A stretch of 64,000 bases of DNA from Macrostomum lignano (lineage: Eukaryota): the NCBI GenBank assembly GCA_002269645.1, contig NIVC01001190.1, positions 186,001 through 250,000 of the forward strand. The letters are read 5' to 3'. The notes under the pieces are model-generated. The model saw nothing but the letters and a program-made list of their open reading frames with translations. It had not been told where the DNA came from and ran no database searches. Below are positions 1-64,000 of the stretch, in pieces; positions within the stretch are counted from its first letter, which is position 1, and each line of letters opens with the position of its first letter. The position numbers were made by a program, and so were the translations under genes.

Positions 1-789
1 CAGTCGGCAATTTGGCATTTTGCAGAGTGGTTTTCACGCTATGCGAACAACATGTTCTTATAGATTTCGGCAACCCGAGTCGAATATGGCGCCGGTCCCA
101 GCGCGCCAGAAGGTCGTCCAGAAAAGTTATTTGCACTTTTTGCTGTTGCAAAATCGAAACTCCAGTATTGGAGTTTCTACTGTAAAGACTCCAGTATTGG
201 ATCGGTAGTCCAATTGTTTTCTCGGCAGTCCTAAATGTTTTCGTGAACCATTTATTGAAAAATAAAAAAATCAGCACCCAGAAATTGTCAATAATAATAA
301 AAAATAAGTTTTGCTCCAAGTGCGATGTTGAATTTTACTTTATTTTGACTCTGGCTGCCGAAATGTGTGTCTATCTGTGTTATACAATTACTTTCTAGTT
401 TAGTTTAAAAAATAGAGGCGTAAAATGGAGGCTGAAAAATGTTTTGTGTTTTGTGAGTACTAGTAGGTTTCGTTATTGCTACTTGTAGTAGTCGAAGCTG
501 CTTATTAAACCAATGAATATCTTATCACGAAGGCTAAGATATGGATTATCCTTCGTGATTAGCCTGCGAGCTTCGAACTTCTGTGTGAATTCGGTTAGCC
601 AAATTCAAATCCAAATCCAAACTTTGCAGCAGCAGCAACAGGACCAATATGAAGGTGGAGGATTATCTTCAGGCAGGCCCAGAAGGCATGGGTGCTGAAA
701 CAATCGAGCCCGCACCTGTCGGTCTAGGTGATTTAGCTATTAGGATGGGAATAAATCAACACAATCTTGAATAGGTCTCCATGCCTCTA

Positions 790-1008
790 TTCAAGTTTAT
801 GTTGATAAAATCAATCCCACATGAAGAATCTCCCCACCCTAAAACCCCCATTCCCCATGCCCCGGTGGTTGGTTTTAAGCTACATATAATTGGGTTAAAG
901 CTACCAAAAATGGATCTCAAATTTGAAATCAGCACCATCAAAAACCCCTATAGAGACAAAATTATGATCCTATCAAACTTGCAACTATTTTATCAACATA
1001 AACTTGAA
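790..1008. repeat. 22-bp perfect inverted repeat pair (MITE-like)
   Basis: TTCAAGTTTATGTTGATAAAAT at 790-811 and its exact reverse complement at 987-1008, about 175 bp apart; no TSD seen. Confidence 0.45.
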
Positions 1009-1644
1009 GAAGTCCAAAAAGCATAATGAAACATTTCAAGTGGAAAATGGCAAGACAGTTTTATCAAAACAGAAAACAGAAAAACAGTGACACGAACGTG
1101 AGCATGTGTATGTTTTCTTTCCCTCCTCCTTTTTCATCCGGGCTGGGGACCGGCAATGGCGGAGTTAAAAGAGTTGACTAAACGCAAGAACCACGAATTT
1201 GGTGGCCCTGAAAAGGGCCGTTTTAACGTTCAGAAGGGATCACGTTTTTACAGGTCAGTGACCAAGACCTTTCCCAAACCACAACTGCACAAGTGCAGTG
1301 GCGGCGGGCCGCTGCTGCGTGTTGCCAGACTGGCCAGCGTGGCAAGGCTCGGCACCTTGCCAGCGGAACAGCGGGGAGCTGGCGCTGGAGCTGGCACAAC
1401 TGGCCCCTCGCACCATGAATTTTGCCCCCAAAAGCAGCCTGGCCTATTGCAGATTGCGTAGAAATCATTGTCTCTTGGACAATGTTTCCTACGGCACGTA
1501 TTGGCCAGCAAATTTTGGCAGCAGCTTAAATGGTGCAAGGGGCACCACTCAACTTCTGCCAGCTCAGTAGCAGACTGGCGCGACAATAGACAGCCCTGGA
1601 ATCATTTTGTGAACAGAAATGATTATCCCACAAAAAATAAAAAA

Positions 1645-1917
1645 CTAGCCAACATCTAGCCAACTCCCCACCTAGCCACCCAACTGCCCACCTAGCCACC
1701 CAACTCCCCACCTAGCCACCCAACTGCCCACCTAGCCACCCAACTCCCCACCTAGCCACCCAACTGCCCACCTAGCCACCCAACTCCCCACCTAGCCACA
1801 CAACTCCCCACCTAGCCACTGCCCATCTAGCCACCCAACTGCCCACCTAGCCACCCAACTGCCCACCTAGCCATCCAACTCTTCACCTAGCCACCCAACT
1901 GCCCATCTAGCCACCAA
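1645..1917. repeat. 20-bp minisatellite (CCTAGCCACCCAACTCCCCA)n, about 13 copies
   Basis: Directly visible tandem copies with C/G variants. Confidence 0.9.
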
Positions 1918-2456
1918 CGATCCACCTCCGCTTATCTCCGCTCCAGCCTAAAGTAAAAAATGATTAAAAACCAAAGCTTCATGTTTTGTGCACAATAAAA
2001 CCACATTGCGAGCGTGCGAGCGTAAATACGAGCATTTTCACTAGATTTATTTATATTTAATATCAAAAGCAAAAATAGAAAATGACACGTGGTGCACAAT
2101 ATGTTGACACGACCTTTATACCGCCTCCTCTTATCCCGTTCAGAATCCGCTCTCTACTCTACCCACCCTACTCCTTCACTCTACCCATTCTACTCCTTAA
2201 CTCTACCCATTCTACTCCTTCACTCTACCCAACCTACTCCAACACTCTACTCAACCTACTACTACGCTCTACCCAACCTACTCTTAAATTATTACCGTAT
2301 TATTATTACAGGTCAAGCAAGATGAGGAAATAAAAATTAATCGATTTTAGGTTTGCATGACCTGAGGAAATTGGATACAAAAAAGTGTATAGAAAGGATC
2401 ATTAAAATAATAATGCTGACACGACACTGAGTGCGCATGCAACGTTGTGTGGTGGG

Positions 2457-2538
2457 GGGGGGGCCGTAGCCCAGCGGTAGCGCAGCTGCTCTGGTGTGCC
2501 GCGACCCAGGCTCGATTCCAAGTGCAGCCACATTAATT
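2457..2538 (+). mobile_element. tRNA-derived SINE head, 3'-truncated
   Basis: A-box-like TAGCCCAGCGG and B-box-like GGCTCGATTCC; near-identical to the head of the copies at 42620-42984 (-) and 51381 (+). Confidence 0.7.
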
Positions 2539-2539
2539 A

Positions 2540-3325
2540 GGTAACTCTTTAGCAAGCATCCCCCAGCAGACAGCAAGCAGCTTGCTGTCCGCGGGTGCAT
2601 CCGCGGAAAGTATATTGTGCATCAATAGTCATATTAAGTCATGTTAGAAAGAAAAATCCATCGTGTTTTTTCCTTTACTGTTTGTCGAATATGCTGCGTT
2701 ATTCTTCAATACGCGAAGACGAAATTAGTAGATTGAGCTCAGATGAGCTCGATTTCATCACGCATCTTGATCCTCGGGACCATGTCGACAGAATCGGTCA
2801 ATGGACAGGGCTGACGGATGAGCAAGAGAGGCTAATTGATGAGGAACTACGCAATCCTACGCCGGAAGATCACGTTGAAAACCTGTTTCGTTAATTGACC
2901 GAAGAAGAAGAAGCTGGCCTACATCATGTGGAGCAAGAAAGTAAACGGAAGTCGACAGTTAAGCAAACTGAATTGCATATTCGCAAACTAAAAGAGTTTC
3001 TACGCGCGGATAATTTACCTGACCACATCGAGAATATGCCAGTGAGGTATCTCAACTCCTATCTACGCCTGTTCTTCGTTCAGTTTAACTTTAATCAATC
3101 AGACTAAGGTCAGAAGGTATACCGCGTGAGAAATCGAGACTTGTCAATGGACTATTTATCTAATTTTTATCTCATGTTAATGTTAATATCTCATGTTAAT
3201 GCTAATATTAGCTCAAAATATACACATAGTTTCTTTGTGCCCACTTGGGGCCATAGACAACTTTTGCTGGCGGGCAGACATCGTTGCTTTCACCCTCGTT
3301 TCGGCAGGCTTAGGACTGCTACAAT
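2540..3325 (+). mobile_element. Internally deleted Crypton (CryptonA/DUF3504-type tyrosine-recombinase transposon) remnant
   Basis: ORFs 2595-2894 and 2895-3107 are in one frame separated by a single TAA. The segment FR*LTEEE...KSTVKQTELHIRKLKEFL...IENMPVRYLNSYLRLFF resembles the CryptonA/KCTD1/ZMYM N-terminal region. The catalytic region is absent. The end sequence GCTGGCGGGCAGACATCGTTGCTTTC resembles CryptonA 3' ends as I recall them. Confidence 0.55.
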
Positions 3326-3334
3326 TGCATTTTT

Positions 3335-4123
3335 GTGCAAAAGAGTCTGGGGTGTGAAGAACCGCCCAGTCACGAGTGTACATTGTCTTGGGGAAGAGAG
3401 GCTGAGGTGTGAACAACCAGTTAGTCACGAGTGTACATTGTCTTGGGGAAGAGAGTCTGGGGTGCGAACAGCCAGTTAGTCACTAGTGTACATTGTGTTG
3501 GGGAAGAGAGGCTGGGTGTGAAGAACCGCCCAGTCACGAGTGTACGTTGTTTTTGTGGAAAAGAGTCTGGGGTGTGAGGAACCGCCCAGTCACGAGTGTA
3601 CATCGTCTTGGGGAAGAGAGGCTGGGTGTGAAGAACCGCCCAGTCACGAGTGTACGTTGTTTTTGTGGAAAAGAGTCTGGGGTGTGAAGAACCGCCCAGT
3701 CACGAGTGTACATTGTCTTGGGGAAGAGAGTCTAGCGTGTGAGGAACCGCCCAGTCACGAGTGTACATTGTCTTGGGGAAGAGAGGCTGGGTGTGAAGAA
3801 CCGCCCAGTCACGAGTGTACGTTGTTTTTGTGCAAAAGAGTCTGGGGTGTGAAAAACCGCCCAGTCACGAGTGTACATCGTCTTGGGGAAGAGAGGCTGG
3901 GTGTGAAGAACCGCCCAGTCACGAGTGTACGTTGTTTTTGTGCAAAAGAGTCTGGGGTGTGAAAAACCGCCCAGTCACGAGTGTACAATGTCTTGGGGAA
4001 GAGAGGCTGGGTGTGAAGAACCACCCAGTCACGAGTGTACATTGTCTTGGGGAAGAGAGGCTGGGGTGTGAAGAATCGCCCATTCACGGGTGTACATTGT
4101 GTTGGGGAAGAGAGGCTGGGTGT
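3335..4123. repeat. 54-55-bp satellite (GGGTGTGAAGAACCGCCCAGTCACGAGTGTAC...), interrupted by the LTR element and resuming at 8752-8790
   Basis: About 14 tandem units of two alternating variants; the unit continues in register after the 8564-8751 LTR. Confidence 0.9.
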
Positions 4124-7100
4124 TGTAGTGACTCAGACAAAATCGGAGGGTTTGCGAGTGCACGAAGAATCTTAGAAATGGGCCGACTTGCCCTGCAAGT
4201 ATATTTATATATGTGAAGAGTAAGTGCGCGTGAGTCTTACGTAATACATTGCAACACGTGACTAATAATATTTGCGCGCCAATATTGTACATCGCACTGA
4301 ACTACACTACATCTCTCCTCAAATACGGCTTAAAAGCAAAATTTTAAAGTTGGGTTTAAAAAATCTGTTTTTGTTAAATTTCATTCTGTTACAATTTTAG
4401 CAAAAGTCCAGCAAAAAATACAAAAAATCAGATGCTACCGTTTAACAAAAACCTTTTTCAAGCCTTGTAGTTCACGTTCACCTTCGCCGCCCGGGGATGT
4501 GGCCGCAACGCAATGGGCGAGGCCGCTCGCTCGCCTGCGGCTGGCTGCGGCGGAGGCGCATTCACTTCCGGTTGCGGCATCGCTGGCAGCTCGGCCGGAT
4601 TGTCAGGCTCGGACTCCGGTGCCACTCGCTTTAGGTCGGTGCAGTGCCGCCTGCAAACTCTGGCACCCTGTCGTATCGTCGCCGAGTCCGCCTTGATCTC
4701 CTCGATGAGCCAGGGGTCCCACTCGAACGGCGTGTCTCCCTTGAGCGGATTCAGTCGCCGCCGCAGCACTGTGTCGCCAACCTTGAGCTTGTGCGGTCTC
4801 GCCAGTCGCTTCCGGTCTGTGTAGAGCTTGCCTTGCGCCTTTCGAAGTGCGTCGCGCTGCCGAAGCTGCCGGTCCGCGATGGCCACCGGTCTCGACGGTC
4901 TGACCGACGGGATGGAGTCGTTCAGCACGCGACCCATGAGGAGCTCGGCAGGCGCCCGTCCAGTTGTTCGCTGAGGCGTGCACCGATAGGCCAGCAGCCA
5001 CTCGTCAAGGGCCGCTCTCCAGTCGCGCTTCTGTGCGATCGCAGCGCGCACCACCTTGTTGATGGAACGATTCAAACGCTCGGTGGCGCCGTTGGCCTGT
5101 GGATGTAACGGTGTGATGAGGCGCTGCCGAATTCCGTAGCTGTCCAGGAAGCTCTTGAACTGGGCTGAAGAGAACGGTGGGCCGTTGTCAGTAACTAACG
5201 TTTGAGGGATTCCAAACCGGACGAATGAACTCCTCAGTCGAGGGATTAGCGCCTCAGCCGTCGTGGTCTGGACAACCTCCACCTCGGGAAATCGGGAGTA
5301 TTGATCGACGCAGACTAGCAGCATGCTGCCTTGAATGGGTCCTAGCAGATCCGCCCCGAGCGTCAGCCAGGCCGCCTTCGGGATGGGCGTCGGCTTTAGC
5401 GGTGATGCAGTCACGTCAGCGGCATGCGAGGTCGCCAGGCAGGCCCGGCACGTGGCTATGAAGCGCTCCGTCTCCAGTTGCATCCTTGGCCACCAGACCT
5501 TGGTGTTCAGCCGGTCCAGTGTCTTACGTGTGCACTGGTGCCCCCGGTGCGCTAGATCCAGTACAAGCCGTCGGAGCGCCACCGGGACGATGATCCGCTG
5601 GCCCCGTAGGAGCACCCCGTCCACTGCCGACAGTTCGTGACGCAGCGCTGCAGCGACCGCAGTTCTGCTGACTCCAGGCTCCACCGCCCTGTCTCTAAGG
5701 CGCGAATCGCCGCTTGAATTGTTGCGTCCTTTTGCGAGCTCTTCTGTACGCTGGTCAGTGACAGCGCATTTGGTACGGCCGCCTGTACAACAGCGGCGAT
5801 GGAAAGTGCATCCAGCTCTTCGCCCACATTCGGTGCGGGTGTCGGCAGTGGCTGTCGGCTGAGCACGTCTGCCGGGTTGAGCGGGCCCGGCTGGTACTCG
5901 ACTGTGAATTTCATATGCTGAATGCGCAATGCCATCCTTTCGATTCTCGGAGGGGGTCTCGAACTGCTGCCGAACAGAGCAACCAGTGGCTTGTGGTCGG
6001 TTTGCACCGTGAACATCGGCGCGCCGTGGAGGTAGAATTGAAACTTTAAACAGCCGAACTTCACGGCCAACGCCTCTTTCTCTGTTTGGGAATAGCGTTG
6101 CTCAACGTCCGACAGTGTCCGGCTAGCGTATGCGATGGGCCGCCTGGTTCCGTCCGATTGTGTCTGTGACAGGATTGCACCCAGCCCCGCTGGCCCAGCG
6201 TCGACAATGAGTTGCGTCGGAAGACGATGGTTGAAAAAGGCAAGAGAGCCACTTGACGCGATTTGAGACTTGATGTCGCTGAAGGCTTGTCTTTCCAGAT
6301 CGGCCCATGCCCAGGGCTGGCCCTTCCTTGTCAGGTTGCGCAGCGGCTTTGCCAGGTCCGCCAGCCTCGGGTGAATGCGGCCAGGTAGTTGACAAGTCCC
6401 AAGAACGAGCGCACCTCCGTGACATTCGTTGGCTCTGCAAATGCATTAACTGCCTCCAGCTTTGACTCGGTTGGCCTGACTCCGTCCTTCGACAATCGCA
6501 TCCCCATGAAGGTGACTTGCGTTCGTGCCAGCTTGCACTTGGCCGGGTTGAGCGTCAGTCCGTGCTGCGCCAGCCGCTGGAGGCACTCCCGCAGATTGTT
6601 GTGATGCTCCGCCACGCTGTGGCCATAGACAATAATGTCATCGTGGATCCATTTTACTTTTGAAAGTCCAGCCAGCACGGATGACATAACAGCTTGAAGA
6701 ATTTCCTGCGCCGTTGATAGCCCCATGCAGAGTCTCGTCAGCCGCCGAAGACCTCGAGGCGTTGAAAAAGTTAGAAGATGCCGGCACTCCTCTGACACAG
6801 GGATTTGATAGAATGCTTTTGCGACGTCCAACTCTGAGAACAGCGTCGCTCCTGCCATGTCGCCTGTTACCTCCTCAAAGGTCGGTATTGGGTGTCGCTC
6901 CCTGACGACAGACTTGTTTAGCTCCCTCAGATCCTGAGTGATCCTGATCTCGCCAGGAGCTTCTTTGGGGACGACGACGATACGAGAAACCCACGGGCAG
7001 GGTCCCTCCACTGGCTCAATGATGCCTTGTTCTTCTAGGTACTGGAGCTCGGCGTCCACTGCTGGGGCGAGGTGAATTGGCACTCTTGATGGTGGATGGC

Positions 7101-8751
7101 ACACTGGTCTTGCGCCCTCTTCCAGGAAGATGCGGGCTGCGTAGTTCTTAAGACAGCCGATTCCGTCGAAGGCCTGTGCATTTTCCTTGAGGATTTCGTC
7201 TAAAGATGGAGCACCTGGGGACTGCCGAAGGTCTTTTGGAACGCCGGCTAGCAGCCTGTCAGTCGGACACTCCGAGCGTAGCTCACACGCTGCCTTGTCT
7301 TCCGGGCCGACTCGCAGAACTCCTAGGTCTTCCGCGCTCCTGCGGCCTATTATGCAAGCACCCTTTCCGTCCAGCACCAGGAACGGAAGCGTCTCCTGGC
7401 AACCGAAAACGCTGACCTGTAGGTCGGTCTTGCCGAGCAGCTTCAGTGGCTGTTGGCTTCCATAGGGATAGACCCGATCACTGGCTGCTTGGAGCCTGGC
7501 CTTCTGTGGCATCCTTTCGAAGGCCTCTCTGTCGATGATGTTGCAGGCCGCTCCACTGTCGATAAGCAGGGTTGTCTTGAATCCGTTGACGGTGGCTTGA
7601 GTCCATGCTGATCCGCTATTTCGGAGGCTGAAAAGCTCGTGCTCAGTGGAGTTGTCCTGCAGATATTCGACTTGCCCGTGGGAGCGATCGTCCGGTTCGT
7701 TGACAGCTCTCACGGGTATTCTGGACGTTCCCCGACATGCCCGGGCGAAATGGCCAATCTTACCGCAGCGTCGACATGCCTTGTCTCTAGCAGCCTCGCA
7801 CGTTCGATGACCCGGCCGTCCGCAGCGCTCGCAGCTGATGCCACCGTCCTTCATTGCAGGATCCCTTCTGAATGGCTGCGACGGTCGTGCTCGGGGTGGG
7901 CCTAGCGCTGCCACGTTCGCGGTCGTCATGGCGCCGGCGCCACCTGAGCTGTTTTCTTCCATGGCCTGTGCCTGTTGCTCCGCAGCTTCCCTTGCTCGGA
8001 TTCGCTTCAGTACGTCAGCTAGACAGATATCGTTCAGCTGAAGGAGCTCCCTTCTGATCTTCTCCGATCGGTAGTGGGCGACCACCTTGTCCCTGATGAG
8101 AGAGTCCCGTAGTTCTCCGAATTCGCATTGATCCGCGGCCTTGCGCAGCCGATGGTACCACGCATCGATGGACTCCCCCTCCTCCTGTCTGCAGGTCTCG
8201 AATTGGTACCGGAGGAAGACGACGCTGTTTTTCTGGTCGAAGATCTCTTGTAGCTTTTGGATGAGCTCGTTTGTAGATTTTCCTTTTTGAACACTGTTGT
8301 CTTCCATAAAGTCTTCCAACTTATCTCCCGCTGTGTAGACCAGCAACTCCAGCTGTTGTGTCGCATCTGTGATGCCAGCAGCGCGAATGTAGCTATTGAA
8401 CCTCCGTGCCCAAGTCTTCCATCTCTGGGCTCGTGTGAGTGGATCGCTATCGATATCAAATGCATCTGGTGCAGTGAGTTGCAAAGCTTGGGCCATGTTT
8501 GTGTGGCTGGAACCGCGCTGAGTTAGAGAGTGATGATCAGTCAATAGTTTGCTTGCGACGCCATGTAGTGACTCAGACAAAATCGGAGGGTTTGCGAGTG
8601 CACGAAGAATCTTAGAAATGGGCCGACTTGCCCTGCAAGTATATTTATATATGTGAAGAGTAAGTGCGCGTGAGTCTTACGTAATACATTGCAACACGTG
8701 ACTAATAATATTTGCGCGCCAATATTGTACATCGCACTGAACTACACTACA
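4124..8751 (-). mobile_element. Ty3/gypsy LTR retrotransposon, full length, 4628 bp
   Basis: Two identical 188-bp TG...CA LTRs (4124-4311, 8564-8751); 5-bp TSD GGTGT (4119-4123, 8752-8756); PBS TGGCGTCGCAAGC abutting the 5' LTR (8551-8563); PPT GAGGAGAGA abutting the 3' LTR (4312-4320); domain order gag-PR-RT-RH-IN. Confidence 0.97.
4458..8496 (-). pseudogene. gag-pol polyprotein (about 1346 aa if repaired) with two 1-nt deletions near 6375 and 5655
   Basis: CCHC knuckle (CRRCGKIGHFARAC), protease LIDSGA, RT (ELDVAKAFYQ, IHDDIIV), RNase H (IAYASRTL, TDHKPL), integrase (AHRGH...CRAC, D-D35-E: ADLLG, TDNGP, ERLNRS). Frame steps between ORFs 6331-8580, 5552-6070 and 4458-5684 are each one missing base. 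Confidence 0.92.
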
Positions 8752-8829
8752 GGTGTGAAGAACCGCCCAGTCACGAGCGTGTATTGTCTTGTAGAGCAAA
8801 TAGAGAGCAAATGTGAGATTCAGATTTGG

Positions 8830-9760
8830 TTTCTGGTTTTTAATGTACATGGAATTGAGTATATCGAGCCTAAAGTGAGTCCCACAATGATCAATGATTT
8901 TGAACTGCTAGAAAATGAAGGGCGGCCTGTGCTGACGCCGAAGGCTTCCCAGGAACGCAGCTGGCTGAGGTAGGATCGCCAGGAGTTCTCCGCCAGGTCG
9001 AGGCGGGCACAGGTGTCCGGCGGACGCAGCCGAGGGACGGGCGGCGTCTCCGGAGGGCGAGGTCGACCTGCAAAAGGATGCGAGTAGTAGAGAACGCGAA
9101 CTCAAGCGGGCAGATCACGAGCTCCTGCTTTCTGAATGTGAGGGAGCCATTCTCCGTTGTGGCGACCAACTGCTCCTGACTGGCTGGGCCGGGTCCTCTG
9201 GATAGCTCGATGTGGTCTCTGACGAGATGCAACTTGCAAGTCGGAGCCTGACAATTAGCGGCATGAAGCTGAGCCGCCTCCCTTATCCTAGATTCAAAAA
9301 CCTCGGGCAACTGCAGACCGGCATGTGAATTTTTGCTCACCTGATGATGATGCTGGCGGGACTGAGCCGTCAAGCGCTGCTGAGTGCGAAGCTGTTGCTG
9401 AAGATCCCGACGACGGCCTTCCAGGACTTGCAGTTCGAGCAGCGCCACATCCTGCTGCAGCGCCGCCAGCTGGTCGCTCCCCGCCCCCGGAGGCGCCTCG
9501 CCCGCGCAGCTGATGCCGTCCTCGGCTTCCGGAGCAGAAGAAGTATCTCGGAGTCGTTGAAGTCTTCGTCAGCTTGCTCTGAGCCGAGTGCAGTGGACAA
9601 GCGCTTGGTGTGCTGTTTTTTGCGGCCTGCAGTGTGGCCTCTGTTTTGCAGCTCAGCCTTGAGTTGGCGCACGTTGAGTCGCTTTGGGCTGGTACTCATG
9701 ACGGTGGCTGAGCAAAAGTTGAGAAATGGCGGCGGAGACAAGCCGGGCCGGGTGTAGAGA
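8830..9760 (-). mobile_element. Probable DIRS/Ngaro-like (tyrosine-recombinase retroelement) deleted remnant
   Basis: SAP-like start (LNVRQLKAELQNRG...KRL), coiled coil, gag-like segment (QLVATTENGSLTF...EFAF), then in another frame DLAENSWRSYLSQLRSWEAF...GRPSF, resembling the SAM-like N-terminus of YR integrases. No RT or catalytic YR residues remain. Confidence 0.4.
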
Positions 9761-10371
9761 CTTTAAGCTGGCCGGCACAGCCAACACCCCCACACCTGCC
9801 CCCACACCTGAACCCCCGACAGAGTACAGATGCATGTACAGCGGCAACACCCGGTGCGTCTAACACACCCTACTCAGAGAGTAACCATTGCAAGAAAAAG
9901 TAAAGAAAATACTGCATTTTTTAAGTTTGCAACTCGGCAAATAAGTCACTGTTGGTGTCCTCTTTCACAAATGTCGTAATATACTCACTAGAATTTATTT
10001 ATGTCAAGTGGCTCGTATTTGAACGCATTCTAGTTTGGCATCAAACAGGGTTGATTCTGGACAGATCTTTATTTCTTTAGTAATCGAGTCTACATTTGAA
10101 AACACAGCAGATTTAGCATCGGATTGAACATTTTCTCCAGGAACACTTTGCATATTAATTGAATTTGAGTTGCGCGAAACTGGAGCAGCTCCAAATCGCT
10201 GAAGTCTGAAATAATAAAATTCAAAAAATGTCTAGAATAAATACTTGGATTAAAAGTTTCGAAAAAGTCAACTACTAATTTCTTCTCAACTTAGCGCGTT
10301 TCCGAACTCAAGTGACGAAAAGTTCAGTTTAGTAAACTACAGCAGGCGTAAAGCCTTTGAAGTGAGAATCA

Positions 10372-11485
10372 CTATTCTATGTCGAATGGTGACAGGCATT
10401 CACAAAACGTGCCATCTACATGGCGATGTTTGGTTTTCAAAGACATCGGACAGTCGTTCAGCAATTTAAATCCGTCCCCACCGCACGCAACACTTTCTCC
10501 CACGCCTGTATGTTCATAGTTACTGGGCTCTCCTTTCTGCCACAGACTGGGATCGATGGGGATCCGGCAGGTGTGCCAAAACCAGCCGCCTGCCGGTTCC
10601 TTGCTTCCGGGATCTTGACTGACTCCAAGGAAGAAGCTCGGGGAATTCCGTGGCCGTCTGAACCATCTGGCATGCAGCTCCGACAAGTAAAAGTACTTGG
10701 CCCTGTCGATCGGCTCGGCCATGATGGTGAGTCCCCGCTCCGCGTTGCAGCTGGCCAAGCCCGAGTCCCAGCGACATGAGCGTGGCCGAGCAAGCTTGTA
10801 CTTCACGCCACACCTGGCGAAGGATTGGGAAGAGAAGCGATATCGCCTTCGACTCTCGTAACAAGGACACTGCGTTCGATTCTCGATGTAACTGAAATTA
10901 TTCTGGGGCTATTCGTGGAATTCGAGTTCATTAGGACCAACCTGAAAGCACAGAGTGACAAGCATTGAGGGCGGCCCATGGGTCAGCAAAGCGGCAACAC
11001 TTCCTCCTTGCTAGCTGGCACACAGGAAACCCAAAAGACAGCCCAGGGCGCTAAGCGAAACAAAAACGCAGACACCTGTCGTGATGAAAGTCGGCCGGAC
11101 ACAAGGTGCCCGGTCGCAAGCCCGGCTGTCGCCTCACGTACAGCTTGGCGGCGCGATTGCAGCTGCACTTGCGCACGTTCTTGCTGCACTTGTCAAACAA
11201 AAACAGTCTGCAGTGTCCACCCATCGTTGTGAAGGCTTGGCAGGTCTTGAATAAACTGCAGACTGCTGCGCATCTCTTGCGCGATTTTATGAAAACGAAT
11301 CTTGAAACGTACTTGGACTCGATGCAGTCCCGGCCGAACTGTTTGAGCTTGGAATAGGTGTACAGTTTATATTTGGGCTGGAGTGGAAAGAGATGGAGTG
11401 GAGAGAGACGAAAAGAGATGGTCGCGCGCTTCACCGTGACATGATGCTGTGATTCCCCAGAAGCGACGAGATGAAATTCTTTCAA
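10372..11485 (-). CDS. PAN/apple-like + C-type lectin domain protein; exons ?-11435, 11377-11076, 10813-10372; N-terminus unresolved
   Basis: CAAVCSLFKTCQAF...CRLF (PAN-like). The GT-AG intron 11075-10814 joins in frame to give CPADFHHDRCGVKY...WDSGLASC...FFLG...WFW...WQKGEPSN...LNDC...FCEC (CTLD motifs). An in-frame 57-nt GT-AG intron lies at 11434-11378. Confidence 0.75.
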
Positions 11486-12984
11486 ATGCGTTAGCTATTT
11501 GTTTAAGATTACAAGACTTGAGTGGGGTAAAGTGCGTAGGTAGCACAAGGACCACTAGAAGTTACTTGGATGTAACATACAAATTTTGCGAATTGCAAAG
11601 CTTTATTCAAAATCATTGAGGCAACTTCTAAATCCTGACACACCGGTACAAAAAGAATTCTATCACTTCAAAATTCCAATTTTTCTGTCCAAACGAACAG
11701 TAGGAGTCAAAAATCGCAGCTGTATTTGTTGCATTTAACCTCGCTTTCGGAATCTCTATACTTGGAATATCATCATGAAAAGCTTGGGACATAAGAGAAC
11801 AAAGCTGCAAACAAAGTCATCAAAAAATTCATTTAATCTCACAAAGCCCTATTGAATCCACGGTACCCAGTCGTGGTGTAGCCCAGCTGGCATTGACAGA
11901 CTGGGAACCTTCGGGTTGGAGATGCGGCACATCTGAAATGAGCTAAAATATTCGTGCAGGTTTCTTTAAAGCAGCCAAATAGAATGTTTCTTAAAGGCAG
12001 GTATTGCTAAATTGCATTTAAACAAGCCAGACCTCATATAATTTTGCAATAGTTTTGTAGGCTACGACTGTTACGTTCTGATACGAGTACTGCAGCGGTA
12101 ACTTATAGTGGTACCTTGAAGCTATGCACTGCATTGTTAGCAGATTGGACTTGCTTTGTAAGACCGATAGCAGAAAATCATCTCTCCTCTCACCTGTCCC
12201 CTCTATCCTCTCTTCTCTCTCATCTCACCTTCTCTCACTCTTCTCATTTCTCCTCTCACCTCTCACCTCGTTCCTTTGTCCTTTATTCCCTCTCCTCTAC
12301 TTTGTCTATCTTTCTTCTCTCTTCTCCATTCCTGCATCCAGATGACTCATTCACTAATCCAGGCTATTCTACATCTATAATCCATTTCCCAACTCCCAGC
12401 GTTTAATTATAACTTCAAAAGACCAAAAAATTTCGACCATAAATTCTCTGTACATTCTACTAATTGGAAGTAGCATATGATATGAAAAAACGTTTTAATC
12501 AAAATCAGCAAAATACGGTCTTTATAAACTACGTTATACCAGTATAAGGTACTCATGTTATATACGTAACACCGTCATAATGACCAATTATAATTTCGAA
12601 AAAACTGTTTCAAAAAACCAAATTGGTTTATTAATTTTGACGCTAATCAATTTAGTTTTTTTAATTTGCAGACAGAACGGCAGAGTTGGCTGCAATTTCT
12701 GGAGCTCACAGTGGAGAAGAGAACAGTTGATATTTATTGTCTCATAAATGCAATTGGGGGACTGGGATACCGCTGGCATTTCAATGTGAATTGCTCGGTA
12801 AGAATAAGGCAGAGGAGAACCAATTATTACGCCGTAAGATCTCCTAAGGCATGAGGCTCTGCGCCTTCCTCCAGCTCGCCCACTCTCTCTATCTTCCCTA
12901 CTCATTCCTAGCTCTTATTCCTCTCTCTGCTATGCTAATGTACTACCATGCCCCTATAGTGACCGAATTTTACTGCTTGTCTGG

Positions 12985-15615
<2,631 letters not shown>

Positions 15616-15632
15616 TGTCCCTCTGTTTGTTT

Positions 15633-16460
15633 CAGTGCCTGTATCAGTGCCTGTATCAGTGCCTGTATCAGTGCCTGTATCAGTGCCTGTATCAGTGCCT
15701 GTATCAGTGCCTGTATCAGTGCCTGTATCAGTGCCTGTATCAGTGCCTGTATCAGTGCCTGTATCAGTGCCTGTATCAGTGCCTGTATCAGTGCCTGTAT
15801 CAGTGCCTGTATCAGTGCCTGTATCAGTGCCTGTATCAGTGCCTGTATCAGTGCCTGTATCAGTGCCTGTATCAGTGCCTGTATCAGTGCCTGTATCAGT
15901 GCCTGTATCAGTGCCTGTATCAGTGCCTGTATCAGTGCCTGTATCAGTGCCTGTATCAGTGCCTGTATCAGTGCCTGTATCAGTGCCTGTATCAGTGCCT
16001 GTATCAGTGCCTGTATCAGTGCCTGTATCAGTGCCTGTATCAGTGCCTGTATCAGTGCCTGTATCAGTGCCTGTATCAGTGCCTGTATCAGTGCCTGTAT
16101 CAGTGCCTGTATCAGTGCCTGTATCAGTGCCTGTATCAGTGCCTGTATCAGTGCCTGTATCAGTGCCTGTATCAGTGCCTGTATCAGTGCCTGTATCAGT
16201 GCCTGTATCAGTGCCTGTATCAGTGCCTGTATCAGTGCCTGTATCAGTGCCTGTATCAGTGCCTGTATCAGTGCCTGTATCAGTGCCTGTATCAGTGCCT
16301 GTATCAGTGCCTGTATCAGTGCCTGTATCAGAGCCTGTATCAGTGCCTGTATCAGTGCCTGTATCAGTGCCTGTATCAGTGCCTGTATCAGAGCCTGTAT
16401 CAGTGCCTGTATCAGTGCCTGTATCAGTGCCTGTATTAGTGCCTGTATCAGTGCCTGTAT
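15633..16460. repeat. Near-perfect 12-bp tandem repeat (CAGTGCCTGTAT)n, about 69 copies
   Basis: Directly visible, with only a few variant units near the 3' end. Confidence 0.97.
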
Positions 16461-17164
16461 TCGTACTTGTCCTTATCCTGTCCTTTCATGCCTGCACGCA
16501 TGCCAGTCTATACGTGGCATTCGGGTTCAGCCGAGCCATGCCAAACTATATCAGTCAGCCGGTCCCAAGCCAAGCCACCAGCTCCGGCCATTATTCAGTG
16601 AGCAAGTCGGTAGTGAACTCAAGCCACGCTCAACATTTAAGAAATTTAGCAATTAAAATTTCTTGAAGCTCTCTGCCATGTGAGCTCCCTACCCCATTGC
16701 TGGCTTGAGCTGAGCTGCAGGAAGCAATATGCTGCCAGTGTTGGAGCAGGAACCCAGCCCAGAGCTGGGCCAGTCTGCAATCAATTGGAATCCAATAAAT
16801 GGAATCAGCCTTCGAAGGCAATAAAAAGTGTCGTCTTCAATTTCCTAAATATATATACACGTAGGAGGGTATCTGTCCTTTCTTGAATTGCTAGGATCTG
16901 CGATCCGAAACACGGTAAAAGGCAGGAAGTCAAAAAAGCATTGTAGAATCCCTAAATTTTCCCGAACGTTTCCGCTACGAGGCGCGGTGGTTGGCTGGGG
17001 AATCAAGATTTCCCCAATAAATATGGGATCCGACTCGAAGTGGAGTAGTGATTTCAGCTCTGCAGCCACCAACTGACAATTTCTTGAGAGCTCAAGTACG
17101 GTGTCCGTGAGTCTGACATCCCTGGATTCTGGTGAGTTTCATTGTGCACTTTATTCATTTAGTA

Positions 17165-17690
17165 CTTGCTTGATGTCTCACTGATTATTCTCTGACTCTC
17201 ACTCGATTCTCATTTGGTTCTTGCTTGATGTCTCACTGATTCTCCTCTGACTCTCACTCGATTCTCATTTGGTTCTTGCTTGATGTCTCACTGATTCTCC
17301 TCTGACTCTCACTCGATTCTCATTTGGTTCTTGCTTGATGTCTCACTGATTCTCCTTTGACTCTCACTCGATTCTCATTTGGTTCTTGCTTGATGTCTCA
17401 CTGATTATTCTCTGACTCTCCTCGATTCTCATTTGGTTCTTGCTTGATGTCTCACTGATTCTCCTCTGACTCTCACTCGATTCTCATTTGGTTCTTGCTT
17501 GATGTCTCACTGATTCTCCTCTGACTCTCACTCGATTCTCATTTGGTTCTTGCTTGATGTCTCACTGATTCTCCTCTGACTCTCACTCGATTCTCCTTTG
17601 GTTCTTGCTTGATGTCTCACTGATTCTCCTCTGACTCTCACTTAATTCTCATTTGGTCTCACTGATTCTCACTGAACATTCTCACTGACT
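17165..17690. repeat. 55-bp minisatellite, about 9 copies, inside a probable upstream (5' UTR) intron 17132-17706 of the MFS gene
   Basis: Unit TTCTTGCTTGATGTCTCACTGATTCTCCTCTGACTCTCACTCGATTCTCATTTGG; donor G|GTGAGT at 17132, acceptor AAAG| at 17706. Confidence 0.8.
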
Positions 17691-17747
17691 TGATGTCTGA
17701 CTAAAGTTGTCAAGGCTCAGCACAGAACCCCCGTCGCCAAACTCCAG

Positions 17748-20700
17748 ATGGAAGTCAAAAATGCAGCAGCGGCCCCCAAATCCAACGGAGACCCTCCGCA
17801 GTTGCAGTCGCCTCGGCGACACCTGTCGCTGCTGCGGTCCAACCTGCTGCGGACGGTGAACTACTGCCTGCTGTTCTCCCTGGTCGGCATGTCGGACGCC
17901 AGCTTGGGGGCCGCCCTGCCTGGACTGGCCTGTCTGGCGCGAACAAGCGAGCAGAGAATCGCCTTCCTGTTCCTCTTCCACGAGCTGTCAGTGCTCATGG
18001 TCACCCTGGCGGTGGGCTGCCTGAATAGAAGGCAAGTTCAACACAAATAATGAGACACAAATCATCACTGATGGCAGACACAAATCATCACTGATGACAG
18101 ACACAAATCATCACTGATGGCAGACACAAATCATCACTGATGACAAACACAAACCATCACTGATGACAGACAGACACAAACCATCACTGATGACAGACAG
18201 ACACAAATCATCACTGATGACAGACACAAACCATCACTGATGACAGACAGACACAAATCATCACTGATGACAGACACAAATCATCACTGATGACAGACAC
18301 AAATCATCACTGATGGCAGACACAAATCATCACTGATGGCAGACACAAATCATCACTGATGGCAGACACAAATCATCACTGATGACAGACAGACACAAAT
18401 CATCACTGATGACAGACACAAACCATTACTGATGACAGACACAAATCATCACTGATGACAGACAGACACAAATTATCACTGATGACAGACACAAACCATT
18501 ACTGATGACAGACACAAATCATCACTGATGACAGACAGACACAAATCATCGCTGATGGCAGACACAAACCATCACTGATGACAGACACAAATCATCACTG
18601 ATGACAGACAGACACAAATCATCACTGATGACAGACACAAACCATTACTGATGAAAGACACAAACCATCATTGATGACAGACAGACACAAATCATCACTG
18701 ATGGCAGACATAAACCATTACTGATGACAGACACAAATCATCACTGATGACAGACAGACACAAATCATCACTGATGGCAGACACAAACCATTACTGATGA
18801 CAGACACAAATCATCACTGATGACAGACACAAATCATCACTGATGACAGACACAAATCATCACTGATGGCAGACACAAACCATCACTGATGACAGACACA
18901 AATCATCACTGATGGCAGACAGCCACAAATCATCACTGATGACAGACACAAATCATCACTGATGACAGACACAAACCATCACTGATGACAGACAGACACA
19001 AATCATCACTGATGACAGACACAAATCATCACTGATGACAGACACAAATCATCACTGATGACAGACAGACACAAATCATCGCTGATGGCAGACACAAACC
19101 ATCACTGATGACAGACACAAATCATCACTGATGGCAGACACAAATCATCACTGATGACAGACACAAATCATCACTGATGACAGACACAAATCATCACTGA
19201 TGACAGACACAAACCATCACTGATGACAGACAGACACAAATTATCACTGATGGCAGACACAAATCATCACTGATGACAGACACAAACCATTACTGATGAA
19301 AGACACAAACCATCATTGATGACAGACAGACACAAATCATCACTGATGGCAGACATAAACCATTACTGATGACAGACACAAATCATCACTGATGACAGAC
19401 AGACACAAATCATCACTGATGGCAGACACAAACCATTACTGATGACAGACACAAATCATCACTGATGACAGACACAAATCATCACTGATGACAGACACAA
19501 ATCATCACTGATGGCAGACACAAACCATCACTGATGACAGACACAAATCATCACTGATGGCAGACAGCCACAAATCATCACTGATGACAGACACAAATCA
19601 TCACTGATGACAGACAGACACAAATCATCACTGATGGCAGACAGCCACAAACCATTACTGATGACAGACACAAATCATCACTGATGACAGACAGACACAA
19701 ATCATCGCTGATGGCAGACACAAACCATCACTGATGACAGAAACAAATCATCACTGATGACAGACAGACACAAATCATCACTGATGACAGACACAAACCA
19801 TTACTGATGAAAGACACAAACCATCATTGATGACAGACAGACACAAATCATCACTGATGGCAGACATAAACCATTACTGATGACAGACACAAATCATCAC
19901 TGATGACAGACAGACACAAATCATCACTGATGGCAGACACAAACCATTACTGATGACAGACACAAATCATCACTGATGACAGACACAAATCATCACTGAT
20001 AACAGACAAACACAAATCATCACTGATGACAGACACAAACCATTACTGATGACAGACACAAATCATCACTGATGACAGACACAAATCATCACTGATGACA
20101 GACACAAATCATCACTGATGGCAGACACAAACCATCACTGATGACAGACACAAATCATCACTGATGGCAGACAGCCACAAATCATCACTGATGACAGACA
20201 CAAATCATCACTGATGACAGACAGACACAAATCATCACTGATGACAGACACAAATCATCACTGATGACAGACACAAATCATCACTGATGACAGACACAAA
20301 TCATCACTGATGACAGACACAAATCATCACTGATGACAGACACAAATCATCACTGATGACAGACACAAATCATCACTGATGACAGACACAAATCATCACT
20401 GATGGCAGACAGCCACAAACCATTACTGATGACAGACACAAATCATCACTGATGACAGACAGACACAAATCATCACTGATGACAGACACAAACCATTACT
20501 GATGACAGACACAAATCATCACTGATGACAGACAGACACAAATCATCACTGATGACAGACACAAACCATTACTGATGACAGACACAAATCATCACTGATG
20601 ACAGACAGACACAAATCATCACTGATGGCAGACACAAACCATCACTGATGACAGACACAAATCATCACTGATGACAGACAGACACAAATCATCACTGATG

Positions 20701-23700
20701 ACAGACACAAATCATCACTGATGACAGACACAAATCATCACTGATGACAGACACAAACCATCACTGATGACAGACAGACACAAATCATCACTGATGACAG
20801 ACACAAATCATCACTGATGACAGACACAAATCATCACTGATGACAGACAGACACAAATCATCACTGATGGCAGACACAAACCATCACTGATGACAGACAC
20901 AAATCATCACTGATGGCAGACACAAATCATCACTGATGACAGACAGACACAAATCATCACTGATGACAGACACAAATCATCACTGATGACAGACACAAAC
21001 CATCACTGATGACAGACAGACACAAATTATCACTGATGACAGACACAAATCATCACTGATGACAGACACAAATCATCACTGATGACAGACAGACACAAAT
21101 CATCACTGATGGCAGACACAAACCATCACTGATGACAGACACAAATCATCACTGATGGCAGACAGCCACAAATCATCACTGATGACAGACACAAATCATC
21201 ACTGATGACAGACAGCCACAAATCATCACTGATGACAGAAACAAATCATCACTGATGACAGACACAAATCATCACTGATGGCAGACAGCCACAAACCATT
21301 ACTGATGACAGACACAAATCATCACTGATGACAGACAGACACAAATCATCACTGATGACAGACACAAACCATTACTGATGACAGACACAAATCATCACTG
21401 ATGACAGACAGACACAAATCATCACTGATGACAGACACAAACCATCACTGATGACAGACACAAATCATCACTGATGACAGACAGACACAAATCATCACTG
21501 ATGACAGACACAAATCATCACTGATGACAGACACAAATCATCACTGATGACAGACACAAACCATCACTGATGACAGACAGACACAAATCATCACTGATGA
21601 CAGACAGACACAAATCATCACTGATGACAGACACAAATCATCACTGATGACAGACACAAATCATCACTGATGACAGACAGACACAAATCATCACTGATGA
21701 CAGACACAAACCATTACTGATGACAGACACAAATCATCACTGATGACAGACAGACACAAATTACTGATGACAGACACAAACCATTACTGATGACAGACAG
21801 ACACAAATCATCACTGATGACAGACACAAACCATTACTGATGACAGACACAAATCATCACTGATGACAGACAGACACAAATCATCACTGATGGCAGACAC
21901 AAACCATTACTGATGACAGACACAAATCATCACTGATGACAGACAGACACAAATCGTCACTGATGGCAGACACAAACCATCACTGATGACAGACACAAAT
22001 CATCACTGATGACAGACACAAATCATCACTGATGACAGACACAAACCATCACTGATGACAGACAGACACAAATCATCACTGATGACAGACACAAATCATC
22101 ACTGATGACAGACACAAATCATCACTGATGACAGACACAAACCATTACTGATGACAGACACAAATCATCACTGATGACAGACAGACACAAATCATCACTG
22201 ATGGCAGACACAAACCATTACTGATGACAGACACAAATCATCACTGATGACAGACAGACACAAATCATCACTGATGACAGACACAAATCATCACTGATGA
22301 CAGACACAAATCATCACTGATGACAGACACAAATCATCACTGATGACAGACAGACACAAATCATCACTGATGACAGACACAAATCATCACTGATGACAGA
22401 CACAAATCATCACTGATGACAGACAGACACAAATCATCACTGATGACAGACACAAACATCACTGATGACAGACACAAATCATCACTGATGGCAGACACAA
22501 ATCATCACTGATGACAGACAGACACAAATCATCACTGATGACAGACACAAATCATCACTGATGACAGACACAAATCATCACTGATGACAGACAGACACAA
22601 ATCATCACTGATGACAGACACAAATCATCACTGATGACAGACACAAATCATCACTGATGACAGACAGACACAAATCATCACTGATGGCAGACACAAACAT
22701 CACTGATGACAGACACAAATCATCACTGATGGCAGACAGCACAAATCATCACTGATGACAGACACAAATCATCACTGATGACAGACAGCACAAATCATCA
22801 CTGATGACAGACACAAATCATCACTGATGACAGACACAAATCATCACTGATGACAGACAGCACAAACATCACTGATGACAGACACAAATCATCACTGATG
22901 ACAGACAGACACAAATCATCACTGATGACAGACACAAACCATTACTGATGACAGACACAAATCATCACTGATGACAGACAGACACAAATCATCACTGATG
23001 GCAGACACAAACCATCACTGATGACAGACACAAATCATCACTGATGACAGACAGACACAAATCATCACTGATGACAGACACAAATCATCACTGATGACAG
23101 ACACAAATCATCACTGATGACAGACACAAATCATCACTGATGACAGACACAAACATTACTGATGACAGACACAAATCATCACTGATGACAGACACAAATC
23201 ATCACTGATGACAGACACAAATCATCACTGATGACAGACAGACACAAATCATCACTGATGACAGACACAAACCATTACTGATGACAGACACAAATCATCA
23301 CTGATGACAGACAGACACAAATCATCACTGATGACAGACACAAACCATTACTGATGACAGACACAAATCATCACTGATGACAGACACAAAATCATCACTG
23401 ATGACAGACACAAACCATCACTGATGACAGACACACAATCATCACTGATGACAGACACAAATCATCACTGATGACAGACACAAATCATCACTGATGACAG
23501 ACAGACACAAATCATCACTGATGACAGACACAAATCATCACTGATGACAGACACAAATCATCACTGATGACAGACACAAATCATCACTGATGACAGACAC
23601 AAATCATCACTGATGACAGACAGACACAAATCATCACTGATGACAGACACAAATCCATTACTGATGACAGACACAAATCATCACTGATGACAGACAGACA

Positions 23701-26700
23701 CAAATCATCACTGATGACAGACACAAACATTACTGATGACAGACACAAATCATCACTGATGACAGACAGACACAAATCATCACTGATGACAGACACAAAC
23801 CATTACTGATGACAGACACAAATCATCACTGATGACAGACAGACACAAATCATCACTGATGACAGACACAAACCATTACTGATGACAGACACAAATCATC
23901 ACTGATGACAGACAGACACAAATCATCACTGATGACAGACACAAACCATCACTGATGACAGACACAAATCATCACTGATGACAGACACAAAATCATCACT
24001 GATGACAGACACAAATCATCACTGATGACAGACACAAATCATCACTGATGACAGACACAAATCATCACTGATGACAGACACACAATCATCACTGATGACA
24101 GACACAAATCATCACTGATGACAGACACAAATCATCACTGATGACAGACACAAATCATCACTGATGACAGACACAAATCATCACTGATGACAGACACAAA
24201 TCATCACTGATGACAGACACAAATCATCACTGATGACAGACACAAATCATCACTGATGACAGACACAAATCATCACTGATGACAGACACAAATCATCACT
24301 GATGACAGACACAAATCATCACTGATGACAGACACAAATCATCACTGATGACAGACACACAAATCATCACTGATGACAGACACACAACCATCACTGATGA
24401 CAGACACAAATCATCACTGATGACAGACAGACACAAATCATCACTGATGACAGACACAAACCATCACTGATGACAGACACAAATCATCACTGATGACAGA
24501 CAGACACAAATCATCACTGATGACAGACACAAACCATTACTGATGACAGACACAAATCATCACTGATGACAGACAGACACAAATCATCACTGATGACAGA
24601 CACAAACCATCACTGATGACAGACACAAATCATCACTGATGACAGACAGACACAAATCATCACTGATGACAGACACAAACATCACTGATGACAGACACAA
24701 ATCATCACTGATGACAGACACAAAATCATCACTGATGACAGACAGACACAAATCATCACTGATGACAGACACAAATCATCACTGATGACAGACACAAATC
24801 ATCACTGATGACAGACACAAATCATCACTGATGACAGACACAAATCATCACTGATGACAGACACAAACATCACTGATGACAGACAGACACAAATCATCAC
24901 TGATGACAGACACAAATCATCACTGATGACAGACACAAATCATCACTGATGACAGACACAAATCATCACTGATGACAGACACAAATCATCACTGATGACA
25001 GACACAAATCATCACTGATGACAGACAGACACAAATCATCACTGATGACAGACACAAACCATTACTGATGACAGACACAAATCATCACTGATGACAGACA
25101 GACACAAATCATCACTGATGACAGACACAAACCATCACTGATGACAGACACAAATCATCACTGATGACAGACAGACACAAATCATCACTGATGACAGACA
25201 CAAACCATTACTGATGACAGACACAAATCATCACTGATGACAGACAGACACAAATCATCACTGATGGCAGACACAAACCATTACTGATGACAGACACAAA
25301 TCATCACTGATGACAGACAGACACAAATCATCACTGATGGCAGACACAAACCATCACTGATGACAGACACAAATCATCACTGATGACAGACAGACAAATC
25401 ATCACTGATGGCAGACAGCACAAATCATCACTGATGACAGACACAAATCATCACTGATGACAGACACAAATCATCACTGATGGCAGACACAAAATCATCA
25501 CTGATGACAGACACAAATCATCACTGATGACAGACAGACACAATCATCACTGATGACAGACACAAATCATCACTGATGACAGACACAAATCATCACTGAT
25601 GACAGACAGACACAAATCATCACTGATGACAGACACAAACCATCACTGATGACAGACACAAATCATCACTGATGACAGACAGACACAAATCATCACTGAT
25701 GACAGACACAAACCATCACTGATGACAGACACAAATCATCACTGATGACAGACAGACACAAATCATCACTGATGACAGACACAAACCATTACTGATGACA
25801 GACACAAATCATCACTGATGACAGACAGACACAAATCATCACTGATGGCAGACACAAACCATTACTGATGACAGACACAAATCATCACTGATGACAGACA
25901 GACACAAATCATCACTGATGACAGACACAAACCATCACTGATGACAGACACAAATCATCACTGATGACAGACACAAATCATCACTGATGACAGACACAAA
26001 CCATCACTGATGACAGACACAAATCATCACTGATGACAGACACAAATCATCACTGATGACAGACACAAATCATCACTGATGACAGACACAAACCATTACT
26101 GATGACAGACACAAATCATCACTGATGACAGACAGACACAAATCATCACTGATGACAGACACACAACCATTACTGATGACAGACACAAATCATCACTGAT
26201 GACAGACAGACACAAATCATCACTGATGACAGACACAAACCATTACTGATGACAGACACAAATCATCACTGATGACAGACAGACACAAATCATCACTGAT
26301 GACAGACACAAACCATTACTGATGACAGACACAAATCATCACTGATGACAGACAGACACAAATCATCACTGATGACAGACACAAACCATTACTGATGACA
26401 GACACAAATCATCACTGATGACAGACAGACACAAATCATCACTGATGACAGACACAAACCATCACTGATGACAGACACAAATCATCACTGATGACAGACA
26501 CAAATCATCACTGATGACAGACACAAATCATCACTGATGACAGACACAAATCATCACTGATGACAGACACAAATCATCACTGATGACAGACAGACACAAA
26601 TCATCACTGATGACAGACACAAATCATCACTGATGACAGACACAAATCATCACTGATGACAGACACAAATCATCACTGATGACAGACAGACACAAATCAT

Positions 26701-29700
26701 CACTGATGGCAGACACAAACCATCACTGATGACAGACACAAATCATCACTGATGACAGACACACAAATCATCACTGATGACAGACACAAATCATCACTGA
26801 TGACAGACAGCCACAAATCATCACTGATGACAGACACAAATCATCACTGATGACAGACACAAATCATCACTGATGACAGACACAAATCATCACTGATGGC
26901 AGACAGCCACAAACCAATACTGATGACAGACACAAATCATCACTGATGACAGACAGACACAAATCATCACTGATGACAGACACAAACCATTTCTGATGAC
27001 AGACACAAATCATCACTGATGACAGACAGACACAAATCATCACTGATGACAGACACAAACCATTACTGATAACAGACACAAATCATCACTGATGACAGAC
27101 AGACACAAATCATCACTGATGGCAGACACAAACCATCACTGATGACAGACACAAATCATCACTGATGACAGACAGACACAAATCATCACTGATGACAGAC
27201 ACAAATCATCACTGATGACAGACACAAATCATCACTGATGACAGACACAAACCATCACTGATGACAGACAGACACAAATCATCACTGATGACAGACACAA
27301 ATCATCACTGATGACAGACAGACACAAATCATCACTGATGACAGACACAAATCATCACTGATGACAGACACAAATCATCACTGATGACAGCCACAAATCA
27401 TCACTGATGACAGACAGACACAAATCATCACTGATGACAGACACAAATCATCACTGATGACAGACACAAATCATCACTGATGACAGACACAAATCATCAC
27501 TGATGGCAGACACAAATCATCACTGATGACAGACACAAATCATCACTGATGACAGACAGACACAAATCATCACTGATGACAGACACAAACCATTACTGAT
27601 GACAGACACAAATCATCACTGATGACAGACAGACACAAATTATCACTGATGACAGACACAAACCATTACTGATGACAGACACAAATCATCACTGATGACA
27701 GACAGACACAAATCATCGCTGATGGCAGACACAAACCATCACTGATGACAGACACAAATCATCACTGATGACAGACAGACACAAATCATCACTGATGACA
27801 GACACAAACCATTACTGATGACAGACACAAATCATCACTGATGACAGACAGACACAAATCATCACTGATGGCAGACACAAACCATTACTGATGACAGACA
27901 CAAATCATCACTGATGACAGACAGACACAAATCATCACTGATGGCAGACACAAACCATCACTGATGACAGCCACAAATCATCACTGATGACAGACACACA
28001 TCATCACTGATGGCAGACAGCCACAAATCATCACTGATGACAGACACAAATCATCACTGATGACAGACACAAATCATCACTGATGGCAGACAGCCACAAA
28101 TCATCACTGATGACAGACACAAACCATTACTGATGACAGACACAAACCATCACTGATGACAGACAGACACAAATCATCACTGATGGCAGACACAAACCAT
28201 TACTGATGACAGACACAAATCATCACTGATGACAGACAGACACAAATCATCACTGATGGCAGACACAGACCATTACTGATGACAGACACAAATCATCACT
28301 GATGACAGACACAAATCATCACTGATGGCAGACACAAATCATCACTGATGACAGACAAACACAAATCATCACTGATGACAGACACAAACCATTACTGATG
28401 ACAGACACAAACCATTACTGATGACAGACACAAATCATCACTGATGACAGACACAAATCATCACTGATGGCAGACACAAATCATCACTGATGACAAACAC
28501 AAACCATCACTGATGACAGACAGACACAAATCATCACTGATGACAGACACAAATCATCACTGAGCAACTCTCCCAAAACCTCAGCACTGACTCACGAGGC
28601 AAAATATTCTATCCATTCACATAAATATTCGAAAACGGGCTCCAAAATATTTAATCTGCCATTTTTCAATCAAAGCAAGCCATTTCATATTCGCACTAAT
28701 CTCTTAATCCGCCTTAGTGTAATTTTTCAAAGAAATGAAAATTCTCAATGGCAAAAAAAGCCTGAAATAAAATCATTTCAATCCCCAGCCTAATAAATTT
28801 CAAACTAAAACCCACCCTCAAAATTCGATAAAATTGCAGGAATTTCTTCACCGTGGAAACGCGTCGAGGCAGGTCAGTTTTCTGGGGAGATTTTCTAAGG
28901 GGATTTCAGATTTGTTTCGAGGATTTCAGAGCAGCTCAAAGGTAGACAGGTCTGACTCTCGTGCCGCGATTCCTGATTCTCCCGAAGGCACAGAGAGTGT
29001 TCATCGCTGACGATTAGAAAGTCCGAGAGGCCGATATGTACACCAAAGGAAGTTATTCGTCCGGCACAGTACGGATGTGGATATGTAATAAAAACTTGTA
29101 AAATACAGGGAATACTCAAAAAAGTAGTGTATAGTTCACTTTTAGGCTAGAACTTTGGGCAAAAAATACTTGGGCATAGTCTACATGTCATTGCCCGATC
29201 CAGCAGTTTTGTATAATTTTTACCTTTATTATATTTCGTTCGATACATATCGGTATGTTTTGGTTTCACAGTAAACAGTAGTCTTAGTACAGTCAAAATT
29301 AATAACGATATTTGCTGTTCTATAACACAAACGCCAAAGTAAGGACTTAGGGTTATTACAATAACACTTGGAGTTGTAACAATAAAAAAGTAGAGTCTTC
29401 ACTACAGACTCGAACTCAGTACTGACACTCTAACATCACGCTAGTATACCTTGCTAGAAAAGATGCGCAGAGTGCCAACTCACGCAGCTCAGCCGGTACC
29501 GGACGAATAGTCACTGCCAACTAAGAATCATAAAGCAGAATGGAGTTTTTCATTTTCTCAGCACAAAACTTTGTTATTGCTTTTGATAGGACGCAGGCCC
29601 AGTGTTCATCTTTTGATGTGCTGTGCCTTTCTTATAGCTCTTATTGATATTCATAAAGCTTATAGTTTAGAAAATTGGGGTACTAGAATGCAGATGTGTC

Positions 29701-32700
29701 AATTATAAAAATAGCACAGATAGACTCTGTCAGCTAGCTGTCAGCTATGAAAACAAAAAGGTCCTTTGAGTATATACTCAGCAACATTGAGAAGTTTCCA
29801 CATGCTCCAGTGAGCAATCTCTCTTGGACTATTCTGAAATGAAAAATACGAGGAAACTGATTGGGGTAGCTTTAATCCGTCCAACTCTCGCACAAAGCCC
29901 ACCCCACTTCATTCCCCAACTAGCTTAGTTGCGTCACTCGCAAAGATTGAGAGACTTTACCTGCACTCTCAAATGTGGCGACCACAGACGGAATCCACTG
30001 TGATGGCGACTTTTCAATGTTGCTGAGAACACTGGACCTGCCTCCTTCCGAAGGCAATTACAATGTTTGTGCTCAAAAAATGAAAACCTTCATCTCCGGA
30101 ATGCACTATTTTCGGTAAATCCTGCCTGATCTTAAAAGTTTTCCAAGAAACCGTAGTTGTCTCCTCTTCTACTTGAGTTTTCCACACCCTGTGTGAGCGT
30201 GTGTATGCATACTTATCTTATAACTTATGAGAGTTGCATGAAGGTGAGCCGTCTCCTGAGCAAATTACAAGTGCATTAACACCTGTACTCTCTCTTGTGA
30301 CTCTCTAATCGTCCAGGCATGTACACTGTCTGTGTTTTGGGGGGATAAGTTTAGCGGAATCAACCAGAGTCAGGCTAGACGCGTTTACACCAGCAGAGCT
30401 GCTCCGTCAAAAAGGACCCAGGCTACTCAGCTGACTATTTAAAGAGCCTGAACAATAGATTCCTGTCTCGCTGATGCACCCGGCAGGCTGGGAGTCCACC
30501 TGCTGCTGCTGATGGTGGCCACCCTGATGCCCTGCTGCTTCCTGCTGGTGCCGCTGTGTCGCAGCCTCACCGGCCTGGCCTTCGCCTTCAGCGCCATGGG
30601 GCTGCTGGAGGGCTGCCTGGAGTTCTTCTGCAACGCGCAGCTGCTGCAGCTCTACAGAAGCCAAGCCGGGCCATTCCTGCAGGCCATGTTCTTCTGCCAG
30701 AGCCTGGGCGCCTTCGTGTCGCCCCTCATCATCGGCGCTTTCCTGTCTCATCCGGCGCCGCACGAGTGGCTGAACTGCACCCTGCCTGAGGCGGAGGCCG
30801 CGGCGGCTGCTGCACCTCCGGCAGCTCACGAGGTGTCCTCGGCCACAGTGTACACAGTGGACGACGAGCTGGAATCAGTGCTGTCCCGAGTTCGATACCC
30901 CTTCTTTGTGATCGCCGCTTTTCAGGTGAGAAATTTATGAAATTTCAATTTCAAATTTTTGGTTTGAAATTGCAATTCGCAGCACCGCACTTTGCAGGCT
31001 CCGATAATGGTATCAATGTGCGTGCTAACCTTCAAGGAGATGCTCAGAAGTAACAGGACGGAGATGGAGATTCTCACGGATGATGGTGAGGCTGGAGTGG
31101 CCGTTATGTTTAGAAAATTTTTTATTCAATCCTACATAAGATCCATGCCTCCGAGTCTTAATTGAATATTCCAAATCAGACAACCTGCTTCTAAACCTGT
31201 CTCAGATCCCTAATCACCTGTCTCAGATCCCTAATCACCTGTCTCAGATCCCTAATCACCTGTCTCAGATCCATAATCACCCGTCTCAGATCCCTAATCA
31301 CCTGTCTCAGATCCATAATCACCCGTCTCAGATCCCTAATCACCTGTCTCAGATCTCTAATCACCTGTCTCAGATCCCTAATCACCTGTCTCAGATCCCT
31401 AATCACCTGTCTCAGATCTCTAATCACCTGTCTCAGATCCCTATTCACCTGTCTCAGATCCCTAATCACCTGTCTCAGATCTCTAATCACCTGTCTCAGA
31501 TCCCTATTCACCTGTCTCAGATCCCTAATCACCTGTCTCAGATCTCTAATCACCTGTCTCAGATCCCTAATCACCTGTCTCAGATCCCTAATCACCTGTC
31601 TCAGATCCATAATCACCTGTCTCAGATCCCTAATCACCTGTCTCAGATCCATAATCACCTGTCTCAGATCCATAATCACCTGTCTCAGATCTCTAATCAC
31701 CTGTCTCAGATCCCTAATCACCTGTCTCAGATCCATAATCACCTGTCTCAGATCCATAATCACCTGTCTCAGATCCATAATCACCCGTCTCAGATCCCTA
31801 ATCACCTGTCTCAGATCCCTAATCACCTGTCTCAGATCCATAATCACCTGTCTCAGATCCCTAATCACATGTCTCAAGTCTCTAATCACCTGTCTCAGGT
31901 TTCTAATCACCTGTCTCAGATCCCTAATCACCTGTCTCAGATCTCTAATCACCATTTTTAGATCTCTAATCACATGTCTCAGGTCTCTAATCACCTGTCT
32001 CAGGTTTCCAATCACCTCTCTCAGATCCCTAATCACCTGTCTCAGATCCCTAATCACCTGTCTCAGATCTCTAATCACCATTTTTAGATCTCTAATCACC
32101 TGTCTCAGGTCTCTAATCACCTGTCTCAGATCTCTAATCACCTGTCTCAGATCTCTAATCACCTGTCTCAGATGACAAATCACCTGTCTCAGATCTCTAA
32201 TCACCTGTCTCAGATCTCTAATCACCTGTCTCAGATCTCTAATCACCTGTTCCAGATCTCTAATCACCTGTCTCAGATCTCTAATCACCTGTCTCAGATC
32301 TCTAATCACCTGTCTCAGATGACAAATCACCTGTCTCAGATCCATAACACCTGTATTGAACCGGTCCAAAATAACTCATAAACATAAATCCAGCATCTTT
32401 GCCGTGCACTTTAAGACCAAGATGAAGCTGAAGATGCTGATCCAGTTGCAATCAGCTCGTCAGCCACCTGCTGCATCCTGCTGTTTGCTTCGCTGTGCGC
32501 TTTCGCACTGGATGGCATTCTGGTGAGTGACAGCCAAGGTTGCTGAGTTCTTGTCATGCCGTGTCTCCCTCATCCACCCCTCTCTACCCTCCCGTGTCTC
32601 CCTCATCCTCTCTCCTCTCTACCCCCGGTGTCTCCCTCATCCTCCCCTCTCTACCCTCCCATGTCTCTCTCATCCTCCACTCTCTACCCTCCCATGTTTC

Positions 32701-35700
32701 CCTCATCCTCCACTCTCTACCCTCCAAGTCTCCCTCATCCTCCCCTCTCTACCCTCCCATGTCTCCCTCATCCTCCCCTCTCTACCCTCCCATGTCTCCC
32801 TCATCCTCCACTCTCTACCCTCCCATGTCTCCCTCATCCCCCACTCTCTACCCTCCCATGTCTCCCTCATCCTCCCCTCTCTACCCTCCCATGTCTCCCT
32901 CATCCTCCACTCTCTACCCTCCCATGTCTCCCTCATCCTCCCCTCTCTACCCTCCCATGTCTCCCTCATCCTCCCCTCTCTACCCTCCCATGTCTCCCTC
33001 ATCCTCCCCTCTCTACCCTCCCATGTCTCCCTCATCCTCCCCTCTCTACCCTCCCATGTCTCCCTCATCCTCCCCTCTCTACCCTCCCATGTCTCCCTCA
33101 TCCTCCCCTCTCTACCCTCCCATGTCTCCCTCATCCTCCACTCTCTACCCTCCCATGTCTCCCTCATCCTCCACTCTCTACCCTCCCATGTCTCCCTCAT
33201 CCTCCACTCTCTACCCTCCCATGTCTCCCTCATCCTCCACTCTCTACCCTCCCATGTCTCCCTCATCCTCCACTCTCTACCCTCCCATGTCTCCCTCATC
33301 CTCCACTCTCTACCCTCCCATGTCTTCTTCATCCTCCACTCTCTACCCTCCCATGTCTCCCTCATCCTCCTCTCTCTACCCTCCCATGTCTCCCTCATCC
33401 TCTCTCCTCTCTACCCCCGGTGTCTCCCTCATCCTCCCCTCTCTACCCTCCCATGTCTCCCTCATCCTCCCCTCTCTACCCTCCCATGTCTCCCTCATCC
33501 TCCCCTCTCTACCCTCCCATGTCTCCCTCATCCTCCACTCTCTACCCCCTGGTCTGTCAATTTGCAGGGCAGCTACAGCAGCCTGATCTTCGCATTCTCC
33601 ATGCGAACTCTGAGAACCCGAGAGGATAGAGGCAAAACTGCCTACCTGCCAGCCACTTTCTGGGTGAGTACAGCTGATACGCTTACGAAGCTCTTGTTGT
33701 CTGGCCTTTTATTAAATTAAGATGCAAGAATATTAACCATTGATATGAATAAAAATTATACACAGGGCTTCACTCTGATTGGCCGGCTGTCGGGCATATT
33801 TTTAAGTCTCAAGCTGAGTAGCATTGGCATCCTGTCTATCGATATGGTGAGTAGGACTTATGCTGGAATTGCAACTACAGTCTTAAGGATAGATTTTTTA
33901 AACTTTTGTGATAGGTGTTTTTATTAAAGAAGCTACATGTTACGCTTAACTGTGAGTAGATTATGGTGAAGGGGTTGTAGCCTAGTGGTTAGAGCGTCTG
34001 ATTCACGACTTGAAGGTCGGAGGTTCGATTCACGATCCCACTGGAACTATTTGTGCCCTTTAGCAAATAACTTGTGGCTACGGTTTGATTTTACATTCAG
34101 ATGAGAATGACGTCATATTTCGATTAAACTGACAATAAAAAATGGTGTTAGATCGATGGCTTACTTTTTACTATAAGTATTCAAATGAGCAGAGGCTGGA
34201 TAATATTTTCTATTTTAGTGAAAATTACGTCGAAATCTGATTAGAATTTTATACAAAAACTATAGATATGTTGAACTTTTTACTTCAAGTAGACAAATGA
34301 GCGTATTTGTACAAAATCAAAGGTCGGCCTGGTCGCGTCGGCAATGCTGTTTGTGTTCGGGCAGGACAGCATCGGGCTGCTGTTTGCAGCCACGGCAGCA
34401 ACAGGGTTTTTCGTCAGCCACTGCATGCCGGCTCTGCTGGCACTGACTGAGCAGCTCATTCGGGTCACCAGTGAGTTCCACTTGATGCAACGCTTATACT
34501 TTAATTGGTTGTTATTCTTTGTAGAAACTCTAGCGGATAATTGAGTTAGAGGCTAATGAAAATCAAATTCCCATTGATCATTGGCATCTCTTGGCCGATT
34601 AACCAATGCACAGGCTGCCGTCAAAGACCCGCCAAATTTGCCATTTGCAGAGGACGCCACACTTTGCCTAGTGTCTTCAGCCGCTCTTGGAGAGGCTGTG
34701 CTTCCAGTGGTGATGGCTGCGGTGAGTTCGGGATTGCTGGCAACCAAGGGGATCATAGAGAATATCTCAGGTAACCAAGGGGCTCATAGAGAATATCTCA
34801 GGTAACCAAGGGGCTCATAAAGAATATCTCAGGTAACCAAGGGGCTCATAGAGAATATCTCAGGTAACCAAGGGGCTCATAGAGAATATCTCAGGTAACC
34901 AAGGGGCTCATAGAGAATATCTCAGGTAACCAAGGGGCTCATAGAATATCTCAGGTAACCAAGGGGCTCATAGAGAATATCTCAGGTAACCAAGGGGCTC
35001 ATAGAGAATATCTCAGGTAACTAAGGGGCTCATAGAGAATATCTCAGGTAACTAAGGGGCTCATAGAGAATATCTCAGGTAACCAAGGGACTCAAAGAGA
35101 ATATCTCAGGTAACCAAGGGGCTCATAGAGAATATCTCAGGTAACCAAGGGGCTCATAGAGAATATCTCAGGTAACCAAGGGGCTCATAGAGAATATCTC
35201 AGGTAACCAAGGGGCTCATAGAGAATATCTCAGGTAACCAAGGGGATCATAGAGAATATCTCAGGTAACCAAGGGGATCATAGAGAATATCTCAGGTAAC
35301 CAAGGGCTCATAGAGAATATCTCAGGTAACCAAGGGCCTCAAAGAGAATATCTCAGGTAACCAAGGGGATCATAGAGAATATCTCAGGTAACCAAGGGGC
35401 TCATAGAGAATATCTCAGGTAACCAAGGGGCTCATAGAGAATATCTCAGGTAACCAATTCAAGGGGCTCATAGAGAATATCTCAGGTAACCAAGGGGCTC
35501 ATAGAATATCTCAGGTAACCAAGGGGCTCATAGAGAATATCTCAGGTAACCAAGGGGCTCATAGAGAATATCTCAGGTAACCAAGGGGCTCATAGAGAAT
35601 ATCTCAGGTAACCAAGGGGCTCATAGAGAATATCTCAGGTAACCAAGGGGCTCATAGAGAATATCTCAGGTAACCAAGGGGATCATAGAGAATATCTCAG

Positions 35701-36477
35701 GTAACCAAGGGGATCATAGAGAATATCTCAGGTAACCAAGGGCTCATAGAGAATATCTCAGGTAACCAAGGGCCTCAAAGAGAATATCTCAGGTAACCAA
35801 GGGGATCATAGAGAATATCTCAGGTAACCAAGGGGCTCATAGAGAATATCTCAGGTAACCAAGGGGCTCATAGAGAATTTCTCAGGTAACCAAGGGGATC
35901 ATAGAGAATTTCTCAGGTAACCAAGGGCCTCAAAGAGAATATCTGAGGTAACCAAGGGCCTCAAAGAGAATATCTGAGGTAACCAAGGGCCTCAAAGAGA
36001 ATATCTCAGGTAACCAAGGGGCTCATAGAGAATATCTCAGGTAACCAAGGGGCTCATAGAGAATATCTCAGGTAACCAAGGGCTCATAGAGAATATCTCA
36101 GGTAACCAAGGGGCTCATGAGGCCAGTGGAGTGCACGGTTATCGCAGACAAAGTATGCGTGGTTTACCTTTGCCGAAATACTCCAGGCAATGCACGGCAT
36201 CAGCTCGGGCGCCTACCCCATCGGTCACCTCATGTTTGTGCTGCTGGCGTGCTGTCTCAGCTGCCTGTACATAGGGCTCGGGCACAGCCTCGTTCCGCGC
36301 CCAGTCGGCCCAGCTCAGTCAGCTGCAGAGCGACTGTTTCTAAGCGAGACCAGGCGGACATCAAAGTCGGCGGCGAGTTTGTCGAATAATGGATTGGCTG
36401 CTGCCGCGATGGCACCTGATGAGCAGCTGCGAGGTCCGCCAGCAAACTACGGTTCTCAGTTCAATGAAGCGCAGTAG
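17748..36477 (+). CDS. MFS transporter, MFSD4/NAGLT1-like, 534 aa; exons 17748-18031, 30487-30925, 30998-31085, 32416-32522, 33568-33663, 33766-33846, 34323-34470, 34651-34721, 36187-36477
   Basis: Nine exons total 1605 nt with consistent phases and no internal stops. Hydrophobic TM segments; SLGAALPGL in the TM1 region; motif-A-like GCLNRRLG formed across intron 1; FFCQSLGAFVSPLIIG; AALGEAVLPVV. Seven GT-AG introns plus one GC-AG intron. Confidence 0.88.
18050..28563. repeat. 10.5-kb satellite of 23/27-bp units (GACAGACACAAATCATCACTGAT, with or without an extra AGAC), roughly 430 copies, in MFS intron 1
   Basis: Directly visible; begins about 18 bp after the exon 1 donor. Confidence 0.98.
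31185..32350. repeat. 21-bp minisatellite (TCACCTGTCTCAGATCCCTAA)n, about 55 copies, MFS intron 3
   Basis: Directly visible. Confidence 0.95.
32545..33548. repeat. 33-bp pyrimidine-rich minisatellite, about 30 copies, MFS intron 4
   Basis: Unit CTCCCTCATCCTCCCCTCTCTACCCTCCCATGT fills nearly the entire intron. Confidence 0.95.
33971..34080 (+). mobile_element. tRNA-like (pseudo-tRNA / SINE head) remnant in MFS intron 6
   Basis: A box TAGCCTAGTGG and B box GGTTCGATTC; anticodon and acceptor stems pair poorly; followed by TTGTGCCCTTTAGCAA, reminiscent of a SINE CORE domain. Confidence 0.55.
34740..36118. repeat. 31-bp minisatellite (GAGAATATCTCAGGTAACCAAGGGGCTCATA)n, about 44 copies, MFS intron 8
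   Basis: Directly visible. Confidence 0.95.
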
Positions 36478-39400
36478 AGCTGATCGAGTTAACAAGCCTT
36501 GCAAATTCATCTTTATACACAACTATATATATAGAAATTTGTTTGTTTATTCATATTGAATATTTTAAAACCACGGACCGTAAATTTTTCAAAATTGTGT
36601 GCATCAAGGTTATGGTGTGCTAGTGGATGTGTTACATGCACTTTGTTGGGAATCTTTGGATCTAAATGGGAAAACTGACTTTAAAAGTTACATCATGGGA
36701 ACCATTTGACTATAAGGAAAAGTTGAGAATTTCTACTATAGTTAGGAATTGTTATCTTAATTACACTATAATAAGCTGTGTACTAACCGCAACCAAGTCT
36801 GCTTAACTGCGGGCATCCAAATAACAGCCCATAATGAAAATTTATTTTCAACACACAGATTCTTGTAATGGGATTTTTGTATTAATTTTTATTTTAACTT
36901 TCTTCACGCACTGTACTACTCATGGTATAAGTCTAAGTATAGTCATTATAAATTAATTGCTTCGCTAATTATTTAATTAGGAAATCAAGCGGTGAAAAGG
37001 GATGCACGGCTGACTGACTGTTTTAATAGCTTCTCAAGACGTCAACTTGCTAATTTTTCCCAGAAAATGTTTTCATTCGAATTTTATTAATTAGAGACAC
37101 AACAAATTTGCATTCTTTCCCCGTTGCTTTCAAAAACTTGTTGAGATTCATAATAACAAAATGTATTTTGTTTAATTGAAATAAAATGCCTACTGGTTAC
37201 GGTTACACGTATAGCTGGCTTTTCAAAGATGATCATATATCTTAACCAAACAATTAATGAGGTCTTCTTTAGTTTGCTTATCCGTACGTAGTTAAATTAG
37301 GATTTGAAAAAAGAAGACAAGCAGAAGACTGCAGAATTCAACGAGCATCGATCGTCGACTCCGCCTCACTAGCCAGTCTGGGGACCTATCATCTGGCCGT
37401 CCTGGATTTAGCGCATTCACTGGCTCCCCTCAGAGGCTGACCTGCATTGGTGAAACACAGAAGGGACATAGAAGCGATTTTTTTGAGAATTTGATAGAAC
37501 TTTTGATCAAGTAAGAGTTGAGTTAGAGTTAATAAGTAAATGTTTTTTTGTTTTAACACTAGCTGATGCTTTTGCCATTAAAATATAACGGAATTACATA
37601 AGTAGCTAAGACTTTTAGCAGTAGAAAGACCACGCTATTTTTCCCCATGGGGAAAGACCACGGGGTGTATTACAACTACACACGACCCATTTCACGATAG
37701 CTCGCAAACTGAATTACCGATTTTCGTTAAAGTCCACCACATGGATCAAAATTTTCTGCCTTTCCGACGAACTAACTTTCAAAGTCAGCCGACGTCAGCA
37801 TCGTCGAGATATTCAACGATTCTTGTCGAAGACACTGGTGGCAAGGACAACCAACACTACACTGTATAAACCTTTATGGTGAATCATATTGGCTCATATC
37901 ATACAGACACAGCATCCCAGGCAACCAGGGTCCCCTTCATCACCGTCTGGAGCATCGGCGGCGACCGTCGGGACCTTCAACAAAAGCACCCGATATGCAT
38001 AGTTTGTTTAGCCGACGTGGTTTCATGATGAGATTTTTTGAGCAGAAAAATTTTGCCAATGTTGGTGGTTTTTGCCCCGAGGAGAATTGTTGAATATCTC
38101 AACGATGCCGATTTTTAGTGATTCTCGAAGTTGCTTCATCGAATAGAGCGGAAAATGTTAGCCCGTGTTCTGGATTTTCATGGCAATTGGTTGAATATTT
38201 TTGGAGATACAGACAAAAGTGTGTACTTGAAATGCACCCCATGGTCTTTCTACTGTTAACAGCGCCAAACACTAACAATAGGGAAAGCTTAAACTTGCCT
38301 TTTCGTCTTGAGCTCAATTGTGATAGATTCAATAGACATTGTATCTCGGACATGCAATGCAAGGAAATGAGTTGAATAAAAAGGCGAATCAATCAATTGT
38401 GACCCGTAATGGGAATCAAGAGTTTTGCTTCAGGGTGCCAAGATGAGTGTCTGTCTGTGGCGCACAATGCAGGACTGTCTGTCTGCAGCGCCCCAAAACT
38501 ACGAGTGTCTGTCTGCGGCGATAAAGAGTGCTAACACTGATTCTCAAAGTAATGTAGCAATTTAGTCATAAACAGTAAATAGGAAAAAGATGTTCAGAAA
38601 CTGGACTCAGTGCTTCTTAGAAATTTCCCGTAAAAATTAAAACGTACTGAACTGAACTCAATTCTAGGCCTTTAAAAAGTTTTCCAAGAAACGAATATAA
38701 TTTCTTCACAGTTTTTGGCTCATTCTATTGATCCTATTAGACTTTTACTACACCTAGAATCAGTCAATTTGAATAAAATCAAACCCCCGATTTTAAGAAT
38801 TAAAGTTAACTCGAACATTGACTGTGAACTTCTGAAGCAAACAAAATTCAAATTTACAATCCTTGAGACTCTAAATGCAGGTGTGAGTAATATTGGCTAG
38901 CAAATTGCATTTTAAAGCTAATTTGGCACTAGAAATGCAATTATTTTTATACCTGATTTGAGTTGTCAATGTCTCATGGAACTGTCTCACAAAAATAGCC
39001 TTAACCAACAAATACACAAGACAATACAATAGGCATTGCAACTGATCAAATTTAAAGCTGCCGTCAGTATCTTTGTCAATGAATTTGAAGAAAAAAACAC
39101 AAATTAAAAAAAATAGCTCAATATAAATGCGACTCGTCAGCAAAAGCCCAACCCTTCTGCAGTGTGCTCAAATATTATCTTTTTTTCTAGCGTCGGTCAG
39201 GAACGCATTTGATGTCCCCCAACGCACTGACTCTGCTACTCAGCTGAGCACAACAGAGATTTTCTCAAATAGAAACTCATGAAAAAATGCAAGTTATGAC
39301 GGCTCATAGTAATGTATATAATAGAGACAAGTGGTACCAGCATGGCAACAAACAGGTATTGCTTTAAAAATTTCCTGCAGTTTTTCTTTAGCGAATTTCA

Positions 39401-39789
39401 TCGCATTTTTTTCTTATTTTTTTAGTTGCAGGATTATATTCAGTTATTATGAACATTTTTCTATTGGACGCATAGCATGAAATTGTATAGTTTCAAATTA
39501 CAGTAGAACTGAAGCAGATCAAAGTACATGCTGTACTATTAAACACAGAATGAGACGCGATAAACAAAAGGTTGGTAAAGACATGCAAGCGATTCGAGGG
39601 TCCACAGATGCAGATAGGGGGTGTGGGCAGAAACACAAAATCAATTTGTTATAATACAAGCAAGAAAACAGAGTAAATGTAATCGACAGATACTACTAAC
39701 ATCCCCATGGTGGTTAACAACGACTGTATCTATTAATTTACTAATAATAAGCTTATTTGCAATTTTAAGAGCTCTACTGGATCAATGTG

Positions 39790-40170
39790 CACAAGAGGTT
39801 CTGTGGGTCAATGTGCACAAGGGGTTCTGTGGGTCAATGTGGTCATGAGGTTCTGTGGGTCAATGTGCACAAGGGGTTCTGTGGGTCAATGTGGTCATGA
39901 GGTTCTGTGGGTCAATGTGCACAAGGGGTTCTGTGGGTCAATGTGGTCATGAGGTTCTGTGGGTCAATGTGCTCATGAGGTTCTGTGGGTCAATGTACTC
40001 ATGAGATTGTGGTCAATGTGCTTATGAGGTTCTGTGGGTCAGTGTGGTCATGAGGTTCTGTGGGTCAATGGGTTCTCGAAGCTTTGCAGGTCAATAGATA
40101 CCCGAGGCTGTGGGTCAATGGGTTCACGAAGCTTTGCAGGTCAATAGATACCTGAAGCTGTAGGTCAATG
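39790..40170. repeat. About 26-bp minisatellite (GTTCTGTGGGTCAATGTGCACAAGGG), decaying toward the 3' end
   Basis: Directly visible. Confidence 0.85.
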
Positions 40171-40392
40171 GGTCAAGCTGACCCGGTTAAGGCAATGCGT
40201 CAGACACTAATTGTATCAAACAAATCTGAACTTTAAACCAACACTAAAATCCAAGCATTGCAGTTCTCAGTCGCTGTGTCCCCACCACGAAGTGAATATA
40301 AAAAACAGCCAGTCAGCGCCAATTTCACCGCCAGTTTGCCAGTTTCAGTTAGTCAAAAATAGTCACAAAAAGTCCACCCAGAAAGCGGCAGT

Positions 40393-43300
40393 TCACAGCG
40401 CCAACTGGCTGATCGCGTCATTCCGTCGTTTGATAAGGAAGTTGCGCAGATCCTCGTTCGACCGACTGCTGCCAGGGGAGTCGCCGCCGCTGCCGCCGAT
40501 GCCAGCGGCAACTCCGCCAGTCGGCGACGAAACTACCGAGGCGGAGCCTTCGCGCTGGTGCCGACGCTTCCGGTGCCGATGCTTGTGCCGCTTCTGCTTG
40601 GAATGCTGGCGGCGCTGCTTCTTGGCTTTGCGCTCAGACGAAGACGTCGGTTGCTGAGCCGTCGCAGCAGCAGCTGTCGATGCCGCGGCTGCCGCAGTCC
40701 GCTTGCCGGCCGTCACCACCGACACCATTGAGGTCGGCGCCAATTTACTGCGTCGCTGCTGCTGCTGCGGCGAAGACGACGAAGCGACCGACGACGAGGC
40801 AGAATTTGCCGAGTCGGCCGACACGGCGCGACGATGTCGAGACCGACCGGAGCGACCGCGACTGCGGCTCCGGCTGCGCCGATGCTCGCGCGGCTGCCGT
40901 CGGCGCTTCTTCTTGCGCCGGTCGGCTGCAGAGATCGAAGCCGACGAGCTCGAGCTCGAGCGGGAACGCGACCTTCGGGGCGGCTCGCCCACGGAGCTGC
41001 CTGCCGCCGCCGCCGCTGGAGCAGCAGCCGGAACCGAAGCCGCCGAAGACACGGCAACAGCAGCAACAGCAGCAGAAGCGGAGGAAGACGGCGCCGTTGA
41101 AGCTGACGACAACTGCAACGGCAAAGACATCGGCGGCAGTGGCGGCTGCTGCTGCTGAGGATGCTGAGGAAGATGATGATGATAGCTCTGCAGCTGCTGG
41201 TGCGGCATCATCAAAGCGGCAGCCGGATTCGGGAAACCGGCACCAGCCCCGACCGGAACAGGAGCGAATGACGGATGCGGAGGCTGATACAGTTGAGGAT
41301 GCTGCTGAGGATGATGAAGCTGAGCATGCTGCTGCGGGGCCATCTGCTGCATATGATAGCCAGCCTGGTTGATAAACACAGGCGGCCGAAACGACTGATT
41401 GATCTGCATCGCCTGCGGCGGCATAGAACGAGGCTGATGAGGCTGCATTGGCGGATGCTGAGGCGGATGCAATACTTGATGATGCTGCTGGTGCTGAGGT
41501 TGTTGCTGCTGTTTCTGTTGCTGCTTCCGCTGGTGCGGCGGGCTTCTTCTAGCAGACGAATTCCGACGATCTGAAGTCGATGAAGATTGCGACACTGTCC
41601 TGGCCAGCTGCCGCTTGACTCCTGTCGATGAGGCGGACGATGCAGCAGCAGCGTCATCGGGTGCAGCGTCAACTGGCGGCTCGTCAAACAGCAGGTCGGT
41701 GCAATCGTCCAGCACGAGCTCGTCCACTGAGTTGAAGATTTCTACTGAGGACTCTCCCTCATCGTCCTCCTTCACAGCATCCGAGTTTGCTTCAGCCTCA
41801 TCATCCTGGGCTTCTTCTTGAACCGGCTGCTCCTCTTTCTCGTCGGCAACCGACGCAGCGGCTGAGGAGGCCGCCGAAGGCGACGACGATCTGAGCAGCG
41901 ACTCCTCCTCGTCCGTGTCCAGCGTGCACGGCGCCGATTCCACTGGCGGTGCCGTAGCGCCAGATCTTTGCTGCGACGGGTTCGCCTCCTCGAATCCGTT
42001 GCCTAGCAACAGCGACGCCGAGGCTTGGGCGACGATTTTACTATCGGCTTTGCTCTTTTGAGCTTCGCTATCAGCATCCTTAGCATCCTCATCATCTTCA
42101 TCATCGTCCTCTTCGACATCGTCTCGAATTCGATCAAATTTCCCGTGTCCTGTGAGTCGCTGCTGACTCGCAGTTGCTAAGGGCTGCTGCGGCTGTTGTT
42201 GTTGCTGCTGTCTCTGCGCCTGCTGGGTGACTGGAGCTCTACTGGCCGTGCCGGGAGCTGGCGGAACCGCCGAAGCCGCTGCAGGTTTGGCATCCCCCGG
42301 CCTGTGCTGTCGCCGAGTCAACACCAACAGGTTGGCCCGACGGTTGTGCTGGGGATAAATGAATAAGAAAGTTTGTTAGCTGGTGCTGTGACGTGAGGCC
42401 ACTGACAGAAGGTCCTGTCCCATATTAAAATTGTTATTGCTTTCGACAGGAAGCAGATCCACTTTTCTGATATGTTTTGCCATTTTAAAATTAGGATTTT
42501 ATGTTGTGATCGGTTTTATGAATCTATTTGTTCATTCTTAGCTGAATCTGTAACAGTAACAGTATAATTCAACAAAGGTGATAAAATGGATTCATAAAAC
42601 CAATCAGTCGAGCTTTGCCATTTTTATAAGAAACAGGGGGGTTGTGTGCACCCTAGCGCACTTTAAGCGACATAGGCACACAACCGGCGAGAGGCATTAC
42701 TGCCCATTCCGCCGACTCCCCTGAGCAGGCATACAAGCGCGCGGATACGTACGCAGGCACACACTCACACAGGAGTGTACAGCGGCCCTAACTTTATATT
42801 ATCGTTAGGCATGTACACTTCACTGCGCCTTGGGGGGGGGGGTTGGCTCTCAAGCCGTTAATTGCATGAGCAGAGCCAAGCCGAGATTCCAATTCAGCCC
42901 CAAATTAATGTGACTGCACTTGGAATCGAGCCTGGGTCGCTGGCACACCAGAGCAGCTGCGCTACCGCTGGGCTACGGCCCCCCTCGAGCTTTACCATGC
43001 ATTTTTATAATATTTAGGTACACGAACTGTACATAGACCAATAATATTTATTCTACGTAGAATAGCAATAACAATTTTTGTGCTGAAAAAAGTTGATATC
43101 TCGTGACATCTTGTCGTTTAGAAACACTTCTTTCCTATTTGACCTGTGTGATCTGCAACGCGTCTGAAACAACTTTGGGGCGACACAAGTGACTGCGGGA
43201 CGCTTCTTAGCCTTGGCCAACCATCCTTTCTTTTGTCCTAAGGGTAGTAGTAGTAGGGCAGAATTGAGCGTTAGAATTATACACGGGACAGTATGCTTTT

Positions 43301-44252
43301 ACACTACTTTCAGTAGTTTTAACCAGGGAAAATAATTAGGGCTGGGGTAGATCGCGAATTTTGGGTTTCTTTATATGTATCGATTAGTGGGGCACCTGTG
43401 TTAGTTTCAGTTTTGAAGACAATTAAACAGGAACCAACAGGAACAGGAGATAGGAGCAGGGCACGGAATACCGATAAGGTAGTCAATGCCAAGACAGTGC
43501 ACTACAAGGTAGTCTATGCTAACTAACACCGCTAAAACTGCTTAACTAACTAACTAATATTTGGAATAAGAAGAATTGTTATTTTCGGTTTCCTGTGTTG
43601 TTCCTTTGATCGCTAACTACTAGGATTAGGGAAATCAGGAAGCCTGGTGGAGCAACCTACGCATAGCAAACAAACCAGTAGCCTAAACCGCGAGAAATAC
43701 ACTTGTCCATAAGAGTAAATAAACGTGTCTTATAAAGAGCCCAGTTGAATGATCTGGCTCTCTACGTTTTTCTACGCACTCGACTCAATTAGACACGCGA
43801 CAATATGCTTTTACACTACTGTCAGTAGTTTTAACCAGGGAAAATAATTAGGGTTGGGGTAGATCGCGAATTTTGGGTTTCTTTATATGTATCGATCAGA
43901 GGGGCGCCTCACTGCTGAGTACACAGAAACGCACCAATACTGTACACGGGCACGCATTTGCACATGATCGCACTTTCTAATTGTCAGACGTGTGAACTCT
44001 CTGATTTCTCACCTGATAACTACCAGCTCGAGCATCGAACCTCTGCCCAGAAGCTGTAGCTGAAGCCGTAGCCGATGCAGTTGAAGGGGCAGCAGTTGCA
44101 GCCTTGATACTGTTGAGTTTCTGCTCAGGCTGAGCAATGGCAGGCTTGCTACTGACAGGCGGCTTGGCAACTGGAGCAGCGGCAGGTGCGGCCGGTTTGA
44201 CTTTGCCACGCAGGCTGGCCAGTGCGGCAAGCCGGATGCTCTCGAGATCGTC
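40393..44252 (-). CDS. Low-complexity Gln/His/Ser/Arg-rich protein, at least 731 aa; exons 44252-44013 and 42348-40393; start exon not identified
   Basis: Phase-0 GT-AG junction (CAG|GTGAGA ... CCCCAG|CAC) joins the two ORFs. 1956-nt open exon with acidic, polyQ/H, RS-like and K/R-rich tracts. The upstream exon begins at an acceptor (CACAG|GAC). Confidence 0.75.
42620..42984 (-). mobile_element. Full-length tRNA-derived SINE, about 365 bp
   Basis: A/B boxes at the head, internal poly-C tract, A-rich tail; homologous to 2457-2538 and to 51381-51568 + 52954-53115. Confidence 0.8.
43281..43909. repeat. About 117-bp direct repeats (43281-43397, 43793-43909) flanking a non-coding core
   Basis: Two copies 512 bp apart with a few substitutions; no TG...CA ends or TSD recognised. 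Confidence 0.7.
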
Positions 44253-45099
44253 CTGTGAGTTCAGAGTTGAGCATTGTGGTGTAATGAAGATTTGGTTCAT
44301 TTTTTGAATACCACTACATCTCCATCTAGGTATAAATTTAAATAAGAATATACGATTCTGATACATCACGAATGACATTGTATCAGATTTGTATTAATTA
44401 CCAGAATTACAATCCATATTACATAAATTTCTCTGTAATTATTGCAATCAGGATTTGCATTTTAAAATGCAACAAAGTCTAAACTTTGTTGACTTGTTTT
44501 AACTAGTGAAAAACTTATAGAAGTCCCTGTTTTCACATTGTTATTGTTGTGAAAACTTGTAAAAACTGATAAATTGACATTGTATTTGGCTGCAAGTTAG
44601 TTGCTAGTATTAGTTGCATCAAAATATTTTTACTTGTATTTAGACATGGTTCCACAACTCACTATAGACTCCAGGCAGTGACCCTATGTCTAACTACAAG
44701 TTGAATTTTTTACATTTTATTTTATAGCAAATGGATTTAGAAATTTTTCACAACAAACCAGTTACCAGATTTTCACACTAAGCCATTGTGCAATGACTTC
44801 TTTCTATTATGGTGTTTTGAAACTGTGCTCAACTCTTGAGTATTCTCTTACAATGCTGCTGCACTGCAATCTATTCTAACAAAGGGCAAAAGGTGAAAAT
44901 AGAGAAGAAACAAAAGAGAAAAGGCCATCTTTAGCCTAAGGTTTTATGGTCAAGCTTGTAGGTGCATCAAAACTACTTGATATTGCACTAGAAGACTTAG
45001 AAATTCTAGATACTGACACTGTTATATGAATTAACCTTGATAGCATAAAGATTCTATCTAAATAGATAACTCAGATAAAAGCTCAGATGCTAATACTAG

Positions 45100-48000
45100 T
45101 AGAGGTCGGACGAGCAAAAATTTTTGGGTCGGGCGTGAGTAGTCGTGAATAATTTCAGCTTTGCCGTGATCGTGATCGTGATCGTGATTGGTTCGTGAAA
45201 AATTAAAAGTAAAAAATTTCCGTTCAAATTTTGTTTTTTTTTCTTCAAATTTGAATTTTTCTATCAGTTAATGTGTTTGATTCTATTTTTAAGTGCTTCT
45301 ATACCATCAGCTTATACCATCTGCATCTGCCCATCTGGCTTTCTTCTCTGGTTGAGAAGGAACTCAGAGTCTGGCTGAGAAGTAAGAAGTTCTTACTTCT
45401 TAGACATTTGTGTTGCTTTTTGGCTTTCTCAAAGCTCAAACTAAGCTGAAAGCTGTAACTATTTAGTATTTTTATTTTTAAATTTTTAATTTAAAAGTAG
45501 TATTTGCTACTATTACTATTTTAGAATTTAGTATTAAATAAATAGTTAAAAAAAAATTTCATTTCATTTTGATCATGAATTTGCATATTTGAGTTTTTCT
45601 TTCTTCTTATTATTTTTATGCTATAATAATGTATAAATAGATTAGATACTATACAGATAGATAGTAGATACTAGAGCATAATTTTATAATCTGATTGTCT
45701 AATAGTTATTTAGTAATTATAATTTATAACTAATAATTTTTAATATATAAGCATAGTATTTTTTTACTAAAATAAATTGCTGTAAATTAAAAATTAAGGT
45801 TGACTAAGTCTAAGTACTAAGTAGCAAATATACTTGATGGATATGCTAAATTAAATTGTTATTTGCTATTGTTATTGTCATTTGTTAATAGTAATAATAA
45901 TAGTCAAACACAAATATTAAATACTTTTTCTTCTTGAATTGAATTGAATAATGAATAATATTCAATATTCAATATAGTATTAACTATTATGTACTAGTAC
46001 TATCATGTGGTACACTGGTATATTGAATATGTATGCCTGATTGCCTGATGCATAGTAGTATATTTCTAATCTATATGGTTAGTCTAAAAATATTTTTTTC
46101 TAGCCTATTTGACTTTAAAGTCTGTAGTGACTTTACATTTACACTATACTGCTATACTATGCAATATTTTATTTAAAATATAAATAAATATTTTAATTTA
46201 AAATAATATAATACTTGTTTTTTCTTTGCTTTTCTACCTAGCAAATTAAAATAGGCAATTACACAATATTACATTACAATTTACAATTTACAAATCAAAC
46301 AATTTCAGCCATTCATTTGCAATGGCCTCTGTTGATAAGCCAACCCAGCAACCTCGAGGAAGAGGCAGTGCTGTGTGGTTGTACTTTAAAGACGTTGAAG
46401 GAAAAGAGAATTCTGCTGCTTGCCTAGCTTGTAAGAAGGAGGTTCTACGAAACACAGGATCAACAGGCAGCATGCGAAGACACATAGAATCCTGCCATCC
46501 AATTCAATTCAAAGAGCTCCTAAACACTGAGGCAGATCGTGCAAAGCCAAAATGTAAAGATGGACCACAACCATTGAAGCAGCAGAAGTTGAGCACAATG
46601 TTTGCTCAAGCAAATGCTCAAGAATGGTCGGATTCGCACCCTCGTTCGGTTGCAATTGATCGAAAAATTCTCCGCTTTATTGTGTTGGATTCACAGCCAT
46701 TCTCTGTGGTAGAAGGTGAAGGCTTTCGCGATCTGTTGAAAGAAGCATGTCCGCAATATCGATTGAAGAGCACTCGATTTTATCATGACAAGCTAGAGAC
46801 TCTCTATGAAGAAATTAAATTGCAGGTCCAGGACGAAATAGACAGACTGCGAGATTTCGGTTTCACGTGTGACTTGTGGAGTGACGGCCAGTTGGCACTC
46901 ATGTCCTTCACAATCCATTCTATCACGCCAGATTTTGAGCGTAAGCAGCTTTTACTGTGCGTAAAGCCATTCACTGATGCCCATACTGGGCTTAACATCT
47001 CGGCCGTTTTTTCGACAACCCTTGGTGAGTGGGGCATTGGCTTAGAGCAAGTCAGCCTCCTCCTGCGTGATGGGGCCAGCAACATGAAGCTTGCAGGAGA
47101 ACTTCTGAAAGTACCATCTGCCCATTGTGCTGCCCACAAGCTGAACCTTGTTGTTAAGGATTCCATCTCCGGTCATCGAGGACTGAAGACAATACTTGAC
47201 AAAGCACGGAGCATTGTTGGCCACTTCCACCACTCTGTAACCGCTCAAGCAAACCTCAAAACACTGCAGCTCCAGCTGAAGCTACCAACACACAGCCTCG
47301 TGCAAGATGTAGACACACGCTGGAATTCAACACTAGCCATGTTACGCCGAATCAACGAGCAAGAGGAAGCGTTTAGTGTCTATCGCACCAGACACCGACC
47401 AATTGAAATCCTGACGGACAATGAGTCAGATGTTTCAAAGAAAGCTGTCAAACTTCTTGAGATTTTTGAGGTTTTTACGCTAGAAGTCAGCAGGGAAACT
47501 GCCAGCATCTCGTGTATCTTGCCGATGGTGAAAGTGTCGCTGGAGCATCTGCAGCAGGTAGACTGCTTTGGCATCACGTACCTTCGAGACGACCTGGTGA
47601 AAGGGTTGACTCAACGCTTCTCTGACGAAAAAAAGAGTCACCACCACATTGTTGCTACGATGTTAGACCCACGCTTCCGGCTAGATTTTTTCGATGAAGA
47701 GCAGCGCAACTTTGCTAAGGCTGAGCTCGTAAAAGCAATGAATGAAATTTTGCGTGAAACTTCTCTTCCTACTGTTGATGGCGATACAGCCATAGACGAG
47801 GACCTCTCCGATGTATCTATCGAAACTGAGCCGTGAGTATTTCCTCTATTTCATAATTCAATGTACATGTACATGTAACAAAAAAATTAAATTATAAATT
47901 ACATTTGCTACATCTGTAAGTTATAAATTTTATAACTAATATATCAAAGTTCTCTTTGTTTTAACTTTTAACTTTTAATTTCACCTTTTTAGACAAACTG

Positions 48001-49312
48001 AGTCTCAGCCTCAGCAGCTATCTATGTCAGCCCTGTTCGAGAAGTCTTCTACTTCTAGTGCTGCAGCTGCAACTCTGCGTGACCTGTCTAGGGCCGGAAC
48101 GCTACTGCCAGTTTCAAACAGAGGCAATGCTATGGACAAGTTGGCTCGTGAAATGGCAGCCTACCTATCAGAGCCTCGACTTCCATTTGAGGAAGACCCA
48201 ATGAAGTTCTGGAGAGACAAGACTCCATCAACTGCAATGTCAGCACTTGTTCGGAAATTTCTGGGACCACCACCTACCAGTGTTCCAAGTGAGCGTATCT
48301 TCAGCAACGTTGGAAACATCTACGAGCCGAAACGACGTCGCCTGCTTGGCGAAACCGTTGAAAAGCTTGTTTTTATTAACTATAATGTTCGGAAGTTTGA
48401 CCCATAGAGAAATGAGCAGGGTCCATTCAATTCATTGCTGTTATTGCTGATTAGTGATTAGTTTTACTTTTTTGAAGATTGAGATCAGAGAGACAAGATA
48501 ATGATAGAGAAAATAAATAATCAAAGACTATAGAACAAGTAGAGTTGGAGCTACAAGAAAAAGTTTATCGATAAGGAATAGATAACTGTTGCTATAGTGT
48601 GTAGCTGTGTACTCTGTAGTCTGTAGACTCTGTAGTATGATTTTTTGCATGTAGCTAGTATAGTATAGATTAGACTTAAATTAGTCATTGTAATAACACT
48701 ATATGTGTAGAACATAAAAGTAAAGTAGTAAACCTACATGTACTCTTTTATACTTCATATTCATACACTGATAAGCTTTTCTGTTTTTCACTTTTCACTG
48801 TTTTCAGTTCTGTAGGCAGCTAAGCAAGTTAACAAACACTTGTCTGTACATGTCATGTACTATCATGTAGTGAAATTTATATACAGTCATACATATATAC
48901 AATTTATATTTTCATTCAGTGCTTTTCAGTTTTAATTTTACATTTTACAAAATAAACAAAAGATTGAAAAGAATAAGGCAGTAAGCTTTGAACTTCGAAA
49001 ATCCACTTTAACTTCGAACTTTCTGAACTAAGTAAAGTAAACTGAAAACTCTATTCTGTAAGTTTTGTGTTAAAACACATTCGTTGTATTTGAAAAGAAA
49101 AACAAAAACCAAGTAAGTCTACATTTAGGACTGTACACGATTGTGGTTTGGGGAACTGAAAAGTATAAACATAGTAACATCTGAAGCTGAAAGAAACCCA
49201 CAATCACGATCACGCACGTGAAAAATGTTTCACGACTCGTGAATTCACGACACTGAAAAAGGTCGTGAATTCACGATATCGTGATCACGATCGTGATCAC
49301 GTCCTACCCCTA
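45100..49312 (+). mobile_element. Autonomous-looking hAT DNA transposon, 4213 bp
   Basis: TIRs TAGAGGTCGGACG / CGTCCTACCCCTA (two mismatches); perfect 8-bp TSD AATACTAG (45092-45099, 49313-49320); subterminal CGTGAT/ATCACG repeats at both ends. Confidence 0.95.
46322..48407 (+). CDS. hAT transposase (BED finger, DDE, C-terminal dimerisation domain), 641 aa; exons 46322-47832, 47993-48407
   Basis: BED zinc finger (WLYF..CLAC..MRRHIESCH), TCDLWS, RDGASNM, CAAH, TRWNST, SERIFS. The GT-AG intron joins the ORFs in frame (1926 nt in total). Confidence 0.93.
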
Positions 49313-51235
49313 AATACTAGTTCTAACATTGGTCCACTATTCACTAAAAGACATGGTCCAAAATTTCATCATCTAGTGCCATTGCTTAAGGCTGCCAAGC
49401 TAAATGCTCTTTGAGATAGTCAACCAAATAAGACTTAAACTCACATAGCATTGCAGAAAATACCTAACAGGTCTACAATATTCAGTCAGCTGACTTCAAT
49501 ACAAGCATGCCTGATGTCATGAAGCAATTGCTTAGAGAACAAAAGCAAACAAATTGGCTACTAGTAGCAGCTTTTGAAAAAAACAAGAAGTGACAAACTC
49601 GATTCAAATTGAGAATATAGCTGAGTTTACCTACCACATTGGACAAATAGTTGACTTCAAATCAATTAATTATAGTGATCCCAACAACTGACATTCGCTC
49701 TAACATTTGTCACCATTGTTTATGGTAAACAAGCCCTCAAGGGTTGCTTGCTATCAAGCATAGGAATAACCAAGCAAAAGTTGTTTTCACTAGTTGAGTA
49801 CAAAGATATATTGGAAGTAATAAAATGCTTTCTAAAATGCTTTTGGTATACAGTAGAATATCATGAGAATTAGGAACTTATACATGCAAACTTTTACAAC
49901 TTAACTAGTCTATATATACTTTTTAAACTTTTTAAATAATGTTAGCAGTCTAATTTTTATTGTTTCTTGTAGACTTAACTTGCTCACAAAGAATGTCATT
50001 ACATCTCTTTGACATTTGCTTGCTTTATCTTGTTTATTTAAATTAAAGTGTATTTTTACAATTGTATATGTTAATATTTTCTTACTGACCTTTACTTGCA
50101 GATATGACCTGCTTTCAAAGTATCTCTTTGACCTCTTTTTGCAAAATGCAAACTACTCTTAGAGTAGACAAAATTGTTATTTTTCTCTGACTATTTTCTT
50201 TTTTTTAACTATTTGCCAAGTATTATATGATCCTGTACTTTGTCTTTGTTGCTATTTTATACTTTTTATTATTGCTTTGTATGTGTGTAAATTGTTATTC
50301 CATATTTATGTTCAGATATATAATAATAAAAAAATCAGGTTATTTTGAACTGATAATGGTATTTGATAGCAATCCAACTTATCAAGTTAATAAGAAGTTT
50401 AACTATATTGATTTTTTATCTAGTGAGATTTATGTTGAATCTATTAGAATTTACAGTTTTTAAAAAGAAAACTTTAACTACACTTTGGAATTGGACTTTA
50501 GCTAGTGAAATTGAATTAGAAAAATTATGTTTATTACAATTGGAAGTACTAAAAAAGAATAACATTTGGAATTTTTTAATTGCCAAAATTACAATTTTAA
50601 TCAAATATTTTTAATTTATGCTATATTTTTTGTCCCATAGAAAGAGAAGAAAGAGATAAGAGAAAAAAATTATATAGATAAGTGAGCTAAAAGAAGACAT
50701 TAACTTTTAGTATGCTGAATTACTATTATAATGTTTAAAAGGATCTGAGAAACAGATTTTTGAGTTTTTAGCTCTTTAGGCTACATTTGGCCTGCAAGCT
50801 AGATTTTGCCAATCCTTAGTTTGCTTTACCATTAAAAGATGAAAATTATTAGCAAAAAGTACATAACTCACTCAATGCTAATGTGGTAGCTAATAAGGTT
50901 AAATGTTTGAGATATAGTTTATGGGCAAAAGTTGACAGAGACAAAGTAGTATAGTTTGTAGCTAAGGCTATTAATAGAGGGGCCATGGTTACCTAAATAC
51001 TGAAACTAAGTTAAACTTGTTTGACAATTATTTGTAATATATATTCATGTGCTCTGTGCTCCATTTTGAGGCCTTGGACAATGGGCTCAGAGGCCAGAGT
51101 GAAGCTGTTTCAGGCAGATTGTCTTTCTATATAACACTGAGACCTAGACTAGACTTCTGCCCATGACATGCCCTTTGGACTGTACAGTTAACATTTGTTC
51201 ACTTATATAAAGTTGTTGTGAGTGTTAAAAATACA

Positions 51236-51280
51236 CTAGACCCTGAAGATGGCCATTGTTGGTCCGAAACGCGTCGGTAG
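51236..51280 (+). ncRNA. Minimal type-I hammerhead ribozyme motif (Penelope-like element tail)
   Basis: ACC-CTGAAGA-T-GGCCA(TTGT)TGGTC-C-GAAA-CGCGT-C-GGT: core CUGAnGA and GAAA, palindromic stem III ACGCGT, GUC cleavage triplet, 3-bp stem I ACC/GGT. Confidence 0.65.
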
Positions 51281-51380
51281 AAAGAATTAATTGTAATCTA
51301 TATTGATTTTAACTTTTGTATTCCTACTATTTACTTAGTTATATATGCATATAAAGTAATTTTACTCTTTACTTTTTTAA

Positions 51381-53115
51381 GGGAGGCCATAGCCCAGCGA
51401 TCTAGCATAGGCTCTAGTGTGCCAGTGACCTAGGCTCAATTCCAAGTGCAATCATAAATTTGGGGCTAAATTAGAATCTCGGCTTGGCTCTGCTTGTGCA
51501 ATTAACAGCCTTGAGAGCCAACCCCCCCCATGTGCAGTGAAATGTACATGCCTAATTATAAAATAAAGGGTCACTAATCACTTTGGCGACAGGTCACTTT
51601 GGCGACAGTCACTTCAGCAACACATTTGGCTTACTTTGGTGATAGACATATATTGCATAAGCAGTAACCCTGGTAGTGCCTAAAATAAAAAAGAAAGCAG
51701 TTAAAAACAAATGCAAGAATAACAAATTTATAGCACCAAGTTTTTTACGCATTGTAATAGAAAGCATTGCAATTATTTTGTTCTAAAAAAATACTGGTAT
51801 ACTGAATACATTACACACTTATACATATACAGTGTTTAGATGTTCTTGTTCAAACAAAATCGTCTTTCATTTCTCCATCTCTCTTCTCTCTTAATCTCTA
51901 CCTGTTCCCCTTCTCTCTCTCTCTTTTTCTTTCTCTCCAATGCATTAGTTGTACAGGTTAACTCGCATAGCTGGGTATTAGTAGAATGGGAAAAGGCTGT
52001 CCTTCTCTGAATACATTAAATACATGTATGAGCTGCCTACATGTACATATAACTTTAATTGCGCTGCAGGAAACATTTTCTAATTTTTTTTCAGAGCACG
52101 TGGATACAGAGCACGATGTATTTGCCACGAGAGATCAGTCTACAAAAAAGCCACTCGAACTAACAATGACATTGAGAGCTTTCACAACCGTTTGAACAGT
52201 TGGGCTCAATGCAGTCAGCTCCAGTTCTACCTCCTGGTCAAGCTGCTACACAACGAGGGCCGCATGGTCTCTATTGACTCGCGGTTGGTGTCACAAGGTG
52301 CTCTGAGGCGGTTGCAGCGAAAGAAGTACCGCCAGCGACAGTCCAAATACTTCAAACTTTGGTTGGAATATCAAAGTTGGAGACCAATCGATTCAGTCAC
52401 TTTTGGAGGCTTGCAGCAAGCTGAATAGACTGTAAGCTGTCTAAGGTGCATCTGCATATGCTTAACTTCTGTAATACTAAGACTTCTTTGTGTGCTACAT
52501 GTAACATCTTTGCTTTTAATGCATGTTTATTATTCTCTTTCTTTTTTTTATTTCTGCAACAGAGTGACAAAGTGTATGTGCTTGTACATATACTTGTGTA
52601 TGTCAAATAGATTTATCACAATACTTATATTACTATATAATGCAAATCAATTCATTTTGTACTTTATTGTAATGGGCAAATATCAATCAAGGAAAACGTG
52701 ATATCAATCTGTTAATTTAATTATTGTTCATAACAAAATACTAAAAATTTGCATTGCTTTTTTAATAAATCTAGATAAATCATACTTTTTAATCGTCAAG
52801 TTTCATTGGCAAAAAATACGTGTTATTATAAATGTGCTCTAAACAAAGAACATATAGTATTTAGCTAATTGTCGCTGAAGTGATCCAAATATGTCGCCGA
52901 AGTGACTGTTACCGAAGTGACTTGTTGCCGAAGTGATTGTAATTCAAATAAAGCTGTACACTCCTATGTGAGTGTGGGCCTGTGTATGTATCTGCACACT
53001 TATATGCCTACTCAAGGGAGTCGATGGAATGGGCAGTAATGCATCTCGCCAGTTGTGTGCCTATGTCGCTTAAAGTGCACCAGGGTGCGCACAATCCACT
53101 AGCCTCTAATAATAA
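51381..53115 (+). mobile_element. Diverged tRNA-SINE copy split by a DNA transposon (SINE parts 51381-51568 and 52954-53115)
   Basis: The two parts are colinear with the intact SINE at 42620-42984. Confidence 0.8.
51569..52945 (+). mobile_element. Internally deleted Mutator-like (MULE) element with transposase remnant (about 52095-52428)
   Basis: 8-bp TSD AAATAAAG (51561-51568, 52946-52953); G...C ends; inverted subterminal TCACTTTGGCGACA / TGTCGCCGAAGTGA repeats; peptide RTNNDIESFHNRLN...QLQFYLLVKLLHNE matches the MULE transposase C-terminal motif. Confidence 0.8.
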
Positions 53116-54909
53116 AAATTACTCTTTTAATCTTTTGTATAAAAATCTTTGCATGGCCTTTTGAAGTACCTCTATATAATGTTACTATGTCAGTAGGTTT
53201 TGGTAATTCTATTTCAATAGGATTTTAGAAAAGTACAATAGGCTATGAAATAGTAAGATTGCCATTGGTATTTTGGCATTAAGCCCTATAACGCTATAAT
53301 ATAACATTATTTAAGATCTTTATTAATAAAAATATTAAAAAACATATATAAATATATATTTGTCCATTGTAATTATTATTAGATTACTTACTAGCTCATC
53401 GTCACAATGATTTTGTCCTTGATTGCCTGCATTATTAGATTCCATATCAAGCCCAACCAACTGAAGATTGGCAGGCAGTTTTGGCAGATAGTTTAGCCTA
53501 GTCAATTAGCAGAGATTAAGTGTAAAGCTTTTAATTTTTTTGAATGCATGAAAACTATATAGCCAACCTAAATCTATGATTTCAATGGCTTCCAAATATA
53601 CTGGTACAACTATTTTTATTCAAGCACAAATATATAGCACTTTATAGTAGGCCTGTCAAGTCTATGGCTATAATGGGGCTATTCCTTTCGCATCTATGGT
53701 TTAGTTTATTTAAAGTAATGTAGAGAATTTTAATAAAATACAAAACGTTATTCTTTTTTATAAACTTATGCAGTAAGTGTGAGAATGAACCAGTAAATAC
53801 GATGGATAAGGATAATACTTTAGCAGGCTCTTTAAATTCGTATATTTAGAGATAGGGGCCCGGCGCAAAAATGTATCAAACAATAATATTTGAATTTTGG
53901 TCAAAGTAAAACAAGTACCAGCTAAAACAATAGAAAAAGCAGCATTAGAACAGATGCAGTAAAATTTGGTAAAAAAAGTACTTTTTAAACCAAAAACGGC
54001 AATCAAAAAAAACTATCAAGAACCTAGCACAACGCTATAAACGCTATAAACGCGCGCTATCAAAATGATGCCTAGGTGTTTTTTGAAAGAACCTAAATAG
54101 AACGTCGACAGGACATTTCATAGCCCTTTTGTCAAATAGTCATTGTGTCATTTTGTTCAACGGCAGAAAGTAGATGCGTGCGTGGTGATTTAAAAGTTAA
54201 ACTGGAGTACTCTGCTTTCTACTTGACTTAACATTCTGACTGGAAAACCTCTTGCGGGAAAAGCTCGCGCGGGCAAACAACCTTGGTGGGAAAATTCTTC
54301 CTCAATTCTCAAAACGCACATTTGAGAATAAACGTACAATTTTCAAAACGTACAAAATGTACAATTTTTACGTACATGAATATAGTACAGTTAACTAGTA
54401 CATGTAGGTGTACGTGCACGATAATCTGCGGATTCGTTTTCTCTGTCTGCTGAATTTAAATGTCCTACCTCGTCCATGCACGCTTGTACATATAAAATAT
54501 CATAAACCAGCCGTCCAAAACCGCTGGTTTTGCTATAATTTAAAAATGCCATTAAAGCTGGGTTCGCAGCGCGATCCCGTTATGGAGAGTCCAGCATGAG
54601 GATGCTGGGCGGTCGGGAACTGGGGCCGGAGATGATTTTGGGCCTCGTGGTCCCCGGCAGATCCAGATTTGCATGGGGCAGCCAATTTAAGCCAGGGGTA
54701 ACTGGCGTCAGGCTGCGCCCAATGCAAGGACTGTAACTTATGATAATTAACACATTCCTGCTGCATGCACGCCTACCGGTGTAGACAATCGTGTTGAATC
54801 GACCTTTCGCCGCTATTCACTGGGGGCGCTTTCGGTTGCCTGCTTTATCAGTTTTGGCTCCTGTATCAGATTATGGCTTTCTAAAGGGGATGTCAACTTA
54901 AGCACCAGA

Positions 54910-57710
54910 ATGGAGCCCGAAGTTCAGCTCCGGCCCAAACCGACTGCAATCGATAACTTGTCGGCCCAGACGACTAGAATCGCCGAGACATCCCATCCGG
55001 CTCCCTTCCTTGGGGTCCCAGGGGATAAAGGGGATAAAATGGGGATCTCATGTCAACTTAAGGCTCTGGAATGGAGCCCGAAGTTCAGCTCCGGCCCAAA
55101 CCGACTGCAATCGATAACTTGTCGGCCCAGACGACTAGAATCGCCGAGACATCCCATCCGGCTCCCTTCCTTGGGGTCCCAGGGGATAAAGGGGATAAAA
55201 TGGGGATCTCATGTCAACTTAAGGCTCTGGAATGGAGCCCGAAGTTCAGCTCCGGCCCAAACCGACTGCAATCGATAACTTGTCGGCCCAGACGACTAGA
55301 ATCGCCGAGACATCCCATCCGGCTCCCTTCCTTGGGGTCCCAGGGGATAAAGGGGATAAAATGGGGATCTCATGTCAACTTAAGGCTCTGGAATGGAGCC
55401 CGAAGTTCAGCTCCGGCCCAAACCGACTGCAATCGATAACTTGTCGGCCCAGACGACTAGAATCGCCGAGACATCCCATCCGGCTCCCTTCCTTGGGGTC
55501 CCAGGGGATAAAGGGGATAAAATGGGGATCTCATGTCAACTTAAGGCTCTGGAATGGAGCCCGAAGTTCAGCTCCGGACCAAACCGACTGCAATCGATAA
55601 CTTGTCGGCCCAGACGACTAGAATCGCCGAGACATCCCATCCGGCTCCCTTCCTTGGGGTCCCAGGGGATAAAGGGGATAAAATGGGGATCTCATGTCAA
55701 CTTAAGGCTCTGGAATGGAGCCCGAAGTTCAGCTCCGGCCCAAACCGACTGCAATCGATAACTTGTCGGCCCAGACGACTAGAATCGCCGAGACATCCCA
55801 TCCGGCTCCCTTCCTTGGGGTCCCAGGGGATAAAGGGGATAAAATGGGGATCTCATGTCAACTTAAGGCTCTGGAATGGAGCCCGAAGTTCAGCTCCGGA
55901 CCAAACCGACTGCAATCGATAACTTGTCGGCCCAGACGACTAGAATCGCCGAGACATCCCATCCGGCTCCCTTCCTTGGGGTCCCAGGGGATAAAGGGGA
56001 TAAAATGGGGATCTCATGTCAACTTAAGGCTCTGGAATGGAGCCCGAAGTTCAGCTCCGGACCAAACCGACTGCAATCGATAACTTGTCGGCCCAGACGA
56101 CTAGAATCGCCGAGACATCCCATCCGGCTCCCTTCCTTGGGGTCCCAGGGGATAAAGGGGATAAAATGGGGATCTCATGTCAACTTAAGGCTCTGGAATG
56201 GAGCCCGAAGTTCAGCTCCGGCCCAAACCGACTGCAATCGATAACTTGTCGGCCCAGACGACTAGAATCGCCGAGACATCCCATCCGGCTCCCTTCCTTG
56301 GGGTCCCAGGGGATAAAGGGGATAAAATGGGGATCTCATGTCAACTTAAGGCTCTGGAATGGAGCCCGAAGTTCAGCTCCGGCCCAAACCGACTGCAATC
56401 GATAACTTGTCGGCCCAGACGACTAGAATCGCCGAGACATCCCATCCGGCTCCCTTCCTTGGGGTCCCAGGGGATAAAGGGGATAAAATGGGGATCTCAT
56501 GTCAACTTAAGGCTCTGGAATGGAGCCCGAAGTTCAGCTCCGGACCAAACCGACTGCAATCGATAACTTGTCGGCCCAGACGACTAGAATCGCCGAGACA
56601 TCCCATCCGGCTCCCTTCCTTGGGGTCCCAGGGGATAAAGGGGATAAAATGGGGATCTCATGTCAACTTAAGGCTCTGGAATGGAGCCCGAAGTTCAGCT
56701 CCGGCCCAAACCGACTGCAATCGATAACTTGTCCGCCCAGACGACTAGAATCGCCGAGACATCCCATCCGGCTCCCTTCCTTGGGGTCCCAGGGGATAAA
56801 GGGGATAAAATGGGGATCTCATGTCAACTTAAGGCTCTGGAATGGAGCCCGAAGTTCAGCTCCGGCCCAAACCGACTGCAATCGATAACTTGTCGGCCCA
56901 GACGACTAGAATCGCCGAGACATCCCATCCGGCTCCCTTCCTTGGGGTCCCAGGGGATAAAGGGGATAAAATGGGGATCTCATGTCAACTTAAGGCTCTG
57001 GAATGGAGCCCGAAGTTCAGCTCCGGCCCAAACCGACTGCAATCGATAACTTGTCGGCCCAGACGACTAGAATCGCCGAGACATCCCATCCGGCTCCCTT
57101 CCTTGGGGTCCCAGGGGATAAAGGGGATAAAATGGGGATCTCATGTCAACTTAAGGCTCTGGAATGGAGCCCGAAGTTCAGCTCCGGCCCAAACCGACTG
57201 CAATCGATAACTTGTCGGCCCAGACGACTAGAATCGCCGAGACATCCCATCCGGCTCCCTTCCTTGGGGTCCCAGGGGATAAAGGGGATAAAATGGGGAT
57301 CTCATGTCAACTTAAGGCTCTGGAATGGAGCCCGAAGTTCAGCTCCGGACCAAACCGACTGCAATCGATAACTTGTCGGCCCAGACGACTAGAATCGCCG
57401 AGACATCCCATCCGGCTCCCTTCCTTGGGGTCCCAGGGGATAAAGGGGATAAAATGGGGATCTCATGTCAACTTAAGGCTCTGGAATGGAGCCCGAAGTT
57501 CAGCTCCGGCCCAAACCGACTGCAATCGATAACTTGTCGGCCCAGACGACTAGAATCGCCGAGACATCCCATCCGGCTCCCTTCCTTGGGGTCCCAGGGG
57601 ATAAAGGGGATAAAATGGGGATCTCATGTCAACTTAAGGCTCTGGAATGGAGCCCGAAGTTCAGCTCTGGCCCAAACCGACTGAAATCGATAACTTGTCG
57701 GCCCAGACGA
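54910..57710 (+). repeat. 161-bp tandem array, about 17.4 copies (left arm)
   Basis: Exact 161-bp period; copies nearly identical. Confidence 0.98.
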
Positions 57711-58247
57711 TTATTCCATTCAAAACATCGATAGCTACGAAGGTGACTCCTGGAGAGACTTTGAGTTACACATCCAAGCCGCCGGGAGTGTTGGAAGTTT
57801 CGGCAAGCGACGCCGCTAGAAAACTGGAGCAACCGATTCGGTCGGTGGCATCCGTCTTGATTTTTCTTGATTTGATTCTGCCATAATTCAAAATCCTACC
57901 GCGTGATTCTTAGAGTGTGTGACAGCAGCGGACAATCGCTTTGGTTTTAGAGATCCAGGATTGCAACTTCTTCCTGGCTTCTACTCGTCAGCAAAAGCAG
58001 GAAGTAGGACTGCAGGCTGCGATTGTCATGTACGAGCGTAATGGCATTGCTCAAACTCCTGGGCTGCTACGCTTACCACCAAGATACATATGTAGCTATC
58101 GAAGGTCTGGTGCCGGCCTTCGCTTTGTTGATTTCGCTCTTCCACGCAGCCTTGTTGCCAGACTTTATGCTAGAGAAAACGCTTTACCACAGCAGCGAAA
58201 GCCTACTGAGCAACATTTTAGGGGCCAGCGAGAGGAGTTTCAGTCAG

Positions 58248-60767
58248 CCCAAGGAAGGGAGCCGGATGGGATGTCTCTGCGATTCTAGTCGTCTGGGCCG
58301 ACAAGTTATCGATTGCAGTCGGTTTGGGCCGGAGCTGAACTTCGGGCTCCATTCCAGAGCCTTAAGTTGACATGAGATCCCCATTTTATCCCCTTTATCC
58401 CCTGGGACCCCAAGGAAGGGAGCCGGATGGGATGTCTCTGCGATTCTAGTCGTCTGGGCCGACAAGTTATCGATTGCAGTCGGTTTGGGCCGGAGCTGAA
58501 CTTCGGGCTCCATTCCAGAGCCTTAAGTTGACATGAGATCCCCATTTTATCCCCTTTATCCCCTGGGACCCCAAGGAAGGGAGCCGGATGGGATGTCTCG
58601 GCGATTCTAGTCGTCTGGGCCGACAAGTTATCGATTGCAGTCGGTTTGGGCCGGAGCTGAACTTCGGGCTCCATTCCAGAGCCTTAAGTTGACATGAGAT
58701 CCCCATTTTATCCCCTTTATCCCCTGGGACCCCAAGGAAGGGAGCCGGATGGGATGTCTCGGCGATTCTAGTCGTCTGGGCCGACAAGTTATCGATTGCA
58801 GTCGGTTTGGGCCGGAGCTGAACTTCGGGCTCCATTCCAGAGCCTTAAGTTGACATGAGATCCCCATTTTATCCCCTTTATCCCCTGGGACCCCAAGGAA
58901 GGGAGCCGGATGGGATGTCTCGGCGATTCTAGTCGTCTGGGCCGACAAGTTATCGATTGCAGTCGGTTTGGGCCGGAGCTGAACTTCGGGCTCCATTCCA
59001 GAGCCTTAAGTTGACATGAGATCCCCATTTTATCCCCTTTATCCCCTGGGACCCCAAGGAAGGGAGCCGGATGGGATGTCTCGGCGATTCTAGTCGTCTG
59101 GGCCGACAAGTTATCGATTGCAGTCGGTTTGGTCCGGAGCTGAACTTCGGGCTCCATTCCAGAGCCTTAAGTTGACATGAGATCCCCATTTTATCCCCTT
59201 TATCCCCTGGGACCCCAAGGAAGGGAGCCGGATGGGATGTCTCGGCGATTCTAGTCGTCTGGGCCGACAAGTTATCGATTGCAGTCGGTTTGGTCCGGAG
59301 CTGAACTTCGGGCTCCATTCCAGAGCCTTAAGTTGACATGAGATCCCCATTTTATCCCCTTTATCCCCTGGGACCCCAAGGAAGGGAGCCGGATGGGATG
59401 TCTCGGCGATTCTAGTCGTCTGGGCCGACAAGTTATCGATTGCAGTCGGTTTGGGCCGGAGCTGAACTTCGGGCTCCATTCCAGAGCCTTAAGTTGACAT
59501 GAGATCCCCATTTTATCCCCTTTATCCCCTGGGACCCCAAGGAAGGGAGCCGGATGGGATGTCTCGGCGATTCTAGTCGTCTGGGCCGACAAGTTATCGA
59601 TTGCAGTCGGTTTGGTCCGGAGCTGAACTTCGGGCTCCATTCCAGAGCCTTAAGTTGACATGAGATCCCCATTTTATCCCCTTTATCCCCTGGGACCCCA
59701 AGGAAGGGAGCCGGATGGGATGTCTCGGCGATTCTAGTCGTCTGGGCCGACAAGTTATCGATTGCAGTCGGTTTGGGCCGGAGCTGAACTTCGGGCTCCA
59801 TTCCAGAGCCTTAAGTTGACATGAGATCCCCATTTTATCCCCTTTATCCCCTGGGACCCCAAGGAAGGGAGCCGGATGGGATGTCTCGGCGATTCTAGTC
59901 GTCTGGGCCGACAAGTTATCGATTGCAGTCGGTTTGGTCCGGAGCTGAACTTCGGGCTCCATTCCAGAGCCTTAAGTTGACATGAGATCCCCATTTTATC
60001 CCCTTTATCCCCTGGGACCCCAAGGAAGGGAGCCGGATGGGATGTCTCGGCGATTCTAGTCGTCTGGGCCGACAAGTTATCGATTGCAGTCGGTTTGGGC
60101 CGGAGCTGAACTTCGGGCTCCATTCCAGAGCCTTAAGTTGACATGAGATCCCCATTTTATCCCCTTTATCCCCTGGGACCCCAAGGAAGGGAGCCGGATG
60201 GGATGTCTCGGCGATTCTAGTCGTCTGGGCCGACAAGTTATCGATTGCAGTCGGTTTGGTCCGGAGCTGAACTTCGGGCTCCATTCCAGAGCCTTAAGTT
60301 GACATGAGATCCCCATTTTATCCCCTTTATCCCCTGGGACCCCAAGGAAGGGAGCCGGATGGGATGTCTCGGCGATTCTAGTCGTCTGGGCCGACAAGTT
60401 ATCGATTGCAGTCGGTTTGGTCCGGAGCTGAACTTCGGGCTCCATTCCAGAGCCTTAAGTTGACATGAGATCCCCATTTTATCCCCTTTATCCCCTGGGA
60501 CCCCAAGGAAGGGAGCCGGATGGGATGTCTCGGCGATTCTAGTCGTCTGGGCCGACAAGTTATCGATTGCAGTCGGTTTGGTCCGGAGCTGAACTTCGGG
60601 CTCCATTCCAGAGCCTTAAGTTGACATGAGATCCCCATTTTATCCCCTTTATCCCCTGGGACCCCAAGGAAGGGAGCCGGATGGGATGTCTCGGCGATTC
60701 TAGTCGTCTGGGCCGACAAGTTATCGATTGCAGTCGGTTTGGTCCGGAGCTGAACTTCGGGCTCCAT
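58248..60767 (-). repeat. 161-bp tandem array in inverted orientation, about 15.7 copies (right arm)
   Basis: Reverse complement of the left-arm unit. Confidence 0.98.
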
Positions 60768-62077
60768 TCTGGTGCTTAAGTTGACATCCCCTTTGCAATT
60801 TCCACTACGTTCTGATTCTCACCCCCCCCCCCTAGCAAACGATGACGAGCCGTACTACTGGGTGATTACCACTACCCTAGATGACATTCTGTTTCTCAAA
60901 CTTAGCAGATCTTGTGCCATTCTTAGCAGATCTTCTCAATCTGCTCGGTTCTTGCATTGCAGTATCTTCTAAGAAGGGACGTACATTTGTTTTGTCATTC
61001 ATTGGCTAAAGTGTTCTAGCTGAACTCTAATTTGTTTCATGACAAAAATGGGACAACATATTTAAGAAGTATGCGATTTGAAGCTATAAATAAAAAAATA
61101 TAAAAGTTAAGATCTTGTACGATGTAGCAAGTCGCTCAGATCTTGTAAGTTTACCTAAGTATCATAGCGAAGATCTTGCACGCTCTTGCAAGTACTTGCG
61201 CAGCAACCCAAGAAGATCAGAAGCTCCTCTGACCGCGAATCAGTCCGTTTACAGTGATTTTTTTTATTTTACGAGGTAGACGAGATTTCATTGGATTATT
61301 GCCCATACTTGCCGTAACCTCAGCACCTGGCGGGGCTCGGAGAGGTTAGATAGACAGGACTCGTTGGTCAAGCGTGGAGCAAATCAAAGAAGAGAAGAGT
61401 GCTCAAAACGAGATTAGGACATTTTAGAAGATGGAGTTCACCCTTTCCAAGTTGCAACGCCAATTTATCGTACTTATACATGTAACATCAACCTACTACG
61501 TGTATCTCTAGGTAAGATAATACATTAATACCCCATGAATATATTTGCATACAAGCTTTAAAAGGCTCTAAGCTACGGTTAGCTAAAGTCTTGGTGATGT
61601 ATATTGATCTAAAAACTGCAAATACAGAAGCAGCTTAAAGGCGCAAGTGAGAAATTTGATGTTTGCTGTTGCTGAGAATCAGGGGTCTGAATTGTTTGGC
61701 TTTCATTGTTTCAACTTCCGGTGTGAAGCCTCGCTTTACCCAGCACAGCGAGGTGCCTGACTTACTCAGGCTGAAGTCACCCGATCTGCTTCCTTTGCTC
61801 CTGCTTTCTACTTGTAGAAGTTTTACAGGAAACTGGGGAAGTCAGAAAACGGATTTTTCGGTAGTAACATGCGTGTTAGGAAGACTTCCTGGTCGTTAGC
61901 TAGGAAGTAGAAAAATTTCGTAAGATTTTGGTCGAAGTAAAAAAAGTTTTTCTTCTCATAAACTTGTCAAACTTTATTTATAGATTCTGTATTCGAGGTT
62001 TCATTTGACAAAAGACAGGAGATCGAAAGCAAAAACAAACAATTCTTTAATAATATCAAATTGCAATTTTATTCATC

Positions 62078-62122
62078 TTTGCGCGACATGTTTTGCCGAA
62101 CAATCGGCATCTTCAGGCAATA
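62078..62122 (-). ncRNA. Degenerate minimal hammerhead motif (Penelope-like tail)
   Basis: On the - strand TTGC-CTGAAGA-T-GCCGA(TTGT)TCGGC-AAAA-CATGT-C-GCGCAA: perfect 5-bp stem II, palindromic ACATGT, GUC; the conserved GAAA reads AAAA. Confidence 0.55.
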
Positions 62123-62382
62123 ATATAGATCATGCAGAGAGGATGTGGTAATTTTTTAGTAGCCTAGTAAGTCAACATGATGCAAGTATGGGTAGAAGAG
62201 TTAGATGGCCCTAAATAAGAGGCAAGCGCATGGGGTCAGAACACCCTTAGATGGACACTGATCGCCCCTCTACCACCAAGTTGGATTGTTCATGGCGGGC
62301 TTTAGCTGTTTAATGTACAACGCCTCAAGAATAGACAACTTCATACTCTGGCGGTTACAATCGATAATTTCAAATTTTTCAG

Positions 62383-62782
62383 CATGTCTAACTTCAGCGC
62401 ATTGGTTGCACATCGATTCCTCCGAGTCAATAAATCATCTCCGACATCCTGCCAGAATCGGAGACCTGCTAGATTTAGACTTCGATCGCACAAAAGTCAT
62501 GCGATATATGATGATGAATATCGGCTTCTCCAGCATGACGGAACGCGATCGAGTGCTGCTTAGCGCAGACCTGGGTCTGGTGGCAACACACTTGATGGCA
62601 CCAATCAAAATGATAAAAGCGACAGTGCCTAAAAAGCAAGCACCGCCACCGGTCTGTAGCAGCTGCGAGAGTACTAACTCAATGCCGCTCATCAGTGCCA
62701 CAGGCGCTCACAGCTGCACTCCAAAATCCGAGCCAAAAGCCGATGGAGACTCGGACCAATTTAAAAAAAAACAGCGTCTCAG
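62383..62782 (+). CDS. Candidate internal exon of an unidentified gene
   Basis: Open frame (part of ORF 62286-62786) bounded by TTTTTCAG| and AG|GTGAGG; no recognisable domain and no linked exons found. Confidence 0.35.
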
Positions 62783-64000
62783 GTGAGGGCTTAAGACTCA
62801 AGCCTGCCGCCGGGCCACCCTGCTATGCCCTAACGCGTGAGCTGTCCTCAAATGAACCGAGTTGAACAGAGTCGATTGAAGAAGAGGCTGTTAAATCCTG
62901 TTTGCAGAAGCTGATAGGCAAGTTAAAATTTGCGTCGGGAGAGTTTTCCTCCGAGCTCTAATCGACAATGTCAACGAACTTCATTGGCCTCATGACAGGG
63001 GGGTTCTTGTGAGCCGCTCTGTGTTTCACCACCTCTCCTGATGGCGAGACGAGACGGTGTGTTGGATTCTGAGGCGAGGTGTCTCCAAGATTCGCGACTG
63101 ATGTGGTTGCTGCAGTCTGCTGCGTTGCTCTGTCGTGCGTGTTGACGTTAAATTTAAGGTGTTTTACGTTCCTGGTGTCTATATATCACCAGGATTCTCT
63201 TTTCTGAATACCAGGTTCTCCTTAGTTGCTTAGTTTTGTTTTCTTTGCGTTTATGAATGACCCTCTGGAAATTTACCCCGCTGAGTTTTCGGATCATGCG
63301 TTTTCTACGCACACATAAACATATGCGAATATATACATGCATACATATGCGAAGAATCAAGAATAGTAAAAACGTTACATGCTAAACAATGGACTGACTA
63401 CTATTCAATTCTAACAAGATTGTTTTTGCATAAAATAGACAAAAATCAGTTTTTACTCATGCTCATGTAAAACCATAAGCCAAAGTAAGGTTCTCCAACA
63501 AAAAGGTGCGCAGTAATTTGGATTCGAACATGCTACTTCAACTCGACGATAACTCTTGACTGAAACTTTTGTCAAGAGACACAAAATGTATAACAACGAT
63601 CAGAGTGGATTCATGCGGGTACTACCAGGTAAGGCTACTACGAAAAGATAAGTTTATAATAATAAAAATGATCGCAGGAGGGCTGCGGACAGTCTGGCGA
63701 TATCCGTGAGATCGTCTCACTACCAGGGCTGAGGCAATAGGCCCATTCCAATGACTCCTGACCACGTGCAAGCTTGCAGATACTGCGCGCAGGAACACAC
63801 TAACACATAAGCTCACACAGGTGGTACAGTGGCGATAAAATGTACTCGTCAGGCATGTGCACTCTTTCTGCCTTGGAGATTGGCCCTCATTGATGTGAAT
63901 CGCACGATCCGACCGCCCCGTGGTCCGAATTGTGGCCCGTGCACGGAATTGAACCGCGAACTGAGCTACACTCTAACAAGACAAGCAGCTACACTTAGTA

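What the first reader, a model, noticed from the sequence alone, without database searches (positions are those of the whole stretch)
54883..60794. 5.9-kb foldback element with AAA|...|TTT junctions: candidate Spy-type transposon whose TIRs became satellite arrays
Seen: both ends carry the same unique terminal variant (GGGGATGTCAACTTAAGCACCAGAATGG) of the 161-bp unit, followed inward by about 17 and 16 tandem copies in opposite orientation around a 537-bp spacer. The flanks are AAA on the left and TTT on the right with no TSD. Known: Spy transposons (PIF/Harbinger-related PHIS group) insert between AAA and TTT without a TSD. Inference: a non-autonomous Spy-like element whose end sequence was tandemly amplified into 2.5-2.8 kb arms. 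It could act as a mobile satellite seeder and a potential giant hairpin or dsRNA source.
Basis: partly seen in the sequence, partly recalled or inferred. Interest (0 to 1): 0.8.

Follow-up and report, generated by a model that had tools for sequence, protein, structure and literature searches.

The report
Foldback satellite repeat in a flatworm
A 5.9-kb stretch of the flatworm Macrostomum lignano genome consists of two mirror-image arrays of a 161-bp satellite with identical sharp ends, a known kind of "foldback" repeat, and its proposed link to the rare Spy transposons rests on three bases that belong to the repeat itself.

Summary
Window 54883-60794 (NIVC01001190.1:240883-246794, M. lignano assembly Mlig_3_7) holds two inverted arrays of a 161-bp monomer, 17.5 and 15.8 copies. 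They flank a 537-bp non-coding spacer and form a 2,547-nt inverted repeat that is 99.5% matched. Both outer ends carry the same 28-nt terminal variant, found nowhere else in the DNA examined. No target-site duplication exists at any plausible boundary.

The Spy reading is not demonstrated. The "AAA|TTT flanks" are complementary to each other, so they are simply the last 3 bp of the maximal inverted repeat. AAAGGGGAT, the terminal 9-mer that includes the AAA, occurs once in every monomer (34 copies) and nowhere else in the window. The Spy terminal motif GGANNNNG is not met. No transposase lies in the element or its flanks. Published surveys report no Spy in flatworms. No second copy or empty site was found in about 265 kb of other M. 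lignano DNA, and the whole genome could not be searched.

Best reading: a non-coding foldback-type element, structurally like Drosophila FB, Tetris or Galileo, of unassigned superfamily. A local inverted duplication of a satellite array is the main rival. Interest is modest.

The parts
54883..54885 (+). AAA: the outermost 3 bp of the maximal inverted repeat. It is either element sequence or the left half of an AAA|TTT target.
   Evidence: Complementary to TTT at 60792-60794. Included in arm I1. Part of the 9-mer AAAGGGGAT that recurs in every monomer.
54886..54913 (+). Left terminal variant GGGGATGTCAACTTAAGCACCAGAATGG.
   Evidence: Exactly 2 matches in the window, 0 expected. Differs from the internal unit junction by a 5- or 16-bp deletion plus a substitution cluster.
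54883..57713 (+). Left arm: 18 head-to-tail 161-bp monomers (1 terminal variant, 16 full, 1 inner partial of about 83 bp).
   Evidence: TRF 54890-57710, 17.5 copies, 99% matches. Unit-by-unit dissection.
57714..58247 (.). Middle domain (spacer), about 537 bp, unique and non-coding.
   Evidence: No self-match elsewhere in the window or in 14 loci. Its ORFs have no Pfam hit.
58248..60794 (-). Right arm: 16 monomers in inverted orientation (1 terminal variant, 14 full, 1 inner partial of about 124 bp).
   Evidence: TRF 58248-60787, 15.8 copies, 99% matches. Dissection. Pairs in register with 54883-57429.
60764..60791 (-). Right terminal variant, identical to the left one.
60792..60794 (+). TTT: the complement of the left AAA and the outermost bases of the inverted repeat.

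Best explanation
This is a non-coding foldback repeat in the Macrostomum lignano genome. Two inverted arrays of one 161-bp satellite monomer (2.83 kb and 2.55 kb) end outward in the same sharply defined terminal variant and flank a 537-bp unique middle domain.

Most likely it is, or descends from, a non-autonomous foldback-type DNA element of the structural class of Drosophila FB, Tetris and Galileo. Its superfamily is unassigned.

Proposed history (inferred):
1. An ancestral element had inverted ends beginning (AAA)GGGGATGTCAACTTAAG.
2. A subterminal 161-bp segment carrying a slightly different copy of that end motif, plus three GGGGAT decamers, was tandemly amplified once.
3. The array reached the other arm by recombination or gene conversion between the inverted arms.
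4. Unequal exchange within each arm has since kept the monomers nearly identical and reshuffled their order. The outermost and innermost units, which cannot take part in exchange, stayed divergent.

Shown: the architecture, the identical termini, the homogeneity, the lack of a TSD and the lack of coding capacity.
Inferred: mobility, the order of events, and any role of the repeated end motif as multiplied transposase-binding sites.

The AAA/TTT are best read as the last bases of the inverted repeat, so Spy-type integration is one possible superfamily assignment rather than the finding.
For: Architecture: arrays, spacer and a 2,547-nt inverted repeat at 99.5% identity.

Sharp ends: the inverted repeat stops within one base on both sides at a terminal variant that is identical on both ends and unique in 64 kb plus about 265 kb of M. 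lignano DNA. The flanks are unrelated to each other.

End motif in every unit: each monomer contains a near-copy of the terminus, GGGGATCTCATGTCAAC, 17 + 15 times. Tetris is similar: its TIR-220 repeats share a 37-bp stretch with the terminal domain, and Galileo's tandem repeats carry secondary transposase-binding sites.

Edge units are diverged while the interior is homogenised: the only polymorphism is position 44 C/A, plus three arm-specific variants. Both C and A types occur in both arms but in different order (7 of 16 in register; shared-run p = 0.37). This means a common origin or exchange between arms, followed by independent reshuffling.

The middle domain and the arms have no protein homologues or Pfam domains, and Rfam finds nothing.

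The inner ends fall at different unit phases (about 83 and 124), and the flanks do not join the inverted repeat. Both argue against a missed-adapter palindrome artefact.
Against: No TSD, whereas FB, Tetris and Galileo make 7-10 bp TSDs.

Only one copy was seen, and mobility is not demonstrated. A bona fide nested insertion 2 kb away shows a clean 8-bp TSD and paralogous empty sites, so the absence of a TSD here is not a property of the assembly.

The unique terminal domain is only about 28 nt, much shorter than in described foldback elements.

No candidate autonomous partner was identified.
Confidence: 0.5

Rival explanations
1. Spy-type (PHIS superfamily) non-autonomous transposon. The element proper is GGGG...CCCC (54886-60791), inserted without duplication between host AAA and TTT, with TIRs expanded into satellite arrays.
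For: AAA and TTT directly abut the GGGG/CCCC ends. No TSD at any boundary. The TIR starts with GG, as is usual in PHIS. Spy TIR length is known to vary from 9 to 1,474 bp. By composition alone, AAA as the last 3 bp of an inverted repeat has a chance of about 2%.
Against: AAA/TTT are complementary, so they simply extend the inverted repeat. AAAGGGGAT is a motif of every monomer, 34 copies inside the element and 0 outside, which removes most of the surprise. GGANNNNG is matched at 2 of 4 positions at this boundary, and at 3 of 4 only if the end is moved 2 bp inward, where the flank is no longer AAA. Han et al. found no subrepeat structure in long Spy TIRs and needed empty sites to assign AAA/TTT to the host. 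Spy has not been reported in Platyhelminthes in the 2014, 2015 or 2024 surveys. No DDE transposase is in the window. No other copy or empty site was found.
Confidence: 0.17
2. Not a mobile element. An ordinary 161-bp satellite array in a satellite-rich region underwent a local inverted duplication, by fold-back or template-switch repair or by inversion within the array. The arms were then kept similar by recombination.
For: No TSD is needed. Only a single copy is seen. The 64-kb window carries about a dozen unrelated arrays, which suggests a rearrangement-prone, gene-poor region. Both position-44 variants are present in both arms, as expected if a polymorphic array was duplicated. The inner ends sit at arbitrary unit phases.
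Against: The duplication end-point would have to coincide to the base with the outer edge of the array, so that no flanking DNA joined the inverted repeat and the diverged edge unit was copied entire. That is a chance of a few positions in thousands. The unit order is not mirrored between arms.
Confidence: 0.25
3. Two independent, head-to-head copies of an asymmetric element or array that has one defined end (...GTTGACATCCCCTTT) and a variably truncated other end. The 537-bp 'spacer' is then host DNA. This covers a Helitron/Helentron-like carrier of tandem repeats.
For: The inner ends are at different unit phases (83 and 124) and the copy numbers differ. Helitron-family elements insert without a TSD and often carry arrays in either orientation.
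Against: The ends are not 5'-TC / CTRR-3'. Two copies of an element otherwise unseen in about 330 kb would have to lie 537 bp apart in opposite orientation. The arms are 99.5% identical in register.
Confidence: 0.05
4. Assembly artefact: a palindromic or chimeric long read, or a mis-join within the satellite.
For: The locus comes from a single long-read assembly (Mlig_3_7). L002 is the same contig, not an independent one. Satellites are hard to assemble.
Against: Missed-adapter palindromes are symmetric about their centre and extend into the flanks. Here there is a 537-bp unique centre, the arms differ by 1.8 units and in variant order, and unique flanks lie inside a 340-kb contig. At 5.9 kb the whole structure is within the length of a single read.
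Confidence: 0.03

Closest known systems
Tetris foldback transposon of Drosophila virilis (Dias et al. 2014, PMC4079207)
   Same: A non-coding foldback element. Its long TIRs contain tandem repeats of satellite size (220 bp there, 161 bp here) that share sequence with the terminal domain. It has a non-coding middle domain, copy number differs between arms, and the repeats behave as satellite DNA.
   Different: Tetris has a unique terminal flanking domain of up to 866 bp, only a few repeats per arm inside intact elements, 8-10 bp TSDs, and many genomic copies. Here the array runs to within about 28 nt of the end with 16-18 units per arm, there is no TSD, and a single copy is known.
Drosophila FB and Galileo (P superfamily) foldback elements
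   Same: TIRs built of tandem subrepeats. The repeats are thought to multiply transposase-binding sites. Arms are of unequal length (the rest from my general knowledge of FB and Galileo).
   Different: FB subrepeats are 10-31 bp and it makes 9-bp TSDs. Galileo makes 7-bp TSDs and has known autonomous copies. None of these features was found here.
Spy transposons (PHIS superfamily; Han et al. 2014, PMC4122938)
   Same: No TSD, AAA...TTT next to a GG-initial inverted end, and highly variable TIR length.
   Different: The terminal GGANNNNG motif is not met. Long Spy TIRs lack subrepeats. Spy is not known from flatworms. AAA is part of a unit-internal 9-mer here. There is no transposase and no empty site.
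MITE- or Helitron-borne satellite arrays (Xenopus miDNA4/Xstir, oyster Cg170; review PMC12628747)
   Same: A satellite-like array bounded by conserved element ends, with the TE as seed or carrier of satellite DNA.
   Different: In those cases one central array in one orientation lies between short ends. Here two inverted arrays are themselves the arms.

Membership tests
Spy (PHIS superfamily) | Insertion exactly between host AAA and TTT, shown by an uninterrupted AAATTT at empty sites | tested here: inconclusive
   AAA/TTT abut the ends, but they extend the inverted repeat and lie within the unit motif AAAGGGGAT. No empty site was found in the window or in 14 loci. The whole genome was not searchable.
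Spy (PHIS superfamily) | No target-site duplication | tested here: met
   The boundary scan shows nothing above background.
Spy (PHIS superfamily) | Conserved terminal 5'-GGANNNNG | tested here: not met
   GGGGATGT matches 2 of 4 specified positions at the AAA-flanked boundary. The best match is 3 of 4, two bases inward.
Spy (PHIS superfamily) | Autonomous partner encoding a Spy-clade DDE transposase in the same genome | not testable with these tools
   None is in the window. Published surveys list no flatworm.
Spy (PHIS superfamily) | Multiple copies sharing termini and target | tested here: inconclusive
   Zero further copies in 64 kb plus about 265 kb. That is under 0.05% of the assembly.
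Foldback (FB-like) elements: FB, Tetris, Galileo structural class | Long inverted arms forming most of the element around a short non-coding middle domain | tested here: met
   Arms of 2.83 and 2.55 kb out of 5.91 kb, with a 537-bp spacer lacking any domain.
Foldback (FB-like) elements: FB, Tetris, Galileo structural class | Tandem subrepeats within the arms that are related to the terminus | tested here: met
   18 and 16 monomers, each with GGGGATCTCATGTCAAC against the terminal GGGGATGTCAAC.
Foldback (FB-like) elements: FB, Tetris, Galileo structural class | TSD of 7-10 bp | tested here: not met
Foldback (FB-like) elements: FB, Tetris, Galileo structural class | Dispersed copies or evidence of transposition | tested here: inconclusive
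   None in the DNA available.
PIF/Harbinger and ISL2EU | TWA (3-bp) or AT (2-bp) TSD | tested here: not met
   No boundary gives matching TWA or AT direct repeats.
Helitron/Helentron | 5'-TC...CTRR-3' ends, no TIRs, A|T or T|T insertion | tested here: not met
   The ends are (AAA)GGGG.../...CCCC(TTT), with a 2.5-kb inverted repeat.
Satellite DNA | Head-to-tail homogenised monomers with diverged edge units | tested here: met
   99% matches, one polymorphic site, and diverged outer and inner edge units.

The most novel reading that the evidence does not exclude
The element is a genuine Spy-type (TSD-less, AAA|TTT-targeting PHIS) non-autonomous transposon. It would be the first in Platyhelminthes and the first Spy whose TIRs have turned into kilobase satellite arrays, making it a mobile seeder of satellite DNA and of long hairpin-forming loci.
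Probability: 0.15. Interest if true: 0.6.

Novelty: new member of a known kind. Interest (0 to 1): 0.3.

Why it matters
Foldback elements whose arms are tandem repeats are a recognised route from transposon to satellite DNA, and a source of inversions and long hairpins. This would be an undescribed example in a regeneration-model flatworm whose repeat content is poorly catalogued: I found no satellitome or foldback description for Macrostomum. It is also an extreme example, with arrays reaching almost to the termini. If whole-genome analysis showed many copies flanked by AAA|TTT, it would extend the Spy group to a new phylum and give it a new architecture. Without that, it is a tidy but unsurprising repeat annotation.

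Tried and rejected
(1) Satellite ORF as protein bait. The 122-aa ORF is not on record and has no homologue among 5.8 billion proteins.

(2) Flank ORFs as bait for an annotated neighbouring gene or a haplotig. Only a MULE-like remnant hit two UniRef-only M. lignano proteins, which have no contigs on record.

(3) The neighbouring hAT copy as a handle. It retrieved 14 loci, about 300 kb. One of them (L002) is the window's own contig, and none of the others is a paralogous or allelic copy of this locus.

(4) Exact-match scans of the JGI metagenome, GTDB genome and IMG/VR collections with the unit core and the terminus: 0 hits.

(5) Self-comparison of the flanks and spacer within the window: no paralogues.

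(6) Rfam on the whole window: nothing. The monomer's own fold is not significant, z = -1.1.

(7) Test for mirrored unit order between arms, which a recent whole-arm copy would produce: not significant.

(8) The Spy paper's supplements, for TIR sequences: not held.

(9) Rejected: PIF/Harbinger, ISL2EU, Tc1/mariner, piggyBac and Helitron assignments (no matching TSD or ends), and a missed-adapter palindrome artefact (unique asymmetric centre, unique flanks).
Full report
SOURCE. The window's hAT transposase ORF (46322-47836) is 99% identical to Macrostomum lignano proteins. Locus L002, NIVC01001190.1:222310-244407 of assembly GCA_002269645.1 (Mlig_3_7), matches window 49313-54885 and the element at 100%. 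The window is therefore NIVC01001190.1:186001-250000 and the feature is 240883-246794 of that 340-kb contig. The neighbourhood is repeat-dominated. It holds a Gypsy-type pol, a 4.2-kb hAT element, about a dozen unrelated tandem arrays, and no annotated host gene within 10 kb.

OBSERVATION.
- Period-161 arrays lie at 54890-57710 (17.5 copies, 99% matches) and 58248-60787 (15.8 copies, 99%) in opposite orientation, around a 537-bp gap.
- The 28-mer GGGGATGTCAACTTAAGCACCAGAATGG occurs only at 54886-54913 (+) and 60764-60791 (-), with none expected by chance.
- The maximal inverted repeat is 54883-57429 against 58248-60794, 2,547 nt, with 12 ungapped mismatches, that is 99.5% identity.
- Split at the GTCAACTTAAG anchor, the left arm has 18 units: the terminal variant, 16 full units and an inner partial of about 83 bp. 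The right arm has 16: the terminal variant, 14 full units and an inner partial of about 124 bp.
- Interior monomers are identical except for one polymorphic site, position 44 C/A. A few arm-specific changes exist (L12 position 73; R15 and R16 position 94; two changes in the innermost left unit).

WHERE THE REPEAT ENDS, AND THE AAA/TTT QUESTION. These triplets are complementary, so they are by construction the last three base pairs of the inverted repeat. Beyond them the flanks are unrelated. The terminal 9-mer AAAGGGGAT, which contains the AAA, is also an internal motif of every monomer: 18 + 16 occurrences in the element and none elsewhere in the window. The unit ends in three GGGGAT decamers (GGGGATAAA GGGGATAAAAT GGGGATCTCAT) before GTCAAC. 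The terminus AAAGGGGAT|GTCAAC aligns to that junction with a single 16-bp deletion (left-end alignment), or to the last decamer with a 5-bp gap (right-end alignment). The prior surprise of "AAA at the end" is about 2% by base composition, and this largely removes it. Han et al. 2014 faced the same ambiguity and resolved it only with paralogous and orthologous empty sites. I could find no empty site.

NO TSD. Scanning 15 x 15 boundary combinations for direct repeats of 2-12 bp (one mismatch allowed above 3 bp) gave 36 trivial matches against a null mean of 40, and a longest match of 6 bp, which is typical of the null. As an internal control, a nested 1.38-kb TIR element at 51569-52952 shows a clean 8-bp TSD (AAATAAAG) and three paralogous empty sites. 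Insertion signatures are therefore readable in this assembly when they exist.

SPY MEMBERSHIP. The defining features, are an AAA|TTT target proven by empty sites, no TSD, a terminal 5'-GGANNNNG, and a single DDE transposase. Spy TIRs range from 9 to 1,474 bp, and the long ones are "without apparent subrepeat structure". The results here:
- No TSD: met.
- AAA|TTT target: ambiguous.
- GGANNNNG: not met, with 2 of 4 specified positions at the AAA-flanked boundary and 3 of 4 only two bases inward.
- Transposase: none in the spacer, flanks or window.
- Subrepeats: present, unlike described Spy TIRs.

Surveys of 836 genomes (2015) and of 108 Spy-bearing species (2024) list arthropods, molluscs and cnidarians, plus rotifers in 2014, but no flatworm. 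A GG start is usual across PHIS and is weak support. I put Spy at about 0.15-0.2.

SEARCH FOR OTHER COPIES. No tool here searches eukaryotic genomes by DNA, so I used indirect routes.
- The satellite's 122-aa ORF is not on record and has no homologue.
- A concatenate of flank ORFs hit only a MULE-like TE remnant, and those proteins have no contigs on record.
- Members of the hAT protein cluster gave 14 loci, about 300 kb, of Mlig_3_7.
- Excluding the window's own locus, none contains the unit, the terminus, the spacer, the immediate flanks or an empty-site-like sequence.
- Exact scans of the metagenome, prokaryote-genome and viral collections were negative.

This samples under 0.05% of the assembly, so it says only that the family is not extremely abundant.

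WHAT IT MOST LIKELY IS. The anatomy is that of a foldback element: long inverted arms made of tandem repeats, a short non-coding middle domain, and sharp identical ends. The closest described case is Tetris of Drosophila virilis. Its TIRs contain about 220-bp tandem repeats that share a 37-bp stretch with the terminal domain, vary in number between arms and alleles, and seeded a satellite. Galileo's TIR repeats carry extra transposase-binding sites. The general TE-to-satellite routes are reviewed in PMC12628747.

Here each monomer also carries a near-copy of the end (GGGGATCTCATGTCAACTTAAGG against GGGGATGTCAACTTAAGC). The two arms share the same period, the same register from the ends and both position-44 variants, so the array arose once and was shared between arms. 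The unit order is not mirrored (7 of 16 in register; shared-run p = 0.37) and the copy numbers and inner phases differ. Each arm has therefore since been reshuffled on its own by unequal exchange. The edge units, which cannot take part in exchange, stayed divergent.

There are three differences from the known foldback families: no TSD, a unique terminal domain of only about 28 nt, and a single known copy.

RIVALS.
- A purely local inverted duplication of a satellite array explains the missing TSD and the single copy. It needs the duplication end-point to coincide to the base with the array's outer edge (about 0.25).
- Two head-to-head asymmetric arrays, or a Helitron-like carrier, are unlikely because the ends are wrong and the proximity would be a coincidence (about 0.05).
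- An assembly palindrome artefact is unlikely. The centre is a unique 537 bp, the arms are unequal, and the flanks are unique inside a 340-kb contig (about 0.03). Only raw reads can close this.

FUNCTIONAL CLAIMS. The giant hairpin follows trivially from the 2.5-kb complementarity. Roles as a source of dsRNA or small RNA, and as a "mobile satellite seeder", are untested inference. The monomer has no significant fold of its own (z = -1.1), and Rfam finds nothing.

VERDICT. The Spy assignment is neither demonstrated nor excluded, and the key argument for it (the AAA|TTT flanks) is undermined by the unit-internal AAAGGGGAT motif. This is a new member of a known kind, of modest interest.

Noticed in passing
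window 45097-49312: A 4.2-kb hAT transposon (BED zinc finger, hAT dimerisation domain). It is 99.9% identical to copies on at least 13 other Mlig_3_7 contigs, which looks like a very young, possibly active family.
   Followed up: partly
window 51569-52952: A nested 1.38-kb TIR element with an 8-bp TSD (AAATAAAG). Its TIRs carry 16-bp subterminal tandem repeats (GTCACTTTGGCGACAG), and it holds a MULE-like transposase remnant (52084-52425, motif TNNDIESFHNRL). It is inserted in a ~340-bp dispersed repeat that has empty copies at window 42637-42982, L014 5231-5540, L009 1660-1974 and L007.
   Followed up: yes
window 4334-8676 (-): Gypsy-type LTR retrotransposon coding region: zinc knuckle, protease, RT, integrase. 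A 55/110-bp tandem array lies just downstream at 3330-4123.
   Followed up: partly
window 12989-36118: An unusually dense run of unrelated arrays: (CTGT)n-like 12-mer, 2.6 kb; 12-mer TGTATCAGTGCC, 0.8 kb at 99%; 23-bp unit, 10.5 kb; and 21-, 33- and 31-bp units of 1-1.4 kb each. All are in one orientation with strong strand skews. None is related to the 161-bp unit.
   Followed up: no
window 40393-42327 (-): A 644-aa ORF rich in Q, S, A and R in a 60% GC island. It has no Pfam domain and is not annotated as a gene in Mlig_3_7. It could be a low-complexity host gene or a TE ORF.
   Followed up: partly
window 30452-30937 (+): A 162-aa ORF with transmembrane-like hydrophobic segments, possibly an exon of a transporter-type host gene. 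No Pfam hit.
   Followed up: partly
window 54910-60767, both arms: Because 161 is not a multiple of 3, the satellite carries a reiterated 122-aa ATG-initiated ORF that starts immediately after each copy of the end motif. It has no homologue in 5.8 billion proteins and is almost certainly non-coding.
   Followed up: yes
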